A stretch of DNA of 63,742 nt, counting the filler, from Conidiobolus incongruus B7586 (taxonomy: Eukaryota): NCBI GenBank assembly GCA_000697335.1. It is 8 parts of 8 records of this genome, joined end to end, with 100 filler letters (N's around TTAATTAATTAA, not from the genome) between each part and the next. Parts side by side here need not be neighbours in the genome. Positions count along the whole stretch, not along the records: positions 32,808 to 37,362 come from JNEM01006194.1; positions 37,463 to 43,585 come from JNEM01006196.1; 6 more parts are not named here. One strand, given 5' to 3'. The position numbers and the translations under genes were made by a program. Below the pieces are notes generated by a model that did no database searches, was not told the origin of the DNA, and was given only the letters and a program-made list of their open reading frames with translations. Numbering within the stretch: position 1 is the first letter of the stretch; each line of letters opens with the position of its first letter. Below are positions 1 to 63,742 of the stretch, in pieces.

Positions 1-1056
1 ATATAATATATATATTAACAATTATAATCCTAATCTCAGAAAAAATAAATAAAACTTAAAATCAGTAAAAATTGAAAAAAAAGTTAAAACGAAGTTAATT
101 AGTTAAATATATTTTATTTATATGATAAAATTAACTTTAAATATATAAAACATTTTATCAATTTAGAATGAAATATATTATAAAGAATTATATAAGAATT
201 TTGAGAATTATTTTTTTAACACTTATATAACTAATATTAAAGCAATCTGATTATTATTTATTTGAAATAAAAATATATCTTTTAATATATTTTTTACTTG
301 ATTAAAAATTTATAAAATAATGGTTAAAATTAGTTTTTTAAATTAATAAATTTTAAATAGTTTTATTTTAACATCAGAGTAATTCATTTAGAGAAAAATA
401 ATTATTTCAAATAACCATTATCTTAAACAACTACTTGAAAATTTTAAATAATTATAAAAGATTTAAGTTTTAATAATAAAATAAAGGAATTTTGGTGATC
501 ACTATTTTAAATAAAATTAGGTTAAATAATAATATTTCAAAAGATAATTTTTTAAGAAAAACGTCATACTTTTAAATATGTATAGAAATTAAAAACTATA
601 TATTTTCCTATATATTGTGTATTTTTTTTCTAAAACTAATACTATGTTTGAAAAATTAGAAATTAAAAATTTTTTTGTTTTTTTGATTCTAAAATAAAAG
701 ACTCAAAACTATTAATATATCTTTTCCACATAGAATATAGTAAACTTTATAGAAATCATATATTTCCTTTTCAAAATTCGATATATATATATATATATAT
801 AACATCAATATCAAACGACTGTATATTATTTTTGAAAAATCTAGTTAACTTCATAATAATATGGAGTATTAAATTCAAAATAAGAAATAACATATTAAAA
901 TTATTAGTTATATTTCCATAATTTTTATTAGAATAAAATTAAAATTTCATTTTAAAATATTGCAAAAATTATGAAATATATAGAAATATGATTTATAGGT
1001 CATATTCAAAGAGTTACATAAAAATAGTTTGCTAATTTATGGATATAAGGTATAGT

Positions 1057-1545
1057 CTACAAGTAAAATAATGTGCTAACCTCCTGCAATAATGTTAAGG
1101 GATCAGTTTCGTATACGATAGCGCCAAGCTCCAAAATGTCTTCAGCGATCATTTGTTCAACTTGGGCAATATCTTCAGGAAGTGGTTGAGAATACTTGGG
1201 AGATGCTTGTTCCCACCATTGCAGAACTTGTATAGCTTGCTCTTCGGAAAGGTTCTGCAAGCGCTGATAAAAATCAAAAGACAAATTCAAGGAATTTTGG
1301 AAATTGTGAACATCTTCATATAGTTCGTAAATAAACTCTTCTTTGGGAAGCTTGGACAAATCTTGAATGTAGTTATAGGCTTCATCAGCATTAATGTGGG
1401 ATTTAATATCAAAGGGATAGGTCAAGGTAATTGGCTCATTGATAGAAAGTTCTTGGCTGATATCATTTTCGGCATGAAGATTGATAGGCTTTGAAAAAAT
1501 AGAGCCACAAGCTAATAAGGAAGTGATGATAGTAGTGAATTTCAT
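1057..1545 (-). CDS. Small secreted protein, unrecognised family, copy 1 (162 aa)
   Basis: Intronless ORF with signal-peptide-like N-terminus MKFTTIITSLLACGSIFS. Shares blocks with four neighbouring paralogues (N(A/P)(D/E)xxYxxIQxLxK, S(Y/F)DFxxRL, WWxxxxxKYS, DxLELxxIVY). Confidence 0.9.
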   Translation of the reverse strand: MKFTTIITSLLACGSIFSKPINLHAENDISQELSINEPITLTYPFDIKSHINADEAYNYIQDLSKLPKEEFIYELYEDVHNFQNSLNLSFDFYQRLQNLSEEQAIQVLQWWEQASPKYSQPLPEDIAQVEQMIAEDILELGAIVYETDPLTLLQEVSTLFYL

Positions 1546-1636
1546 TTTTGAGTCAAATTTTTATATTTAAAATCCAGTGAAATTCAGTTGATTTATATAC
1601 ATACAATACTCAGTTATATTTTTTCAAAAATATATA

Positions 1637-1664
1637 ATTAAATCATTAATGATAAATAACTGCG
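1637..1664 (-). promoter_or_regulatory. Conserved upstream motif of the secreted family (sense strand CGCAGTTATT...ATGATTTAAT); also at 4706-4733 and 9105-9133
   Basis: The same ~28-bp motif (+ strand core aataactgcg) has its far edge 119, 122 and 145 bp upstream of the ATG of copies 1, 2 and 4, in otherwise unalignable flanks. Confidence 0.55.
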
Positions 1665-3054
1665 AATGAATATTATAGTATATTAATACAAGTAAAATTG
1701 GATGAAATTAAATAACTTTGCTCTTTTGATCGTGTAAGTATATGGTAATATTAATTTTTGCAAGATTTAAACCGAGTGAAACCATTAATTTAGCGAAATT
1801 TTTTATATTTTTAATATATCCTTATATTGATAATCTAAAAATATGAAATTAAGTTATAATAATTGTATTAAGGAATGATAACAAAGTTATTTGTGGCAAT
1901 ATTTTAATCAAGTGAAACTTGAAAAAATATGATATTTTAAATTAATATTTCAAGAAATAACTCAACATTTATGTAATATTTACATGATTATTAATATCTA
2001 TTATGATTGATTTTTCAGTGTATATATTACAATATATTCGAAGGTTATTAAAGATATTGAATTTCTTATCAATTTATATTGAATGAAACTAAAGGATTTG
2101 ACAGCATTCACTTTAATTCAAAAATAATATTCAACTAAAAGTTATCAAATTCACCATTATTTATTGCATGATCACAATTTTTGTCTATTTTTTTCATTAA
2201 TATTTTCAAATTTATCAACCTGTAATAGGGCTTAATTTGTTCCAATACTAGTAAATAATACCTGTAATTTTTATTGACTTATTAGTAGTTATTATAATGC
2301 TGATATTTTGAAATATTTCTAAAATGCTATAGAGATTTCACAAATATTTTAGATTGTATATCGATTATTAGATTGTGTTACTAACTTCAAATTAAAATAT
2401 AATGAACTATAAACAAAATGTAATGGTGAAGATTGAGTTTATACTGACATTTCAATTTATTTACACTTGAATATATAAATCTCTATCAAAAATTCAAATT
2501 TCTTTTATAATGATTTACAATGATTAGTTATAGTATTTTCTTTTTTATTATTTTTTGTTTATTTTAAAATTTATTAACAGTTTTATAATTTTGATACTAT
2601 TCAGTAATAATATTTTTTTACACTAATATAGAGAAAATTCTATTTTAAATATCGACAATTGAATACTAAATATAAAAATTAAGCTTAAGTAATCGCTATT
2701 CATATTGAATCTTGAATTACATTCGAATTGTATTTTTAGATGTTTGAATTGCTATATTTAATCAACTAATCACAAAGAGAATGAAAATATTAAACCGTTT
2801 ATTATCCATTTTTAGCTATAATAGCCTATTAGTTGAATCGATCAAACCCTGAATATATTGATTTTTTACAAATAATAATATATAAGCTTGGGAATCCGAA
2901 AAACCCCTAATTTATATCAAGGTTATAGACCTAAATTCCGATTTAACATAAATTTTTCTTTTTTCTCAACTAAATATCAAGTATTTGGACATTGATCTAT
3001 AATACATTTTAAACTACTCTTAATATTATATAAAAATATCACATTCTATATTAC

Positions 3055-3390
3055 AGGTCTTCTAGAAAGTAGACTTGCAATAAAGATCACGTAGTTTCGA
3101 TAAAACGGGCCAAGGACGACTAACAAGATAATTTAAAGGGTTTTATTAAAATACCGAGGTGCAAGGCTTGGCCCTGATAGAGATGATCCCTGACCGAATA
3201 GGTGCCCAGTGACTGTTATATAGTGTGGTTAGTCCTTTGCCAATGTGTTGAAACACCAATTACTGTTATAGTCTGGAATTTTCCATTGTACAAGGATTGC
3301 ACCTAGTATTTGTGAATGGATTACATTCGGAATCATGACAGACGGTTAAAGTTGAATGGCGAGCGAACCTCCCGATCAGCGACGATTTTA
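3055..3390. ncRNA. Candidate structured RNA or small non-coding element, family unassigned
   Basis: GC-enriched island with no convincing ORF. Complementary segments at 3107-3114/3167-3174, 3149-3164/3297-3311, 3211-3273 and 3274-3285. Confidence 0.3.
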
Positions 3391-4125
3391 TTCTGTTAAA
3401 AAAATACTTTTGAATTTACGTTGATATTTTATTTTAATCTAACTAATTTTAATCTATTAGTAATTTTAATCCATTCAAATTATTAATAAAGATATTATCG
3501 GTTATGACTCATGAATTAGATTTACAATGAAGATAAATTAAACAGAGAAAAAGTTGCAAGATGATGAATATATTATGAATTGATGTTAAAAAATAATATA
3601 TTGACCTCAAAGCCATATAATATTGTTATATATTTATCTAGGTAAGGACTTGTGAGTAATAATCAAATTATTTCTTTCAAACTTGATCTAATAGAGTTTT
3701 GAACACAAAAATAGATTTAAATTCTACCTGAATCAGATTTTAAAATATTATTTACAATTTTAATATTATTCTTAGAATACAATTATAAAATTTATTATCA
3801 TTATTAATATACAATAGCAAAAAATTTGTTAAACAAAACTTTTAATATTTTTTCAATAAAATATAAAAGATTTAAAATTAAAATCATTGTGTTAATACAA
3901 TAAGTATTAGTTAGTTATTATTCATGGAAAACCTGTATATTGGCGAAATCGTTTATTTAATAATTATTCATAATAGAAATAAAAACTGATTGGGGTTAAA
4001 TAGAATGTTCTTATTAATAAATAAATAGTTCACTATGATTATAATAAATAAGGATGTTTTATTAATTTTATTAATATAGAATTAAATAATAAAATATATG
4101 GTAGTTAATAAATATTAACTATGCT

Positions 4126-4611
4126 TTAAAAGTGAAATAATTTGCTAACATCTTCTAACAAAGTGAGAGGGTCAGTTTCGTAAACGATGGAACCAAGTTC
4201 CAAAAGATCTTTAGCGACGGCGTGTTGGAATTCAGTAATATCTTTAAAATCACCTTTGCTGTACTTGAGATTTACTTCATCCCACCATTCAGCAACTTGT
4301 TCCAATTGTTCGTAGGAAAGTTCATTCAAGCGGACATAAAAGTCATAGGATAAATTCAAGAGATTTTGGATGTTATGAACATCTTCATTTAATTCTTTGA
4401 CAAATTGTTCCTTGGAAAGCTTGGCCAAATTTTGAATGTAGTTATAGGCTTCGTCGGGATTGACAAATGGCTTGATATCAATAGGAGAAGTTAAAGGTTC
4501 GTCAACTGAAGCATTTTGACTGGAACCAGCCTTGAGATGATTAATGTTGGTGGGAAAAGCAAAAATAGAGCCACAAGCTAACAAAGAGGTGAAAAAAGTA
4601 GTGAATTTCAT
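4126..4611 (-). CDS. Small secreted protein, copy 2 (161 aa)
   Basis: Paralogue of 1057-1545 with signal peptide and the same conserved blocks, ending IVYETDPLTLL. Confidence 0.9.
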   Translation of the reverse strand: MKFTTFFTSLLACGSIFAFPTNINHLKAGSSQNASVDEPLTSPIDIKPFVNPDEAYNYIQNLAKLSKEQFVKELNEDVHNIQNLLNLSYDFYVRLNELSYEQLEQVAEWWDEVNLKYSKGDFKDITEFQHAVAKDLLELGSIVYETDPLTLLEDVSKLFHF

Positions 4612-6961
4612 TATGGAGTTAAATATTAATATATAGAAATCACGATACTTGTGTTAGATTATATACTATTCAGAGAGTGTACAATATTCCCTTAGATTAT
4701 TAATAATTAATACATTGATGATAAATAACTGCGATTATAAAATTAATTGAATGGACAATTATACAATTAGTAAAAATTATATTATAAATTTTATAATAGA
4801 TTTATAAATGGAACAAGATTATTGGAAATAAGTTGATCCCAAGCAGTGACTAAAGTATCCGACTATTTCAGCTAAAACATTTAATATCTCAAAATAATTT
4901 TAAGTATACCATTTATTTTGTAATAAAATGTAAAATATTATCAAAACAATTAACTACTATTAATTATTTTAAACTTCAGAATTTTATCAACTAGATTTAT
5001 TTAATTCATAAATCTCGTTATTAGTCCATTGTTTTATATTTTTTATTTTTAATTCAATTATCAATTCTAATAAATAACCTGTAAATTATTCAATTGATCC
5101 AATGAAAATAATAGTTACGCAAAATCTATAATTGTTGATTTGGTTAGACTTGTAATAGACTTGGGCTATATTTGTTTTTGAAATAGATTTTTAATTTTAT
5201 AAAACAATATATGATAATTATCATAAAAGAGTAATTTTGAGTATATATAAATCATATATTATCTGATATTCAATTAACATACATCATTATTGAAGAAAAT
5301 AATAAAATATAATAATTTATTACGGTTATTTATTTTATTAACAAAATTTTGACACGTTTAAATCCACTTTACTATGGTGTTCTTATACGAAGACTCAAAA
5401 AATATATTAATCACCATTATAGAGTTTAAATTGATATTTTATTAGTATAACTTAAATAGGTTTATTTATTGGTTGTCATTATTTAATTGAGATAAATTGG
5501 GCTTGAAGACTTAATAATTTATTAATATTGTTTTTCAAATATTTTCAATAAATATTCAGTCGTTGCAAGTAGTTATATTTTAAACTTATGTTGTTCAATA
5601 TAAAATGAGTCATCAATCCATAATGGATAGCATCAATATCTGATATTTTTAGTATTTGTAATATTTTCATCAAAATGCTTTACATTGTTTTAAAATTACC
5701 AATGTTATAGAACAAATTAAATCCATATTGTTATCACTAGAACATACAATATAAATTGAAGCTGTCTAAAATTCAAAACTTTTCCAAACTGATAAAAATC
5801 AACATTTCTCCGAATTACTCGCTAAATTGCTTAAACCAATACTCATCTGATATGGTTGTGTTTTCTTTGAATATTCTGTTTGCTGCAAATAGATAGCTTG
5901 TTATTGGTGAAAATTAACAAACAGAGTTATTTATAGACTGATTGTAAACTATTTCACCTGGGTTTAATTTAATAATTTCTATCAAATTATTAATAATTTA
6001 ATCCGCAAAATAATTATAAAGTCAAATTTAAATCTAATATAACATTTAATTTTATATTATGACAAACATTCAAAATACAAAGTCTAATATAAATATATTA
6101 TCTAACTCTGTGGATGGCTATTTAGCGCTTGATTAATCAAAAATATCCATAGTTGATTAAATTCTACTGTTAAATAGCTAGTTTTGCTCTATGATAAATT
6201 AACCAGTTTTGATCTTATCATATCACAATGATTATTAGAGAAAAGTATATAATATTCAGACTTCATTTTAGCATATATCTAAAATGAAATACTACAAGCA
6301 AAATCTACCTTTGTTTTGTTATTGGTAGTGATTTATTAATATATATTTCTGATTGAAAAGTTAATAAATTATAAAGATATTATTACTTTAGATTTGACAT
6401 TTTATGGTTATATTTTTTTATGCTTCTAGTAATAAATTTACTTTTGAGATATATATTGCTCCCAAATTATACTATTTTAATTATTATACTTACATTAATA
6501 TTAATAATTCAATTTATATTATTAATCACAATTATCAGCTTAAATAATTCCAAGTATCCCAAATCAAATATTTTTTGTTCAAGTAAACAGTCTGAAGATG
6601 TTAAAAAATGAGAACATTCAAAATTAAAATAATTAAAATTACTGAGGTTGAATTATCAATAAAGTATATTTAAAATATAATAAGGTTTTTATTGTATTAT
6701 TATAAATCTTTTAAATAAACAGTAATGATAAATACACTCAATGCAGTTAATAGTATAATAATTGTTAGAATATCACAAGTATTTCATTCATAAAATATCA
6801 TTTTTAAATCTAATCAATTTGGCCGTTGATAAATTACTCAAAGGTATCTTAAAGTGGAATATGAATAACAGTATATTTATTATGAAATGTATTATTTAAA
6901 ATAAGCTAAATACTTTATTATATAATGATATTATTAATTATAATATTCGAAGTTATTAAAT

Positions 6962-7450
6962 CTAATGCTTGAATAAAGAGCTAAAGTAGGTTAACACTTG
7001 ATCAGCATCAGCTTGATAAACAATCTGAGCAAGCTCTAATAAATCTGGGAGAACTAGTTGCTCCAATTGATTTGGATCGGTAGGGAGAGGTTGAGAGTAT
7101 TTGGGAGATACTTTAGCCCACCATTGATCGAGTTTATTCTTTTGCTCAGGAGTTAAATTTTCTAGTCTCTCAGCAAAGTCATAAGAGATATCCAAAACAG
7201 TTTGGACTTGTTCAACAATTTTGTTGACTTCTTTGATGAAAGTGTCCTTGGGAATCTTAGCTAATTGCTGGATTCCATCATAGATTTGTTCAGCATTAAC
7301 ATAAGGTCGAATATCATAATTGGCATCAATGGTATAGTTTTCAGGAAGAGTCAAGTTCTTATTGACATCAGATTGAGCATTTTGATTGATAGGACTAGCA
7401 AAGATGGCACCACAGGCTAAAACGGAAATAGCAATATTAGAGAATTTCAT
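6962..7450 (-). CDS. Small secreted protein, copy 3 (162 aa)
   Basis: Signal peptide MKFSNIAISVLACGAIFA and the family blocks. Confidence 0.9.
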   Translation of the reverse strand: MKFSNIAISVLACGAIFASPINQNAQSDVNKNLTLPENYTIDANYDIRPYVNAEQIYDGIQQLAKIPKDTFIKEVNKIVEQVQTVLDISYDFAERLENLTPEQKNKLDQWWAKVSPKYSQPLPTDPNQLEQLVLPDLLELAQIVYQADADQVLTYFSSLFKH

Positions 7451-8487
7451 TATTAATATTTAATATATTGGTGCTGCTTATTTCATTTCTACATCCTCTT
7501 TATATAACATTCAAAAGAACAACTATAGAGCCAAAGAAATCAATGTTTATTTGATTTACTACTAGGAATATGATCGGAACAATGAAATTAATCCCATTTG
7601 AATAAAAATCAAATCCCTGTGATTTCATAAATTTAATCAACTACGCTATATGTAATATTATTTTTGATTTAAAAATCTATTATCATTTTTAAATAATATA
7701 AGGATATCGATACCAAGGGGCTAAATTCAATAATAATAAATTCATTTTAATATTGGTTGTATGGCATTATTCTATTTGAATCTGAGAAGGGTAAAATTGT
7801 TTCAATAATATCGAATAATAATCATTTTTAAATCCTAATAAAATTAGTATATTTATAGAATATTTTAAAACTTGAAATATTTTATTTTATATTTATAGTC
7901 AGGTATACATTATTATATGTATAGCATTCCTTATTGTGTTATCAATCTCATGAATGAAATAATATAACAGATTTAAACGTTTTTATATCAGTTATATTTT
8001 ATTGACAGTATAAAATTTACATTTAAAATTAAATTGGCTAACGTAGAATATCTCGAAAAAAAAGTTATATATCCGAAAATTCATTATTGACCTTAACATG
8101 ATAAAAATATTGAAATATTATGTTCAAACTTTGAAATAGCAGAGATTTTCCAGGTTTATTATATTTTATGATTAAAAAAAATAAAATTTAGTATTAAAGT
8201 AATTATAAAGATTTTATTTGATACGAAAAAAAGTAGAATAATTAAAAAAATGAATATATTAAAATAGTATTAATTCAGATTTATTTTTAGTTTATTCGTA
8301 ATATTTCTTAGTAAGTTCAATAAGTAAAAAGTGATGAAATTTGATTACAAATAATCGCATATTACTGTAAAAAGTATTCAATTATAGTAATTATTATTTT
8401 TGATTCAATTAACTATCTTTATATTATAATAATTTATTAAATTAATATACATTCATTTTAACAATAAGTAATGAGTTATCTTGATAA

Positions 8488-8988
8488 TTAAGCCGAGGTT
8501 GAGTTTTTCAATAACGAGTTGAAATAGGCCAACACTTGATTAGCATCAGCTTGATAAACAATCTGAGCAAGCTCTAATAAATCTGGGAGAACTAGTTGCT
8601 CCAATTGATTTGGATCGGTAGGGAGAGGTTGAGAGTATTTGGGAGATACTTTAGCCCACCATTGATCGAGTTTATTCTTTTGCTCAGGAGTTAAATTTTC
8701 TAGTCTCTCAGCAAAGTCATAAGAGATATCCAAAACAGTTTGGACTTGTTCAACAATTTTGTTGACTTCTTTGATGAAAGTGTCCTTGGGAATCTTAGCT
8801 AATTGCTGGATTCCATCATAGATTTGTTCAGCATTGACATAAGGTCGAATATCATAATTGGTATCAATGGTATAGTTTTCAGGAAGAGTCAAGTTCTTAT
8901 TGACATCAGATTGAGCATTTTGATTGATAGGACTAGCAAAGATGGCACCACAAGCTAAAACAGAAGTAGTAATAGTAGAGAATCTCAT
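8488..8988 (-). CDS. Small secreted protein, copy 4 (166 aa)
   Basis: Core nearly identical to copy 3; N-terminus identical to copy 5. Confidence 0.9.
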   Translation of the reverse strand: MRFSTITTSVLACGAIFASPINQNAQSDVNKNLTLPENYTIDTNYDIRPYVNAEQIYDGIQQLAKIPKDTFIKEVNKIVEQVQTVLDISYDFAERLENLTPEQKNKLDQWWAKVSPKYSQPLPTDPNQLEQLVLPDLLELAQIVYQADANQVLAYFNSLLKNSTSA

Positions 8989-10801
8989 TGTGAATTAAAT
9001 TGATTTGAATTGAATACTAAATAATTGAGGCTTCAGACGACCGCTTAAATACTTATCAGTCATAATGTATATCCTGTTTACATTTATACTATCATTTCAA
9101 ATATATTAAATCATTGATATTCTAATAACTGCGCTCTGAGAATCATAATGATGGGTAAATTTAATTCGCTTATTTCATCAAATGTGTTTTGATCCAAAAA
9201 TTCAAGAACCTTCAAATTGCGGAGTAAAAATTGATCCAAATATACAATTATCAACCATCAATGAAATCATATTTCCAAATTTGGTTGAGCTGTAAAATAG
9301 AAAAACAGCAATTATGGATGCGTAAATAAAAATACTAAGAAAATTTTGGATTAATTCTAGGCTCAGTTTATAATCTATATATATTTAGAAAAATATTTCT
9401 AATTGATTTGTAATAGGTTTAAGAAAATTTATAATATTATTACGATTAATAATTGTTTTTTATTTTTGCTTGAAAATAAAAGATATTCCAGTGGATATCT
9501 CATGAACAAACATTAGAAAAAAATATGTAACATACTCTAGAAAATATCAACATTTTTAAAGTCTGTAATTTTAGAATTATTTTTCATGAGTTTGGAAGAT
9601 ATTATTATATGATATAAGCTCTTAGAGAATATATAATGTAATTGTTTCATGAAGTTATCAATATATCTAATATCTTTAATATTCAAAAAATTGAAAATAA
9701 TATTATCATGATGTGAACATAAATCGCATTATACAATAATATAAAATTGTTAATACTTAAAATATATTAAATTACTCTAAATAGTTTTCATTTACAAAAA
9801 TAGTACTATTCGATTCATTGGTGTTATAAATGCATTCACAATTTAGCTATATTAAATACATACAATTCATAGTGGATTGTAGGATAAAATATTTCAAAAA
9901 TATATATCTTGTTATATATCAATCAAGTGAATAATATTATACATCATTTTATCTCACAACTAACTCAAATTCAAGTGTTATATGTATCAATTTCCAAGAT
10001 TATAAAATTTGAATATACTCATTGACATAATAAATAAGTGATAAACATTTTTTGAATGATATTTGGATAATAATGAGTACTAGTATATTGCATTATATAA
10101 ATTTAAATTGTACTCAATAGCTCTTTCATTAAATAATAATATATGTCCAAAAATCTTTATTTAATATTAATTTAGATTTTATTCATTTTATTACAGAATA
10201 AATATATAGTTGATTCAAAGCATTCATAATATCCTAGTTGGCATCATCCGACTCTAGCATTATACACTTTATGAAATACCAATACTATAATTTTGAAACT
10301 ACGTTTGAAAAATGAATCAAGTTCTATTCCAGACCTCAGTCACATCTCTCAATACCAATATTTTTCGATGATTAAGTTATAATTAAAAGGACATATAATT
10401 AATACCACTGAATTCATATAACCAAGTTACAAAATGATTAAAATTTATTAAAAGCTCATTTAATAAAAAATTATCAAATATATTCCAAATATTGGTTACT
10501 TATAAATCAATTAAAATTTGCTATTGATGTATTTCCCCCACAATATCTGTGCAAGTAGAATATGATCTTAGTTTTAAAGTGCAAAGCACATAGTATTTTA
10601 AAATGAATAAATCATACTTGTTTTTGATTTCATTTTACTTGATTTCGCGAAATAATAATTCCTCAGAAAAATATCAAATTATAAACTGGTTAATAATATA
10701 TACAAAATAGTTAATGATATTATAGGAATCAGATCAAAAAGTATAAAAGAGGAGAATATATACCAAATCAAAGATATCATCAAATATAATTTTAATTCAC
10801 A

Positions 10802-11290
10802 ATGAGATTCTCTACTATTACTACTTCCGTTTTAGCTTGTGGTGCCATCTTTGCCAGTCCTATCAACCAAAATGCTCAAACTGGTGTCAATAAGAACTTG
10901 ACTCTTCCTGAAAACTATACCATTGATACCAATTATGATATTCGACCTTATGTCAATGCCGAACAAATCTATAATGGAATTCAGCAATTAGCTAAGATCC
11001 CCAAGGACACTTTCATTAAAGAAGTCAACAAATTTGTGGATCAAGTCCAAACTGTTTTAGATATCTCTTATGACTTTGCTGAGAGACTAGAAAATTTAAC
11101 TCCCGAACAAAAGAATAAACTTGATCAATGGTGGGCCAAAGTATCACCCAAGTACTCTCAACCTCTCCCTACCGATCCAAATCAGTTGGAAAAATTAATT
11201 CTTCCAGATCTATTAGAACTTGCTGAGATCGTTTATCAAGCTGATGCTAATCAGTTGTTAAAACAATTCAACACCTTATTTAAGCAATAA
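10802..11290 (+). CDS. Small secreted protein, copy 5 (162 aa), inverted relative to the others
   Basis: Family paralogue. TATA-like gtataaaaga at 10741-10750. Confidence 0.9.
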   Translation: MRFSTITTSVLACGAIFASPINQNAQTGVNKNLTLPENYTIDTNYDIRPYVNAEQIYNGIQQLAKIPKDTFIKEVNKFVDQVQTVLDISYDFAERLENLTPEQKNKLDQWWAKVSPKYSQPLPTDPNQLEKLILPDLLELAEIVYQADANQLLKQFNTLFKQ

Positions 11291-13744
11291 AATTTATTTA
11301 TTACCAAGATTATGGTAACTACTTAATTATTTTAGAGTATAAAATAATAAATTATCATTAACTGTAATCAAATTGTTATAATAAAAATATAAGATAATAT
11401 ATTTAAAATCTATGTCTAAGCTTTGAATTTTACTAATTAACCTGTCAAAATACACTTAACAATAATTCTAATATTTTTTGAAATTAAATATAAAATATCA
11501 GTTATTCAATTTTTCAGTGTGTGCTTTATTATTAATGATATTTTTATTTAATGTAATAAATATTTTACATGACAAATATTCATTTTAAAATAATCTCTAT
11601 TAAATATATATTTTTGATATGAAATATACATATGTTCTAAATTTTCTAATATTTTCGAATATGGTTAAAATAATTGGAACTATAATAATCTAATTTAATA
11701 TTAAATATTTTATTATTTGGTATTCTTTTAAATTTTATAACATTAAAAAATTAACTAGTTTTGTAAATTTATCAATAATTCAAAAAATGATAATAAATTG
11801 TAATAATTTTTTAAAATCAATACTACATCAGATATACATAACATACTCATAATATTATTATATTATTGACAAAAGTATATTAATAGCTAACTATTTAATT
11901 AAAAAATATTTGAAATAATACAAAATGATGAATGAATTTAATATAATGATTGTTTGAAAAATATTTTAACTTTGATTATGATGATACAAAATTGGTAATT
12001 ATATATTGATTACTATTTAATAATTTATATTGAGATGTTATTCTAATAAATGAAAAGATAAATAAATTTTTATTTTAATTTTCATTACAAATTATATTGA
12101 ACTGTAAAATGTATATTTTAAAATAATATGAGTATAGCGAAAAAATTTCTAAATGTTTGTAAAAATGATAATGCTTTTTGATATAAGTTATCACATTATA
12201 AAACTTAAAATAATTAATATTAAATAATAAATTTATCTCATAATTCTGGTATTGTATTAATGTGTTTGCATAAATATTGAAGGTAAATTTTAAATTTCGA
12301 TTTGATTTCATTTTTAAATTTATAAATCATGAGTAATTTTTCCTTGCTCTTTTCAGTTTTTGAAAAATTTTATATGAAAAAATTTAAAATTGTTTATTGG
12401 TTTATTACTTCGTATTATGAATTAATTATTTCAGCCATATATATATATATATCATTTAGCAAAAAATATAATTTATATCATGTACCCGTTATTATTCAAA
12501 TTTCGATGTTCCAAATTTCATAATATTTGATCTATCATCAAATCATGATATATTGTATTTAATATTTTTTATCAAACTTTGAATATGGTTAATTCTAAGA
12601 TGTTACTCTTTATTAACAAATTTTTATATTCGATTCAATATAATATATGAAAATTGAGAAAGAGATATTCAATTGTAGCTGCTATAATACAATATATTAT
12701 ATATAAAAATAATAAATCGAATTGTAGACATTATTATTATAGATTGTGTTGTATTTCAAAAATACCTGTCTGTCTAGATTTGATAGTTAGGCTCACATTA
12801 CCCTCTGCTCATGGTGTAATTGTTAGTCCATAATCAAGTGATACTCTTTAGCTCCTTTATTAGAATTTATTCAAAACCTATGTCACTCACTGAATGAATT
12901 ATTTAAACACCAAAGTGTCAAGAATAACAAAAGTGGTTCTTTTTCTGAATATTCTTCTACAACATCTTAAGAGTAATTTTTGACATACAGTCCTGATATG
13001 TTAAAGAGCAGGATTAATAAATAATTGACTAAATCATATTATAAGTACTTTTCTAACCACAATCTTTGTTTCCCAAAACTTATAAAAACTCAACAATTGT
13101 ATAATTGTATAATTATATAATATTAATTTAAGCTAAAAAGTTAAAAAATTAACCAAATATGATAATTAGATCAGATTTGAAGATGTAAATTTGTTAAAAT
13201 CATCAATATTTTGAAATTAATGAATTTAAATTAGTATTAATGTCAAGTTATTACTCAATACTTATATTTATTAAGAATCAAGTAAAGATTTGAATCAATT
13301 ACTTTCTATATTTCACCCATCTACCATATTTTATTTCAGTAAAAACTGTCTGATAAATATTCTTCTATTTGTCCCAATATTCAAACTAATGTTTAACACT
13401 TTCTATTATCATACAAATTATTATTGGTTTGTAATATGATTTTTCTATTCATCATTTTCAATTGTAAGTATAAATGTTAGAATAATGATTATATAAATAA
13501 AGCTGATAAATCACTATCTTATATATAATATTATACTAATGAATCCATTTTATTATTCCTTCAATCAAATTGTAATGCTATTACAATAAATTTTGGTCTC
13601 GTGTGTTACAGCTCATTTGGTGTTTTCGTTTTGTAATTTAGGTTGTATTTTCAGTATAATGTACAATATTAACAGAAAAATTTACATTCACTGAAAAAAT
13701 AAAGTTTCCTATAAACATTACATATTTATTTAAGATTAAAAAAA

Positions 13745-14211
13745 TCCTATAAAATAAGATAAACAGTAACTCGAATAAGAATTACGAACAATACTATACA
13801 AATTCATGGCATCTGGTAAAATCATCTGCTTCAATTGGTTGAAATCCCTGGTATTGACTCGGAATACTTGGACGTTACATCGATCCACTACTGTTTAACT
13901 TGCTCTTGTTGTTCTGGGGTTAAATGTTGCAAGTTTTCAACAAAGTTTAAAATATTCCCTATCACACTTTGATGCTGCTCCAAATCAAGGTTAACTTCAT
14001 TTATAAATTCATCTTTAGACTTCTTGGCAAGTGATTGAATTTGAACATAAATTTGCTCAGCATTTATGTAAGTATGAAAATCAAATTTAGTTTCTAATTT
14101 TCTCAGGAATGAACACAACTTTATTACTATTACTTCTGACGTGCTGTGAATAGGATTAGCAATAACTGTGCTATTTGCCATAATCAAAGTGGAGAATGAA
14201 TTGAACCTCAT
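13745..14211 (-). pseudogene. Pseudogene of the secreted family, copy 6
   Basis: Reads MRFNSF...YINAEQIYVQIQSLAK...LTPEQ, then TAG replaces the first W of the conserved WW (13888-13890). Homology continues (WIDVTSKYS; after a frameshift NQLKQMILPD) to a further stop. The 3' boundary is approximate. Confidence 0.8.
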
Positions 14212-15329
14212 TTTTATTATCAGCATAATAAATTATATTTTTTAATTGAAGATTAAACTATTTACCATAAAAATCTCAATTAAAATTCTTAGAATTTTAA
14301 TCACTTGATTATTTTATCTTAATTTGGCCAACTTTGGTATTTAGAGAACTTGAATAATTTATTCAATATTTTTGATGTGGATATATATATATATATATAT
14401 ATCAAGAAACACTAATATTAATATAATTTTATAAGAGTTACTGTTATAAGAAAAATAAATCTTATTGAAGTAAATTTAAATTTTTAAATGTAATTTATAA
14501 TCAATAAATTTCGACTTTTTAGAACCACCGAATATCTTTTAAGGTTTTGATAATATATTCCTTGAAGTACTTTATCTACAAAGCTCAATTATTAATTGGA
14601 CAGATGCAAATTTATAGAGATTTTGTAAATAATAGTGACATTATTATAATATATTTAATCAAAATTTATTTTCTAATTTTTGCTATTTTAAATTTCAACA
14701 ATATTGATTTTCAAAATATATATGGCATTTTGAATTCCAATATTTAATCAGTTGACTATTTACATTAATTGATACTTCAATGGGTTATTACATATAAGTC
14801 TCTCATCACAAATATCTATTCCAAAACTCAAATATCTTTAATTTTTTTAATTTTATACTAATTTTTATGATTGATATTCTCTTACTTAAAAGTATCGAAA
14901 ATATTTTATAGTATTTGAAATAGAATTTTTTTATGAATATATTTTATCTAAAAGAATTTCATAATTCTACTTAATGAAAATTATATTTTTGATAAATTTG
15001 AGAACTTATGATTATTTTTAATTTCATATTTTACGAATTTCTAGTAAAAATGATATAATAATTATATTAAAATCTATTCTTTATACTAATCAGATTTTGA
15101 AAAAAAATTATATGATTATTCATTTATTATCTTATATTACCTATATTATTTGATTTAAAAAATTTTTTAATTTTAAAATTTGATAATTAAATAAATAAAT
15201 AAATTAGTATAAAAAATAAACTATAAAGTTAAATTCACTTATTTATTTATAATTTAACCAATTTTTAATCAAACCCAGTTAAACTAGATTGAATAATTTA
15301 AGTATATTATTTTATTATAACTATATTTA

Positions 15330-15720
15330 TGTAAGTGTAGTGGTAGTTAAACCAATATAATATAGAGGAAGACTTAATATAAAAGTAATTTGGCACAAAA
15401 TATGGTGTGGTAATATGAGATGTAATGTGCAAATATAAACAAAGTTTAATTAAGCTTCAAACTGAGATGAGTCACTAATATATTAAGATTTATATTAGGC
15501 AGTGCTAATATATTATAGTATTAATAGAATGTAGTATTAATTTTAGAAGTAGTGTAAAAGATAAGAGATAGTAAGAATTGAGAAAAAAATCCTTATTTAT
15601 TAAATAATTTAATATTATTTATATAATTTAGTAATAAAAATATAAATTAATTATATGATTTATAGTTAATTGAATTATAAAGCAATATATATAAGAATTT
15701 AAAGAATTAGTCTCTTAATA
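15330..15720 (-). mobile_element. Solo LTR of the Ty3/Gypsy family found at 34-43.4 kb
   Basis: Aligns end to end with LTRs 37722-38120 and 43021-43416. Starts TGTAAG and is flanked by a perfect 5-bp TSD ATTTA (15325-15329 and 15721-15725). Confidence 0.9.
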
Positions 15721-15836
15721 ATTTAACTATATTTTATTATCTATTGGTTAATATTTTAAAACTTAAAATTTAATTAGGGTAAATTATAAATTTCTAGATT
15801 AATAAGTTAATAAGGTATATATAATCAAATTTATAT

Positions 15837-15936
15837 NNNNNNNNNNNNNNNNNNNNNNNNNNNNNNNNNNNNNNNNNNNNTTAATTAATTAANNNNNNNN
15901 NNNNNNNNNNNNNNNNNNNNNNNNNNNNNNNNNNNN
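15837..15936. other. Artificial contig spacer
   Basis: N44 + TTAATTAATTAA (stop in all six frames) + N44. Confidence 0.97.
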
Positions 15937-16432
15937 ATTCGCAGTAACTCTACGGCTTACAGAGAGTTATCCGTTGCAGCCTTCTCCGTTTACTTTTATG
16001 TGTATTCTTTACCTGTTCTACTTTGGGGTATTACCAAGTATTTCGATTGCCAGCCTAATTTATTAGAATTTTTCACTTTTTACGGCTATTCTTTAACGGT
16101 TTGGCTTCCTGCTATTGTAAGTTTAATATAATATTATTTCGATATATTTGTATTAATCCATTGTAATTTTAGTTATTATGTATTATTCCCGTAACTGCTG
16201 TCAATTGGGTAGTATTGTTTTTAGCTTGTGGTTCATCAGGTAAATTTGAGTAATTCTATATCAATTATCACTTTATTAAGGTTATTTAGCATTTTTCATG
16301 TACCAATGCTTGGATAACACTTTATTGAATTCCAACAATAAGATGGCAAGACTGTCAGTTTTGGGACTTATGGCTATCGCTAATGTAGTATTCACTTTAA
16401 TTATTAAATTTAGTATATTGTATTCAATATAA
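15937..16432 (+). CDS. Yip1-domain Golgi membrane protein (YIPF1/2-like), 5' part lost in gap
   Basis: Manual splice 15937-16116, 16173-16239, 16290-16432 gives ...LPVLLWGITKYF...LLEFFTFYGYSLTVWLPAILLCIIP... The YGYS motif and hydrophobic helices match the Yip1 domain. Missed by the ORF track. Confidence 0.8.
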
Positions 16433-16693
16433 ACTTAATTCAGATATAACATTAATATTAATAAACAAAATTATAATGAAATTATTGCAATTATAGATTA
16501 TAATCTAAAAAATTATTAGATATTTAAATATTGGACACAATGAAATATAAATTAAATTCGTTTAAATTACTAAATTATAATTTTAAAAATTTTTTGTTTT
16601 AATAATTAAAGAATCAATAAACATACCAAATTATGCTAAATTTATTTAACTTTTAATCAGTTTCTAATTTTTTTTTAAATTAACAAATTGAGT

Positions 16694-16707
16694 ATAATCC
16701 CATAAAT
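16694..16707 (+). promoter_or_regulatory. ATAATCCCATAA upstream motif (also 23101-23114 -, 23127-23135 +, 24876-24888 -)
   Basis: Same orientation and ~85-105 bp upstream of the ATG in CDK8, CWF18, ELP6 and PAM18. Confidence 0.55.
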
Positions 16708-16799
16708 ATTCAATTTTAATATAAAAATCTAATAATTAATTAATACCAGTCATTAATTCAAATCTAATTCTAATATCCAAATTAAATTCTAATCAATTT

Positions 16800-18403
<1,604 letters not shown>

Positions 18404-20567
18404 TTCATTTAATTTTTTCCAGATTTTCTAATAACACTTGTGTAATAAAGTAATTAAATACAAATACCTTTAATATTTAATATTCACCAAATTAAAGTTA
18501 TACATGTATATATTTATTGGGTTATCAAAAAAGTTCTTGGAATACTTACTTTGAGATAGTGTAATTCAGTGCTTGGACAATATATCAACTTGAATATTTT
18601 GAAACAAAGCTTGTACCTTATTTCACATAAATCGATTAGGTTAAATATAAATATCAATAGTGAACTTCACAATCCTCGATTGAGAGCATATTTTTTTGCA
18701 TAACTGAATCGTAAATATACTTAATCAAAAGTCTTTCATCAAATCTTTTTATTTTTAAATAAACTTGCTAGAAAATTCATTATGATTTAGTGTATATATA
18801 TGAGAAAGGAATTTTTTTCTCTTGGCAATATTTTTTGTTGGATCAATTGGTTTAATATAGAGTAATAGTTTATAAAAGACAATTCTAGAACTAGTTATCG
18901 AAGATCAATCGTTATTAGAAAAAATATTTAGTCCATAAAGTTATATAAAAAATCCCTATTTATTATCGAGAGATATATTTAGAAGATCAAATGTTAATGG
19001 TAGATTTATTCTATATTAAAAGGAGATCTAAGGTAGGAAAATCAAACACCAAATGGATGGCAAAATATTGTTAGTTTTTCAAAAAAAATACAAAGAGTAA
19101 ATATACCATCTCAAATGCTCAATAGATATAAAGCAAATACTAGGCTACTAATAAAAACAATAGTTATTAATGAAACATGATATCCACTGTAAATATCATT
19201 ATCTTATCAGAAATTAGAAAATAGGTAAAGATTTAAATCTCCAGTACTATTCCTTTATAAACTCAAAAATTCTAAAATTTTTAAATTCCTTGGTATAGAA
19301 TTTAAAGATATTTGCTGTGAATTATTATACCACAAGGAATCACCATGAATAGTATAATACATAGTATATTTTCAAAGAGCCATACAGCAAAATGGTGTTT
19401 ATTTTATTGGATTCAAAGGTCTCTAATCATTCATAATTATACCAAATCTTATAAAAAAACATTACCACAACCCTTATTAAATCAAAGATATGGACTTTAT
19501 TACCACACCCACCATGCTCTCTAGATATCAATCTCTCCAATTTCAAGAATTTGGGTCTATTAAAGGACTTATATGTTGGAAACCATTTTAAAATTTCAAT
19601 ATTATTTTACAAAATTGAATAAATCAATTAAATTGCTTAATAAATAAGGTATTTTTAATAGAGTTAGACAACTTCTAAAAGTTTGGAAATATACTATATC
19701 AAATAAAAGAAACTATTATTAGTATTAGTATTATTATATATCAATTTTTTATTAACATTTAAATCGATTTTAAAATATGATTTGAATTTTTTAAAAGTAT
19801 ATTTCAAAACTTAATGGAAGATATTATATCTAATATTATTTAATGGATGCCTTATCTGTTATTATCAACTAATAAAAATGATTTAAAAGTAATTATACAA
19901 CTTGAAAGGACTTTTAAATAAGTCAGCTATTTATTAAATAACTATTCGTGTAGTTTCATATATTATTTTGAAAATTTGATTAGATAGTTTAATCACCATA
20001 TCGAAATATTATATCAATTCGATTGATATTAGTGATTATATTGATTATCTTTATTGATGATTTCATCAAATATTGATTAATGCAATAGAATATAAAATTA
20101 AATATTGTGGTGTTCGTTGGATTTATTATATTACATCAATAGTTTTAATATATTCAAAATCTATCATCATAAGATATATGAAACTTACTAAATGTTGAAA
20201 GAGATCACCACCTTTAATTTGGCTGAGTTTGTTTTAGATTTTAATTAGCAAATCAAATTAGCAATAGAAATGTGCCTCAATTTATAACATTGATCCTTAT
20301 AACTAAATTCGTAATTAGTGGACTTTGTAAACTGATTAATGTGTCATAAAAACAGGGAGGGTTCTTATAACGTTTTATAATAATGGACAAATATAGATTA
20401 ATATGTTTTTGGAATATATATTTTATAGTGATTAAATTTATATATATCGGGAGTAAAATTTGGAAATAGAACTGATTGGATTAAGGCTAATACGGCCCAT
20501 TTTTCTATAATATATAAACGACTTGAGAATGTTCATAACATTCCATTTGGATGAATATTAATAAAAA

Positions 20568-21390
20568 ATGATGCGCTATCAATTCGTCACGATGACATTG
20601 CATCCTACTCAGCCTTATTACCTATCGGGAGATAAGATCAAACTCATTATCAAAATATGCTACAATAGGAAACAAAATCCCAAGATTGAGTTAAAGTACA
20701 GAGAATTTAAAATCACTTTTGAAGGTTTGCAAATTATTAAGTATACAAAGCCTTTGAGGTATAAGGAGAAGTATTTGTGTAATTTGAGAGATTTTATTCA
20801 TGATAATCAGCATACTTTGAGCAAAGAGGGTGAATGCGACCCGAATGGTTGGTTTTTGATGGATGAAGGCAATTATAATATACCTTTTGAGATCAAGTTA
20901 CCAGAGAATTTACCACCTAATTTTTATCATAATTTTAATGAAGATGTATTGCATATTAAATATACTTTTAAATGGTAATTTATTATATGATGATATATAT
21001 TAAGTATATTCAATGATTTTGTAGTTCTTTAGAATTGAAAAATTTCAACGATATTTTAACTCCTTTAAATAATGAATTACCCGTTACTATATTACCTAGG
21101 TATTCGATATCGTCACAATTGATGGATACCCTGTTACACAATCATCAGTCAACACAATTACAAACAGGGGATTTGAGAGTCACTTTAGAGTTAGATAGAG
21201 AAGCATACTTAACAGGTCAAACCATCTACTGTGGTTTAAGTTTTACAAATATTAAATTGAGTAGAAGTGATCAGGTCAGATTGTGTTTAAAAGAAATTTT
21301 ACAATATCAACCAAATCCTGCAGATGGTGTAGAGAGAAAAAATTTAATACCTCAAGGTAATTCATATTAAAATATAGCTATATTTATTGC

Positions 21391-21425
<35 letters not shown>

Positions 21426-22439
21426 GATTATTGGATCACTCAGTCTAGAGTAGTTGTGAAAACAAAACTCAGTCACAAAACCACACCAACCAGTGTGACG
21501 ATGAGCATGCCTCCCATTAAACAGTATATCATTCCTCTGCCTTTGCCAACTAAATTAACACCTACCTTTGAATCATCTCTCATGCGACTTTCATACACTA
21601 TCAGCTTGAAATTCAACGAATACGATTTACATTTGCCCATTGCCATTTACAAACCTACCTCTCTGAATCAAAATCCCCTTTTGACGCTCAAAGACAATTT
21701 AATAGTCACACAACCACAACCATTTGCCGAGCATCGTGTGCACAAAGTATACGAATTGAATACCGAGTCATTCAACCTTCCAACTCATCATCCTGATAAC
21801 CATCATTCAGACTGGATTACAAGCCAGCTGTATTCACAGGGAATTGAGCCTTTGAAGAAGTCGCCAGAGCTAATCATTCCATTTACCCAGAGTCCTGAAA
21901 CACAATCACCAACCACATCGAACACATCATCTCTGACTTTATCGCCACAGTCATCAGTAATTCAGCCTGGCAAGCTCAAGGGAACATCCAAAGATGGAAA
22001 GAAAGATGGAACGAATTCGGTTGATCCAACTAAATTCTACTACCAGTACGAGCCAGGATCGCTGCCTCAGCCTAATCGAGGATGGAACTGGAACAATTTG
22101 ACTTTGAAATCTTTGGACGAGAGTTTTGTTTATAAGCCCAAAGAATCTGAGGAGCGGGCATTGCCATCAAGAGCATCAGGATCAACAAGCACCACTCAGA
22201 CTGAGGGCTTAATGCTACAGTTTGAAGATTTAGTCAGCCCCACACATTCCTCCACTACAGGCACATCGGTGACATTGACCAATAACAACGTACAAATATC
22301 CGACCTCAAATCACCGCCTCTGAAAGCGAGTGTATCCAGTATCAAACCCGTGCACACTTTAAGAAAATCCAAAGGTACGTTAAATTTATCGCCAACGCGA
22401 TCTACATTCAGTTTCAACATCAATCAAGCAATATATTAA
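20568..22439 (+). CDS. Alpha-arrestin-like protein (arrestin N and C domains, long S/T/P-rich tail)
   Basis: Exons 20568-20974, 21025-21356 and 21427-22439 splice in frame. YLSGDKI, GNYNIPFEIKLPENLPP, IKYT, LDREAYLTGQTI and LTPTF...LSYTI match arrestin-fold patterns. Confidence 0.75.
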
Positions 22440-22484
22440 CAATAATAATTATGCAAAATACAATAAACAATTAATTTATTCCAT

Positions 22485-23015
22485 CTATTTATTCTCATTA
22501 CCATTAGTTAATCTAACTTTAATCAATTCGATAATCTTCCTCTGTGTCTGCTTATTGAGTTTCTTCATTCTCTTTTCGAGATCCGCCTTCAAATCCCATT
22601 CCAATTGCGCTGGAGCGAGTGCAATCACGTCTAATTCACTCTGTAATTTACTCTGATGTGCTTCAATAATAGGTTTTTCAATATTTTCAACTTGTCTTTC
22701 AACAGTTGTCGACTCAGTTTGATTATTGTCCAATTTGCGAAGTTTACTCTGAGGTATTTCGAACCCTTCGTCATCCCTCCTAGACTCCTCAGTCTCAATT
22801 GTTTCTACTTCGGTCTCTTCAGTCTGAGTTTCATCATTAGTCTGAGATAAATTACTTATAGCTATTAATTCAGGGTTGGTAGGTTCATAATTACGAAATT
22901 TTAAAATAGGTATCTCTTGCTCTACTTCGTCATTATCGAATTCGTTATCAATTTGATTCTTTCTATTTAATAAATTTTTTAATTTTGATAATCTGTCACT
23001 TGAAGGAGATGCCAT
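22485..23015 (-). CDS. cwf18: Splicing factor Cwf18/CCDC12 family
   Basis: LKFRNYEP, LAPxxxxWDLK and C-terminal TQRKIIELI coiled coil. Confidence 0.85.
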   Translation of the reverse strand: MASPSSDRLSKLKNLLNRKNQIDNEFDNDEVEQEIPILKFRNYEPTNPELIAISNLSQTNDETQTEETEVETIETEESRRDDEGFEIPQSKLRKLDNNQTESTTVERQVENIEKPIIEAHQSKLQSELDVIALAPAQLEWDLKADLEKRMKKLNKQTQRKIIELIKVRLTNGNENK

Positions 23016-23220
23016 ATTCAGTTTTATTTTTTATTGAAATATTTATATAGTTGAGTGATTGCATGCTTTGTAAATTTAAAAATCTGAAATGAACAGTAGA
23101 ATTTATGGGATTATTCAACATTTTGGTCCCATAATTGTCTTTATTTGATTTATATTAAACATTTATTATACCAGGACATTGACATATATTATTACAATAA
23201 AACAATAGCAACAAAACCAA

Positions 23221-24224
23221 ATGACATCTACTACATCATCAGACCGTCGTGTATTAGGCTATCCAAGTCTTAACAATATTCTAAACTGGGAGGACGGGAT
23301 CCCCAAACCCCAAACCAATTTACTCCTCATAGACAGCTATGCCACGGAAGCTAACTTCTTATTCAACCACTTTATTATCAACTATATTCAAACCAAACAC
23401 TCTGTCATATTTGTAGGGTTCAAAAATATATTCAATCATTATAATTTGATATTGAAGAAGATGGTAATTTTAATACTTATGTATATATTTTTGTTTATTA
23501 ATTTTTGTGTTAGGGTTGTAATTTAACACTTGCAAAGAAGTCCAATTTATTTTATTTCGTGGATGGATTGACTCAATTATCATCAACTGGTCCACTTGAG
23601 GCTGACGGTGCTAACGTAGATTTAACGCTTCAACTAGACTCCGATAAAGATCAAATACTCAGTTTAATGACTCAAAAATTAATTAAATTGATTCAAAGTG
23701 CTGCTAATAGTAGTCCAAATGGCCAATTGGGGGCTTTGATGATTGATGACTTGAGTACTTTATTAAATTGTGGGGTGGACCCTATTAAAATTATTAATAT
23801 GTTGAAGTTGCTCAAAATAGAACTCAACAAAGTAGGTTTATTTAATTTATGATTAATTATAATGGTATTGATTCATTATTTAGGTTGGAAGTAGTTTAAT
23901 AGTATTGATTCATGGAGATAAAGAGCTTAGTGAAGATGCTAATCATTTCAAATTCATTCAATTGATTATGAACCAATTTATGATATGGCTCAAAGTTGAG
24001 CCATTGCCTTCAGGTTACTCTAGGGATGTTGATGGTCAAGTAGGTTAATTTATTATAATATCAAAAGAATTATAACGAATTAACATATACTATAGTTGAG
24101 TATTTATAGAGGATATCAATATTATCAAAGTCCAACCAAAGTTGAGCCGAATTTAGTTCATTTCCAATTGAAAGATACTACGGTAGAATTTTTCAATAGA
24201 GGAACTTCTAAGAATGTGCTTTAA
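23221..24224 (+). CDS. ELP6: Elongator complex protein 6
   Basis: Four exons. LLLIDSxxTEANFLFNHFI, LMIDDLSTLL, VEPLPSGYSRDVDGQ, C-terminal VEFFNRG. Confidence 0.8.
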
Positions 24225-24386
24225 ATTATATAGAAAATTTTTTATTAATATATTTGTTAATAATAAAGAAAATTATAAAAGATAAAAAACAGTCTTTAAT
24301 GCTATTTAAATATATATAATATATAATATATATTAATAAATAATCATAGTAGTTTAATAAATTAAAAGGATTAATACAGTCTAATT

Positions 24387-24775
24387 TTAACGTCTCTTAT
24401 TCTCCAAAAAATCTTTAGCTTCGTTAATTTTACTGGCAATATAGGGGGAGCCGCCTCTATCAGGATGGTTTATCAACATAATTTTGCGGTGAGCGGTCTT
24501 AATTTTATCACTGGTTAAACCACTCTCCTTTAAACCCAAAATAGCGGCAGCTTCTCTGCGACTCATTTGAGCGTCGAAACCTCCCTTTAAAAACTTGGAA
24601 GCTCCACCAACTGCTCCTCCTGCCCTCTTTTGAAATTCTTTCATAGCAGCTCTTGCTAAAATGGCACCACCAGCTATTCCTGCACCGATTAAAAATGGAG
24701 ATGACTATTTGAGTATTGAATTAGTAAATTTTCTGATTATTTTTAGATTTTAATATTTCTATTTGAATTTACCAT
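24387..24775 (-). CDS. PAM18: Mitochondrial import motor J-protein Pam18/Tim14
   Basis: ATG at 24775-24773, intron 24772-24705, then SSPFLIGAGIAGGAILARAA...GGFDAQMSRREAAAILG...HRKIMLINHPDRGGSPYIASKINEAKD. Confidence 0.93.
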
Positions 24776-25615
24776 GTTTAAAAAATTTATTTTTTATTTA
24801 AAAAAAAAGAATTAATAATATTATTAATATCCTAAAATCAATTAAAATATTTATAAAAATTAATCTTTGATATAAATTATGGGATTATCAATCCAAATCA
24901 TTTTCTAGAATGTTTTTGATTTTGTAAAAATGAATTGAAATTAATTTCATATAAAATTATTTAAATCATTAAAACTTAAAATAATAGAAAAATACTAAAT
25001 ATTTATCTAAATAAATATTATGAAATTATAGTAATTAGTTATTACCATACTTGGTATTTCGGTTACTAATAAATTTAAATTTCAATTGAAAATATTGATA
25101 AATTTTGATAATTACCAAATTAAAAAAAAATAATATTTCCAAATCATTTTCAAAGATATAATATAATTTATTATATCAATTCTATTCATTGTTTTGATAT
25201 ATATTTGATTCCAATGATGATTCATTTGTAAATAAATTAACTAACTTATTAATAATGTTCAATAATACATATTAGTAAAATAATTGATATTTATAATATT
25301 AGAAAAAATAAATGAAATATAAAATAATTAAATTTTCAAGCTTATAAAGAATAAAAATATAATCTTTTGAGATATTAATATACCTGAAATTTAATTATTC
25401 CAAGAATATATTAAATTCTTTGAAAATATCATATTTTATATTTAAATATCCATTTAAATTCAAAAATATCATCTATTTTTGATATAATAATAGAATCAAT
25501 TAAATTAGTCATATTAAATAAATATTATTTAATTATTATATTATAATTGAAGAGATAGGAAATTTTTTAATTTTGTATTTTTTAAAAATATTATTAATTT
25601 TAAAAAAATAATATA

Positions 25616-25715
25616 NNNNNNNNNNNNNNNNNNNNNNNNNNNNNNNNNNNNNNNNNNNNTTAATTAATTAANNNNNNNNNNNNNNNNNNNNNNNNNNNNN
25701 NNNNNNNNNNNNNNN
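25616..25715. other. Artificial contig spacer
   Basis: N44-TTAATTAATTAA-N44. Confidence 0.97.
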
Positions 25716-26130
25716 AAAAAATAAATCAAGATGTTAAATTAAGCTAAATTAACTCCTTTTATAAATTCCTTTAAATATATATTTTTTTATAAGTAAATAT
25801 TAATTATTATATTAGATTATTATAATATATGTTATTTTTAATTAATATCTTAAGGAAAATTAATAAATAATAAAATTATATTATTTATCTAAATAAAACT
25901 TTTTTTAATTAATATTTTTAATATAATTAAAAAAAATATAATTATATATAGCAATTATAAGATATATAAAATCAAAATTATAAAAAATTTTTTAATTATT
26001 TTTAATTAAAAAAAATACCATATTTAATATATTTTATAGATTATTATTTATTTTATTATAATTGTTTTAGGTAATTAAAAACCAGCTTATAAGAAAGAAA
26101 ATTTTTATTAAAAAATTTAATTATTATATA
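25716..26130. repeat. Degenerate AT-rich interspersed repeat, uninterrupted homologue of 37463-37721 plus 43417-43585
   Basis: Shared anchors aaattaactccttttataaat and ttataattgtttt, with colinear similarity to both flanks of the Gypsy element. Confidence 0.7.
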
Positions 26131-27257
26131 ATATATTAAACTTCAGCCTTTAATAAAAAGAATTATTTTTAAGTCTTAGAAGTTTACTATTAGTAAAAAG
26201 TTACTAGTAATAAAAAAGAGTATTAATTTTTTATTTTATTTTTTTTATATGTTATATATAAAAAGTTGATTTTTTTTTCAATTATAAAAATTCCCATTAT
26301 TTAAATTACAAAATAATAATTCTGATCAAAAAGCAGTAAATTATAAAATATTTACAAAAAAAATCTTATACAACAAAATAAATTCAGATCAACAAATGCA
26401 AATTGTTTATCAATTATAATAATTGAAAATAAAAATTGAATAAATATAAATAATGGATATAATATTTTATAAAAAAGGGAAAAGAAAACAAGTAGTACGC
26501 TTAATTTACAAATTGATTTTCTAATTTATTTAGATTCTGTTAAATATTTGTGATATTATTTATATATGAACAGAGTTTATTTTTAATATGACAAATTTTA
26601 TTAGGAATATATTATCATTATACTTTGTATTAGAAAGTAAATATATTAAATATATATCAATAATACCAAATTTTAAAATATTAATTGGCAAAAACAAAAT
26701 TAGTAATATTTGGTTTAGTTATGTTCTTAAATTGGCGATTACTAAAATTATACGAATATAAAAACAGATTAGAATATGAAAAAAAATTGATCTAAATTTC
26801 AAGTTTTTAATGTTATAAATTAAAGTAAAATTTAGAATAATAATTTAATGTTGGATTGATATGATTGATGAGTTGGAGAAAAATCTATTGATCATAATTA
26901 AATGATGAAATATGAAATTAACTTTTGATACTCTAATGCAAAATGAAGGGAATACGAACGCTAGAAAGATTATATACTGGTAATTTAGCAAGCAATTGGG
27001 GTTGAGCTTGTTTTAGAGACTGCACTAAACAGAATAAGAACTATCTAACCCATAGATTGAACACGTGTGGGTTGGGAGGATGGCGGGAGAAAGTGAGGTG
27101 TTGACAGAATAATGATGAGGATAGATTGTATTGGATAAATTGTATTTTATTAAATGTTACCAAGTTAATTGAGAATGATCCAGTGATTATTTTAAGGGTA
27201 TGACTATGCAAATGTATTCCAATACAACCCATATGAGAATAGATAGTTGAAAGCAAA

Positions 27258-28946
27258 TTAGTATGATGGTGGGCAATTATCTATACGCCGTTGGAGATAG
27301 TCCCTCCATTCGGCTTCTTCTTGAGCTTTAGAGACCTTTTCGAATCTGAGAACTCCATCCCTACGTAATCTGTAAATGGTACCAAAGAATCGGAATCTAA
27401 AAATTTCGCCAGGGACTCTAGGTAACAAGCGATCAATGACTGTTGTTCTCAAGAAGAAGAGGACACACCATCCAACGACTACAATACCAAAAATCCACCA
27501 AACATTCTTATTATATACCCAAGGGTTCTTTTTAGTGTATTGTCCATGGATAAGATCATTGTAAACAGCAGTGAAAATAAGACCACCACCAACACCAGCA
27601 AGAGACCAAGCAGTCAAAATTACACCATGGCATGCACCAATGTTTTTAGGACCAAACATATCAGTTAAGAATGCTGGAATGACACCAAAACCACCTCCGT
27701 AAGATGCAGTGAGAATAAACATGGTGAATAAGAAAGCCCAATAAGTCTGAGTGGTTGTAATTGTAGAAAAGCATCCGAGAATAATGACTTGACATGTCAA
27801 CATAATGATGTAACAGTTCTTTCTACCTAAATAATCGGAAGCAACAGAGAAAATCAGACGACCTGCAAGATTGGCACCACCATTGATAGAAACAATAGTA
27901 CTGGCTTCTTCAGGGCTACGGTCAAACAGATCAGTAATCATATTAGAGAGACGAGAAATAACGACTAAACCAAAAATGGAGTTGGCAAAGAACATAATAT
28001 ACATCAAGCGGAATTCAGTTGATGTTAATGATTCAATTAAAGTCAATTTGATAGCTTTAGAACTGTCTGAGGAATTCTGGTTGGCGATAACAGCGTCGTC
28101 AGTGACAGTAACACCTTCTTCCTTGACTTGAGGAGAAGGAACAACACTTGGAGCTATAGTGAAACCAGGTGGAGGAATTCTCAAGACCATAGCACAGAGA
28201 ATCATAAGAACAAAGTAAACACATCCGAACACAACAAATGTCAATGGAAGGTCGACAGCTTGAATTAAAGGTAAAATAATTTTACCAACAGCGATGGAAC
28301 CAGCACCGAAACCGCATACAGCCAAACCTGAAGCTAAACCACGACGATCAGGGAACCATTTTTGTAAACAGGATACCGGAGAAATATAGCAAAGACCAAG
28401 ACCATAACCACCAACAACACCATACCCAATGAATACAAGCCAGATCTGCTTTGTGTAAATTGCAAGTGCAGTAAGAAGATTACCAATGAAGAATAGAGTT
28501 GTTCCTACGGTACATGCAAAACCAGGTCCATGACGTTCTAACCAGGGCCCCATAATAGCAGCAGATGTACCAAATAAACCAACAGCAATATAGAAGGTAA
28601 TAGGGGCCATAGCTTGATCACTGCCATAAATATAAATATCTATAGGCTTGTTAAAAACACTCCAAGCGTACAGAGAGCCACAGCAGAATTGGATAATGAG
28701 GGCAGCGGGCATACTGTACCAACGGTTGAATTTGACACCAGGTAAGAGCCATTCTTCACGTTTCAAAGTTTTTTCTGAGCGAATATACTCAGATTCACGG
28801 TAGTGCTTTTGAACGAGGCGTAAGAGAAAATTGGGCTGAGGACCAATATTAGTAGACTCCTGTTGATTCACTCCTGAATAGTACAAAGGAAGTTTAGTTA
28901 AATCATACTAATAATTGATAGTTGGATGAATACCTTTTTCATTCAT
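27258..28946 (-). CDS. MFS transporter, oxalate/formate antiporter (OFA)-like
   Basis: Exon 1 is 28946-28934, intron 28933-28874. Motifs GSLYAWSVF, KWFPDRRGLASGLAVCGFGAG, SDYLGRK, YGGGFGVIPAFLTDMFG; about 12 TM segments. Confidence 0.9.
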
Positions 28947-31900
28947 TATTCCTGATGTAATATTATCACTAATTTAATTATATAATAAAATAATAAGATA
29001 ATATGAAATTAGATTATAATGAATAAATAGATCCTTGTTATTGGGATCAAATTAAAAAAATAAACAACAGATTGTTGATGATGAGAGAATACAGATTAAG
29101 CGTATTTATACATCAAAGAAATCAATTTAATTAACGATTATCAAAGTCTTAAATTGATTTTAATTCATAGTCAGGTTAAATGAAATTTTAGGGAGTGTGG
29201 AGTAAACTAAAAACAGTTAAAGATTAATGGGGGATATAAAATTTTTAATTTTGATTATTTACAAATCAATTCGTAAATTTTTAATAAATCAATTTATTAT
29301 CCAATAGGTTTATTATGAAATTGTATAATACCTTATTTAGAGAGGTATTGTATATGAATTGTAGAGTATATTTCAGCATATTTGAAAAGATCATTAAAAT
29401 TTAAATAATAATATCATTTATATGGATTTTAAGATGATATTGATTTTAATATTTGATCAGTAATTATCATTCACATAGATCTGAATCTAAATATATCACA
29501 ACTTGTAAGATATAATATTATATTAAACATATAGCATAAATGAATTGTAATCAAATATCCACCTTATAGAGTTAAACAATGATCTAAACAATTTATATAA
29601 CTTAATGAAATAATTGTGTTCAAATAGATTTTAGAATTGAAATTTATCCCAACAGAAATATAAATAAATTATGAAATAAAACATATGGAGGATAACCCCA
29701 CAACCTCGGCTTTTTTTAAATATCAATAAATATAAATAATCATTGAAATTTTTTTTAAAATTGTCAGCTAATCCATACCACAATAGTGCGAAATATGTGA
29801 TGATTAGCATATAATTTTCGGGAATATTCTGACAAATAAATTACGAGTACTGCCTTTATATGAGTATTTGAAGTTAGGTTCCAGCAATTTGATTTCTAAC
29901 AATTACATTATTTCATTCAAAAATATCAGGAACACTAAAAACTTGGCAATTGCTTAATTATCTTTTTGCAAATAAAACAATACAATTTGATAATATATAA
30001 CAATTATTTGTTTACCGATCATTTGATCCTTGATGCCCCTATTTTCCCCAAAATGGCAGTTATATTAATTTTTACTTGATTAATTCAACTTTGAAAAAAA
30101 AATTTTGGTTTACATGAGGTTAATAATTAAAATATAAAAAAGTTGAATTGAATATAAAAGCGCATAATAATCAATAGAAAATTTCAATCTTCTTATATGA
30201 ATACTTTCTAATCATTATACAATATTCAACTAGATACCTTGAATTAAAGGCAATACAGAAGTAAGGTACAGTACCTAGTTATCAAATGGCATAAGTAATG
30301 ATATACACCTTTGATCCAAATTATGGTTAATCAATTAATATATTGAAAATCTTAAATTTTTAATTATAATAATATTGAACAATTAAACATCTAATGACAT
30401 TCTGAAAATTTTTGAAGTGTTTACATATTATTACTATATTATAATTATTGTTCAAATAGAATAATGTCAATAATATAATAATAATTCTGATTAGATATAT
30501 TTAATCTGTCAAGCTCATTTTAATCACGTGCTTGATATCTTTGTAACCATAAATTTTACAAAATAAGGCATAAAACTGAGGTTAACATTTGTAATTTTAT
30601 CAATTTTTTGCATATAATATTGAATTAAAATAACATTATAAAACCTTCATAATATTTTTATATTTTATTAACTAATAATCTTTTACTTGTTGTAGATTAG
30701 CTATTAAAAAAGTTGTAATTTTTGAATTATTTAATATTAAATTATTTTTTATAATTGTAATATTAATTCATTTAATAAAATTTCCAATTGTTTTCATATT
30801 TTAAAAAAATCATATTATAATGAAGTTGATTTAAAAAATTTTCAAAAAAATTAACTAATTACCTCTCTTTTTGTATTCTAGTTTTCCAAATTTCAAAAAT
30901 AAATCAGAATATCATTTAATAATAATTAATATCTTGAAAAAAATTGATGAATTTCAACTTTTTTAAGGTACACTAGAAAATTGATAATGGATTTATTAAA
31001 TTTCATTAACCACCCATTTTTATTATGAAAATAATAGAATTATACTTGATAGATAATGAATTTAATATTTTGAATTTTTCCATATTATAGGTTGCCTACT
31101 TTTGAATTTTAAAATTTATCAATTCAAAGTTATGAATTCAAAATTAAATCTATAATATTGATGAGATGAGCATTATAGAATCATCTATTCAATTTTAAAT
31201 ATATATCTATTAACTAAATTAATATTTATTTAGAGAAATATATTGTGAATCGATTTTGTTCTTATGATGTAACTAACTGATATTTTAAGCTCAATTCATT
31301 AATATTATTTACCAACTATGCATGTTATCATTTGCCTTGATTATCACATACTATACCAACAGTACATTAACCATGTAATATTTCTTAATTCTTCAAATGA
31401 TAAGGACGAAATCAATTTTCAATTAAATGGTATTTAAGCCACTTGAGACACATTTTGATTATGATCATTTTGTACTTGTCATTACATCAAATAATCAGAC
31501 CCTAATAATGAAAATAGTCATATGATTTTCAAGTATAAAATCATTCATCTAGTCATATGTCTATTCAAAGTCATTCTTTCATACACGAAAAGATAAAATT
31601 AAATTCTTAACCTATAGTATTTAACAATTGATTGATTGGTACAAAAAGAATAATTTCGGCTAAAATGATCTATATAAAAGATAATATCTATTAATTAATA
31701 ATTGATTTATCTTTAATACTGATTATTATCCGTTTATTTTAACAAATTTATTACATATTTTAAAAGAATATTTTATATCCATTCTACAACTTTTAACCAG
31801 ATGATCATGAAATGGATCATATTGAAGTCTGATGAATACTAAAACCAGTATAAGTATAAAAACTTTCAATTTAAAATTTATTTCGAAAATATTGGTGACT

Positions 31901-32707
31901 ATGATTTCTAGATTATTTCTATTTCATTTATTCATTAGTAAATCTGATAATTAATCATTTTAATTTTAATTCTATATGTCAGTTTTATTGATGTTAAAGG
32001 AGTCATTGTCTAATTTTATTACCTACATGTGGATTAATAAACCAATAGCTATTTTTAAATTTGTTTATCCTTATAATTACTCAAAGTCAATATGAATGAA
32101 AACCAGGTACCTGAAATAAGAATTATACAATATAATTTTCAACGATAATATGTTAATAAAAATTTTGAAATTAATGAATCGACAATATATTTATTACAAA
32201 TAAGATTAAATACCCTTATTCCTAATTTAAAATAAAAAAGTAAATATATGAAGATCTCTTTCAAGCCTTATAAATAACGTTATTTAATGATATATTGTCA
32301 TAAAGGCAAAAGATCAAGAGTGAAATAATAAAAAAATAAAGTCTATTGTATATTGCATGAAAATCACACTTAATATTAAACCCTTATATATTTTCAAATT
32401 ATATATTAAAATACACTTTCATTGAATTACTTGGTATAATTATTATATTAATTTATTAACAAAATTTATCTATTTAAAATATAATTATTATTTTATTTAT
32501 TTATATTAATTTTTAATTTTTGATTAAAAATATATAATAATATTAAATTATTATTATTCGTTTAAAATTTTGATAATATTTTATTATAAAACTTAAAATA
32601 AAAATTATAATCTATTTTTAGCATTAAAAAATTATTTAGATTAATTTAAATAAATTCAAAATATTCAAGTTAAGTGAAAAAAGTTTTTTAATAATCAGTT
32701 TATTTTA

Positions 32708-32807
32708 NNNNNNNNNNNNNNNNNNNNNNNNNNNNNNNNNNNNNNNNNNNNTTAATTAATTAANNNNNNNNNNNNNNNNNNNNNNNNNNNNNNNNNNNNN
32801 NNNNNNN
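32708..32807. other. Artificial contig spacer
   Basis: N44-TTAATTAATTAA-N44. Confidence 0.97.
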
Positions 32808-34003
32808 AATTATAAAAAAGATAAATTAATTTGTGATATTATTAGAATTATTAATGTTAGTTAATTTACTATAGCTAAAGTTATTAAGAATAATAATAAA
32901 AAAACATTTAAATTTAAATTTAAATATATTAAAATTATAAATAAATATAATAAGAAGTATATTTATAAGTTAGTTAATATAAAAAAATATAATATTATTG
33001 TAGAAATATAATAGAAACTATAAAACTATATAAAAATATTAGTTAACACTAATACTATTATATATACTTTATATTAACATAGATATCACTTATATTTTAA
33101 GAAAAAACACCTTTAACTAAAGAAATCCTATTATAAAACTAAATAAAAGTTTAAATGTTATTATTAATATTAAACTAAAACTAAATAGAATAAGGTTATT
33201 TAGTTTAATAAAACAAAAATATACTTTAGTAAATTTAATAAAAAAACTAAATACTTTAGAAAAGATATAAAACTACTTTGTGATTATTATATTAATTTTA
33301 CCTAAAAGTATAATAATAGGTTAATTATTATTTAAAGATATATATTATCTTTAGGTATAAAATATCTTTATAAAAATAATAAAGGAATTAATATTAAAAT
33401 ACACTAAAGTATTTTAAATAATAAATTAAAAAAAACTATTGAATAATATAGGTTAAATAAATCTAATGTTATTTTCTAATAAGATAATATTTCTTATTAT
33501 ACTATAACATCTATTACTAAATAACTTAAAAATAATAAGATAATAGTTATAAAGTAGTTTTTTTAATCTCTTAACCTTAATCTAATTAAATACCTTTAGG
33601 ATTAATTAAAAAAAGCTATTAAAGTTTTCCCCCCAGTAAAAAATTTAGATCAACTTTAAAAATATATTTAAGAAGTATAAAACAAGATCAACTTTTTTTA
33701 ATATAAGAAGTTAATTGATTTTATACCTTATAAACTTAAAGAAGTTAGAAAAGTTAAAGGTAGATATACTAAGATTTAATTTTTTTTATCACTAAAAACC
33801 TATAAATTTCTAACTCACCTTAAATAAAATTTAAAGATTTATATTTTAGCTAATAAATAAATAAATATTATCATTTAATAATATATATAATTAATAAATA
33901 TAATAGATTTTAATTATTTAAGTTTATTTTATTAAATATTAATTAAGTTGTTAGTAAAAATATAAATGTTTTTAATTTTATAACTTACTTTTATAAGTTA
34001 ATA
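32808..34003 (+). mobile_element. Tc1/mariner (DD34E) DNA transposon, hypermutated, 5' end in gap
   Basis: 33468-33610 reads VIF**DN...K*FF*SLNLNLIKYL*D*LK. Reversing only C>T/G>A changes restores VIFQQDN...KWPPQSPDLNPIEHLWDQLK. Exactly 34 codons lie between D (33483) and the E position (33588). C-terminus KGRYTKI* at ~33779; TIR-like end at 33984-34003 followed by TA. Confidence 0.88.
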
Positions 34004-37000
34004 TATATTTATTTATTATTTATCTATTAATACTTTATCTGTTAACTTTAATAAATTTATATCTAATAACCACTTCTTATACAATATAATAAATTAATTT
34101 GCTAATGTTTTTAAACTTATAGATAAATTACCTTTTAAATATAATATTAAATATAATATTAAATTATTCCCTAGTATACAATTATATTTAAAATTTATTT
34201 ACTATTTATCTCTTAAATAATATTAAACTTTAAAAGAAAAAATCTAAAAATATTTAAAAATGGGTATATTAAACCTTTTTCCTCACTATAGAAATTTTTA
34301 ATTCTCTTTGTAAAAAAAGCTAATGGTAGTTAAAGATTATAAATTAACAATTATATTTTAAATTCTAAAATTATTAAAGATAAAACCCTATTACTAAACC
34401 TATATAATATTAAAGATAAACTACTTAAATCAACTATATTTACTAAATTAAATATTAAGAATAGATATTATAACATTAAATTTGAAGAAAATTTTATCCC
34501 TTTAACTACTTTTAATATTTTTTTAAGCTACTATAAATTTATAGTTATAAACTTTAAATTATATAATATCCCTGTAACTTTTACTTAATTCATCAATTCC
34601 CTTTTTAACCCTGTTTTTAATAACTTTATTAATATTTGCTTTAATAATATTTTAATCTATTTAAAAACTAAAAAAGAATATATTTAATATATAAATTAAA
34701 TTTTATAAATTATTCAAGAATATAAATTACCTTTAAATTATCAAAATACATCTTTAGTGCTTTTTCTATCTCTTTCTATAGTTATATTGTTTTTTTTAAA
34801 GAATTAATATTAATCCAACTAAACTCAATAATGTTAAAGCTTTTATTATATCTATAAATAAAAATCAGTTTATGTTTATACTTAGATTATTAAATTACTT
34901 TAAAGATTTCATTGATTTTTTTGTTGAACTTATTATTCTTTTTACTAATCTCTTAAGGAAAAACTCTTTTTTTGAATAAACCCTACTATATACTTTTTAC
35001 ATAAATGCTTTGATTTTCTATATTACCAATGCTTTTATTTTATTTATCTTTAATCTAAAACTACTTATTATTATTTTTACTAACTCTAATTCTTTTGTAA
35101 TTAGTAGATAATTTGCTTATTTTGAATTTAATTTATATTTTACCCTTTAACTATAAGATAAGATAATAAATAAAAGAGAATAAGTTAAGTTTAACCTTGT
35201 AAATATTACCTTAAAACTAATAATATTCTAGTTAAGAAAAATAAAACCAATTAAATTAAAATATCTAGTTTATAAATAAAAACTTTTTGCTTTGGTAGAA
35301 ATAATTAAAATCATTTATATTTTTTATTTTATAATCTTTTCTTAATATTTACAGATTATAAATTACTTATCTGCTTAAATATTTAGAAGTATTTATTAAG
35401 AAAATAAGTTAAATAGATTAAAATTATCTAAGCTTACCTTTTTTTATTTAATATCTTTTAGGTTAATAAAATTATATTATAGATACCTTATTAAAAAATC
35501 TTACATATTTATCTTTTTGTTTTAATTATAAAAACCCAGCAAATATTAACTTAATGATTATTAATAAAGGAAATAAAGAATTTATTAAACTATTTTAAAA
35601 AACATTACCAAATAATAATTTTTTTATATTAGTTAAAGAAAAACTCTTTAAACTATTAGAAAACTAATTAAAATATATCAAAAAATTTAAAATTATTAAT
35701 AACTTATTATATTATAATAATTATCTATATATTCCTAATATTCTTAAGATTTAAAAAATAATATTTAATGAATATTATAATTTACCTGTTAGAAAACATT
35801 AAAACTAATTAAAAACTGCTGAGAGAATAAAAATAAAGTATTACTAACTTTCCTTAGTTAAATTAGTTTAGAAATACATTAATACTTATAATATATATTA
35901 AAGAACTAAATATAGTACTCAACTAAAATATAGTAAACTTATTCCTCTATAAGTCTTTAATAAAACTTAGCAACAAATCCAACTTAATTTCATAGAAATC
36001 TTTAAATCAACAAATAATTATAGTAACTTACTAATTATAATTGATTTATTTTCTAAATATATTTATTTTATTCCTTGTTTCAAAACTTCTATAGTTAAAG
36101 ATATTACACAATTATTATTTTTTAATACCTTTACCTATTATAGAATTCCACAAACTATTATATCTAACAAAGATATACAATTCAACTTTTGATTTTAGAA
36201 GTTACTATCTTTTTCCTTTAAGATTAATCTAACTATATCTACTTCTAATTATTATTAAATTAATAAACTTATTGAAAAGACTATTAAAACTTTAAAATAA
36301 ATAATTAAAACTTATGTTAATATTAATTAGTTGAATTAAGATACTTATATCTACTAACTCTAATATTTATTCAACACCTCTATTAATAAATTAAGAAGTT
36401 TTAGCCTTTATTTCATTAATTATTGTAAATATCCTAACTTAATAACTGCTTTAAAACTCTAAATCAATTTATCTTTAGATATTGTTGAATTTTAATCTAA
36501 TATCAAGTATATTAATTCCCTTATTAAATTTAACTTAAAAGAAAATTAAAGAATTATAGAATAACAATACTTAAAGTTATCTAGAAATCCTTTTAAATAT
36601 AAAATTAATATGTTTATATATTTAGAACAATCTACCTTTAAACCTACCCTATTTAAATCTAGCTTAAATCCAAAATACTTACTATTATATTATAATCTTT
36701 ATAAGATTTAATTTATTGATTTAAATTTTGAAAATATTATCTTAGAATTACCTCTAACTTTAAAAATCAACCTTACCTTTTATATATCCAAAATTAAACT
36801 ATATTTTAAAGATTTTAATATTTTTCTTAATTAATTAAAAGCTTTAAAACTAGATCTAATTATTAATTAAGATAGAAAAGAAAAATACTATGTTGATTAT
36901 ATAATTAAATCTTAATTTGTTAGGAATAAGCTTTATTTTTATATAAAATAGATGGGTTATCCTATTAAAGAAGTTATATAAGAACCCTTAGAAAATATTA

Positions 37001-37362
37001 AGAATATTTAAGCTTATTATACCTATTTGCAAAAATTTAAAGAGTATGTCTTCTTTAAGAAATTTACTAAGGGAGTATTAAAAGACTAGTTTTTTAAATT
37101 CTTATATATATTTCTTTATAATTTAATTAACTATAAATTATATAATTAAATAATATTTTTATAACTAAATTAATTATATAAATAATATTAAATTATCTAA
37201 TAAATTAGTTTTTTTCCCTTTTAATTCTTTTTATTTTTTATCTTTTATATTATTTTTAAAATTAAGTTTATATTTTATTAATATTATAATATATTGATGA
37301 TTCATTTTAATTTAAAGCTTAATTAAACTTTATTTATATCTTCATATTATTTTTTATTTTAT
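34004..37362 (+). mobile_element. Ty3/Gypsy chromovirus copy A (RT-RNaseH-integrase-chromodomain plus part of the 3' LTR), hypermutated
   Basis: Relics ILFVKKAxGS*RL (~34300-34340), YLDD position at 34637-34648 and chromodomain K*MGYP...*EPLENI (~36945-37000). PPT aagggag then LTR from 37076. Reverse-complement homologue of copy B (~37835-41190). Confidence 0.9.
37076..37362 (+). repeat. 3' LTR of Gypsy copy A, truncated by gap
   Basis: Starts tattaaaagactag immediately after the polypurine tract and matches the other LTRs. Confidence 0.85.
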
Positions 37363-37462
37363 NNNNNNNNNNNNNNNNNNNNNNNNNNNNNNNNNNNNNN
37401 NNNNNNTTAATTAATTAANNNNNNNNNNNNNNNNNNNNNNNNNNNNNNNNNNNNNNNNNNNN
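37363..37462. other. Artificial contig spacer
   Basis: N44-TTAATTAATTAA-N44. Confidence 0.97.
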
Positions 37463-37721
37463 TACAAAAATATTAATGAAGTTATTAGATTAAGTTAAAT
37501 TAACTCCTTTTATAAATACTTTTAAATAATTATTATATTAATAAATAAATATTAATTATCCTTATAAATTATAATAATATATGCTATTCTTATTTAATTT
37601 TTAAAAGAAAATTAATTAATAATAAACTTTAAATTGTTTTTTTAAAAAAATTATTTTTAGTTAGTATTTTAAATATAATTTAAAAAAATATTAATTTATA
37701 TAATAATTATATAATATATAT
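37463..37721. repeat. Left part of host repeat interrupted by Gypsy copy B
   Basis: Colinear with 25716-25968. Confidence 0.7.
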
Positions 37722-38120
37722 TATAAGTATAATGGTAGTTAAACTAATATAATATAGAGGAAAACTTAATATAAAAGTAATATGGTGTAGAGTGTAGTAA
37801 TAAAATATGGTTGTGATATGCAAGTATAAATAAAATTTAATTAAGCTTTAAACTGGGGTGAGTCACTGATATATTAAGATTTATATTAGGTAATGCTAAT
37901 ATACTATCATATTAATAGGAAGTAATTTTAATTTTAGAAGTAGTATAAGAGTAAAAAATAGTAAAAATTGAGAAGAAAAAGAAAAGCTTAATTTATTAGA
38001 TAATTCAATGCTATTTATATAATTAATTTAACTATATAAGTATAAATTAATCATATAATTTATAGTTAATTAAATTATATGAAAGTATATATAAGAATTT
38101 AAAGAATTAGTCTTTTAATA
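37722..38120 (-). repeat. 3' LTR of Gypsy copy B
   Basis: Direct repeat of 43021-43416, adjacent to the PPT. Confidence 0.9.
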
Positions 38121-41100
38121 CTCCCTTAGTAAGTTTTTTAAAAGAGATACACTCTTTAGATTTTTGCAAATAGGTATAGTAAGCTAAAGTATTCTTAATA
38201 TTTTCTAGGGGTTCTTATATAACTTTTTTAATATAATAACCTATTTATTTTATATAAAAATAAAACTTGTTCCTAATAGATTTAAATTTAATTATATAAT
38301 TAATATAGTATTCTTTTTCTCTATTTTAATTAATAATTAAATTTAATTTTAAAGCTTTTAATTGATTAAAAAAAGTATTAAAATCTTTAAAGTATAATTT
38401 AATTTTAGATATGTGAAAAGTAAAGTTGATCTTTAAAGTTAAAGATAATTCTAAAATAATATTTTTAAAATTTAAATCAATAGATTAAATTTTATAAGGA
38501 TTATAATATAATAATAAGTATTTTAAATTTAAGCTAGATTTAAATAAGGTAGGTTTAAGGGTAGATTGTTCTAAGTATACAAATATATTAATTTTATATT
38601 TAAGTGGATTTCTAAATAACTTTAAATATTGTTGTTCTATAATCCTTTAATTTTTTTCTAAGTTAAATTTAACAAGGGAATCAATATACTTGATATTAGA
38701 TTAAAATTTAATAATATTTAAAGATAAGTTGATTTAAAATTTTAAAGCAATTATTAAGTTAGGATGTTTATTATAATTAATGAAATAAAAGTTAAAACTT
38801 GTTGATTTATTGATAAAGATATTAAATAAATATTAAAGTTAGTAGATATAAGTATCTTAATTTAACTAATTAGTGTTAATATAAGCTTTAATTATTTGCT
38901 TTAGGTTTTTGATAGTTCTTTCAATAAATTTATTGGTTTAATAATGATTAATAGTAGATATAGTTAAGTTAACCTTAAAGGAAAAAGATAATAACTTCTA
39001 GAATTAAAAGTTGAATTATATATCTTTATTAGATATAATAGTTTATAAAATTCTATAGTAGGTAAAGATATTAGAGAATTATAATTATACAATATCTTTA
39101 ACTATAGAAGTTTTGAAATAAGGGATAAAATAAATATATTTAGAAAATGAATTAATTATAATTAATAAATTATTATAATTATTTGTTGATTTAAAAATTT
39201 CTATAGAATTAAATTAGATTTGTTATTAAGTTTTATTAGAAACTTCTAAAAGAATAAGTTTATTATATTTTAGTTAAGTATTATATTTAATTCTTTAGCA
39301 TATATCACAGGTATTAGTGTATTTCTAAACTAATTTAATTAGGGAAGGTTAGTAATACTTTATTTTAATTCTTTTAACAATTTTTAACTAGTTTTAATAT
39401 CTTCTAATAAATAAATTATAGTAATCATTAAATATTGTTTATTAAATCTTAAGAATATTAAGAACATATAGATAATTATTATAATATAGTAGGTTATTGA
39501 TAATTTTAAATCTTTTAACATATTTTAATTAGTTTTCTAATTATTTAAAGAGTTTTTCTTTAATTAAAATAAAGAAATTATTATTTGGTAGTGTTTTTTA
39601 AAGTAGTTTAATAAATTTTTTATTTCCTTTATTAATAATTATTAAGTTAATATTTGCTGGGTTTTTATAATTAAAATAAAAAAATAGATATATAAGATTT
39701 TTTAATAAGGTATCTACAATATAATTTTATTAACCTAAAAGATATTAAATAAAGAAAAGGTAAGCTTAGATAATTTTAATCTATTTAACTTATCTATTTA
39801 ATAAATACTTTTAAGTATTTAAATAAATAAGTAATTTATATTTATAAATATTAGGAAAAAATTACAAAATAAGAAATATAAGTGATTTTTAATTATTTCT
39901 ACTAAAGTAAAAAGTTTTTATTTATAAACTAAGTATTTTAATTTAGCTGGTTTTATTTTTCTTAACTAGAATGTTATTAATTTTAAGGTAATATTTATAA
40001 AGTTAAATTTAACTTATTCTCCCTTATTTATTATTATATCTTATAGTTAAAAAGTAAAATATAAATTAAATTTAAATTAGGTTAACTATCTACTAATTAT
40101 AAAAAAACTAGTGTTAGTAAAAATAATAGTAGGTAGTTTTAAATTAAATATAGATAAAGTAAAAGCATTAATAATATAGAAAATTAAAATATTTATATAA
40201 AAAGTATATAGTAGGGTTTATTCAAAAAAAGTTTTTCTTTAAGAGATTAGTAAGAAAAGTAGTAAGTTCAATAAAAAAATCAATGAAATTTTTAAAGTAA
40301 TTGAATAATCTAAGTATAAATATAAACTAATCTTTGTTTATAGTTATAATAAAAACTTTAACACTATTAAGTTTAATTAGATTAATATTAATTCCTTAAA
40401 AAGAAATAATATAACTATAAAAAAAATAGAAAAGATACTAAAGATATATTTTAATAGTTTTAAAAATAATTTATATTCTTGAATAATTTATAAAACTTAA
40501 TTAACATATTAAATATATTCTTCTTTAGTTTTTAAATAGATTAAGATATTATTAAGGTAAGTAATAATAAACTTATTAAAGATAAAGTTAAAAAAGGAAT
40601 TGATAAATTAAGTAAAAATTACAAGGGTTTTATATAATTTAAAGTTTATAATTATAAATTTATAGTAGCTTAAAAGTGTATTAAAAATAGTTAAAAGGAT
40701 AGAATTTTCTTCAACATTAATATTATAATATCTATTCCTAACATTTAATTTAATAAATATAATTGATTTAAGTAGTTTATCCTTAATATCATATAAGTTT
40801 AATAATAAAGTTTTATCCTTAATAGTTTTAAAGTTTAAAAAATAATTGTTAATATATAATTTTTAACCACCATTAACTGTTTTTACAAAGAAAATTAAAG
40901 ATCTTTATAGTAAAGAAAAAAGTTTAATATTTATTTTTAAGTAGTTTTTAGATTTTTTTTAAAGTTTAATATTATTCAAAAGATAAATGGTAAGTAAACT
41001 TTAAATATAATTATATACCAAAGAATAATTTAATTTTATATTTAATATTATATTTAAAAGGTAATTTATCTATAAGTTTAAAAACATTAGCAAATTAACT

Positions 41101-43010
41101 TATTATATTATATAAGAAGTGGTTATTAAATATAACTTTATTAAAGTTAACAAATAAAATGCTAATAAATAAATAATAAACAAATATATATCTTTATAAA
41201 TTATTAAAGTTTTTAATTAGTTTTTTATATTAATTTTTGCTTATAATAATAAAATTATTTGCTACAATTATAGAATTAGTATTAAGTATAATATTTAATA
41301 ATTTTATAGTAAGGTAATATAGATTTTTTAAGATTAATTTTATTATTTTATTTTAGAATATAAAAGAAATAGATTTGTAACTTTCTAAGGTAATATTTAT
41401 AAATATAAAACTATGATATTTAAACTAATTTTAACCTAGTATAAAATTATAACTAATATTACCAACTAAGAATTTAATATATTAAGAGTAATTAAAAAAT
41501 AATAATAAATATTTAAATATAATACCAAATTTTTATTTTATTAAGTTGTTAGTATATTTAATTATTAAGTTACTTTTTTAAATAGGTAAAGATAATTTTA
41601 TAATAATAATAAAAAAGATAATACAACTAAAGCAACTAAAATTTATTAAAATACTAACAAGTTTATCTATAAAAAAATTAATTAATACAAACAATAAAGT
41701 AATAGTTAAAGGTAAAAAATCACAAGATAAATTAGTGACTAGAATATTTTTAGTTTCTAGTAGTTTAATTAGTTAGATTTCTCTAGTATATATAATTTAA
41801 TTTATAGAATCATTAGTTTATTAAAGCTTTTGTAGATTAGATTAAAACCTATTAACTAATTGTAAAAAAGTGATTCTAAGGTTATATTAATATTATTCAG
41901 GTTTAATTTATGGTTAGTAAGTTAAGATTCTTAAAAATTAAATAGATGTTGTTTTTTTAAAAGGTATTTATTAGCTTTATAATTAACTTAAGTTTTTTAG
42001 TAATAATAACAACTTTTATTTACTCTTAAGTAAACTTTAACTTCTTTACTAAAGGTTTTCTTATAAAGCTTTAAAATAGAAACATTTATTATTTAAAACT
42101 TAAGTAGGTTAGAGTAAATTTTAAAAGATTAATTTTTAAGATAAAAAGATTTAATTATAGAGTAAAGGATATTATTAATTATAATTGCTATATTATAAAT
42201 GTTAGAAAAAAATATATTATCAAAGTATTCCCTACTAACTAATTAGAGTTTTATTTGAAGATTAAAGTATTGTAATAATTTCTAGATTTGTTTTTTTTCA
42301 GTGATATTTAATATATTTAAATATATCTTATTAAATTTCTCAATTAATTATCTTGTAGAAGTTTTTTATTTAACTTAAAAAAGCTTTTCTTTTGTTAATT
42401 AAATTTAATCTTTTAAGTAATACCTTTCTTTAAGGGTTTTGTTTAATTGTTTAAAAGTTTATATCTTTGTAATAAACTATCCTTTTAAAGATTTTTTAAG
42501 ATTAAGCTTGTAATAAATTAACTACCAGGTATAAGTAGTATTGTTAAAAAAAAGATAATTTAAAGATATTCTTTCAATATCAATTAAAAATTAAATTACA
42601 ATAATTCTTTATAATTTTAAAATAGTTTTCAAGCTTATAAAGGTTTATAAAACTATTATAAGTAGTTAATTTATTTTTAAAGATACTAAAAAGATAGTTT
42701 AATATATTAACAATAATAAAGTAGCTGGTTTGTTAAATTTAAGCTTTTTGAGATATATTTTTTTTAATCAAAAGTTGTCTAATATAAGTTTCTTAAAGGG
42801 TAGTAAATTTTTAAAAGATAAAGTTTTAAATTCACTCAGTAATTAAGTTATTATTATTATTAAAATAGTATAAAGGTATCTTTTTTAGTAATATTATAGT
42901 ATATAGTATTAAATCTAAATAAAATAAATTATAGATAAAATTTAAAATAATAATAAATAGATTTGATATAAATAGTTATTGATTTCTAATAGGTTTTTTG
43001 TAGTTTTATT

Positions 43011-43020
43011 ATTGCTACCA
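43011..43020 (-). promoter_or_regulatory. Primer-binding site (TGGTAGC, compatible with initiator tRNA-Met)
   Basis: attgctacca directly abuts the 5' LTR; the reverse complement begins TGG. Confidence 0.7.
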
Positions 43021-43416
43021 TATAAATATAGTGGTAGTTAAACTAATATAATATAGAGGAAAACTTGATATAAAAGTAATGTGATGTAAAATATAATAAT
43101 ATAACATGGTTATGATGTATAAGTGTAAATAAAGTTTAATTAAGCTTTAAACTAGTGTGAGTCACTAATATATTAAGATTTATATTAGATAATATTAATA
43201 TACTATAATATTAATAAGTAGTTTTAATTTTAGAAATAGTGTAAAAGTAAAAAATAGTAAGAACTGAGAGGAAAAAGAAGAACCTAGTTTATCAAATAAT
43301 TTAATATTATTTATATAATTAATTTAACTATATAAGTATAAATTAATCATATAATTTATAATTAATTGAATTATATGAAAATATATATAAGAATTTTGAG
43401 AACTAGTCTCTTAAAA
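43021..43416 (-). repeat. 5' LTR of Gypsy copy B
   Basis: Direct repeat of 37722-38120, adjacent to the PBS. Confidence 0.9.
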
Positions 43417-43585
43417 AATATAAAATTAAAGTTTTAAAAAATTTTCTAATTAAAAATAACTAGAAATAACTATTATATCTAGTATATTCTTTAGATTATA
43501 ACTTATATAGTTATAATTGTTTTTAATAATACAAAATTAATCTATAAAAATAATTTTTATAGGAAAATTAAATTAATTTAAAAAA
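43417..43585. repeat. Right part of host repeat interrupted by Gypsy copy B
   Basis: Colinear with ~25963-26130. Confidence 0.65.
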
Positions 43586-43685
43586 NNNNNNNNNNNNNNN
43601 NNNNNNNNNNNNNNNNNNNNNNNNNNNNNTTAATTAATTAANNNNNNNNNNNNNNNNNNNNNNNNNNNNNNNNNNNNNNNNNNNN
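43586..43685. other. Artificial contig spacer
   Basis: N44-TTAATTAATTAA-N44. Confidence 0.97.
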
Positions 43686-46600
43686 CATCGTGTTCATCGG
43701 AATTGCCTGGGCACCATATGCGAGATCCAAGTTAGACCCAGCGCGCATGTCAGCACTTGATGCATTTAAATTCAAACGGGATCCCGGACGTGAACCTGGG
43801 CCATGAGGAACGGGTGATGCGGGAGGATAGAATTGCGACATTTCATAACTGGGATTGGCGGGGTAACCAGGCTGAGGATGAATGAAAGAACCCTGTTGCT
43901 GATGCAATCCCTTTTTGATAGCACTGTCAGTAGTTCTATTGGTGTAGCCAGATTGTTTACTGTCAGCCGAATATTCTGTGCCATTTTCCCAGATTTCTTC
44001 CTCGTATTCGCTCCACTTCTTGACGGGAATACTCTTGGGATCGAATTTGCCTTCGTCAACCGCTACAACCTTCTTCTTCTTACCGCCTTCGCCGACAACA
44101 AGACGAGTATTACCCCAACTGAAATCGTCAAAGTGCCAGAAGGAGTACACGGGGATGAAGAATGCAAACACTGGTAAGGCCAAGATGTACACAATCATCC
44201 ATCCAATATGTTCCCACTTGCGTCGAATAATGAACACGAGCACTTGAAGTACGTAAGGCGCGACAATCAAACAGATAGAAGTGATTGGCAAAGTAGTTGG
44301 ACTGGTAGCAATCGTGTAGAAGAGATAAGCGAGGACGAAGAGGGTAGCAGGCATGACGACAGTTGACAACAAATCCATAAAAACGACAAATCTCATTGAG
44401 AAACAACAAAAACCACACAATCTGGGCAAGAAAACTAATTCTAAAAGGTTATGAACAGTAGAATTAATCCAACGACGTCTCTGAGATAGCAAAACACCCC
44501 AGGTATCGGGAGCATTGGTCAAACATTTGGCATCCGATGTGAAGGTCATCTTGAAGAATGGGAAATGCTTCAACATAAGAGTAGTGAGATAACGATCTTC
44601 ACCCAAGTGTAACAAATTCTTCTTGTGAAGGGTATCGACGATGTTTTCGGAATAGTCCTTGACGATTGCATTATTCACCAAAAGAGGTACGTTCTTGTTG
44701 GGGGCTCGAATTCTGTACATACAGAAACAACCAGGTAAACAAGTAACAGTACCGAAGAGGGATTCAAAAGCTTTGGCCAAGTGGTGAGAAATGAAGTATT
44801 CGTATACTTGAATCATAGTGGCCCAAGTATCTTTTTCATTTTCCAAAGCGGTTTCACCACAGATACCCATAATCTTCATATCGTGAAGCATAGCAGAAAT
44901 TAATCTGTTGAGGGAATCCGGCATGACCAACGTATCAGCATCCACCATTAATACGTATTCGTAGAAGTGAGGATCAACACCAATAACATTCTTGATTTGA
45001 TGATAGATTTCCAGTTCGAGAGGGGTCATTGGATAGTCGTAATGGACTTTGTTGAAGAAACGCATGAGGATCAATTGAGAGTCACGTTTACCACGATTAC
45101 CAGGTCTGGAACGTTCAATGGGACGACCAACTTTGACGACAACGAGATAAGGAACAACGTGGCCTTGACATTCATATAAACCGGTATATACTTTACCCAT
45201 ATTATGTTGTTTCATTCCCTCACCAAGTGATAAGAAACTGAGAGGTTCAGGTTGTAGATTGGGATCAGATCCCAAAATATCTAACACAATACGTGGTGTG
45301 GGCAAGTCGTTACCACCACCGACAATCATACCGTCACAAATAATAAAGAGTAGCTTTCTTTTATCGTCGTATTTCAACACGGCCAATGAATCAATAGTCT
45401 TCCTCAAAGAATCTTCACCTTCAGTATAACAGGGAACGTTACAAATAACAAACTTATCGTGATCTTCTGGCTCAGGTTTACTACCGAAGGATAATGAAGC
45501 CAAGAATTTAGCGAACAAGATCAAGAAAATGAAGATGGAGAGTGCTAACAAAACGTAGGATGAAAAGAGACATCGGAAGGAGTTACGATCGTCTACTTTA
45601 CCTCGGTAGAAGATCTGTCTCATACAACCTGTGGTGATATCTCTCAATTGAGGATTTTTGGAGTACAACTTATTGAATAGTTCGGTAATGTCTCTACCGT
45701 TACCAGCTCGAATCAATTCTACAAAGTTGGGATCAAGGAACTGCTTCTGGTCTTGTGTTAATTGACCTCCATCGGTGGGAAGAGTAAAGAAGTTCTCCTT
45801 GATGTAATCAGTAAATTCAAATACTTCCTGATCATAAATTACCCAAGTCTTATCCTGACCTGCAAAGGTTGAAATCGCACGCGCGTCGTAGGCTAAATCA
45901 GCAACTTTGAGGGTATTGTCCATGACACCCATGACACTCTGGAACCAAGTGGGATTGGGGTTACTGGTATAGGTACGGTGATCGTGGTATTGTGCATAAC
46001 CTTGATTTCCTGCTAATCCTTGAGTAGAATTCTGCAAATTGAGTCTTTCGTCAATGTTTGTTCCGTCGTATCGGAAACATAAAGAGCTCAACTGCATTGG
46101 GAACAGGAAGCTAGCGTCTTGGCCACCGAAGATCTTAGCGATCTGAGCATTTTGGACGGGACCGGGGTGATTCGTCAATTTGTTGATATTATATACACGG
46201 CCCCATACTGAAGTGTAAGCTTTATTCTGTTTATCTTGATTGTATGCATCAGTAACTTCAGTAGGTGATAAAATATTACGTTTGGGACATACTAGAGGAT
46301 TGATACCAACGATAAAGAGAACCATAGCAGCACACATGAAGAAAATGATAAGACAAAGTGCTAACTTTTCACGCCATGCCATACGAACATCACGATGCTT
46401 CATACGGCCACAGCAAGATAGACAGAAAGATGGAATCCACCAGGTGAGAGCCCAAGTACAGCAGACCCAAGCCTTACGTGCACGGGTTTTGGGTGGCTTA
46501 TCTTCTTCTTCCTCTTCCTCCTCTTCTTCAATGACTTTAAGATTATTCTCAGCTTTTGTGAGAAGGATGTCCTCTTGAGATGCAAGAGCGGGATCAGCAT

Positions 46601-49071
46601 CCATCAAACTCTGTTGATCGTCACCAATATTATCATCGTCGGAGTAGTAGGACTGAGCATCGTCGTTGAGGAAATTGGGTTTAGGAGCACCCAAGCCACC
46701 TTCCTCATAAGCGCGGACCATATTCTCACGCTCTGTGGCTCTCAAATGATCTTCGAGGTCGCGCCACACTTCGTCGGATAGATAACAGAATTGTTGGCCG
46801 AGAGCAATGTGTTCGGGACCCCAGCCGAAGATATTGGCGGCAGCTTCGCAAATTTGGGCAGCAGTGCGGTTGGGATCGATACCCATAGGCTCCAAGATTT
46901 GGAGGTATCTGCCGACGAATTCATCGTGTTGGTAGCAAACGGTGTATTCGACTTCCTTACGTTGTGATAAGTTGGCTAAAGAGTAGCGATCTACTTGGTC
47001 GCCGATTGTACCACTATCGAATTGATCGGACACGTTGGAGTTATTGGCACGGAGACAGATCACGAACCAAGGCTCAGTATTATCAAAGGTATCAAACAAC
47101 TCGTCCAAAGCGGTTTGGAACTGAGTTGATGCGCAAGGAATCTTGTTACGACCTGTGGATGTTTCAATCTCTTCAGGAGCCTGAGCTCTGGGACGCTTCA
47201 TAGAAGGCTGACGCACTGGCATAGCACTCTGCTGTGCAGAAACAAGGGCAGCAGAGTTCTTGGGGTGACTCTCTGTAGTGACCGCGCTACTAGTGAAGAG
47301 ACCAGAAACGAATGGATTACCTACTGGCACGCCAGAATCCCCTTTGAATGTGGAAACGAAATCCAAGCAAATAGAATCCATGTTCTTAGCCATAAATCCA
47401 GAGGAATTATAGGTAACTGGAGCGGCAAAGTGGCGGATAGTGAATTCTCCCATATTTAAGTTGGCGCTAAAGTAATCATTTTCGGCATGTACTTTATGTA
47501 AAGCTGCAAGCATACCAGGATCATTGTTGGGACCTCTGGCCTTATTGGCTTGCTTATGTAAAATGGAAATAATACCGTTACCAGATTTACCAAGAAGAGT
47601 AGTAACAGGTTGGTTACTGACATAGGGAACAATGGGAATTTGAACCATATCTTCGGCGTAAGCATCATTAGAAGCTTCGAAAAGTTGGTAACACATGTAG
47701 TTGTACAAACGTTCGTTTGCATAATTGGTCAAAAATTGTTCAAAGCCATTGCCATTGGGATTAATTTGAAAACCTGGCAAGTCTAATAAACCTATGAAAT
47801 TAGCTTGATTTTCCTTACAGAGACGAGTATTGATGTATTCAATAATCCAGGAAAATAGAAGGGAGTAGAGGACTGTAGCTAGATCATCTCTTTGGGCAGC
47901 TGATTGAGATGCATCTAGATAAACAGTGCACATTTCCTTTTTGATTAATTTGGTCTTGTAAGTAAGGAGACCCTCAAGAGATGAAGGTAATAAACCGAGG
48001 AAATCGGCAACAACATTAAGAACATCATCGTTCTTTACATAAGCCGCTTCCTGAGCTGCACCATGCTGGTTAGCGAATGTAACATTACCTAAGTGAAGGA
48101 TAGCTGCAAGCACTTGGAAGATCTGGCTCTGGAATTTGCGATTGAAACCAACACTCTTCATATTGGATTTCAAGTCATGGAACTGAGAGTTAAGCTGATC
48201 AAGGGAGTAAGCAGGAAGAGTTCCCTGAAGGTAGTGAAAGTGACCAGGTTCCTGAAGTTGGAAATGAGCCTTTTCCTCAGCGGTAACACCAGCAAGCATC
48301 TGGTAAAACACATGGAAATTGGACTCATTCCTAGGAACATGAGTGACTCTCGTCTTTTCCAATAAATAATCTAAATTTTTAACACCGATAGTTCTACCGC
48401 GATTATCAAACTGTAACTCCATATACTTTCCAAATCGACTAGCATTGGAATGATGCATGGTGGAGGCATTACCGAAACTTTCGAACACCTTTTCACTAGC
48501 TAAAATTTGAGAGTATAACTTAGCTTCCTTCTTGGAAGAACTGCGTAAATTCGACATTTGTTGTAAGAAGTATTTTTTCACTTCGGTTTTACCACTGCCA
48601 GATTCACCACTATAAATTAATGGTTAATATTAAAGTATTCTTATTAGTTTTGATGATATTATCATTAAAAGCTAGAATATAGTGAATTAAAATATGAAAA
48701 TGAACTTACTTGATTACAACAGATTGATCTATGCCACTTCGCTTCAAGTGAAAGTAAACTGTATTGGCGAAAGAAAATATATGAGGGGGCAATTCTTCCC
48801 TTTGTCCTGAGCAATTACGATAATCTTTAACATATTTTTCAGTGGTTTCTTTATCGTAAATACTCAATGGTTTACAAGGGTTCACACTCAAAAGGACCCT
48901 GGCACCCACTCGAGTGTAAATTTCATCAGACATATAACGCTGTTGAAGCGTAGCAACTACTGAAGGTTTGGTCTTATTACTTAAATAAACTAAGTCGGAT
49001 AAGTTACGGTCGGCAGCCGAAGGTTCATTGCGACCGGAATGCGTTGGTTTGGCCACTAATCTCGTGGTCAT
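43686..49071 (-). CDS. Class V chitin synthase with N-terminal myosin motor domain; 3' end lost in gap
   Basis: Exon 1 is 49071-48710; removing intron 48709-48610 restores the P-loop GESGSGKT. Myosin motif NASRFGKY, cytochrome-b5-like region, and GT2 motifs VPCYTEG, VDADT, QVYEY, LPGCF, GEDRYL, QRRRW. Confidence 0.96.
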
Positions 49072-52000
49072 TGGATTTAAATTAGATTAATTAAAAACAG
49101 TAAATAGAATTAAAGATAATTTAGAATAATAATAATATATAATATCTACAAAAACAATATCGATGTAATAATACACTATTAAGATTTATAATGAATGCAA
49201 AGGTCAAAAAAGTATCAAACTGAATTAAAATATTGAATGAGATTCAATTTGAGATAAATTTAAAATTAGGAGAGAGTTAAGGGGATTAGTTGATTTTGAA
49301 AGTGAAATAGGATAATTCTTAAAATAATCAACTTGTATTATGAGTGTTTTATAATATCTCAAGTCAATTTTCAATTTTGAAAACTTGATACCGTATTGGA
49401 AGCATTAATCTATTTATATTCTTGCGTGACATATGTTGAACGAATTCTATTTGCCTTAATACGGTATCCAGTAGTATGGAGGGGGTTTTGTTTTTTGGGG
49501 GGATTCGAGGGAGAACAGGTTTCAGCTTTTCTTTGAGTTACGGAATTTTTTTTAGTATGCTTGAAACAGTTCAACTCCAAATTAGTCTATATCCAATTAT
49601 CTAAATTTAACCTTTCACAATTATAATTATTACAAATATTGCCACAATAAGATTCAGCACAATATCATTACTCATCGATAAATAATCAATACATTGGAGT
49701 CATTTGATTATCTTATGTTTGATTCAATATAAATATGCTTATTTAGATTGAGTGATCAGTATTTGAACACATTGTTTCACATTTTTATCAAATCCAATTT
49801 ATCTCCACCCATTTAACTGAGCGGTTTTTGATGCCTCAATCCTTTATCAATACCCGAGATTAAGATAACTAACTCTTCAGCAACGTAGATACAAAATCAT
49901 ATTATCTAATACTTACAAACTATCCAGCAGTGATCAATAGATCAGGTGAAACTATCGGATAATTTTTAGTTACCTGGGCTGTATCTACCTACTTCGCTGA
50001 ATACAGGTGAGTTCATATTAAATTTAATTTAGTACAATGGAGATTAATTCCTTAGATTGTTTTTCTAACTCCAAAAAATAGTGATAAATTAACTATTTCA
50101 AACATTTTATCGTAGTTTAATTGGTTAATTTTTATTAATTTATCACGTGGAAATCTCTCGTGCAACAATTCTTTTAATTATATTGAACTCAAAGGACATG
50201 ATTTTATAGCAAAATACAATATTGTATAGATTCAAAGATATATATATACATTTAACTACTATAAAAATGAATTAAAGTATAAACAGATTATAGCCATATC
50301 TTAGATTAAATATCCTTAATTTTAATTTAATTTAATAAATTAAAATGTAATCAACAGTTTTCTCAACAATTGTAGTTAAAATCAATTCAAAATTTGAGGC
50401 AAAATCGACATAATATCATATAATTCATGCCGAGTACCAAAAATTTTCACTTAACATTCTCCCTTCTTAAAGTTACATGAACCATTAAAATCCAATTTGT
50501 AAAAGATTAAAAAATTATTCCATAACGCCCACTCATTTCGCCCTTGAGTATTAATCAATTTAGACAAGTTACTCACCATTGAATCATCCCTATTGTATTG
50601 AACTGTCATTCCTTGAAGCTTATAATTTTTGTATATTATCACAATTGTTTTCAGGAGTTATTTTTTGAGAACACTTACTTAAAACTTGATTAATCATAAT
50701 TGTAGTATTTAACGAATTGCATTTTGTCACTAACATTAACACTTGAAATGTAATAAAAATCTGGATCTTGATTTTGACTTTGGGAGAATTTTTAAAACAA
50801 AGGATATTAAATTAAAGAGTAAAATTTAAATAGTAAAATTTAAATAGTAATTATAACTTTTAACTCAAAAATATAAATTACAAATGTTTAACTCATTAAA
50901 CCATAATATTATAAATTATTCAATAAATATCTGTAAATAATTTAAAAGCTGATTAAATCATCAATCTTATACTCAAATTTGACTGCGAATTTTCAAATTA
51001 GTAAAAGAGAAAAATTATTCTTAATTACCCAGATAATCAATTAATTTTTTATTTTTAGATTTAGAGTTTATTATTTACTCATGAAATGATTAAAGGTTTG
51101 GGAGATTTTTTTGAAAATCCATCCTTCGGATGATATCTTGCTTATCTTAAAGTTACTTTTATAACGTTATTCAAAAATTTATTTAACATTTAAATTGTTG
51201 ATAAAATACTAAACGAGTTCAGAGTTTTGCAAGTGCAGCACTACTCTTCATATGTTTAACTATAATCTTTAATTGTCACATTTGTATCAAGTGAAAATTT
51301 TGTTATTGATATTATTTTCAGTTACATAACTTTATAAAACAATTTCCCAAATTTTAATGTATCTAAGATAAAAATGCGATCAAGACTGCGGATATATTAA
51401 TTTTATTTATTGAGTTTTTCAGTGAATATTATTTATATGAATATTGTGAAGTCTTCTTGTATAAATCAATTTTCAATGTTTTTTTCATTTATTACCATAT
51501 TATCTAGATAAGATTCAAAACCTCTAATCAATAAAATTTCTTAAAGGTTCCAGAATTATTTTAAGGATTTAGTATAAAAATAGATCAATGATTGAGAAAA
51601 CTAATGAAAAATTGTCACGATATCGCTAAAATCTGGTGGAATATTTTTAATCAATTTCAATTTAAAAAAGCAATGATATCATAAACAATTTAACATCCCA
51701 TATGATTTTACAATATGATGAAACGTTAAATATTTTAACTTATAACTCATAATTTTGAAAGATTGAATAATCTGAATCTAGATGAAATTTTAATATACTT
51801 ATTTTTTAGATTCTATATTAAGAACTTTAAATTAATTGCATAATATATTGTATATAATTTGATCATTTAGAATTATAATATTTCTAAATAATCGTATTGA
51901 TTAATTTTAAAGTTAATTAATTATAAATTTGTATATAAATTTTATAGGATCAATTATTTTGGATAAAATAATTTCAATAGATTTCTTTGACTAAAGATTG

Positions 52001-52525
52001 TATTAATATAAATATTCTTATTGAATATTATTTTGACTTTATATGCAGCAAACAAATTTGTTACAGATTTTTATTATTGTTATTAATTATGAATTCAAAA
52101 TTGATATAAATGATATATATTGGTAACTGGAACCTTGGCAATAATAACATTTGAGTTTAATTTTTATCATTTTCAAAAGCAAGAATAGATTTTGCCAATT
52201 AAGGTCTATTCCAAAATATTTAATTTAATATACGGCTCATTCTAGCCAAAATAGTTTATTTTTGAAACTTTAATTATCATTATGAACTAACAGTTACATA
52301 TTCAAACTTGAAAGCATAATAATGATTGTAGTAAATAATAATTTCCACTTATTTATATTTTAATAAATTATTTGCTTCCAATGATTTCTTAAAAAAATTG
52401 AGGTATAACTTTATTATATAATTTACCAGAATTTCCTAATTTCAATATAATTTTAATTGTTAAAACTAATTCATAATAAATAATAATTTAATCAGTTATC
52501 ATTCAGTTATTTGATCTTTATTAAC

Positions 52526-52557
<32 letters not shown>

Positions 52558-52657
52558 NNNNNNNNNNNNNNNNNNNNNNNNNNNNNNNNNNNNNNNNNNN
52601 NTTAATTAATTAANNNNNNNNNNNNNNNNNNNNNNNNNNNNNNNNNNNNNNNNNNNN
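52558..52657. other. Artificial contig spacer
   Basis: N44-TTAATTAATTAA-N44. Confidence 0.97.
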
Positions 52658-53968
52658 GGAGCTACAGCTATTGAAGATAAGCTTCAAGAAGGCGTCCCTG
52701 AATGTATCGAATCTTTGAGAACTGCCGGAATTCGAGTTTGGGTACTTACTGGAGATAAAATGGAAACTGCTATTAACATTGGATTCGCATGCAGTCTGTT
52801 AAACAAGGATATGAAAGTCTATACTGTAGCTAACGGTAACGCCGAACAGGTCGAAGAAAACTTCTTCCACATTGCAGAAGAAATCAAAAGGAAAGAATTC
52901 CATGATGGAAATGATGCAATTGTAATCGATGGTGGTGCTTTAAAGCATATTGTTGATAGAAGAAAATGTTTAAAAACACTTATAGAGTTGGCACCCATAT
53001 TCGGTTCAGTAATTTGCTGTAGAACTAGTCCCTTGCAAAAAGCTCAAGTTGTCCATATGATTAAAAAAGGATACAAAGCCATTACTCTTTCCATTGGAGA
53101 TGGAGCTAACGATGTTAGTATGATTCAACAGGCACATGTAGGGGTAGCTATTGCTGGTGAAGAAGGATTACAGGCTTCGATGGCATCAGATTATACCATT
53201 TCGCAATTCAAATTCCTCTCCAACCTGTTATTAGCACATGGCCAAATGTCTTATCATCGTGTTTCCGAAATGATCAATTGTTTCTTTTACAAGAATATCG
53301 TCTGGACAGTTAGTGCTTTTTGGTACCAATTTTTCTGCCTTTTCTCATCCAATCTATTCTTTGATTATTCTTTGATTACATTGTATAATTTAATCTTTAC
53401 TGTTGCTACAGTAGTTATCATGGGCGGTCAGGATCTTCCTATTAGCTATGAAAATTACTTAAAATATCCTCAAGTCTACAAACTTGGTATCAAACAACGA
53501 TTTTTCAATACCTACATGTTTCTAACTTATGTACTGGACAGCCTCTACCAGTCGCTTCTCTGTTATTTCATTTATCATCTTTTACACGTTGATAATGTTG
53601 AAAATGCAAATGGTAAAAATAGTGTGCTTTACTATCAATCATCTGGTACTGCTGTAGCAATTGTCATCATTGCTAATCTATTTGTTGGGTTCCATTGTCG
53701 TTACTGGACATGGATTATGCATTTCTGGACTTGGCTATGCATTGCTCTGATATTTATCTTTATTCCAGTTTATTCGATTATATTCTATGGATCCTTCTAC
53801 TATGTAGGTGTCGAAGTTATGACTAATGCAGGGTTTTGGTTAGGCATACCAATCGCAATAGTTGCTTCAATGTTACCAAGATACATCATATCCTACATTC
53901 GACAAATGTATTACCCTAACGACCTTGACATCGTTCGAGAAGCTCAATTAATCAAAAAAATTCAGTGA
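52658..53968 (+). CDS. P4-type ATPase (phospholipid flippase, Dnf-like), 5' part in gap
   Basis: GATAIEDKLQEGVP, WVLTGDKMETAINIG, CCRTSPLQKA, IGDGANDVSMIQ, GEEGLQA, FFYKN. Confidence 0.93.
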   Translation, partial: GATAIEDKLQEGVPECIESLRTAGIRVWVLTGDKMETAINIGFACSLLNKDMKVYTVANGNAEQVEENFFHIAEEIKRKEFHDGNDAIVIDGGALKHIVDRRKCLKTLIELAPIFGSVICCRTSPLQKAQVVHMIKKGYKAITLSIGDGANDVSMIQQAHVGVAIAGEEGLQASMASDYTISQFKFLSNLLLAHGQMSYHRVSEMINCFFYKNIVWTVSAFWYQFFCLFSSNLFFDYSLITLYNLIFTVATVVIMGGQDLPISYENYLKYPQVYKLGIKQRFFNTYMFLTYVLDSLYQSLLCYFIYHLLHVDNVENANGKNSVLYYQSSGTAVAIVIIANLFVGFHCRYWTWIMHFWTWLCIALIFIFIPVYSIIFYGSFYYVGVEVMTNAGFWLGIPIAIVASMLPRYIISYIRQMYYPNDLDIVREAQLIKKIQ

Positions 53969-56638
53969 AGTGTGCATATTCCTCATTTAAATTAATATTT
54001 TAATTGTATATAATTTTATACATCTAAGGTTATGTTAATCTTAATTTAATATACTTTTATCTATTATAAAATACTGTTTTAATATATATAATATATTTAA
54101 AATATACTAATGATATCATATTTTATGTTTATTTATTTATTGTTATACAGATCATATCGGATTTGGTGTTTAGTGGATAATAACTTGATTTTACTTGAAT
54201 TGAATTAGGGTTTTTACTAAAAATAACTAAGATATTTTCTCAAATTATATGGCCAGGGGCAAGGATAAACTCTAGTCCCTAACTAATTATATAATTAAAT
54301 AACTAAAAATATTGAACTCTTTAACTATTAATTAATTTAAATAATATGTTAAGTACAAAATTTAATTCAGAGATGTTAGGTTATGGTTGTTTTAATTATC
54401 ATATGGTTGAACCACTTTAATTAGTAATATACAATGATGAATTAATATGTGAATTTATTTTAACAAATTTTATGGGGTAGACTTGAGCCTAATTTATCAT
54501 TTCAATTATTATAATATGATTGGATGATTAGCTATAAATTAATTCATTTATAATAAATTTAACATAAAATTTCATTCAAAAATCAAATTTAACATCTTAG
54601 TATTTTAATATAGATAGAAAGTTAAATAACATTTAACGCGGTTTATATATATATATATATGAAAATTTTGAAAATATTTAAAACTGATCAAATCAATCTA
54701 AAGTAACAGTGTATACATTCAAACTATTTTTAAAAAAATTCAATTATTTATATTTAGTTTTATTTTCCTTATTTAATACCAAAATCTAATTAATAATTTT
54801 GAAAAAATCAAAATCAAAATTAAAATTAAAATCCAAATATATTCTTTAGGGAAAATTTTATTATTATTTAGAGGATTATAGCGGAATCTAAAATTATTTA
54901 ATATTCTATTGTAATAATAATACTTCGAAGAGATTTTCATAATTTTCATTGATACAATTCCTGAATTTTTTGATTCAATTTATTTCCAAAAATAGACAAA
55001 TTATTTCATCATTTTGAATAATAGTAATGATGATCAAATTTTGAAATTATATTAATTTATAACAGGTTTGAAAATCTTATTCAAAAAGTATGAATAAATG
55101 GAATATTTTAATATTTGTTTTTGTATATATATTTTTTCTATTATTTCTATAAATTAATTTATTATTTAATATAATCAATCTAAGATTTATTAAGATGATC
55201 AATCTTTTATGTTATAAATTCAAATAAATTTTATTCATAATGGGGGAAACTAAATTTGAATATGTTGAAAATCAATGTTATCTCATTCAAAATGTAAAAT
55301 GTTTTCCTTTTCATCTATATGCTAACATTAAATATGGCTTTCATATTATAAGCATACCTTTTAATCGATGGAACATATAAACTCAACAGCTTATCATTTA
55401 TTAATACAAATGATTATTTCAATATATAATTATCCAAATATGATGTATTGACTATTTTTATTGAAACCAATTCAATCAGTAAAGATTGATAAAATTTTGT
55501 AAAACTTAGTGGTTCTGGCGTTGAAACTAGACAATCATTTAAATAATGTTAAATAAATTATTTGTTAAGGTTTTGAAAATGAGAAACCAATAATAAAAAG
55601 ATAGTAATTTGATTTGATGATATTTAAAGTAGGGTTTAGTAAGTTATCAAATGTATAACCTACAAACCCCATATCACATCCAAACAGTTTTTAAGATATA
55701 AGAAAATTTATTAATTGCATTATTATATTTAAGTATTCATATTTTCTGAATCAGGTTCATTAAATTGATTGTTCAGATAAAGCTTGCAATTCAATAGTGC
55801 TAATGGTGGCATTAAAGGAATTGAAAAATTATGGATTTTTATGGATTACCTGTTTCAAAAAAGATATCTTGAAGTAAAGAGCAAACAGGTATTCGAAGTA
55901 TTAAGAACTCTGTCTCAAAAACATAATAATGACTGCATTTTTTAATAATTAAAAGCGTACATGGATAAAATAATTTTCAGTTTCGCTGAAATTTAAATCA
56001 AAATTAATTGATTCTTCCATTATTCAGAAATTAAGATATATGAAAATTATTATTCAACTTTAATAATATAGTAAATACACGATTCTTTTTTGCATTATTG
56101 TGAATGAATTACTTCCAAGTATAATACTATAGTATTATTTGAAATATGCCCTTTATTTGTTTGATTGTAGATCATATTTTTTGGAATTTAGTTCCTCAAA
56201 TAATAACAGTTTTGATAATCAAGATTTGCACATGTCTATCTTGAATATTTTTGTGATATATTTATTAATTTTAAGTTAATAGTATACGTTTCTGTAATTT
56301 AAATAATATTAAAGTTATTTAACGATCTGTTATATTATAACTGCAATAATAAACATATCATGAATATAGCCTTACCAATACAATACCAAAGATCTTGATC
56401 CAGGAAATATATGTAATATTTTAATTCAATTATAACAATTTTAACCAATGAAATTTAACCAAATTGAAGTGACTTTTGAATTATATTAATACTCAATAAT
56501 TTGGATTAATAATAAACTAAAAATAACCACAATTTGATAAATTCAAATTCGATTCCTACAAATAGTTGATATCAATCGAATTCATTTTAATTGAATTGAA
56601 TAAAATAAAATATTATCCATTTATTCAATATTAAAAAA

Positions 56639-58358
56639 ATGTCGAGATTCAGTGATAAAAATAATAAAAAATTACAACAGAAGAATGAGAAAATTTTAGA
56701 AGAATTAAGTAAATTACCTGGTAATAACCATTGCTGTGATTGTGGTGCTACTGGTAAGTTTGATTAGATTTAATACTGTACTTGCATGTTAATTTGTTTA
56801 GGTCCTAGATGGGCTTCTTTTAATATTGGTTGTTTCTTATGTATTAAATGTGGTGGTATTCACCGTAAGATGGGTACTCATATTTCTAAAGTTAAATCTA
56901 TTTCATTGGATGCTTGGACTCCTGAACAAATTCAAGTAAATTACTTAACATATTTATTTTCATTTTTATTTAAATTTTGAATTTAGAATATGCAAGAATG
57001 GGGAAATGAAAAAGTTAACCAATATTATTTACCAAATGGAGAAACTAGAAAAATTCCTTCAGATCCTATGTATTCTATTCATCCATATTATCTCTTAGAA
57101 TTTAATCTCTAACATAATTGATTTTAGTGGAATGGAACAATATATTCGTGACAAATATGAGCATCAAATATTTCGTAGAGGGGCTGATGGTCGCTCCTCT
57201 AGTAGTCGCCATGAACCTTCAGGCTCTCCTCCCACAACTTTCAGTGCCATGCATACCCGTGCTTCAAACGCTCTTATCAAGTTACGTGATATGGGTTTTA
57301 CCAATACTGAGCTCAATAAGAAGATTTTGAGCCAAACCCAAATGGATGTAAATGCTGCAATTGAAATTCTTTGCAACTTACCCGATGAAGAACCATCTAA
57401 ATTACAACAACTCCAAGCTATGGGCTTTGATAATGCTGCGAAATGTGGAGCCGCTCTCCGTAAGGCTGGTGGCAACTTAGATAGAGCAATTGAATTATTA
57501 GTGCAAGATAGGGAGATTCGTAAGGCTGCGGCTGATAATGCTGCTCCTAAATCATCGCGTCATCACTCTAAATCAAATAATGCACTTCCTCCTCTTCCTC
57601 GCGAAGAATCTAAGCCAAAACAAGATATATTTGGATCCAACACCGATGACCAAGATGACGATTTTGGTGACTTCCATACTACTACCACCACTGACACAAA
57701 GTCATCCTCTAAGGATTATATTATGTCTCTTTTCGAGAGTAATCCACCCCAACCCACTTCGGCATCTACTCCCTCTAATGCTTTTAACATGACAAATAAC
57801 TTCAATCAACCTACTCAGTCCACGCAATTCAATAATAGTAATCCATTGGCTGGACTCAGTTTTGCTCCTGCCCCATCCACCACTATTCCACAATCTAACA
57901 CTCCATTCAGCAACAACCAACCATTCGGCAATAGCTTAGGATTCGGTGGCAATCAGACTATGGGACAAAATAACACTTCATTCAATTCTAAACAAGGATT
58001 TAATAGTCAAGGATTTAACAACCAATCATTCTCCACCAATACGTTGAATCCCACTCAATCATACAGTACATCCAGTCAAACTAACTTCAACCAATCATTC
58101 TCTAACCAACCAGCCTTTCCTGCACAGACCCCAGCATCAACTACGAGCATGGGACAATTGGAGAGCTCAATGGCCAACTTGGATCCTTTTGGCGACCTCA
58201 GTTCTTTAGCTAAGAAGACTTACTCCTCACCACCTAACCGCAGCACTCCAACCAATAACTTGGGAACAACTACTAGCACTAACTGCAGTACCAACAATAA
58301 TACTACAACACCTCCCAAGAAAGTGAATGTTGACGATTTATTGGATCTTCTTAATTAA
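56639..58358 (+). CDS. ArfGAP zinc-finger protein with two UBA domains (Gts1/Ucp3-like)
   Basis: Four exons. [47 protein letters not shown], two MGF-containing UBA repeats and an N/S/F-rich tail with DPF. Confidence 0.88.
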
Positions 58359-59705
58359 ATTACATTCTATTATAACAATGAATCCTGTTTTTGATTATTA
58401 TTTTTATTTTATATTTATATTTATATTAATTAATAATTTTATTTTATTTGAAAAATAATGGGAATATTATTTATTGTGTGATTGTATAAAGAGTTTTAAA
58501 ACCAGCGTATATATTATTTTAAAAAAACCCTTGATACCTCCTACCAGAATCTACCTGATGACCTTCTGCTTACTTGGCAGACATTTTGCCAATTTGCGCC
58601 AAGAGGCTATAATTAAATATCTAGAGTTTGTAATTCATTGCCAAAAGGTTTCATTTTTACATTATTGTCCAATATTAACTTGTTTTAAATAATTAGCTTT
58701 ACTGATTATTTAACTTTAAATATGTCCAATTTTTTCTTTAATATTAGTTTAAAACTACGACATACATATTTTATGATTCATCATTATCACTTTTCATATT
58801 ATTAATATTAATATTAATTTATTATTACATATTATTTAATTTAAAATTCAATTAATATAAAATTAAATAATTTTTCCTTTTAATTTGTTTTTTTTTGAAA
58901 TTATTATAATATAATTTTAATTTTTAAATTTTTAAATTTTAAAAATTTTAATTAAAAATGACATTTAAAATTATTAAATCTAATATAAATCAATGACAAT
59001 TATGCAAAATTTAATATTATCGTCTTGGTTTTAAATATAGGTATGCTAATTTTTAAATGTTATCTAAATCTATGATTTTAAAATTTATATCATAGTGGTA
59101 ATTTATAATCTAATTTTAAATGATTTAGTAATATTTTAATAATCCTTTTGGCAATATTTTCGATTATATTTTGATCAAATCATTTGTTAATCAGTTATAC
59201 TAGTTACTTTAGTTGAACAGATGTTTGATCAATTGACTGAATACCTAAATTACAATCAAATAATATATACTTATTAATATGATTTATAATTTATAATTTA
59301 TAATTTATTGAGTATAATATATATTTGCATTTTTTTTTAGATTTTTAAAAATAATTTTATAAAAATATAAAATAAAACTTATATACAATTTTTAAAACAT
59401 TTAATAGATTAAAATGATTTCAAGATTATATTCAAATTATAAATATTTTTACAAATATATATTTCAATTACTATATATTATAAAATATAACATCTGTTAT
59501 ATCATATATTTATCGAATATATAACATTAAAATTTATTATATTTGATAAGTAGTGGATAAATAATATTAACTTGAAAATTTATAAAATAAAATTTATTAA
59601 TAAATTCAAATTAATATAATATAATATAATATATAATATTAAGTTTTAATTCACTATTGTTATTATAAATTTCAATATAATAAACTAAATAATATATCTA
59701 TATTA

Positions 59706-59805
59706 NNNNNNNNNNNNNNNNNNNNNNNNNNNNNNNNNNNNNNNNNNNNTTAATTAATTAANNNNNNNNNNNNNNNNNNNNNNNNNNNNNNNNNNNNNNN
59801 NNNNN
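59706..59805. other. Artificial contig spacer
   Basis: N44-TTAATTAATTAA-N44. Confidence 0.97.
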
Positions 59806-61493
59806 GTCTAGGACCCGAATACATTGATGTCACATGGGGTGCTGGTGGTACTACTAGTGATCTTACTGTCGAAATCTGTACCACAGCACAACAAGTACAC
59901 GGTCTTGAGACAAGTATGCATTTAACGTGTACTAACATGCCTAAGGAAAAGATTGATATCGCTCTCAAACAAGCTAAACAAGCTGGTATTCAGAATATTT
60001 TAGCACTACGTGGTGATCCTCCTAGAGGACAAGAAAACTGGGAAAAATGTGAAAATGGCTTCAGCTATGCTGTAGATCTAGTTAAATACATTAAGGAACA
60101 ATATGGAGACTATTTCTGTATCTCGGTTGCCGGTTATCCTGAAGGTCACGTCGATTCCGGTGATGATAAAGATATTGATATTCAGTACTTGAAGCAAAAA
60201 GTTGATGCTGGTGCTGAATACATTGTCACTCAACTTTTCTATGATGTACCTCTCTTCTTGAACTGGGTTCAAAAATGTAGGAAAGCGGGTATTACTGTAC
60301 CCATTGTACCTGGTATCATGCCTATTCAGAGTTATAATGGATTCAAGAGAATGACTACTCTTAGTAAGACCATTGTTCCTCAATATATTCACGATGCACT
60401 TGATCCCATTAAGGACGATGATCAAGCAGTCAAGGATTACGGTGTACAACTCGCTATCGATATGTGTAAGCAGATTATGAATGCTGGTCTCTTAGGTTTC
60501 CACTTCTATACCTTGAATCTCGAAAAGAGTGTAAGGCTCATTCTTGAAGGCTTACATTTTGTTAACCCTGCTGAACTCTACAGACCTCTTCCTTGGAACC
60601 CCTCATTGGCTAAAAACCGCGAAAACGAAAGCGTACGCCCTATCTTCTGGAAGAATCGTACTCAATCTTACATCAGTAGAACAGAACAATGGGATGACTT
60701 CCCTAACGGTCGTTGGGGTGACTCCCGTTCACCCGCTTATGGTGAATTAGATGGTTACGGTATTTCTCTTAAGTTTAACAAGCAGCAAGCTCTCGAGATC
60801 TGGGATCATCCTACAACTGTTGAGCAACTTTCGGACTTGTTTGCTAAATATTGTCAAGGAAAAGTTTCCGCTCTTCCATGGTGTGATCAATCACTCGACA
60901 ATGAAACTCGTACTATTGAAAAGCAGTTAGTTCAAGTCAACCATATGGGTTACTTGACTATTAACTCTCAGCCCTCTGTAAATGGAGTCAAGTCCTCCGA
61001 TCCCATTTTTGGATGGGGTCCTAAGAATGGATATGTTTACCAAAAAGCCTATATCGAATTCTTCTGCAGTCCCGAAAAACTCGAGAAACTCGTCAAAGAA
61101 ATTGTCAAAGATCCTCAAGTTACCTACTATGCAGTCAACAAACATGGTGATTTGAAGACGAACAACCAAGTAGAGGGTCCCATTGCTGTCACTTGGAGTG
61201 TTTTTCCTGGAAAGGAAATTGCCCAGCCTACCATCGTCGAAGCCGCCAGCTTTATGGCCTGGAAGGACGAAGCCTTTGAACTTTGGAGCCAATGGGCTAA
61301 ATTGTACGATAGAGGCTCCGATAGCGAAAAACTCTTTGAAGATATTCGCGATAATTGGTTCCTCGTTAACGTAGTCGACAATGACTTCACAGCTCATAAC
61401 AAGATCTTCCAAATTTTTGGTATTGAACAAGATCAAGTCACTCAAAACGGTTTCGCATCCCAAAGGCTGACACCTGCTCCCGATTATCTTTAA
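59806..61493 (+). CDS. MET13: Methylenetetrahydrofolate reductase, 5' end in gap
   Basis: IDVTWGAGG, MHLTCTN, ILALRGDPP, VAGYPEGH, VTQLFYD, HFYTLNLE, and regulatory domain WDDFPNGRWGDSRSPAYG. Confidence 0.95.
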
Positions 61494-63742
61494 AACCAAT
61501 TTGTCAATATGAAACAATTGATTATATATACATATTTATGTGAATATTGATCACTATATTTTTAGCATTCATTTTATACTAAAATTTTTAATTGAACATA
61601 TTTTTCATAATAACTCATATTCTTAAAATAATAAATGAATATATAATATTTTAATTCTGTAAATTATACATTTATAATCTAATGATATACCAGTCATCCA
61701 AATATTTATGTTGTCAAATAATTCTAAAAAAATTTTGATAATTCAATAATGGACATTAATTTCAAAGTAATTGAACTTAATATTAAATATCGAATTGAAT
61801 AATAATAGATTATTTATTGATATTTACTATTAAATAATATAGTTAACAATAAAATCCTAAATATAATAATTCTATTATTTTATTGTTATTGAAAATCAAA
61901 AATTGAGAAAAATTTGTAATTATTTTTCAATTGAAATTTAAAATTTTTTAAAAAAAACAAATAGAGATTATAATTATTAAATAAATTATTATAATTATTA
62001 TGTTCTCTTGAAATATTAATTAATTTATATAATTATCTTTGAATTATTTAAATCAAATCTAATATTTTATATTACCTTTAATCAAATACATTTTTATTGA
62101 AATTATAATTAATTATATTATTATATTGAAATTGTTAACATTGTTTAATTAGTTTTATGATATAATATATATTGACATAAAATATTCTAGTCAAATAAAT
62201 TATTATATTCATTCGCATAATGTATATCATATAATTTGAATATTTAATCATATTTCATTCATTATCACTTTATTGAATTTTGCCAGTTTATAGCTCATAA
62301 TATATTATTGATATTAATATAATTATTATTATTGAACATAGCTACTTTACTGAATTATTATATTCAGCATTAATCGATATACATTTTTTTCTATTCAATC
62401 TATTCAAAATGCTTAATTATCAAATATCAATTTATATGAATAAAATTATAATTAATTGTTTAATTTTTCAAATAAAATAATATTTGCAAACTTTATTATT
62501 TATATATACTATTATAAGTTGAAAAAGTTTTTTGAAATTAAAGTCATTACATTATAATAAGAGAATTAAATACAAACTTTATTGAAGCTTGATTAATTTT
62601 TTCAAAATTAAAACAATTCATAAAATATTGGTGGTGAGATTCTGAAAATAATTTAAATTGGATATATTAGTTAAATAATATTTATATAGATAATAAAAAA
62701 TTTCATTTATTTTGATATTAAGTCATAAATATCTTTTTAAAAAGTATATTTATATTAGCTTTGTCAATTGTAATATTAAATTTTTTGCTAATTCAATATT
62801 TCAATCAAAAAATTAATTATATAATAAATTAATATTATAAGTTAGTTATAATTGGTCAGTATAAGAGTAAATATGATTCGATTTTTGAACTATGACTTAA
62901 TATTAATCCATAATAAATATCCCTGTTTAGTTTCAAGTAACTATATGATTTGTCCATTTATAAAAATGAAATTATAACAAATTTTTTCACAATATTATTC
63001 GTTTAGTTCTAATTAATAATATAATTAAATCCTAAATAACTCTTTAACCCTATGGATATTTTATTTATAATATACAGATCACTTTACAAATAAATAACTA
63101 TTAGTATCTGAAACGTTTATATCAATAGTAATGTATTTAAGATGTTAAGATCAATTATTTAGAACTATCTTCAAGTAATAAAAGATATGAGAATGATATA
63201 AACTTTGAGTTATATCAGCTATTAATAGTTTAAATTACTTATTTATGATAATTTATATATTCAATAAAATTTTTATTAATACCTATACTTATAGAAATTA
63301 ATCTTATTAAGTGTTTCAAAAAAATCGAATTAGAATTTACTATAGAAAAATAAATAATAGCCAAATTTAAAAATTAAAATTGAATCAATTTTTAATTTAA
63401 TATACTTTTTTTATATTCATAACTCTTTGTTATACTTCTGGTATACTCTTTATCCTTAAAAATCATTAACTTTTAACACAGACTAAAATTTAATATTTTT
63501 TAAATTAATTAAATTTATTCACAATAATTTTATTTCCTATGAGTATATTTTTTAATTATATAAATCTAATATAATTATAAAGGATATAATCTAATAAATA
63601 TATAAGATTTGATTTTTATTTTTAATTAATTTTATATATTTTATAATAATATAAAAAATTAATTTTTTTAATCTACAATAAAAGCCTTATTTAAAGATAA
63701 CTATATTTAAAAATATAAAAAACTTTAAATAAATTCAATCTA

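What the first reader, a model, noticed from the sequence alone, without database searches (positions are those of the whole stretch)
32808..43585. RIP-like repeat hypermutation (CpA/TpG and CpG loss) in what looks like an early-diverging fungus
Seen: unrelated transposon families are erased in the same way. In the Tc1 catalytic motif every deviation from consensus is a C>T or G>A change (caa>taa, tgg>tag, t-gac>t-aac, cca>cta, t-gaa>t-aaa, cac>tac), and the Gypsy YLDD became YLNN. Hand alignment of ~125 bp of copies A and B (36950-37075 vs 38121-38246) gave about 14 transitions and 2 transversions. By eye I found no CG dinucleotide in the ~10.8 kb, and surviving C/G lie mostly in CT/CC/AG/GG contexts, while neighbouring genes retain CA/TG/CG. 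Established: this is the footprint of Repeat-Induced Point mutation, characterised in filamentous ascomycetes (RID/DIM-2 dependent), with RIP-like patterns in some basidiomycetes. Passive decay of CpG methylation would not explain the CpA loss. Inference: if the host is zoopagomycete/Conidiobolus-like, this is an independently evolved or deeply ancestral repeat mutator with a CpR-like target and an unknown enzyme.
Basis: partly seen in the sequence, partly recalled or inferred. Interest (0 to 1): 0.88.

Follow-up and report, generated by a model that had tools for sequence, protein, structure and literature searches.

The report
RIP-like transposon hypermutation in Conidiobolus
Transposon copies in this early-diverging Conidiobolus fungus have lost every CG and most CA dinucleotides through C-to-T mutation on both strands while genes are spared, likely the work of a methyltransferase-driven genome defence resembling the RIP system that is so far accepted only in ascomycetes.

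Summary
Observation confirmed and extended. The two contigs (32808-37362, 37463-43585) hold a dead Tc1 transposase and two copies of a high-copy chromodomain Ty3/Gypsy element. They contain 0 CpG in 10,678 nt, CpA/TpG O/E 0.5; non-repeat tiles of equal GC hold 42 CpG in 10,400 nt, CpA O/E 1.15. The two copies differ by 354 transitions and 48 transversions. Against an intact relative, 224 conserved codons changed by C>T/G>A alone and 2 the reverse way; 86% of CpR and 47% of CpY cytosines are lost. One element's two LTRs differ by 43 transitions and 4 transversions, so mutation followed insertion. The host is a Conidiobolus close to C. coronatus (MTHFR 90% identical), not an ascomycete. Corrections: the target is not CpR-only; the 'neighbouring genes' sit on other contigs; a linked gene duplicate 96% identical over 489 bp is unmutated, which argues against Neurospora-type homology sensing; an index-level RIP signal is already published for Zoophthora radicans. 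Best reading: a transposon-targeted, cytosine-methyltransferase-coupled mutator (0.5). Enzyme, methylation and timing are untested; no genome was available.

The parts
33150..33761 (+). Dead Tc1/mariner transposase catalytic domain (Sleeping Beauty-like), many stops; may extend further left
   Evidence: E 8.1e-11 to SB100X over query residues 10-204; DDE_3 weak, E 0.017; 32808-33790 has 0 CpG and CpA O/E 0.38
33987..37323 (+). Gypsy copy A: pol (RT, RNase H, integrase, chromodomain) and part of the 3' LTR from about 37076; 5'-truncated
   Evidence: RVT_1 E 5e-7, Chromo E 3e-4; colinear with intact relative P0273; 87% identical to copy B; 46 stops in 864 aligned codons
37722..43414 (-). Gypsy copy B: full-length chromodomain Ty3/Gypsy element with both LTRs
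   Evidence: 56 stops in 915 aligned codons; 38,313 Logan contigs of run X1 lie on it
37722..38120 (-). 3' LTR of copy B; polypurine tract just upstream (38121-38127); both termini read TA where TG..CA is canonical
   Evidence: sequence, LTR alignment; the canonical TG..CA rule is recalled
43021..43414 (-). 5' LTR of copy B
   Evidence: 43 transitions and 4 transversions against the 3' LTR
37467..37720 (.). Left piece of an older unclassified repeat into which copy B inserted
   Evidence: 81% identical to 25716-25968; alignment
43412..43583 (.). Right piece of the same interrupted repeat
   Evidence: 73% identical to 25958-26131
25716..26131 (.). Uninterrupted copy of that repeat, on the contig that carries a Conidiobolus MFS gene; same footprint
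   Evidence: 0 CpG (1.2 expected), CpA O/E 0.39 over 25716-26240; MFS placement
15329..15720 (-). Solo LTR of the same Gypsy family on a gene-bearing contig; milder footprint
   Evidence: 80% identical to B's LTRs; 0 CpG (3.7 expected), CpA O/E 0.89
6962..11290 (.). Control: three linked gene duplicates (6962-7459, 8488-8994, 10796-11290), intact and not hypermutated
   Evidence: 96% identical over 489 bp, 1.5 kb apart; 14 transitions, no C>T direction, 2 differences in a core of about 410 bp; CpA O/E 1.18
59808..61493 (+). MTHFR gene used to place the host
   Evidence: 90% identical to C. coronatus KXN68030.1; tree
27258..28907 (-). MFS transporter gene used to tie the repeat family to the host
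   Evidence: best hit 86% identical, in a cluster that holds C. coronatus KXN73357.1; next hits 62% or lower in score order

Best explanation
Transposon copies in this Conidiobolus fungus were hypermutated C-to-T on both strands after insertion, most strongly at CpG and CpA, likely by a cytosine methyltransferase of the DNMT1/DIM-2 class that is likely recruited to silenced transposon chromatin rather than to any pair of similar sequences. Shown: repeat restriction, direction, both strands, context order, post-insertion timing, host lineage. Inferred: copies are first marked as heterochromatin; the enzyme methylates CpG most, then CpA, then CpT/CpC; the modified cytosines are fixed as thymines far faster than background, through deamination on the enzyme or failure to repair T:G pairs; repeated rounds take each copy from host-like GC to about 15% and fill its ORFs with TAA/TAG stops. 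Expressed gene duplicates would escape because they are not heterochromatic. The outcome is that of RIP; the trigger probably is not.
For: Direction: of 551 codons aligned to conserved positions of an intact relative, 238 are unchanged, 224 need only C>T/G>A, 2 only the reverse, 3 mixed, 84 a transversion. Context: cytosines fixed by the amino acid are lost at 146 of 169 CpR and 107 of 227 CpY sites (Fisher p 1e-16), and at 43 of 48 codon-fixed CpA vs 42 of 92 codon-fixed CpC sites (p 2e-7); YCR 103 of 112. Of 26 Trp positions, 14 are TAA, 10 TAG, 2 TAC, none TGG or TGA. Both strands: 94 of 164 sense C and 159 of 232 sense G lost. After insertion: LTR pair 43 transitions, 4 transversions. Family-wide: 1,342 of 1,443 counted variable places in run X1 are transitions, and other copies' LTR letters still carry CG, CA and TG (tables 1 and 5c). 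At one Trp codon the TpG guanine is below 2% of depth, while ApG/GpG/CpC sites nearby keep their base in 92-99%. Repeat-restricted. Gene duplicates spared. Precedents: a Dim2-dependent mitotic CA>TA mutator in Z. tritici (PMC8016269, passages); heterochromatic repeats mutated without RID through DIM-2 in Neurospora (PMC11969663, passages); RID homologues not listed for any zygomycete (PMC5751038, passages); DNA_methylase-domain genes in all entomophthoralean genomes examined (PMC11105155, passages).
Against: No enzyme, methylation or expression data: no genome is held. The Z. tritici mutator spares CG, whereas CG is fully lost here, so it is not the same process. [quoted passage not shown] Losses in A and B are correlated (odds ratio about 5-6), so part of the damage may be shared or mis-assigned and rates cannot be read off exactly. 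The spared duplicates are one family, short, and under selection. Some sites break the simple order: an ACA cytosine is kept in 50-67% of depth and the second G of TGG in only 21-41%. The duplicates show low CpG O/E (0.31), which hints that they are not wholly untouched.
Confidence: 0.5

Rival explanations
1. True RIP: DNA-DNA homology is sensed at the sexual (zygospore) stage and both copies are mutated in bursts. The gene duplicates survive because they are near a length threshold, were homogenised since the last cross, or because mutated alleles were purged.
For: The scale and CpA preference match RIP. Weak strand-specific clustering: same-strand neighbours within 30 nt are lost in the same copy in 347 of 626 pairs (55% vs 50% in shuffles, p 0.009), opposite-strand ones in 232 of 471. 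The short solo LTR is less mutated than the long internal regions. RIP index 24% of the genome in Z. radicans (PMC11105155).
Against: A family of five linked duplicates of different ages (69-96% identical) has intact ORFs and no C>T direction. The clustering is small and reached p<0.05 at 2 of 4 distances tried. No RID reported in zygomycetes.
Confidence: 0.25
2. Passive decay: transposons are densely methylated in all contexts (CG, then CA, then others), and spontaneous deamination of 5mC with poor T:G repair does the rest, with no dedicated mutator.
For: CpG goes first (solo LTR: 0 CpG but CpA O/E 0.89). All contexts are hit. Repeat 5mC in CG and CHH is known in the zygomycete Phycomyces (PMC11258239, passages).
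Against: Magnitude: about 90% of CpA and 46% of CpC cytosines are lost while the copies differ by transversions at 1.5% of columns; in the LTR pair, 17 of 27 CpR and 23 of 56 CpY sites differ against 4 transversions in 382 columns. That exceeds the roughly 10-30-fold excess I recall for methylated CpG in mammals and plants (recalled, not from a call). 5mC is described as scarce in Zoopagomycota.
Confidence: 0.2
3. A cytidine deaminase edits retrotransposon cDNA or other single-stranded DNA.
For: A mild 5' preference (YpC 175 of 252 vs RpC 78 of 144).
Against: Both strands are hit; the two LTRs of one element differ, which editing during reverse transcription would not give; a DNA transposon and a non-coding repeat carry the same footprint.
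Confidence: 0.05

Closest known systems
Repeat-induced point mutation (RIP) of Neurospora crassa and other Pezizomycotina (RID- and DIM-2-dependent)
   Same: Repeat-restricted C:G>T:A hypermutation on both strands, CpA strongly hit, raised TpA/ApT and low (CpA+TpG)/(ApC+GpT), transposon ORFs destroyed.
   Different: Host is Entomophthorales; CpG fully lost and about half of CpC/CpT lost; a linked 96%-identical gene duplicate is spared; RID not reported in this lineage; link to sex untested.
Dim2-dependent mitotic CA>TA mutator of Zymoseptoria tritici (PMC8016269, passages)
   Same: C>T changes concentrated in transposon regions with CA preferred; methyltransferase-linked; needs no meiosis.
   Different: There over 98% of C>T changes are at CA and CG is spared; here CG is eliminated and CpY is half lost. 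Different subkingdom; enzyme unknown here.
RIP-index signal in Entomophthorales (Zoophthora radicans 24.2%, E. maimaiga 5.7%; PMC11105155, passages and supplement 1b)
   Same: Same order of fungi; same inference of RIP-like mutation outside Dikarya.
   Different: That result is a window-based dinucleotide index the authors flag with major caveats; neither C. coronatus nor N. thromboides is ticked for the RIP panel. Here direction, context, timing and a GC-matched control are measured.
TpCpG hypermutation in Pucciniomycotina (PMC3318451, passages) and CG deficiency in basidiomycetes and some lower fungi (Clutterbuck 2017, recalled; seen only as a search term matching other papers)
   Same: Repeat-associated C>T loss of CpG outside ascomycetes.
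   Different: Those patterns centre on CpG; here CpA is lost almost as fully and CA/TG is depleted rather than enriched.

Membership tests
RIP (Neurospora type) | C:G>T:A transitions in large excess and directional | tested here: met
   354 transitions vs 48 transversions; 224 vs 2 polarised codons of 551
RIP (Neurospora type) | Restricted to repeated DNA | tested here: met
   GC-matched non-repeat tiles: 42 CpG, CpA O/E 1.15; repeats: 0 CpG, about 0.5
RIP (Neurospora type) | CpA preferred over other non-CpG contexts | tested here: met
   43 of 48 CpA vs 42 of 92 CpC; CpG is lost at least as fully
RIP (Neurospora type) | Acts on integrated double-stranded DNA, both strands | tested here: met
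   LTR pair 43 vs 4; sense C and sense G both lost
RIP (Neurospora type) | Triggered by sequence homology alone, so linked gene duplicates of several hundred bp are also hit | tested here: not met
   489-bp, 96%-identical duplicate 1.5 kb apart: C>T/G>A 6, A>G/T>C 7, ORFs intact. One family only; the threshold of about 400 bp is recalled
RIP (Neurospora type) | Strand-coordinated bursts of mutation | tested here: inconclusive
   55% vs 50% same-copy among same-strand neighbours within 30 nt, p 0.009; not significant at 60 and 150 nt
RIP (Neurospora type) | Depends on RID/Masc1 (and DIM-2) | not testable with these tools
   no genome held; published search lists RID only in Dikarya plus a bacterial-like chytrid gene
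RIP (Neurospora type) | Occurs premeiotically in the sexual cycle | not testable with these tools
   needs progeny sequencing
Dim2-type mitotic mutator (Z. tritici) | C>T almost only at CA, CG spared | tested here: not met
   0 CpG left; 107 of 227 CpY lost
Dim2-type mitotic mutator (Z. tritici) | Coincides with 5mC and needs Dim2 | not testable with these tools
   no methylome or proteome
CpG-only methylation decay | Loss confined to CpG, with gain of TpG/CpA | tested here: not met
   CpA/TpG O/E 0.5; 43 of 48 codon-fixed CpA lost
Chromodomain Ty3/Gypsy retrotransposon | LTRs, polypurine tract, RT-RNase H-integrase-chromodomain order | tested here: met
   several Pfam scores are below the curated cut-offs because the ORFs are degraded

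The most novel reading that the evidence does not exclude
Conidiobolus has an active, enzyme-driven repeat mutator as strong as ascomycete RIP that works without RID and distinguishes transposons from gene duplicates. It would be either an independent invention in zygomycetes or the ancestral DIM-2/DNMT1-type mutator from which RIP arose, overturning the view that such defences are confined to Ascomycota and showing that they need not block evolution by gene duplication.
Probability: 0.45. Interest if true: 0.88.

Novelty: new variant of a known kind. Interest (0 to 1): 0.7.

Why it matters
A 2025 survey of over a thousand fungal genomes concluded that ascomycetes are unique in showing RIP-like signatures and scored C. 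coronatus 'no_rip' (PMC12543289, passages and supplement files 12-13). A close relative of that species shows a RIP-strength footprint once copies are aligned and polarised. My inference is that AT-enrichment screens are blind in genomes whose non-coding DNA is already about 85% AT, so the taxonomic range of these defences is undercounted. The same supplement lists 0 repeats of 1 kb or more at 95-100% identity and 555 at 80-95% for C. coronatus, which fits the same process there. Conidiobolus grows in culture and many species form zygospores readily (recalled), so the questions of how old RIP is, whether it needs RID or sex, and whether it must cost a fungus its gene duplicates become directly testable.

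Tried and rejected
Whole genome: none held, so no genome-wide copy alignment and no search for RID, DIM-2, DNMT1, DNMT5 or deaminases. DNA of the intact relative: one metagenome scan with P0123 found 34 pattern matches and no confirmed relative; polarisation is therefore at protein level. Word-based homologue search with the Tc1 remnant: 138 candidates, none scored. Sequencing runs: no RNA holder listed; the 4 holders are one sample and may be the window's own source, so they show other genomic copies and are not independent support. Of three runs with the same species label from other studies, two were laid (X5, X7) and gave 0 and 6 short pieces; this proves nothing about absence. The short-stretch lay gave only 9 variable places, too few for a context table. 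Context counts from the A-B pair alone (CpA 106 of 149, CpT 209 of 392) understate the bias because sites lost in both copies are invisible. Rejected: general AT drift; CpG-only decay; ascomycete host or contaminant (MTHFR and MFS both Conidiobolus-like, and the repeat family shares a contig with the MFS gene); editing during reverse transcription. The MTHFR tree is the quick tree of 49 of the 121 sequences held, made before the C. coronatus protein was fetched; the careful search did not finish. Bewick et al. 2019 is not held. Paper searches for a prior report in Conidiobolus listed none; subscription papers (including Clutterbuck 2017) and three large supplement tables of PMC12543289 (s034, s036, s042, which may hold its gene presence and full k-mer data) could not be read and may bear on novelty.
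Full report
Layout. The window is 8 contigs joined by N44-TTAATTAATTAA-N44 spacers. The finding covers two whole contigs, 32808-37362 and 37463-43585, so the genes elsewhere are not physical neighbours. No whole genome is held.

Anatomy. The first contig holds a dead Tc1 transposase (33150-33761, E 8e-11 to Sleeping Beauty) followed by a 5'-truncated Ty3/Gypsy element, copy A (33987-37323, +). The second holds a full-length copy B (37722-43414, -) with two LTRs, inserted into an older repeat whose uninterrupted copy lies at 25716-26131. RT, RNase H, integrase and chromodomain are recognisable and colinear with an intact relative, P0273, found through a search of 1.84 billion proteins. The family is abundant: 38,313 Logan contigs of run X1 lie on copy B. 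A solo LTR lies on a gene-bearing contig at 15329-15720.

Observation. There are 0 CpG in 10,678 nt (57.7 expected), CpA/TpG O/E is 0.48-0.51 and CpT/CpC are enriched. The control is 52 of 252 non-repeat tiles, chosen for GC of 18% or less (10,400 nt, GC 14.8%, equal to the repeats): they hold 42 CpG and CpA O/E 1.15. AT drift does not explain the pattern. In run X1, 1,342 of 1,443 counted variable places on copy B are transitions (the tool says some differences were not counted).

Direction and context. I aligned both copies codon by codon to P0273, using the four alignment blocks above 60 bits plus the largest A block (5 of 7 blocks), and kept positions conserved in at least half of the relatives. 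Of 551 codons, 238 are unchanged, 224 need only C>T/G>A, 2 only the reverse, 3 mixed transitions and 84 a transversion. Because transitions keep the purine/pyrimidine class of a neighbour, CpR versus CpY can be scored without knowing the ancestor: 146 of 169 CpR and 107 of 227 CpY cytosines are lost; codon-fixed CpA 43 of 48, CpC 42 of 92; YCR 103 of 112. Of 26 Trp positions, 14 read TAA, 10 TAG, 2 TAC and none TGG or TGA. Of 102 in-frame stops, 87 are TAA, 14 TAG and 1 TGA; GC at codon positions 1 and 2 is 0.14-0.20 against 0.44 and 0.31 implied by the intact protein. CpG was present in the ancestor: other copies' LTR letters still show it (table 5c). The order is therefore CpG and CpA well above CpC/CpT, with all contexts hit. 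A nine-site table from all copies agrees at a Trp codon and shows exceptions.

Timing. The two LTRs of copy B, identical at insertion (established LTR biology), differ by 43 transitions and 4 transversions; 17 of 27 CpR and 23 of 56 CpY sites differ. Both strands are hit, and a DNA transposon carries the same mark. The process acts on integrated DNA. Losses in A and B are correlated (odds ratio 5-6), which may reflect shared history, site effects or ancestor errors, so exact rates are not claimed.

Host. MTHFR is sister to Neoconidiobolus plus Entomophthoraceae (SH-aLRT 98, quick tree) and 90% identical to C. coronatus KXN68030.1. The MFS gene, on the contig that also carries the repeat flanking copy B, has its best hit (86%) in a cluster with C. 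coronatus KXN73357.1. The host is a Conidiobolus near C. coronatus but distinct from it.

Evidence against textbook RIP. Five linked gene duplicates have open frames. Two are 96% identical over 489 bp and 1.5 kb apart; polarised on a third they show 6 C>T/G>A and 7 A>G/T>C changes, with only 2 differences in a core of about 410 bp. By recalled Neurospora rules such a pair would be hit. Selection, recent homogenisation or a longer threshold could hide this, and their CpG O/E is low (0.31). Strand-specific clustering between A and B is weak (p 0.009 at 30 nt, 0.04 at 10 nt, not significant at 60 and 150 nt).

Mechanism. I favour a cytosine methyltransferase of the DNMT1/DIM-2 class, recruited to silenced transposon chromatin and mutagenic well beyond chemical decay (0.5). 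Precedents are the mitotic Dim2-dependent CA mutator of Z. tritici (PMC8016269, passages) and RID-independent, DIM-2-dependent mutation of heterochromatic repeats in Neurospora (PMC11969663, passages). Rivals are homology-sensing sexual RIP (0.25), passive deamination of all-context 5mC (0.2) and a deaminase (0.05). Enzyme, methylation, chromatin state and life-cycle stage are all inferred.

Prior knowledge. PMC11105155 (passages, supplement 1b) reports a RIP index in 24.2% of the Z. radicans genome with major caveats, says RIP had only been observed in Dikarya, and did not include Conidiobolus in that panel. PMC12543289 (passages, supplement rows) finds ascomycetes unique and scores C. coronatus 'no_rip'. 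PMC5751038 (passages) lists RID homologues only in Dikarya plus a bacterial-like chytrid gene. PMC3318451 (passages) describes TpCpG hypermutation in Pucciniomycotina. PMC11258239, PMC7862722 and PMC13297926 (passages) give background on 5mC in early-diverging fungi. Eight searches listed no report for Conidiobolus; subscription papers were not searchable. Unchecked notes of this scan describe similar footprints in Dimargaris and Endogonales; they are leads, not support. Look-ups by place, words and sequence found nothing for this genome.

Verdict. The feature is real and strong. It works like RIP in outcome but is not filed as RIP, because the homology-trigger test was not met and RID and sexual timing could not be tested. 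It is a new variant of a known kind in a lineage scored negative by the current kingdom-wide survey. Interest 0.7.

Noticed in passing
window 1057-11290: Tandem family of five small (about 165 aa) proteins with a signal-peptide-like start, 69-96% identical in DNA; two members differ at only 2 sites over about 410 bp, which suggests recent gene conversion. Family not identified.
   Followed up: partly
window 6962-7459, 8488-8994, 10796-11290: These duplicates have CpG O/E 0.31, against 0.55-0.82 in two single genes, and 5 of 9 CpG sites differ between two of them: perhaps a mild CpG-only effect on gene duplicates. Numbers are small.
   Followed up: partly
window 27258-28907: The MFS transporter's hits include springtail proteins (Orchesella, Allacma, Folsomia) at 60-63% identity among zygomycete hits: possible fungus-to-springtail gene transfer or contamination.
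   Followed up: no
window 15837-15936 and six similar places: N44-TTAATTAATTAA-N44 spacers join 8 separate contigs; several begin or end inside genes.
   Followed up: yes
window 43686-49086: Chitin synthase with an N-terminal myosin-motor-like region, cut at the contig end (read from the translation; not scanned).
   Followed up: no
window 1-223: A further, more decayed fragment of the same LTR family (71-72% identical) at the start of contig 1, with a weaker footprint (CpA O/E 0.87 and 1 CpG over 1-352).
   Followed up: partly
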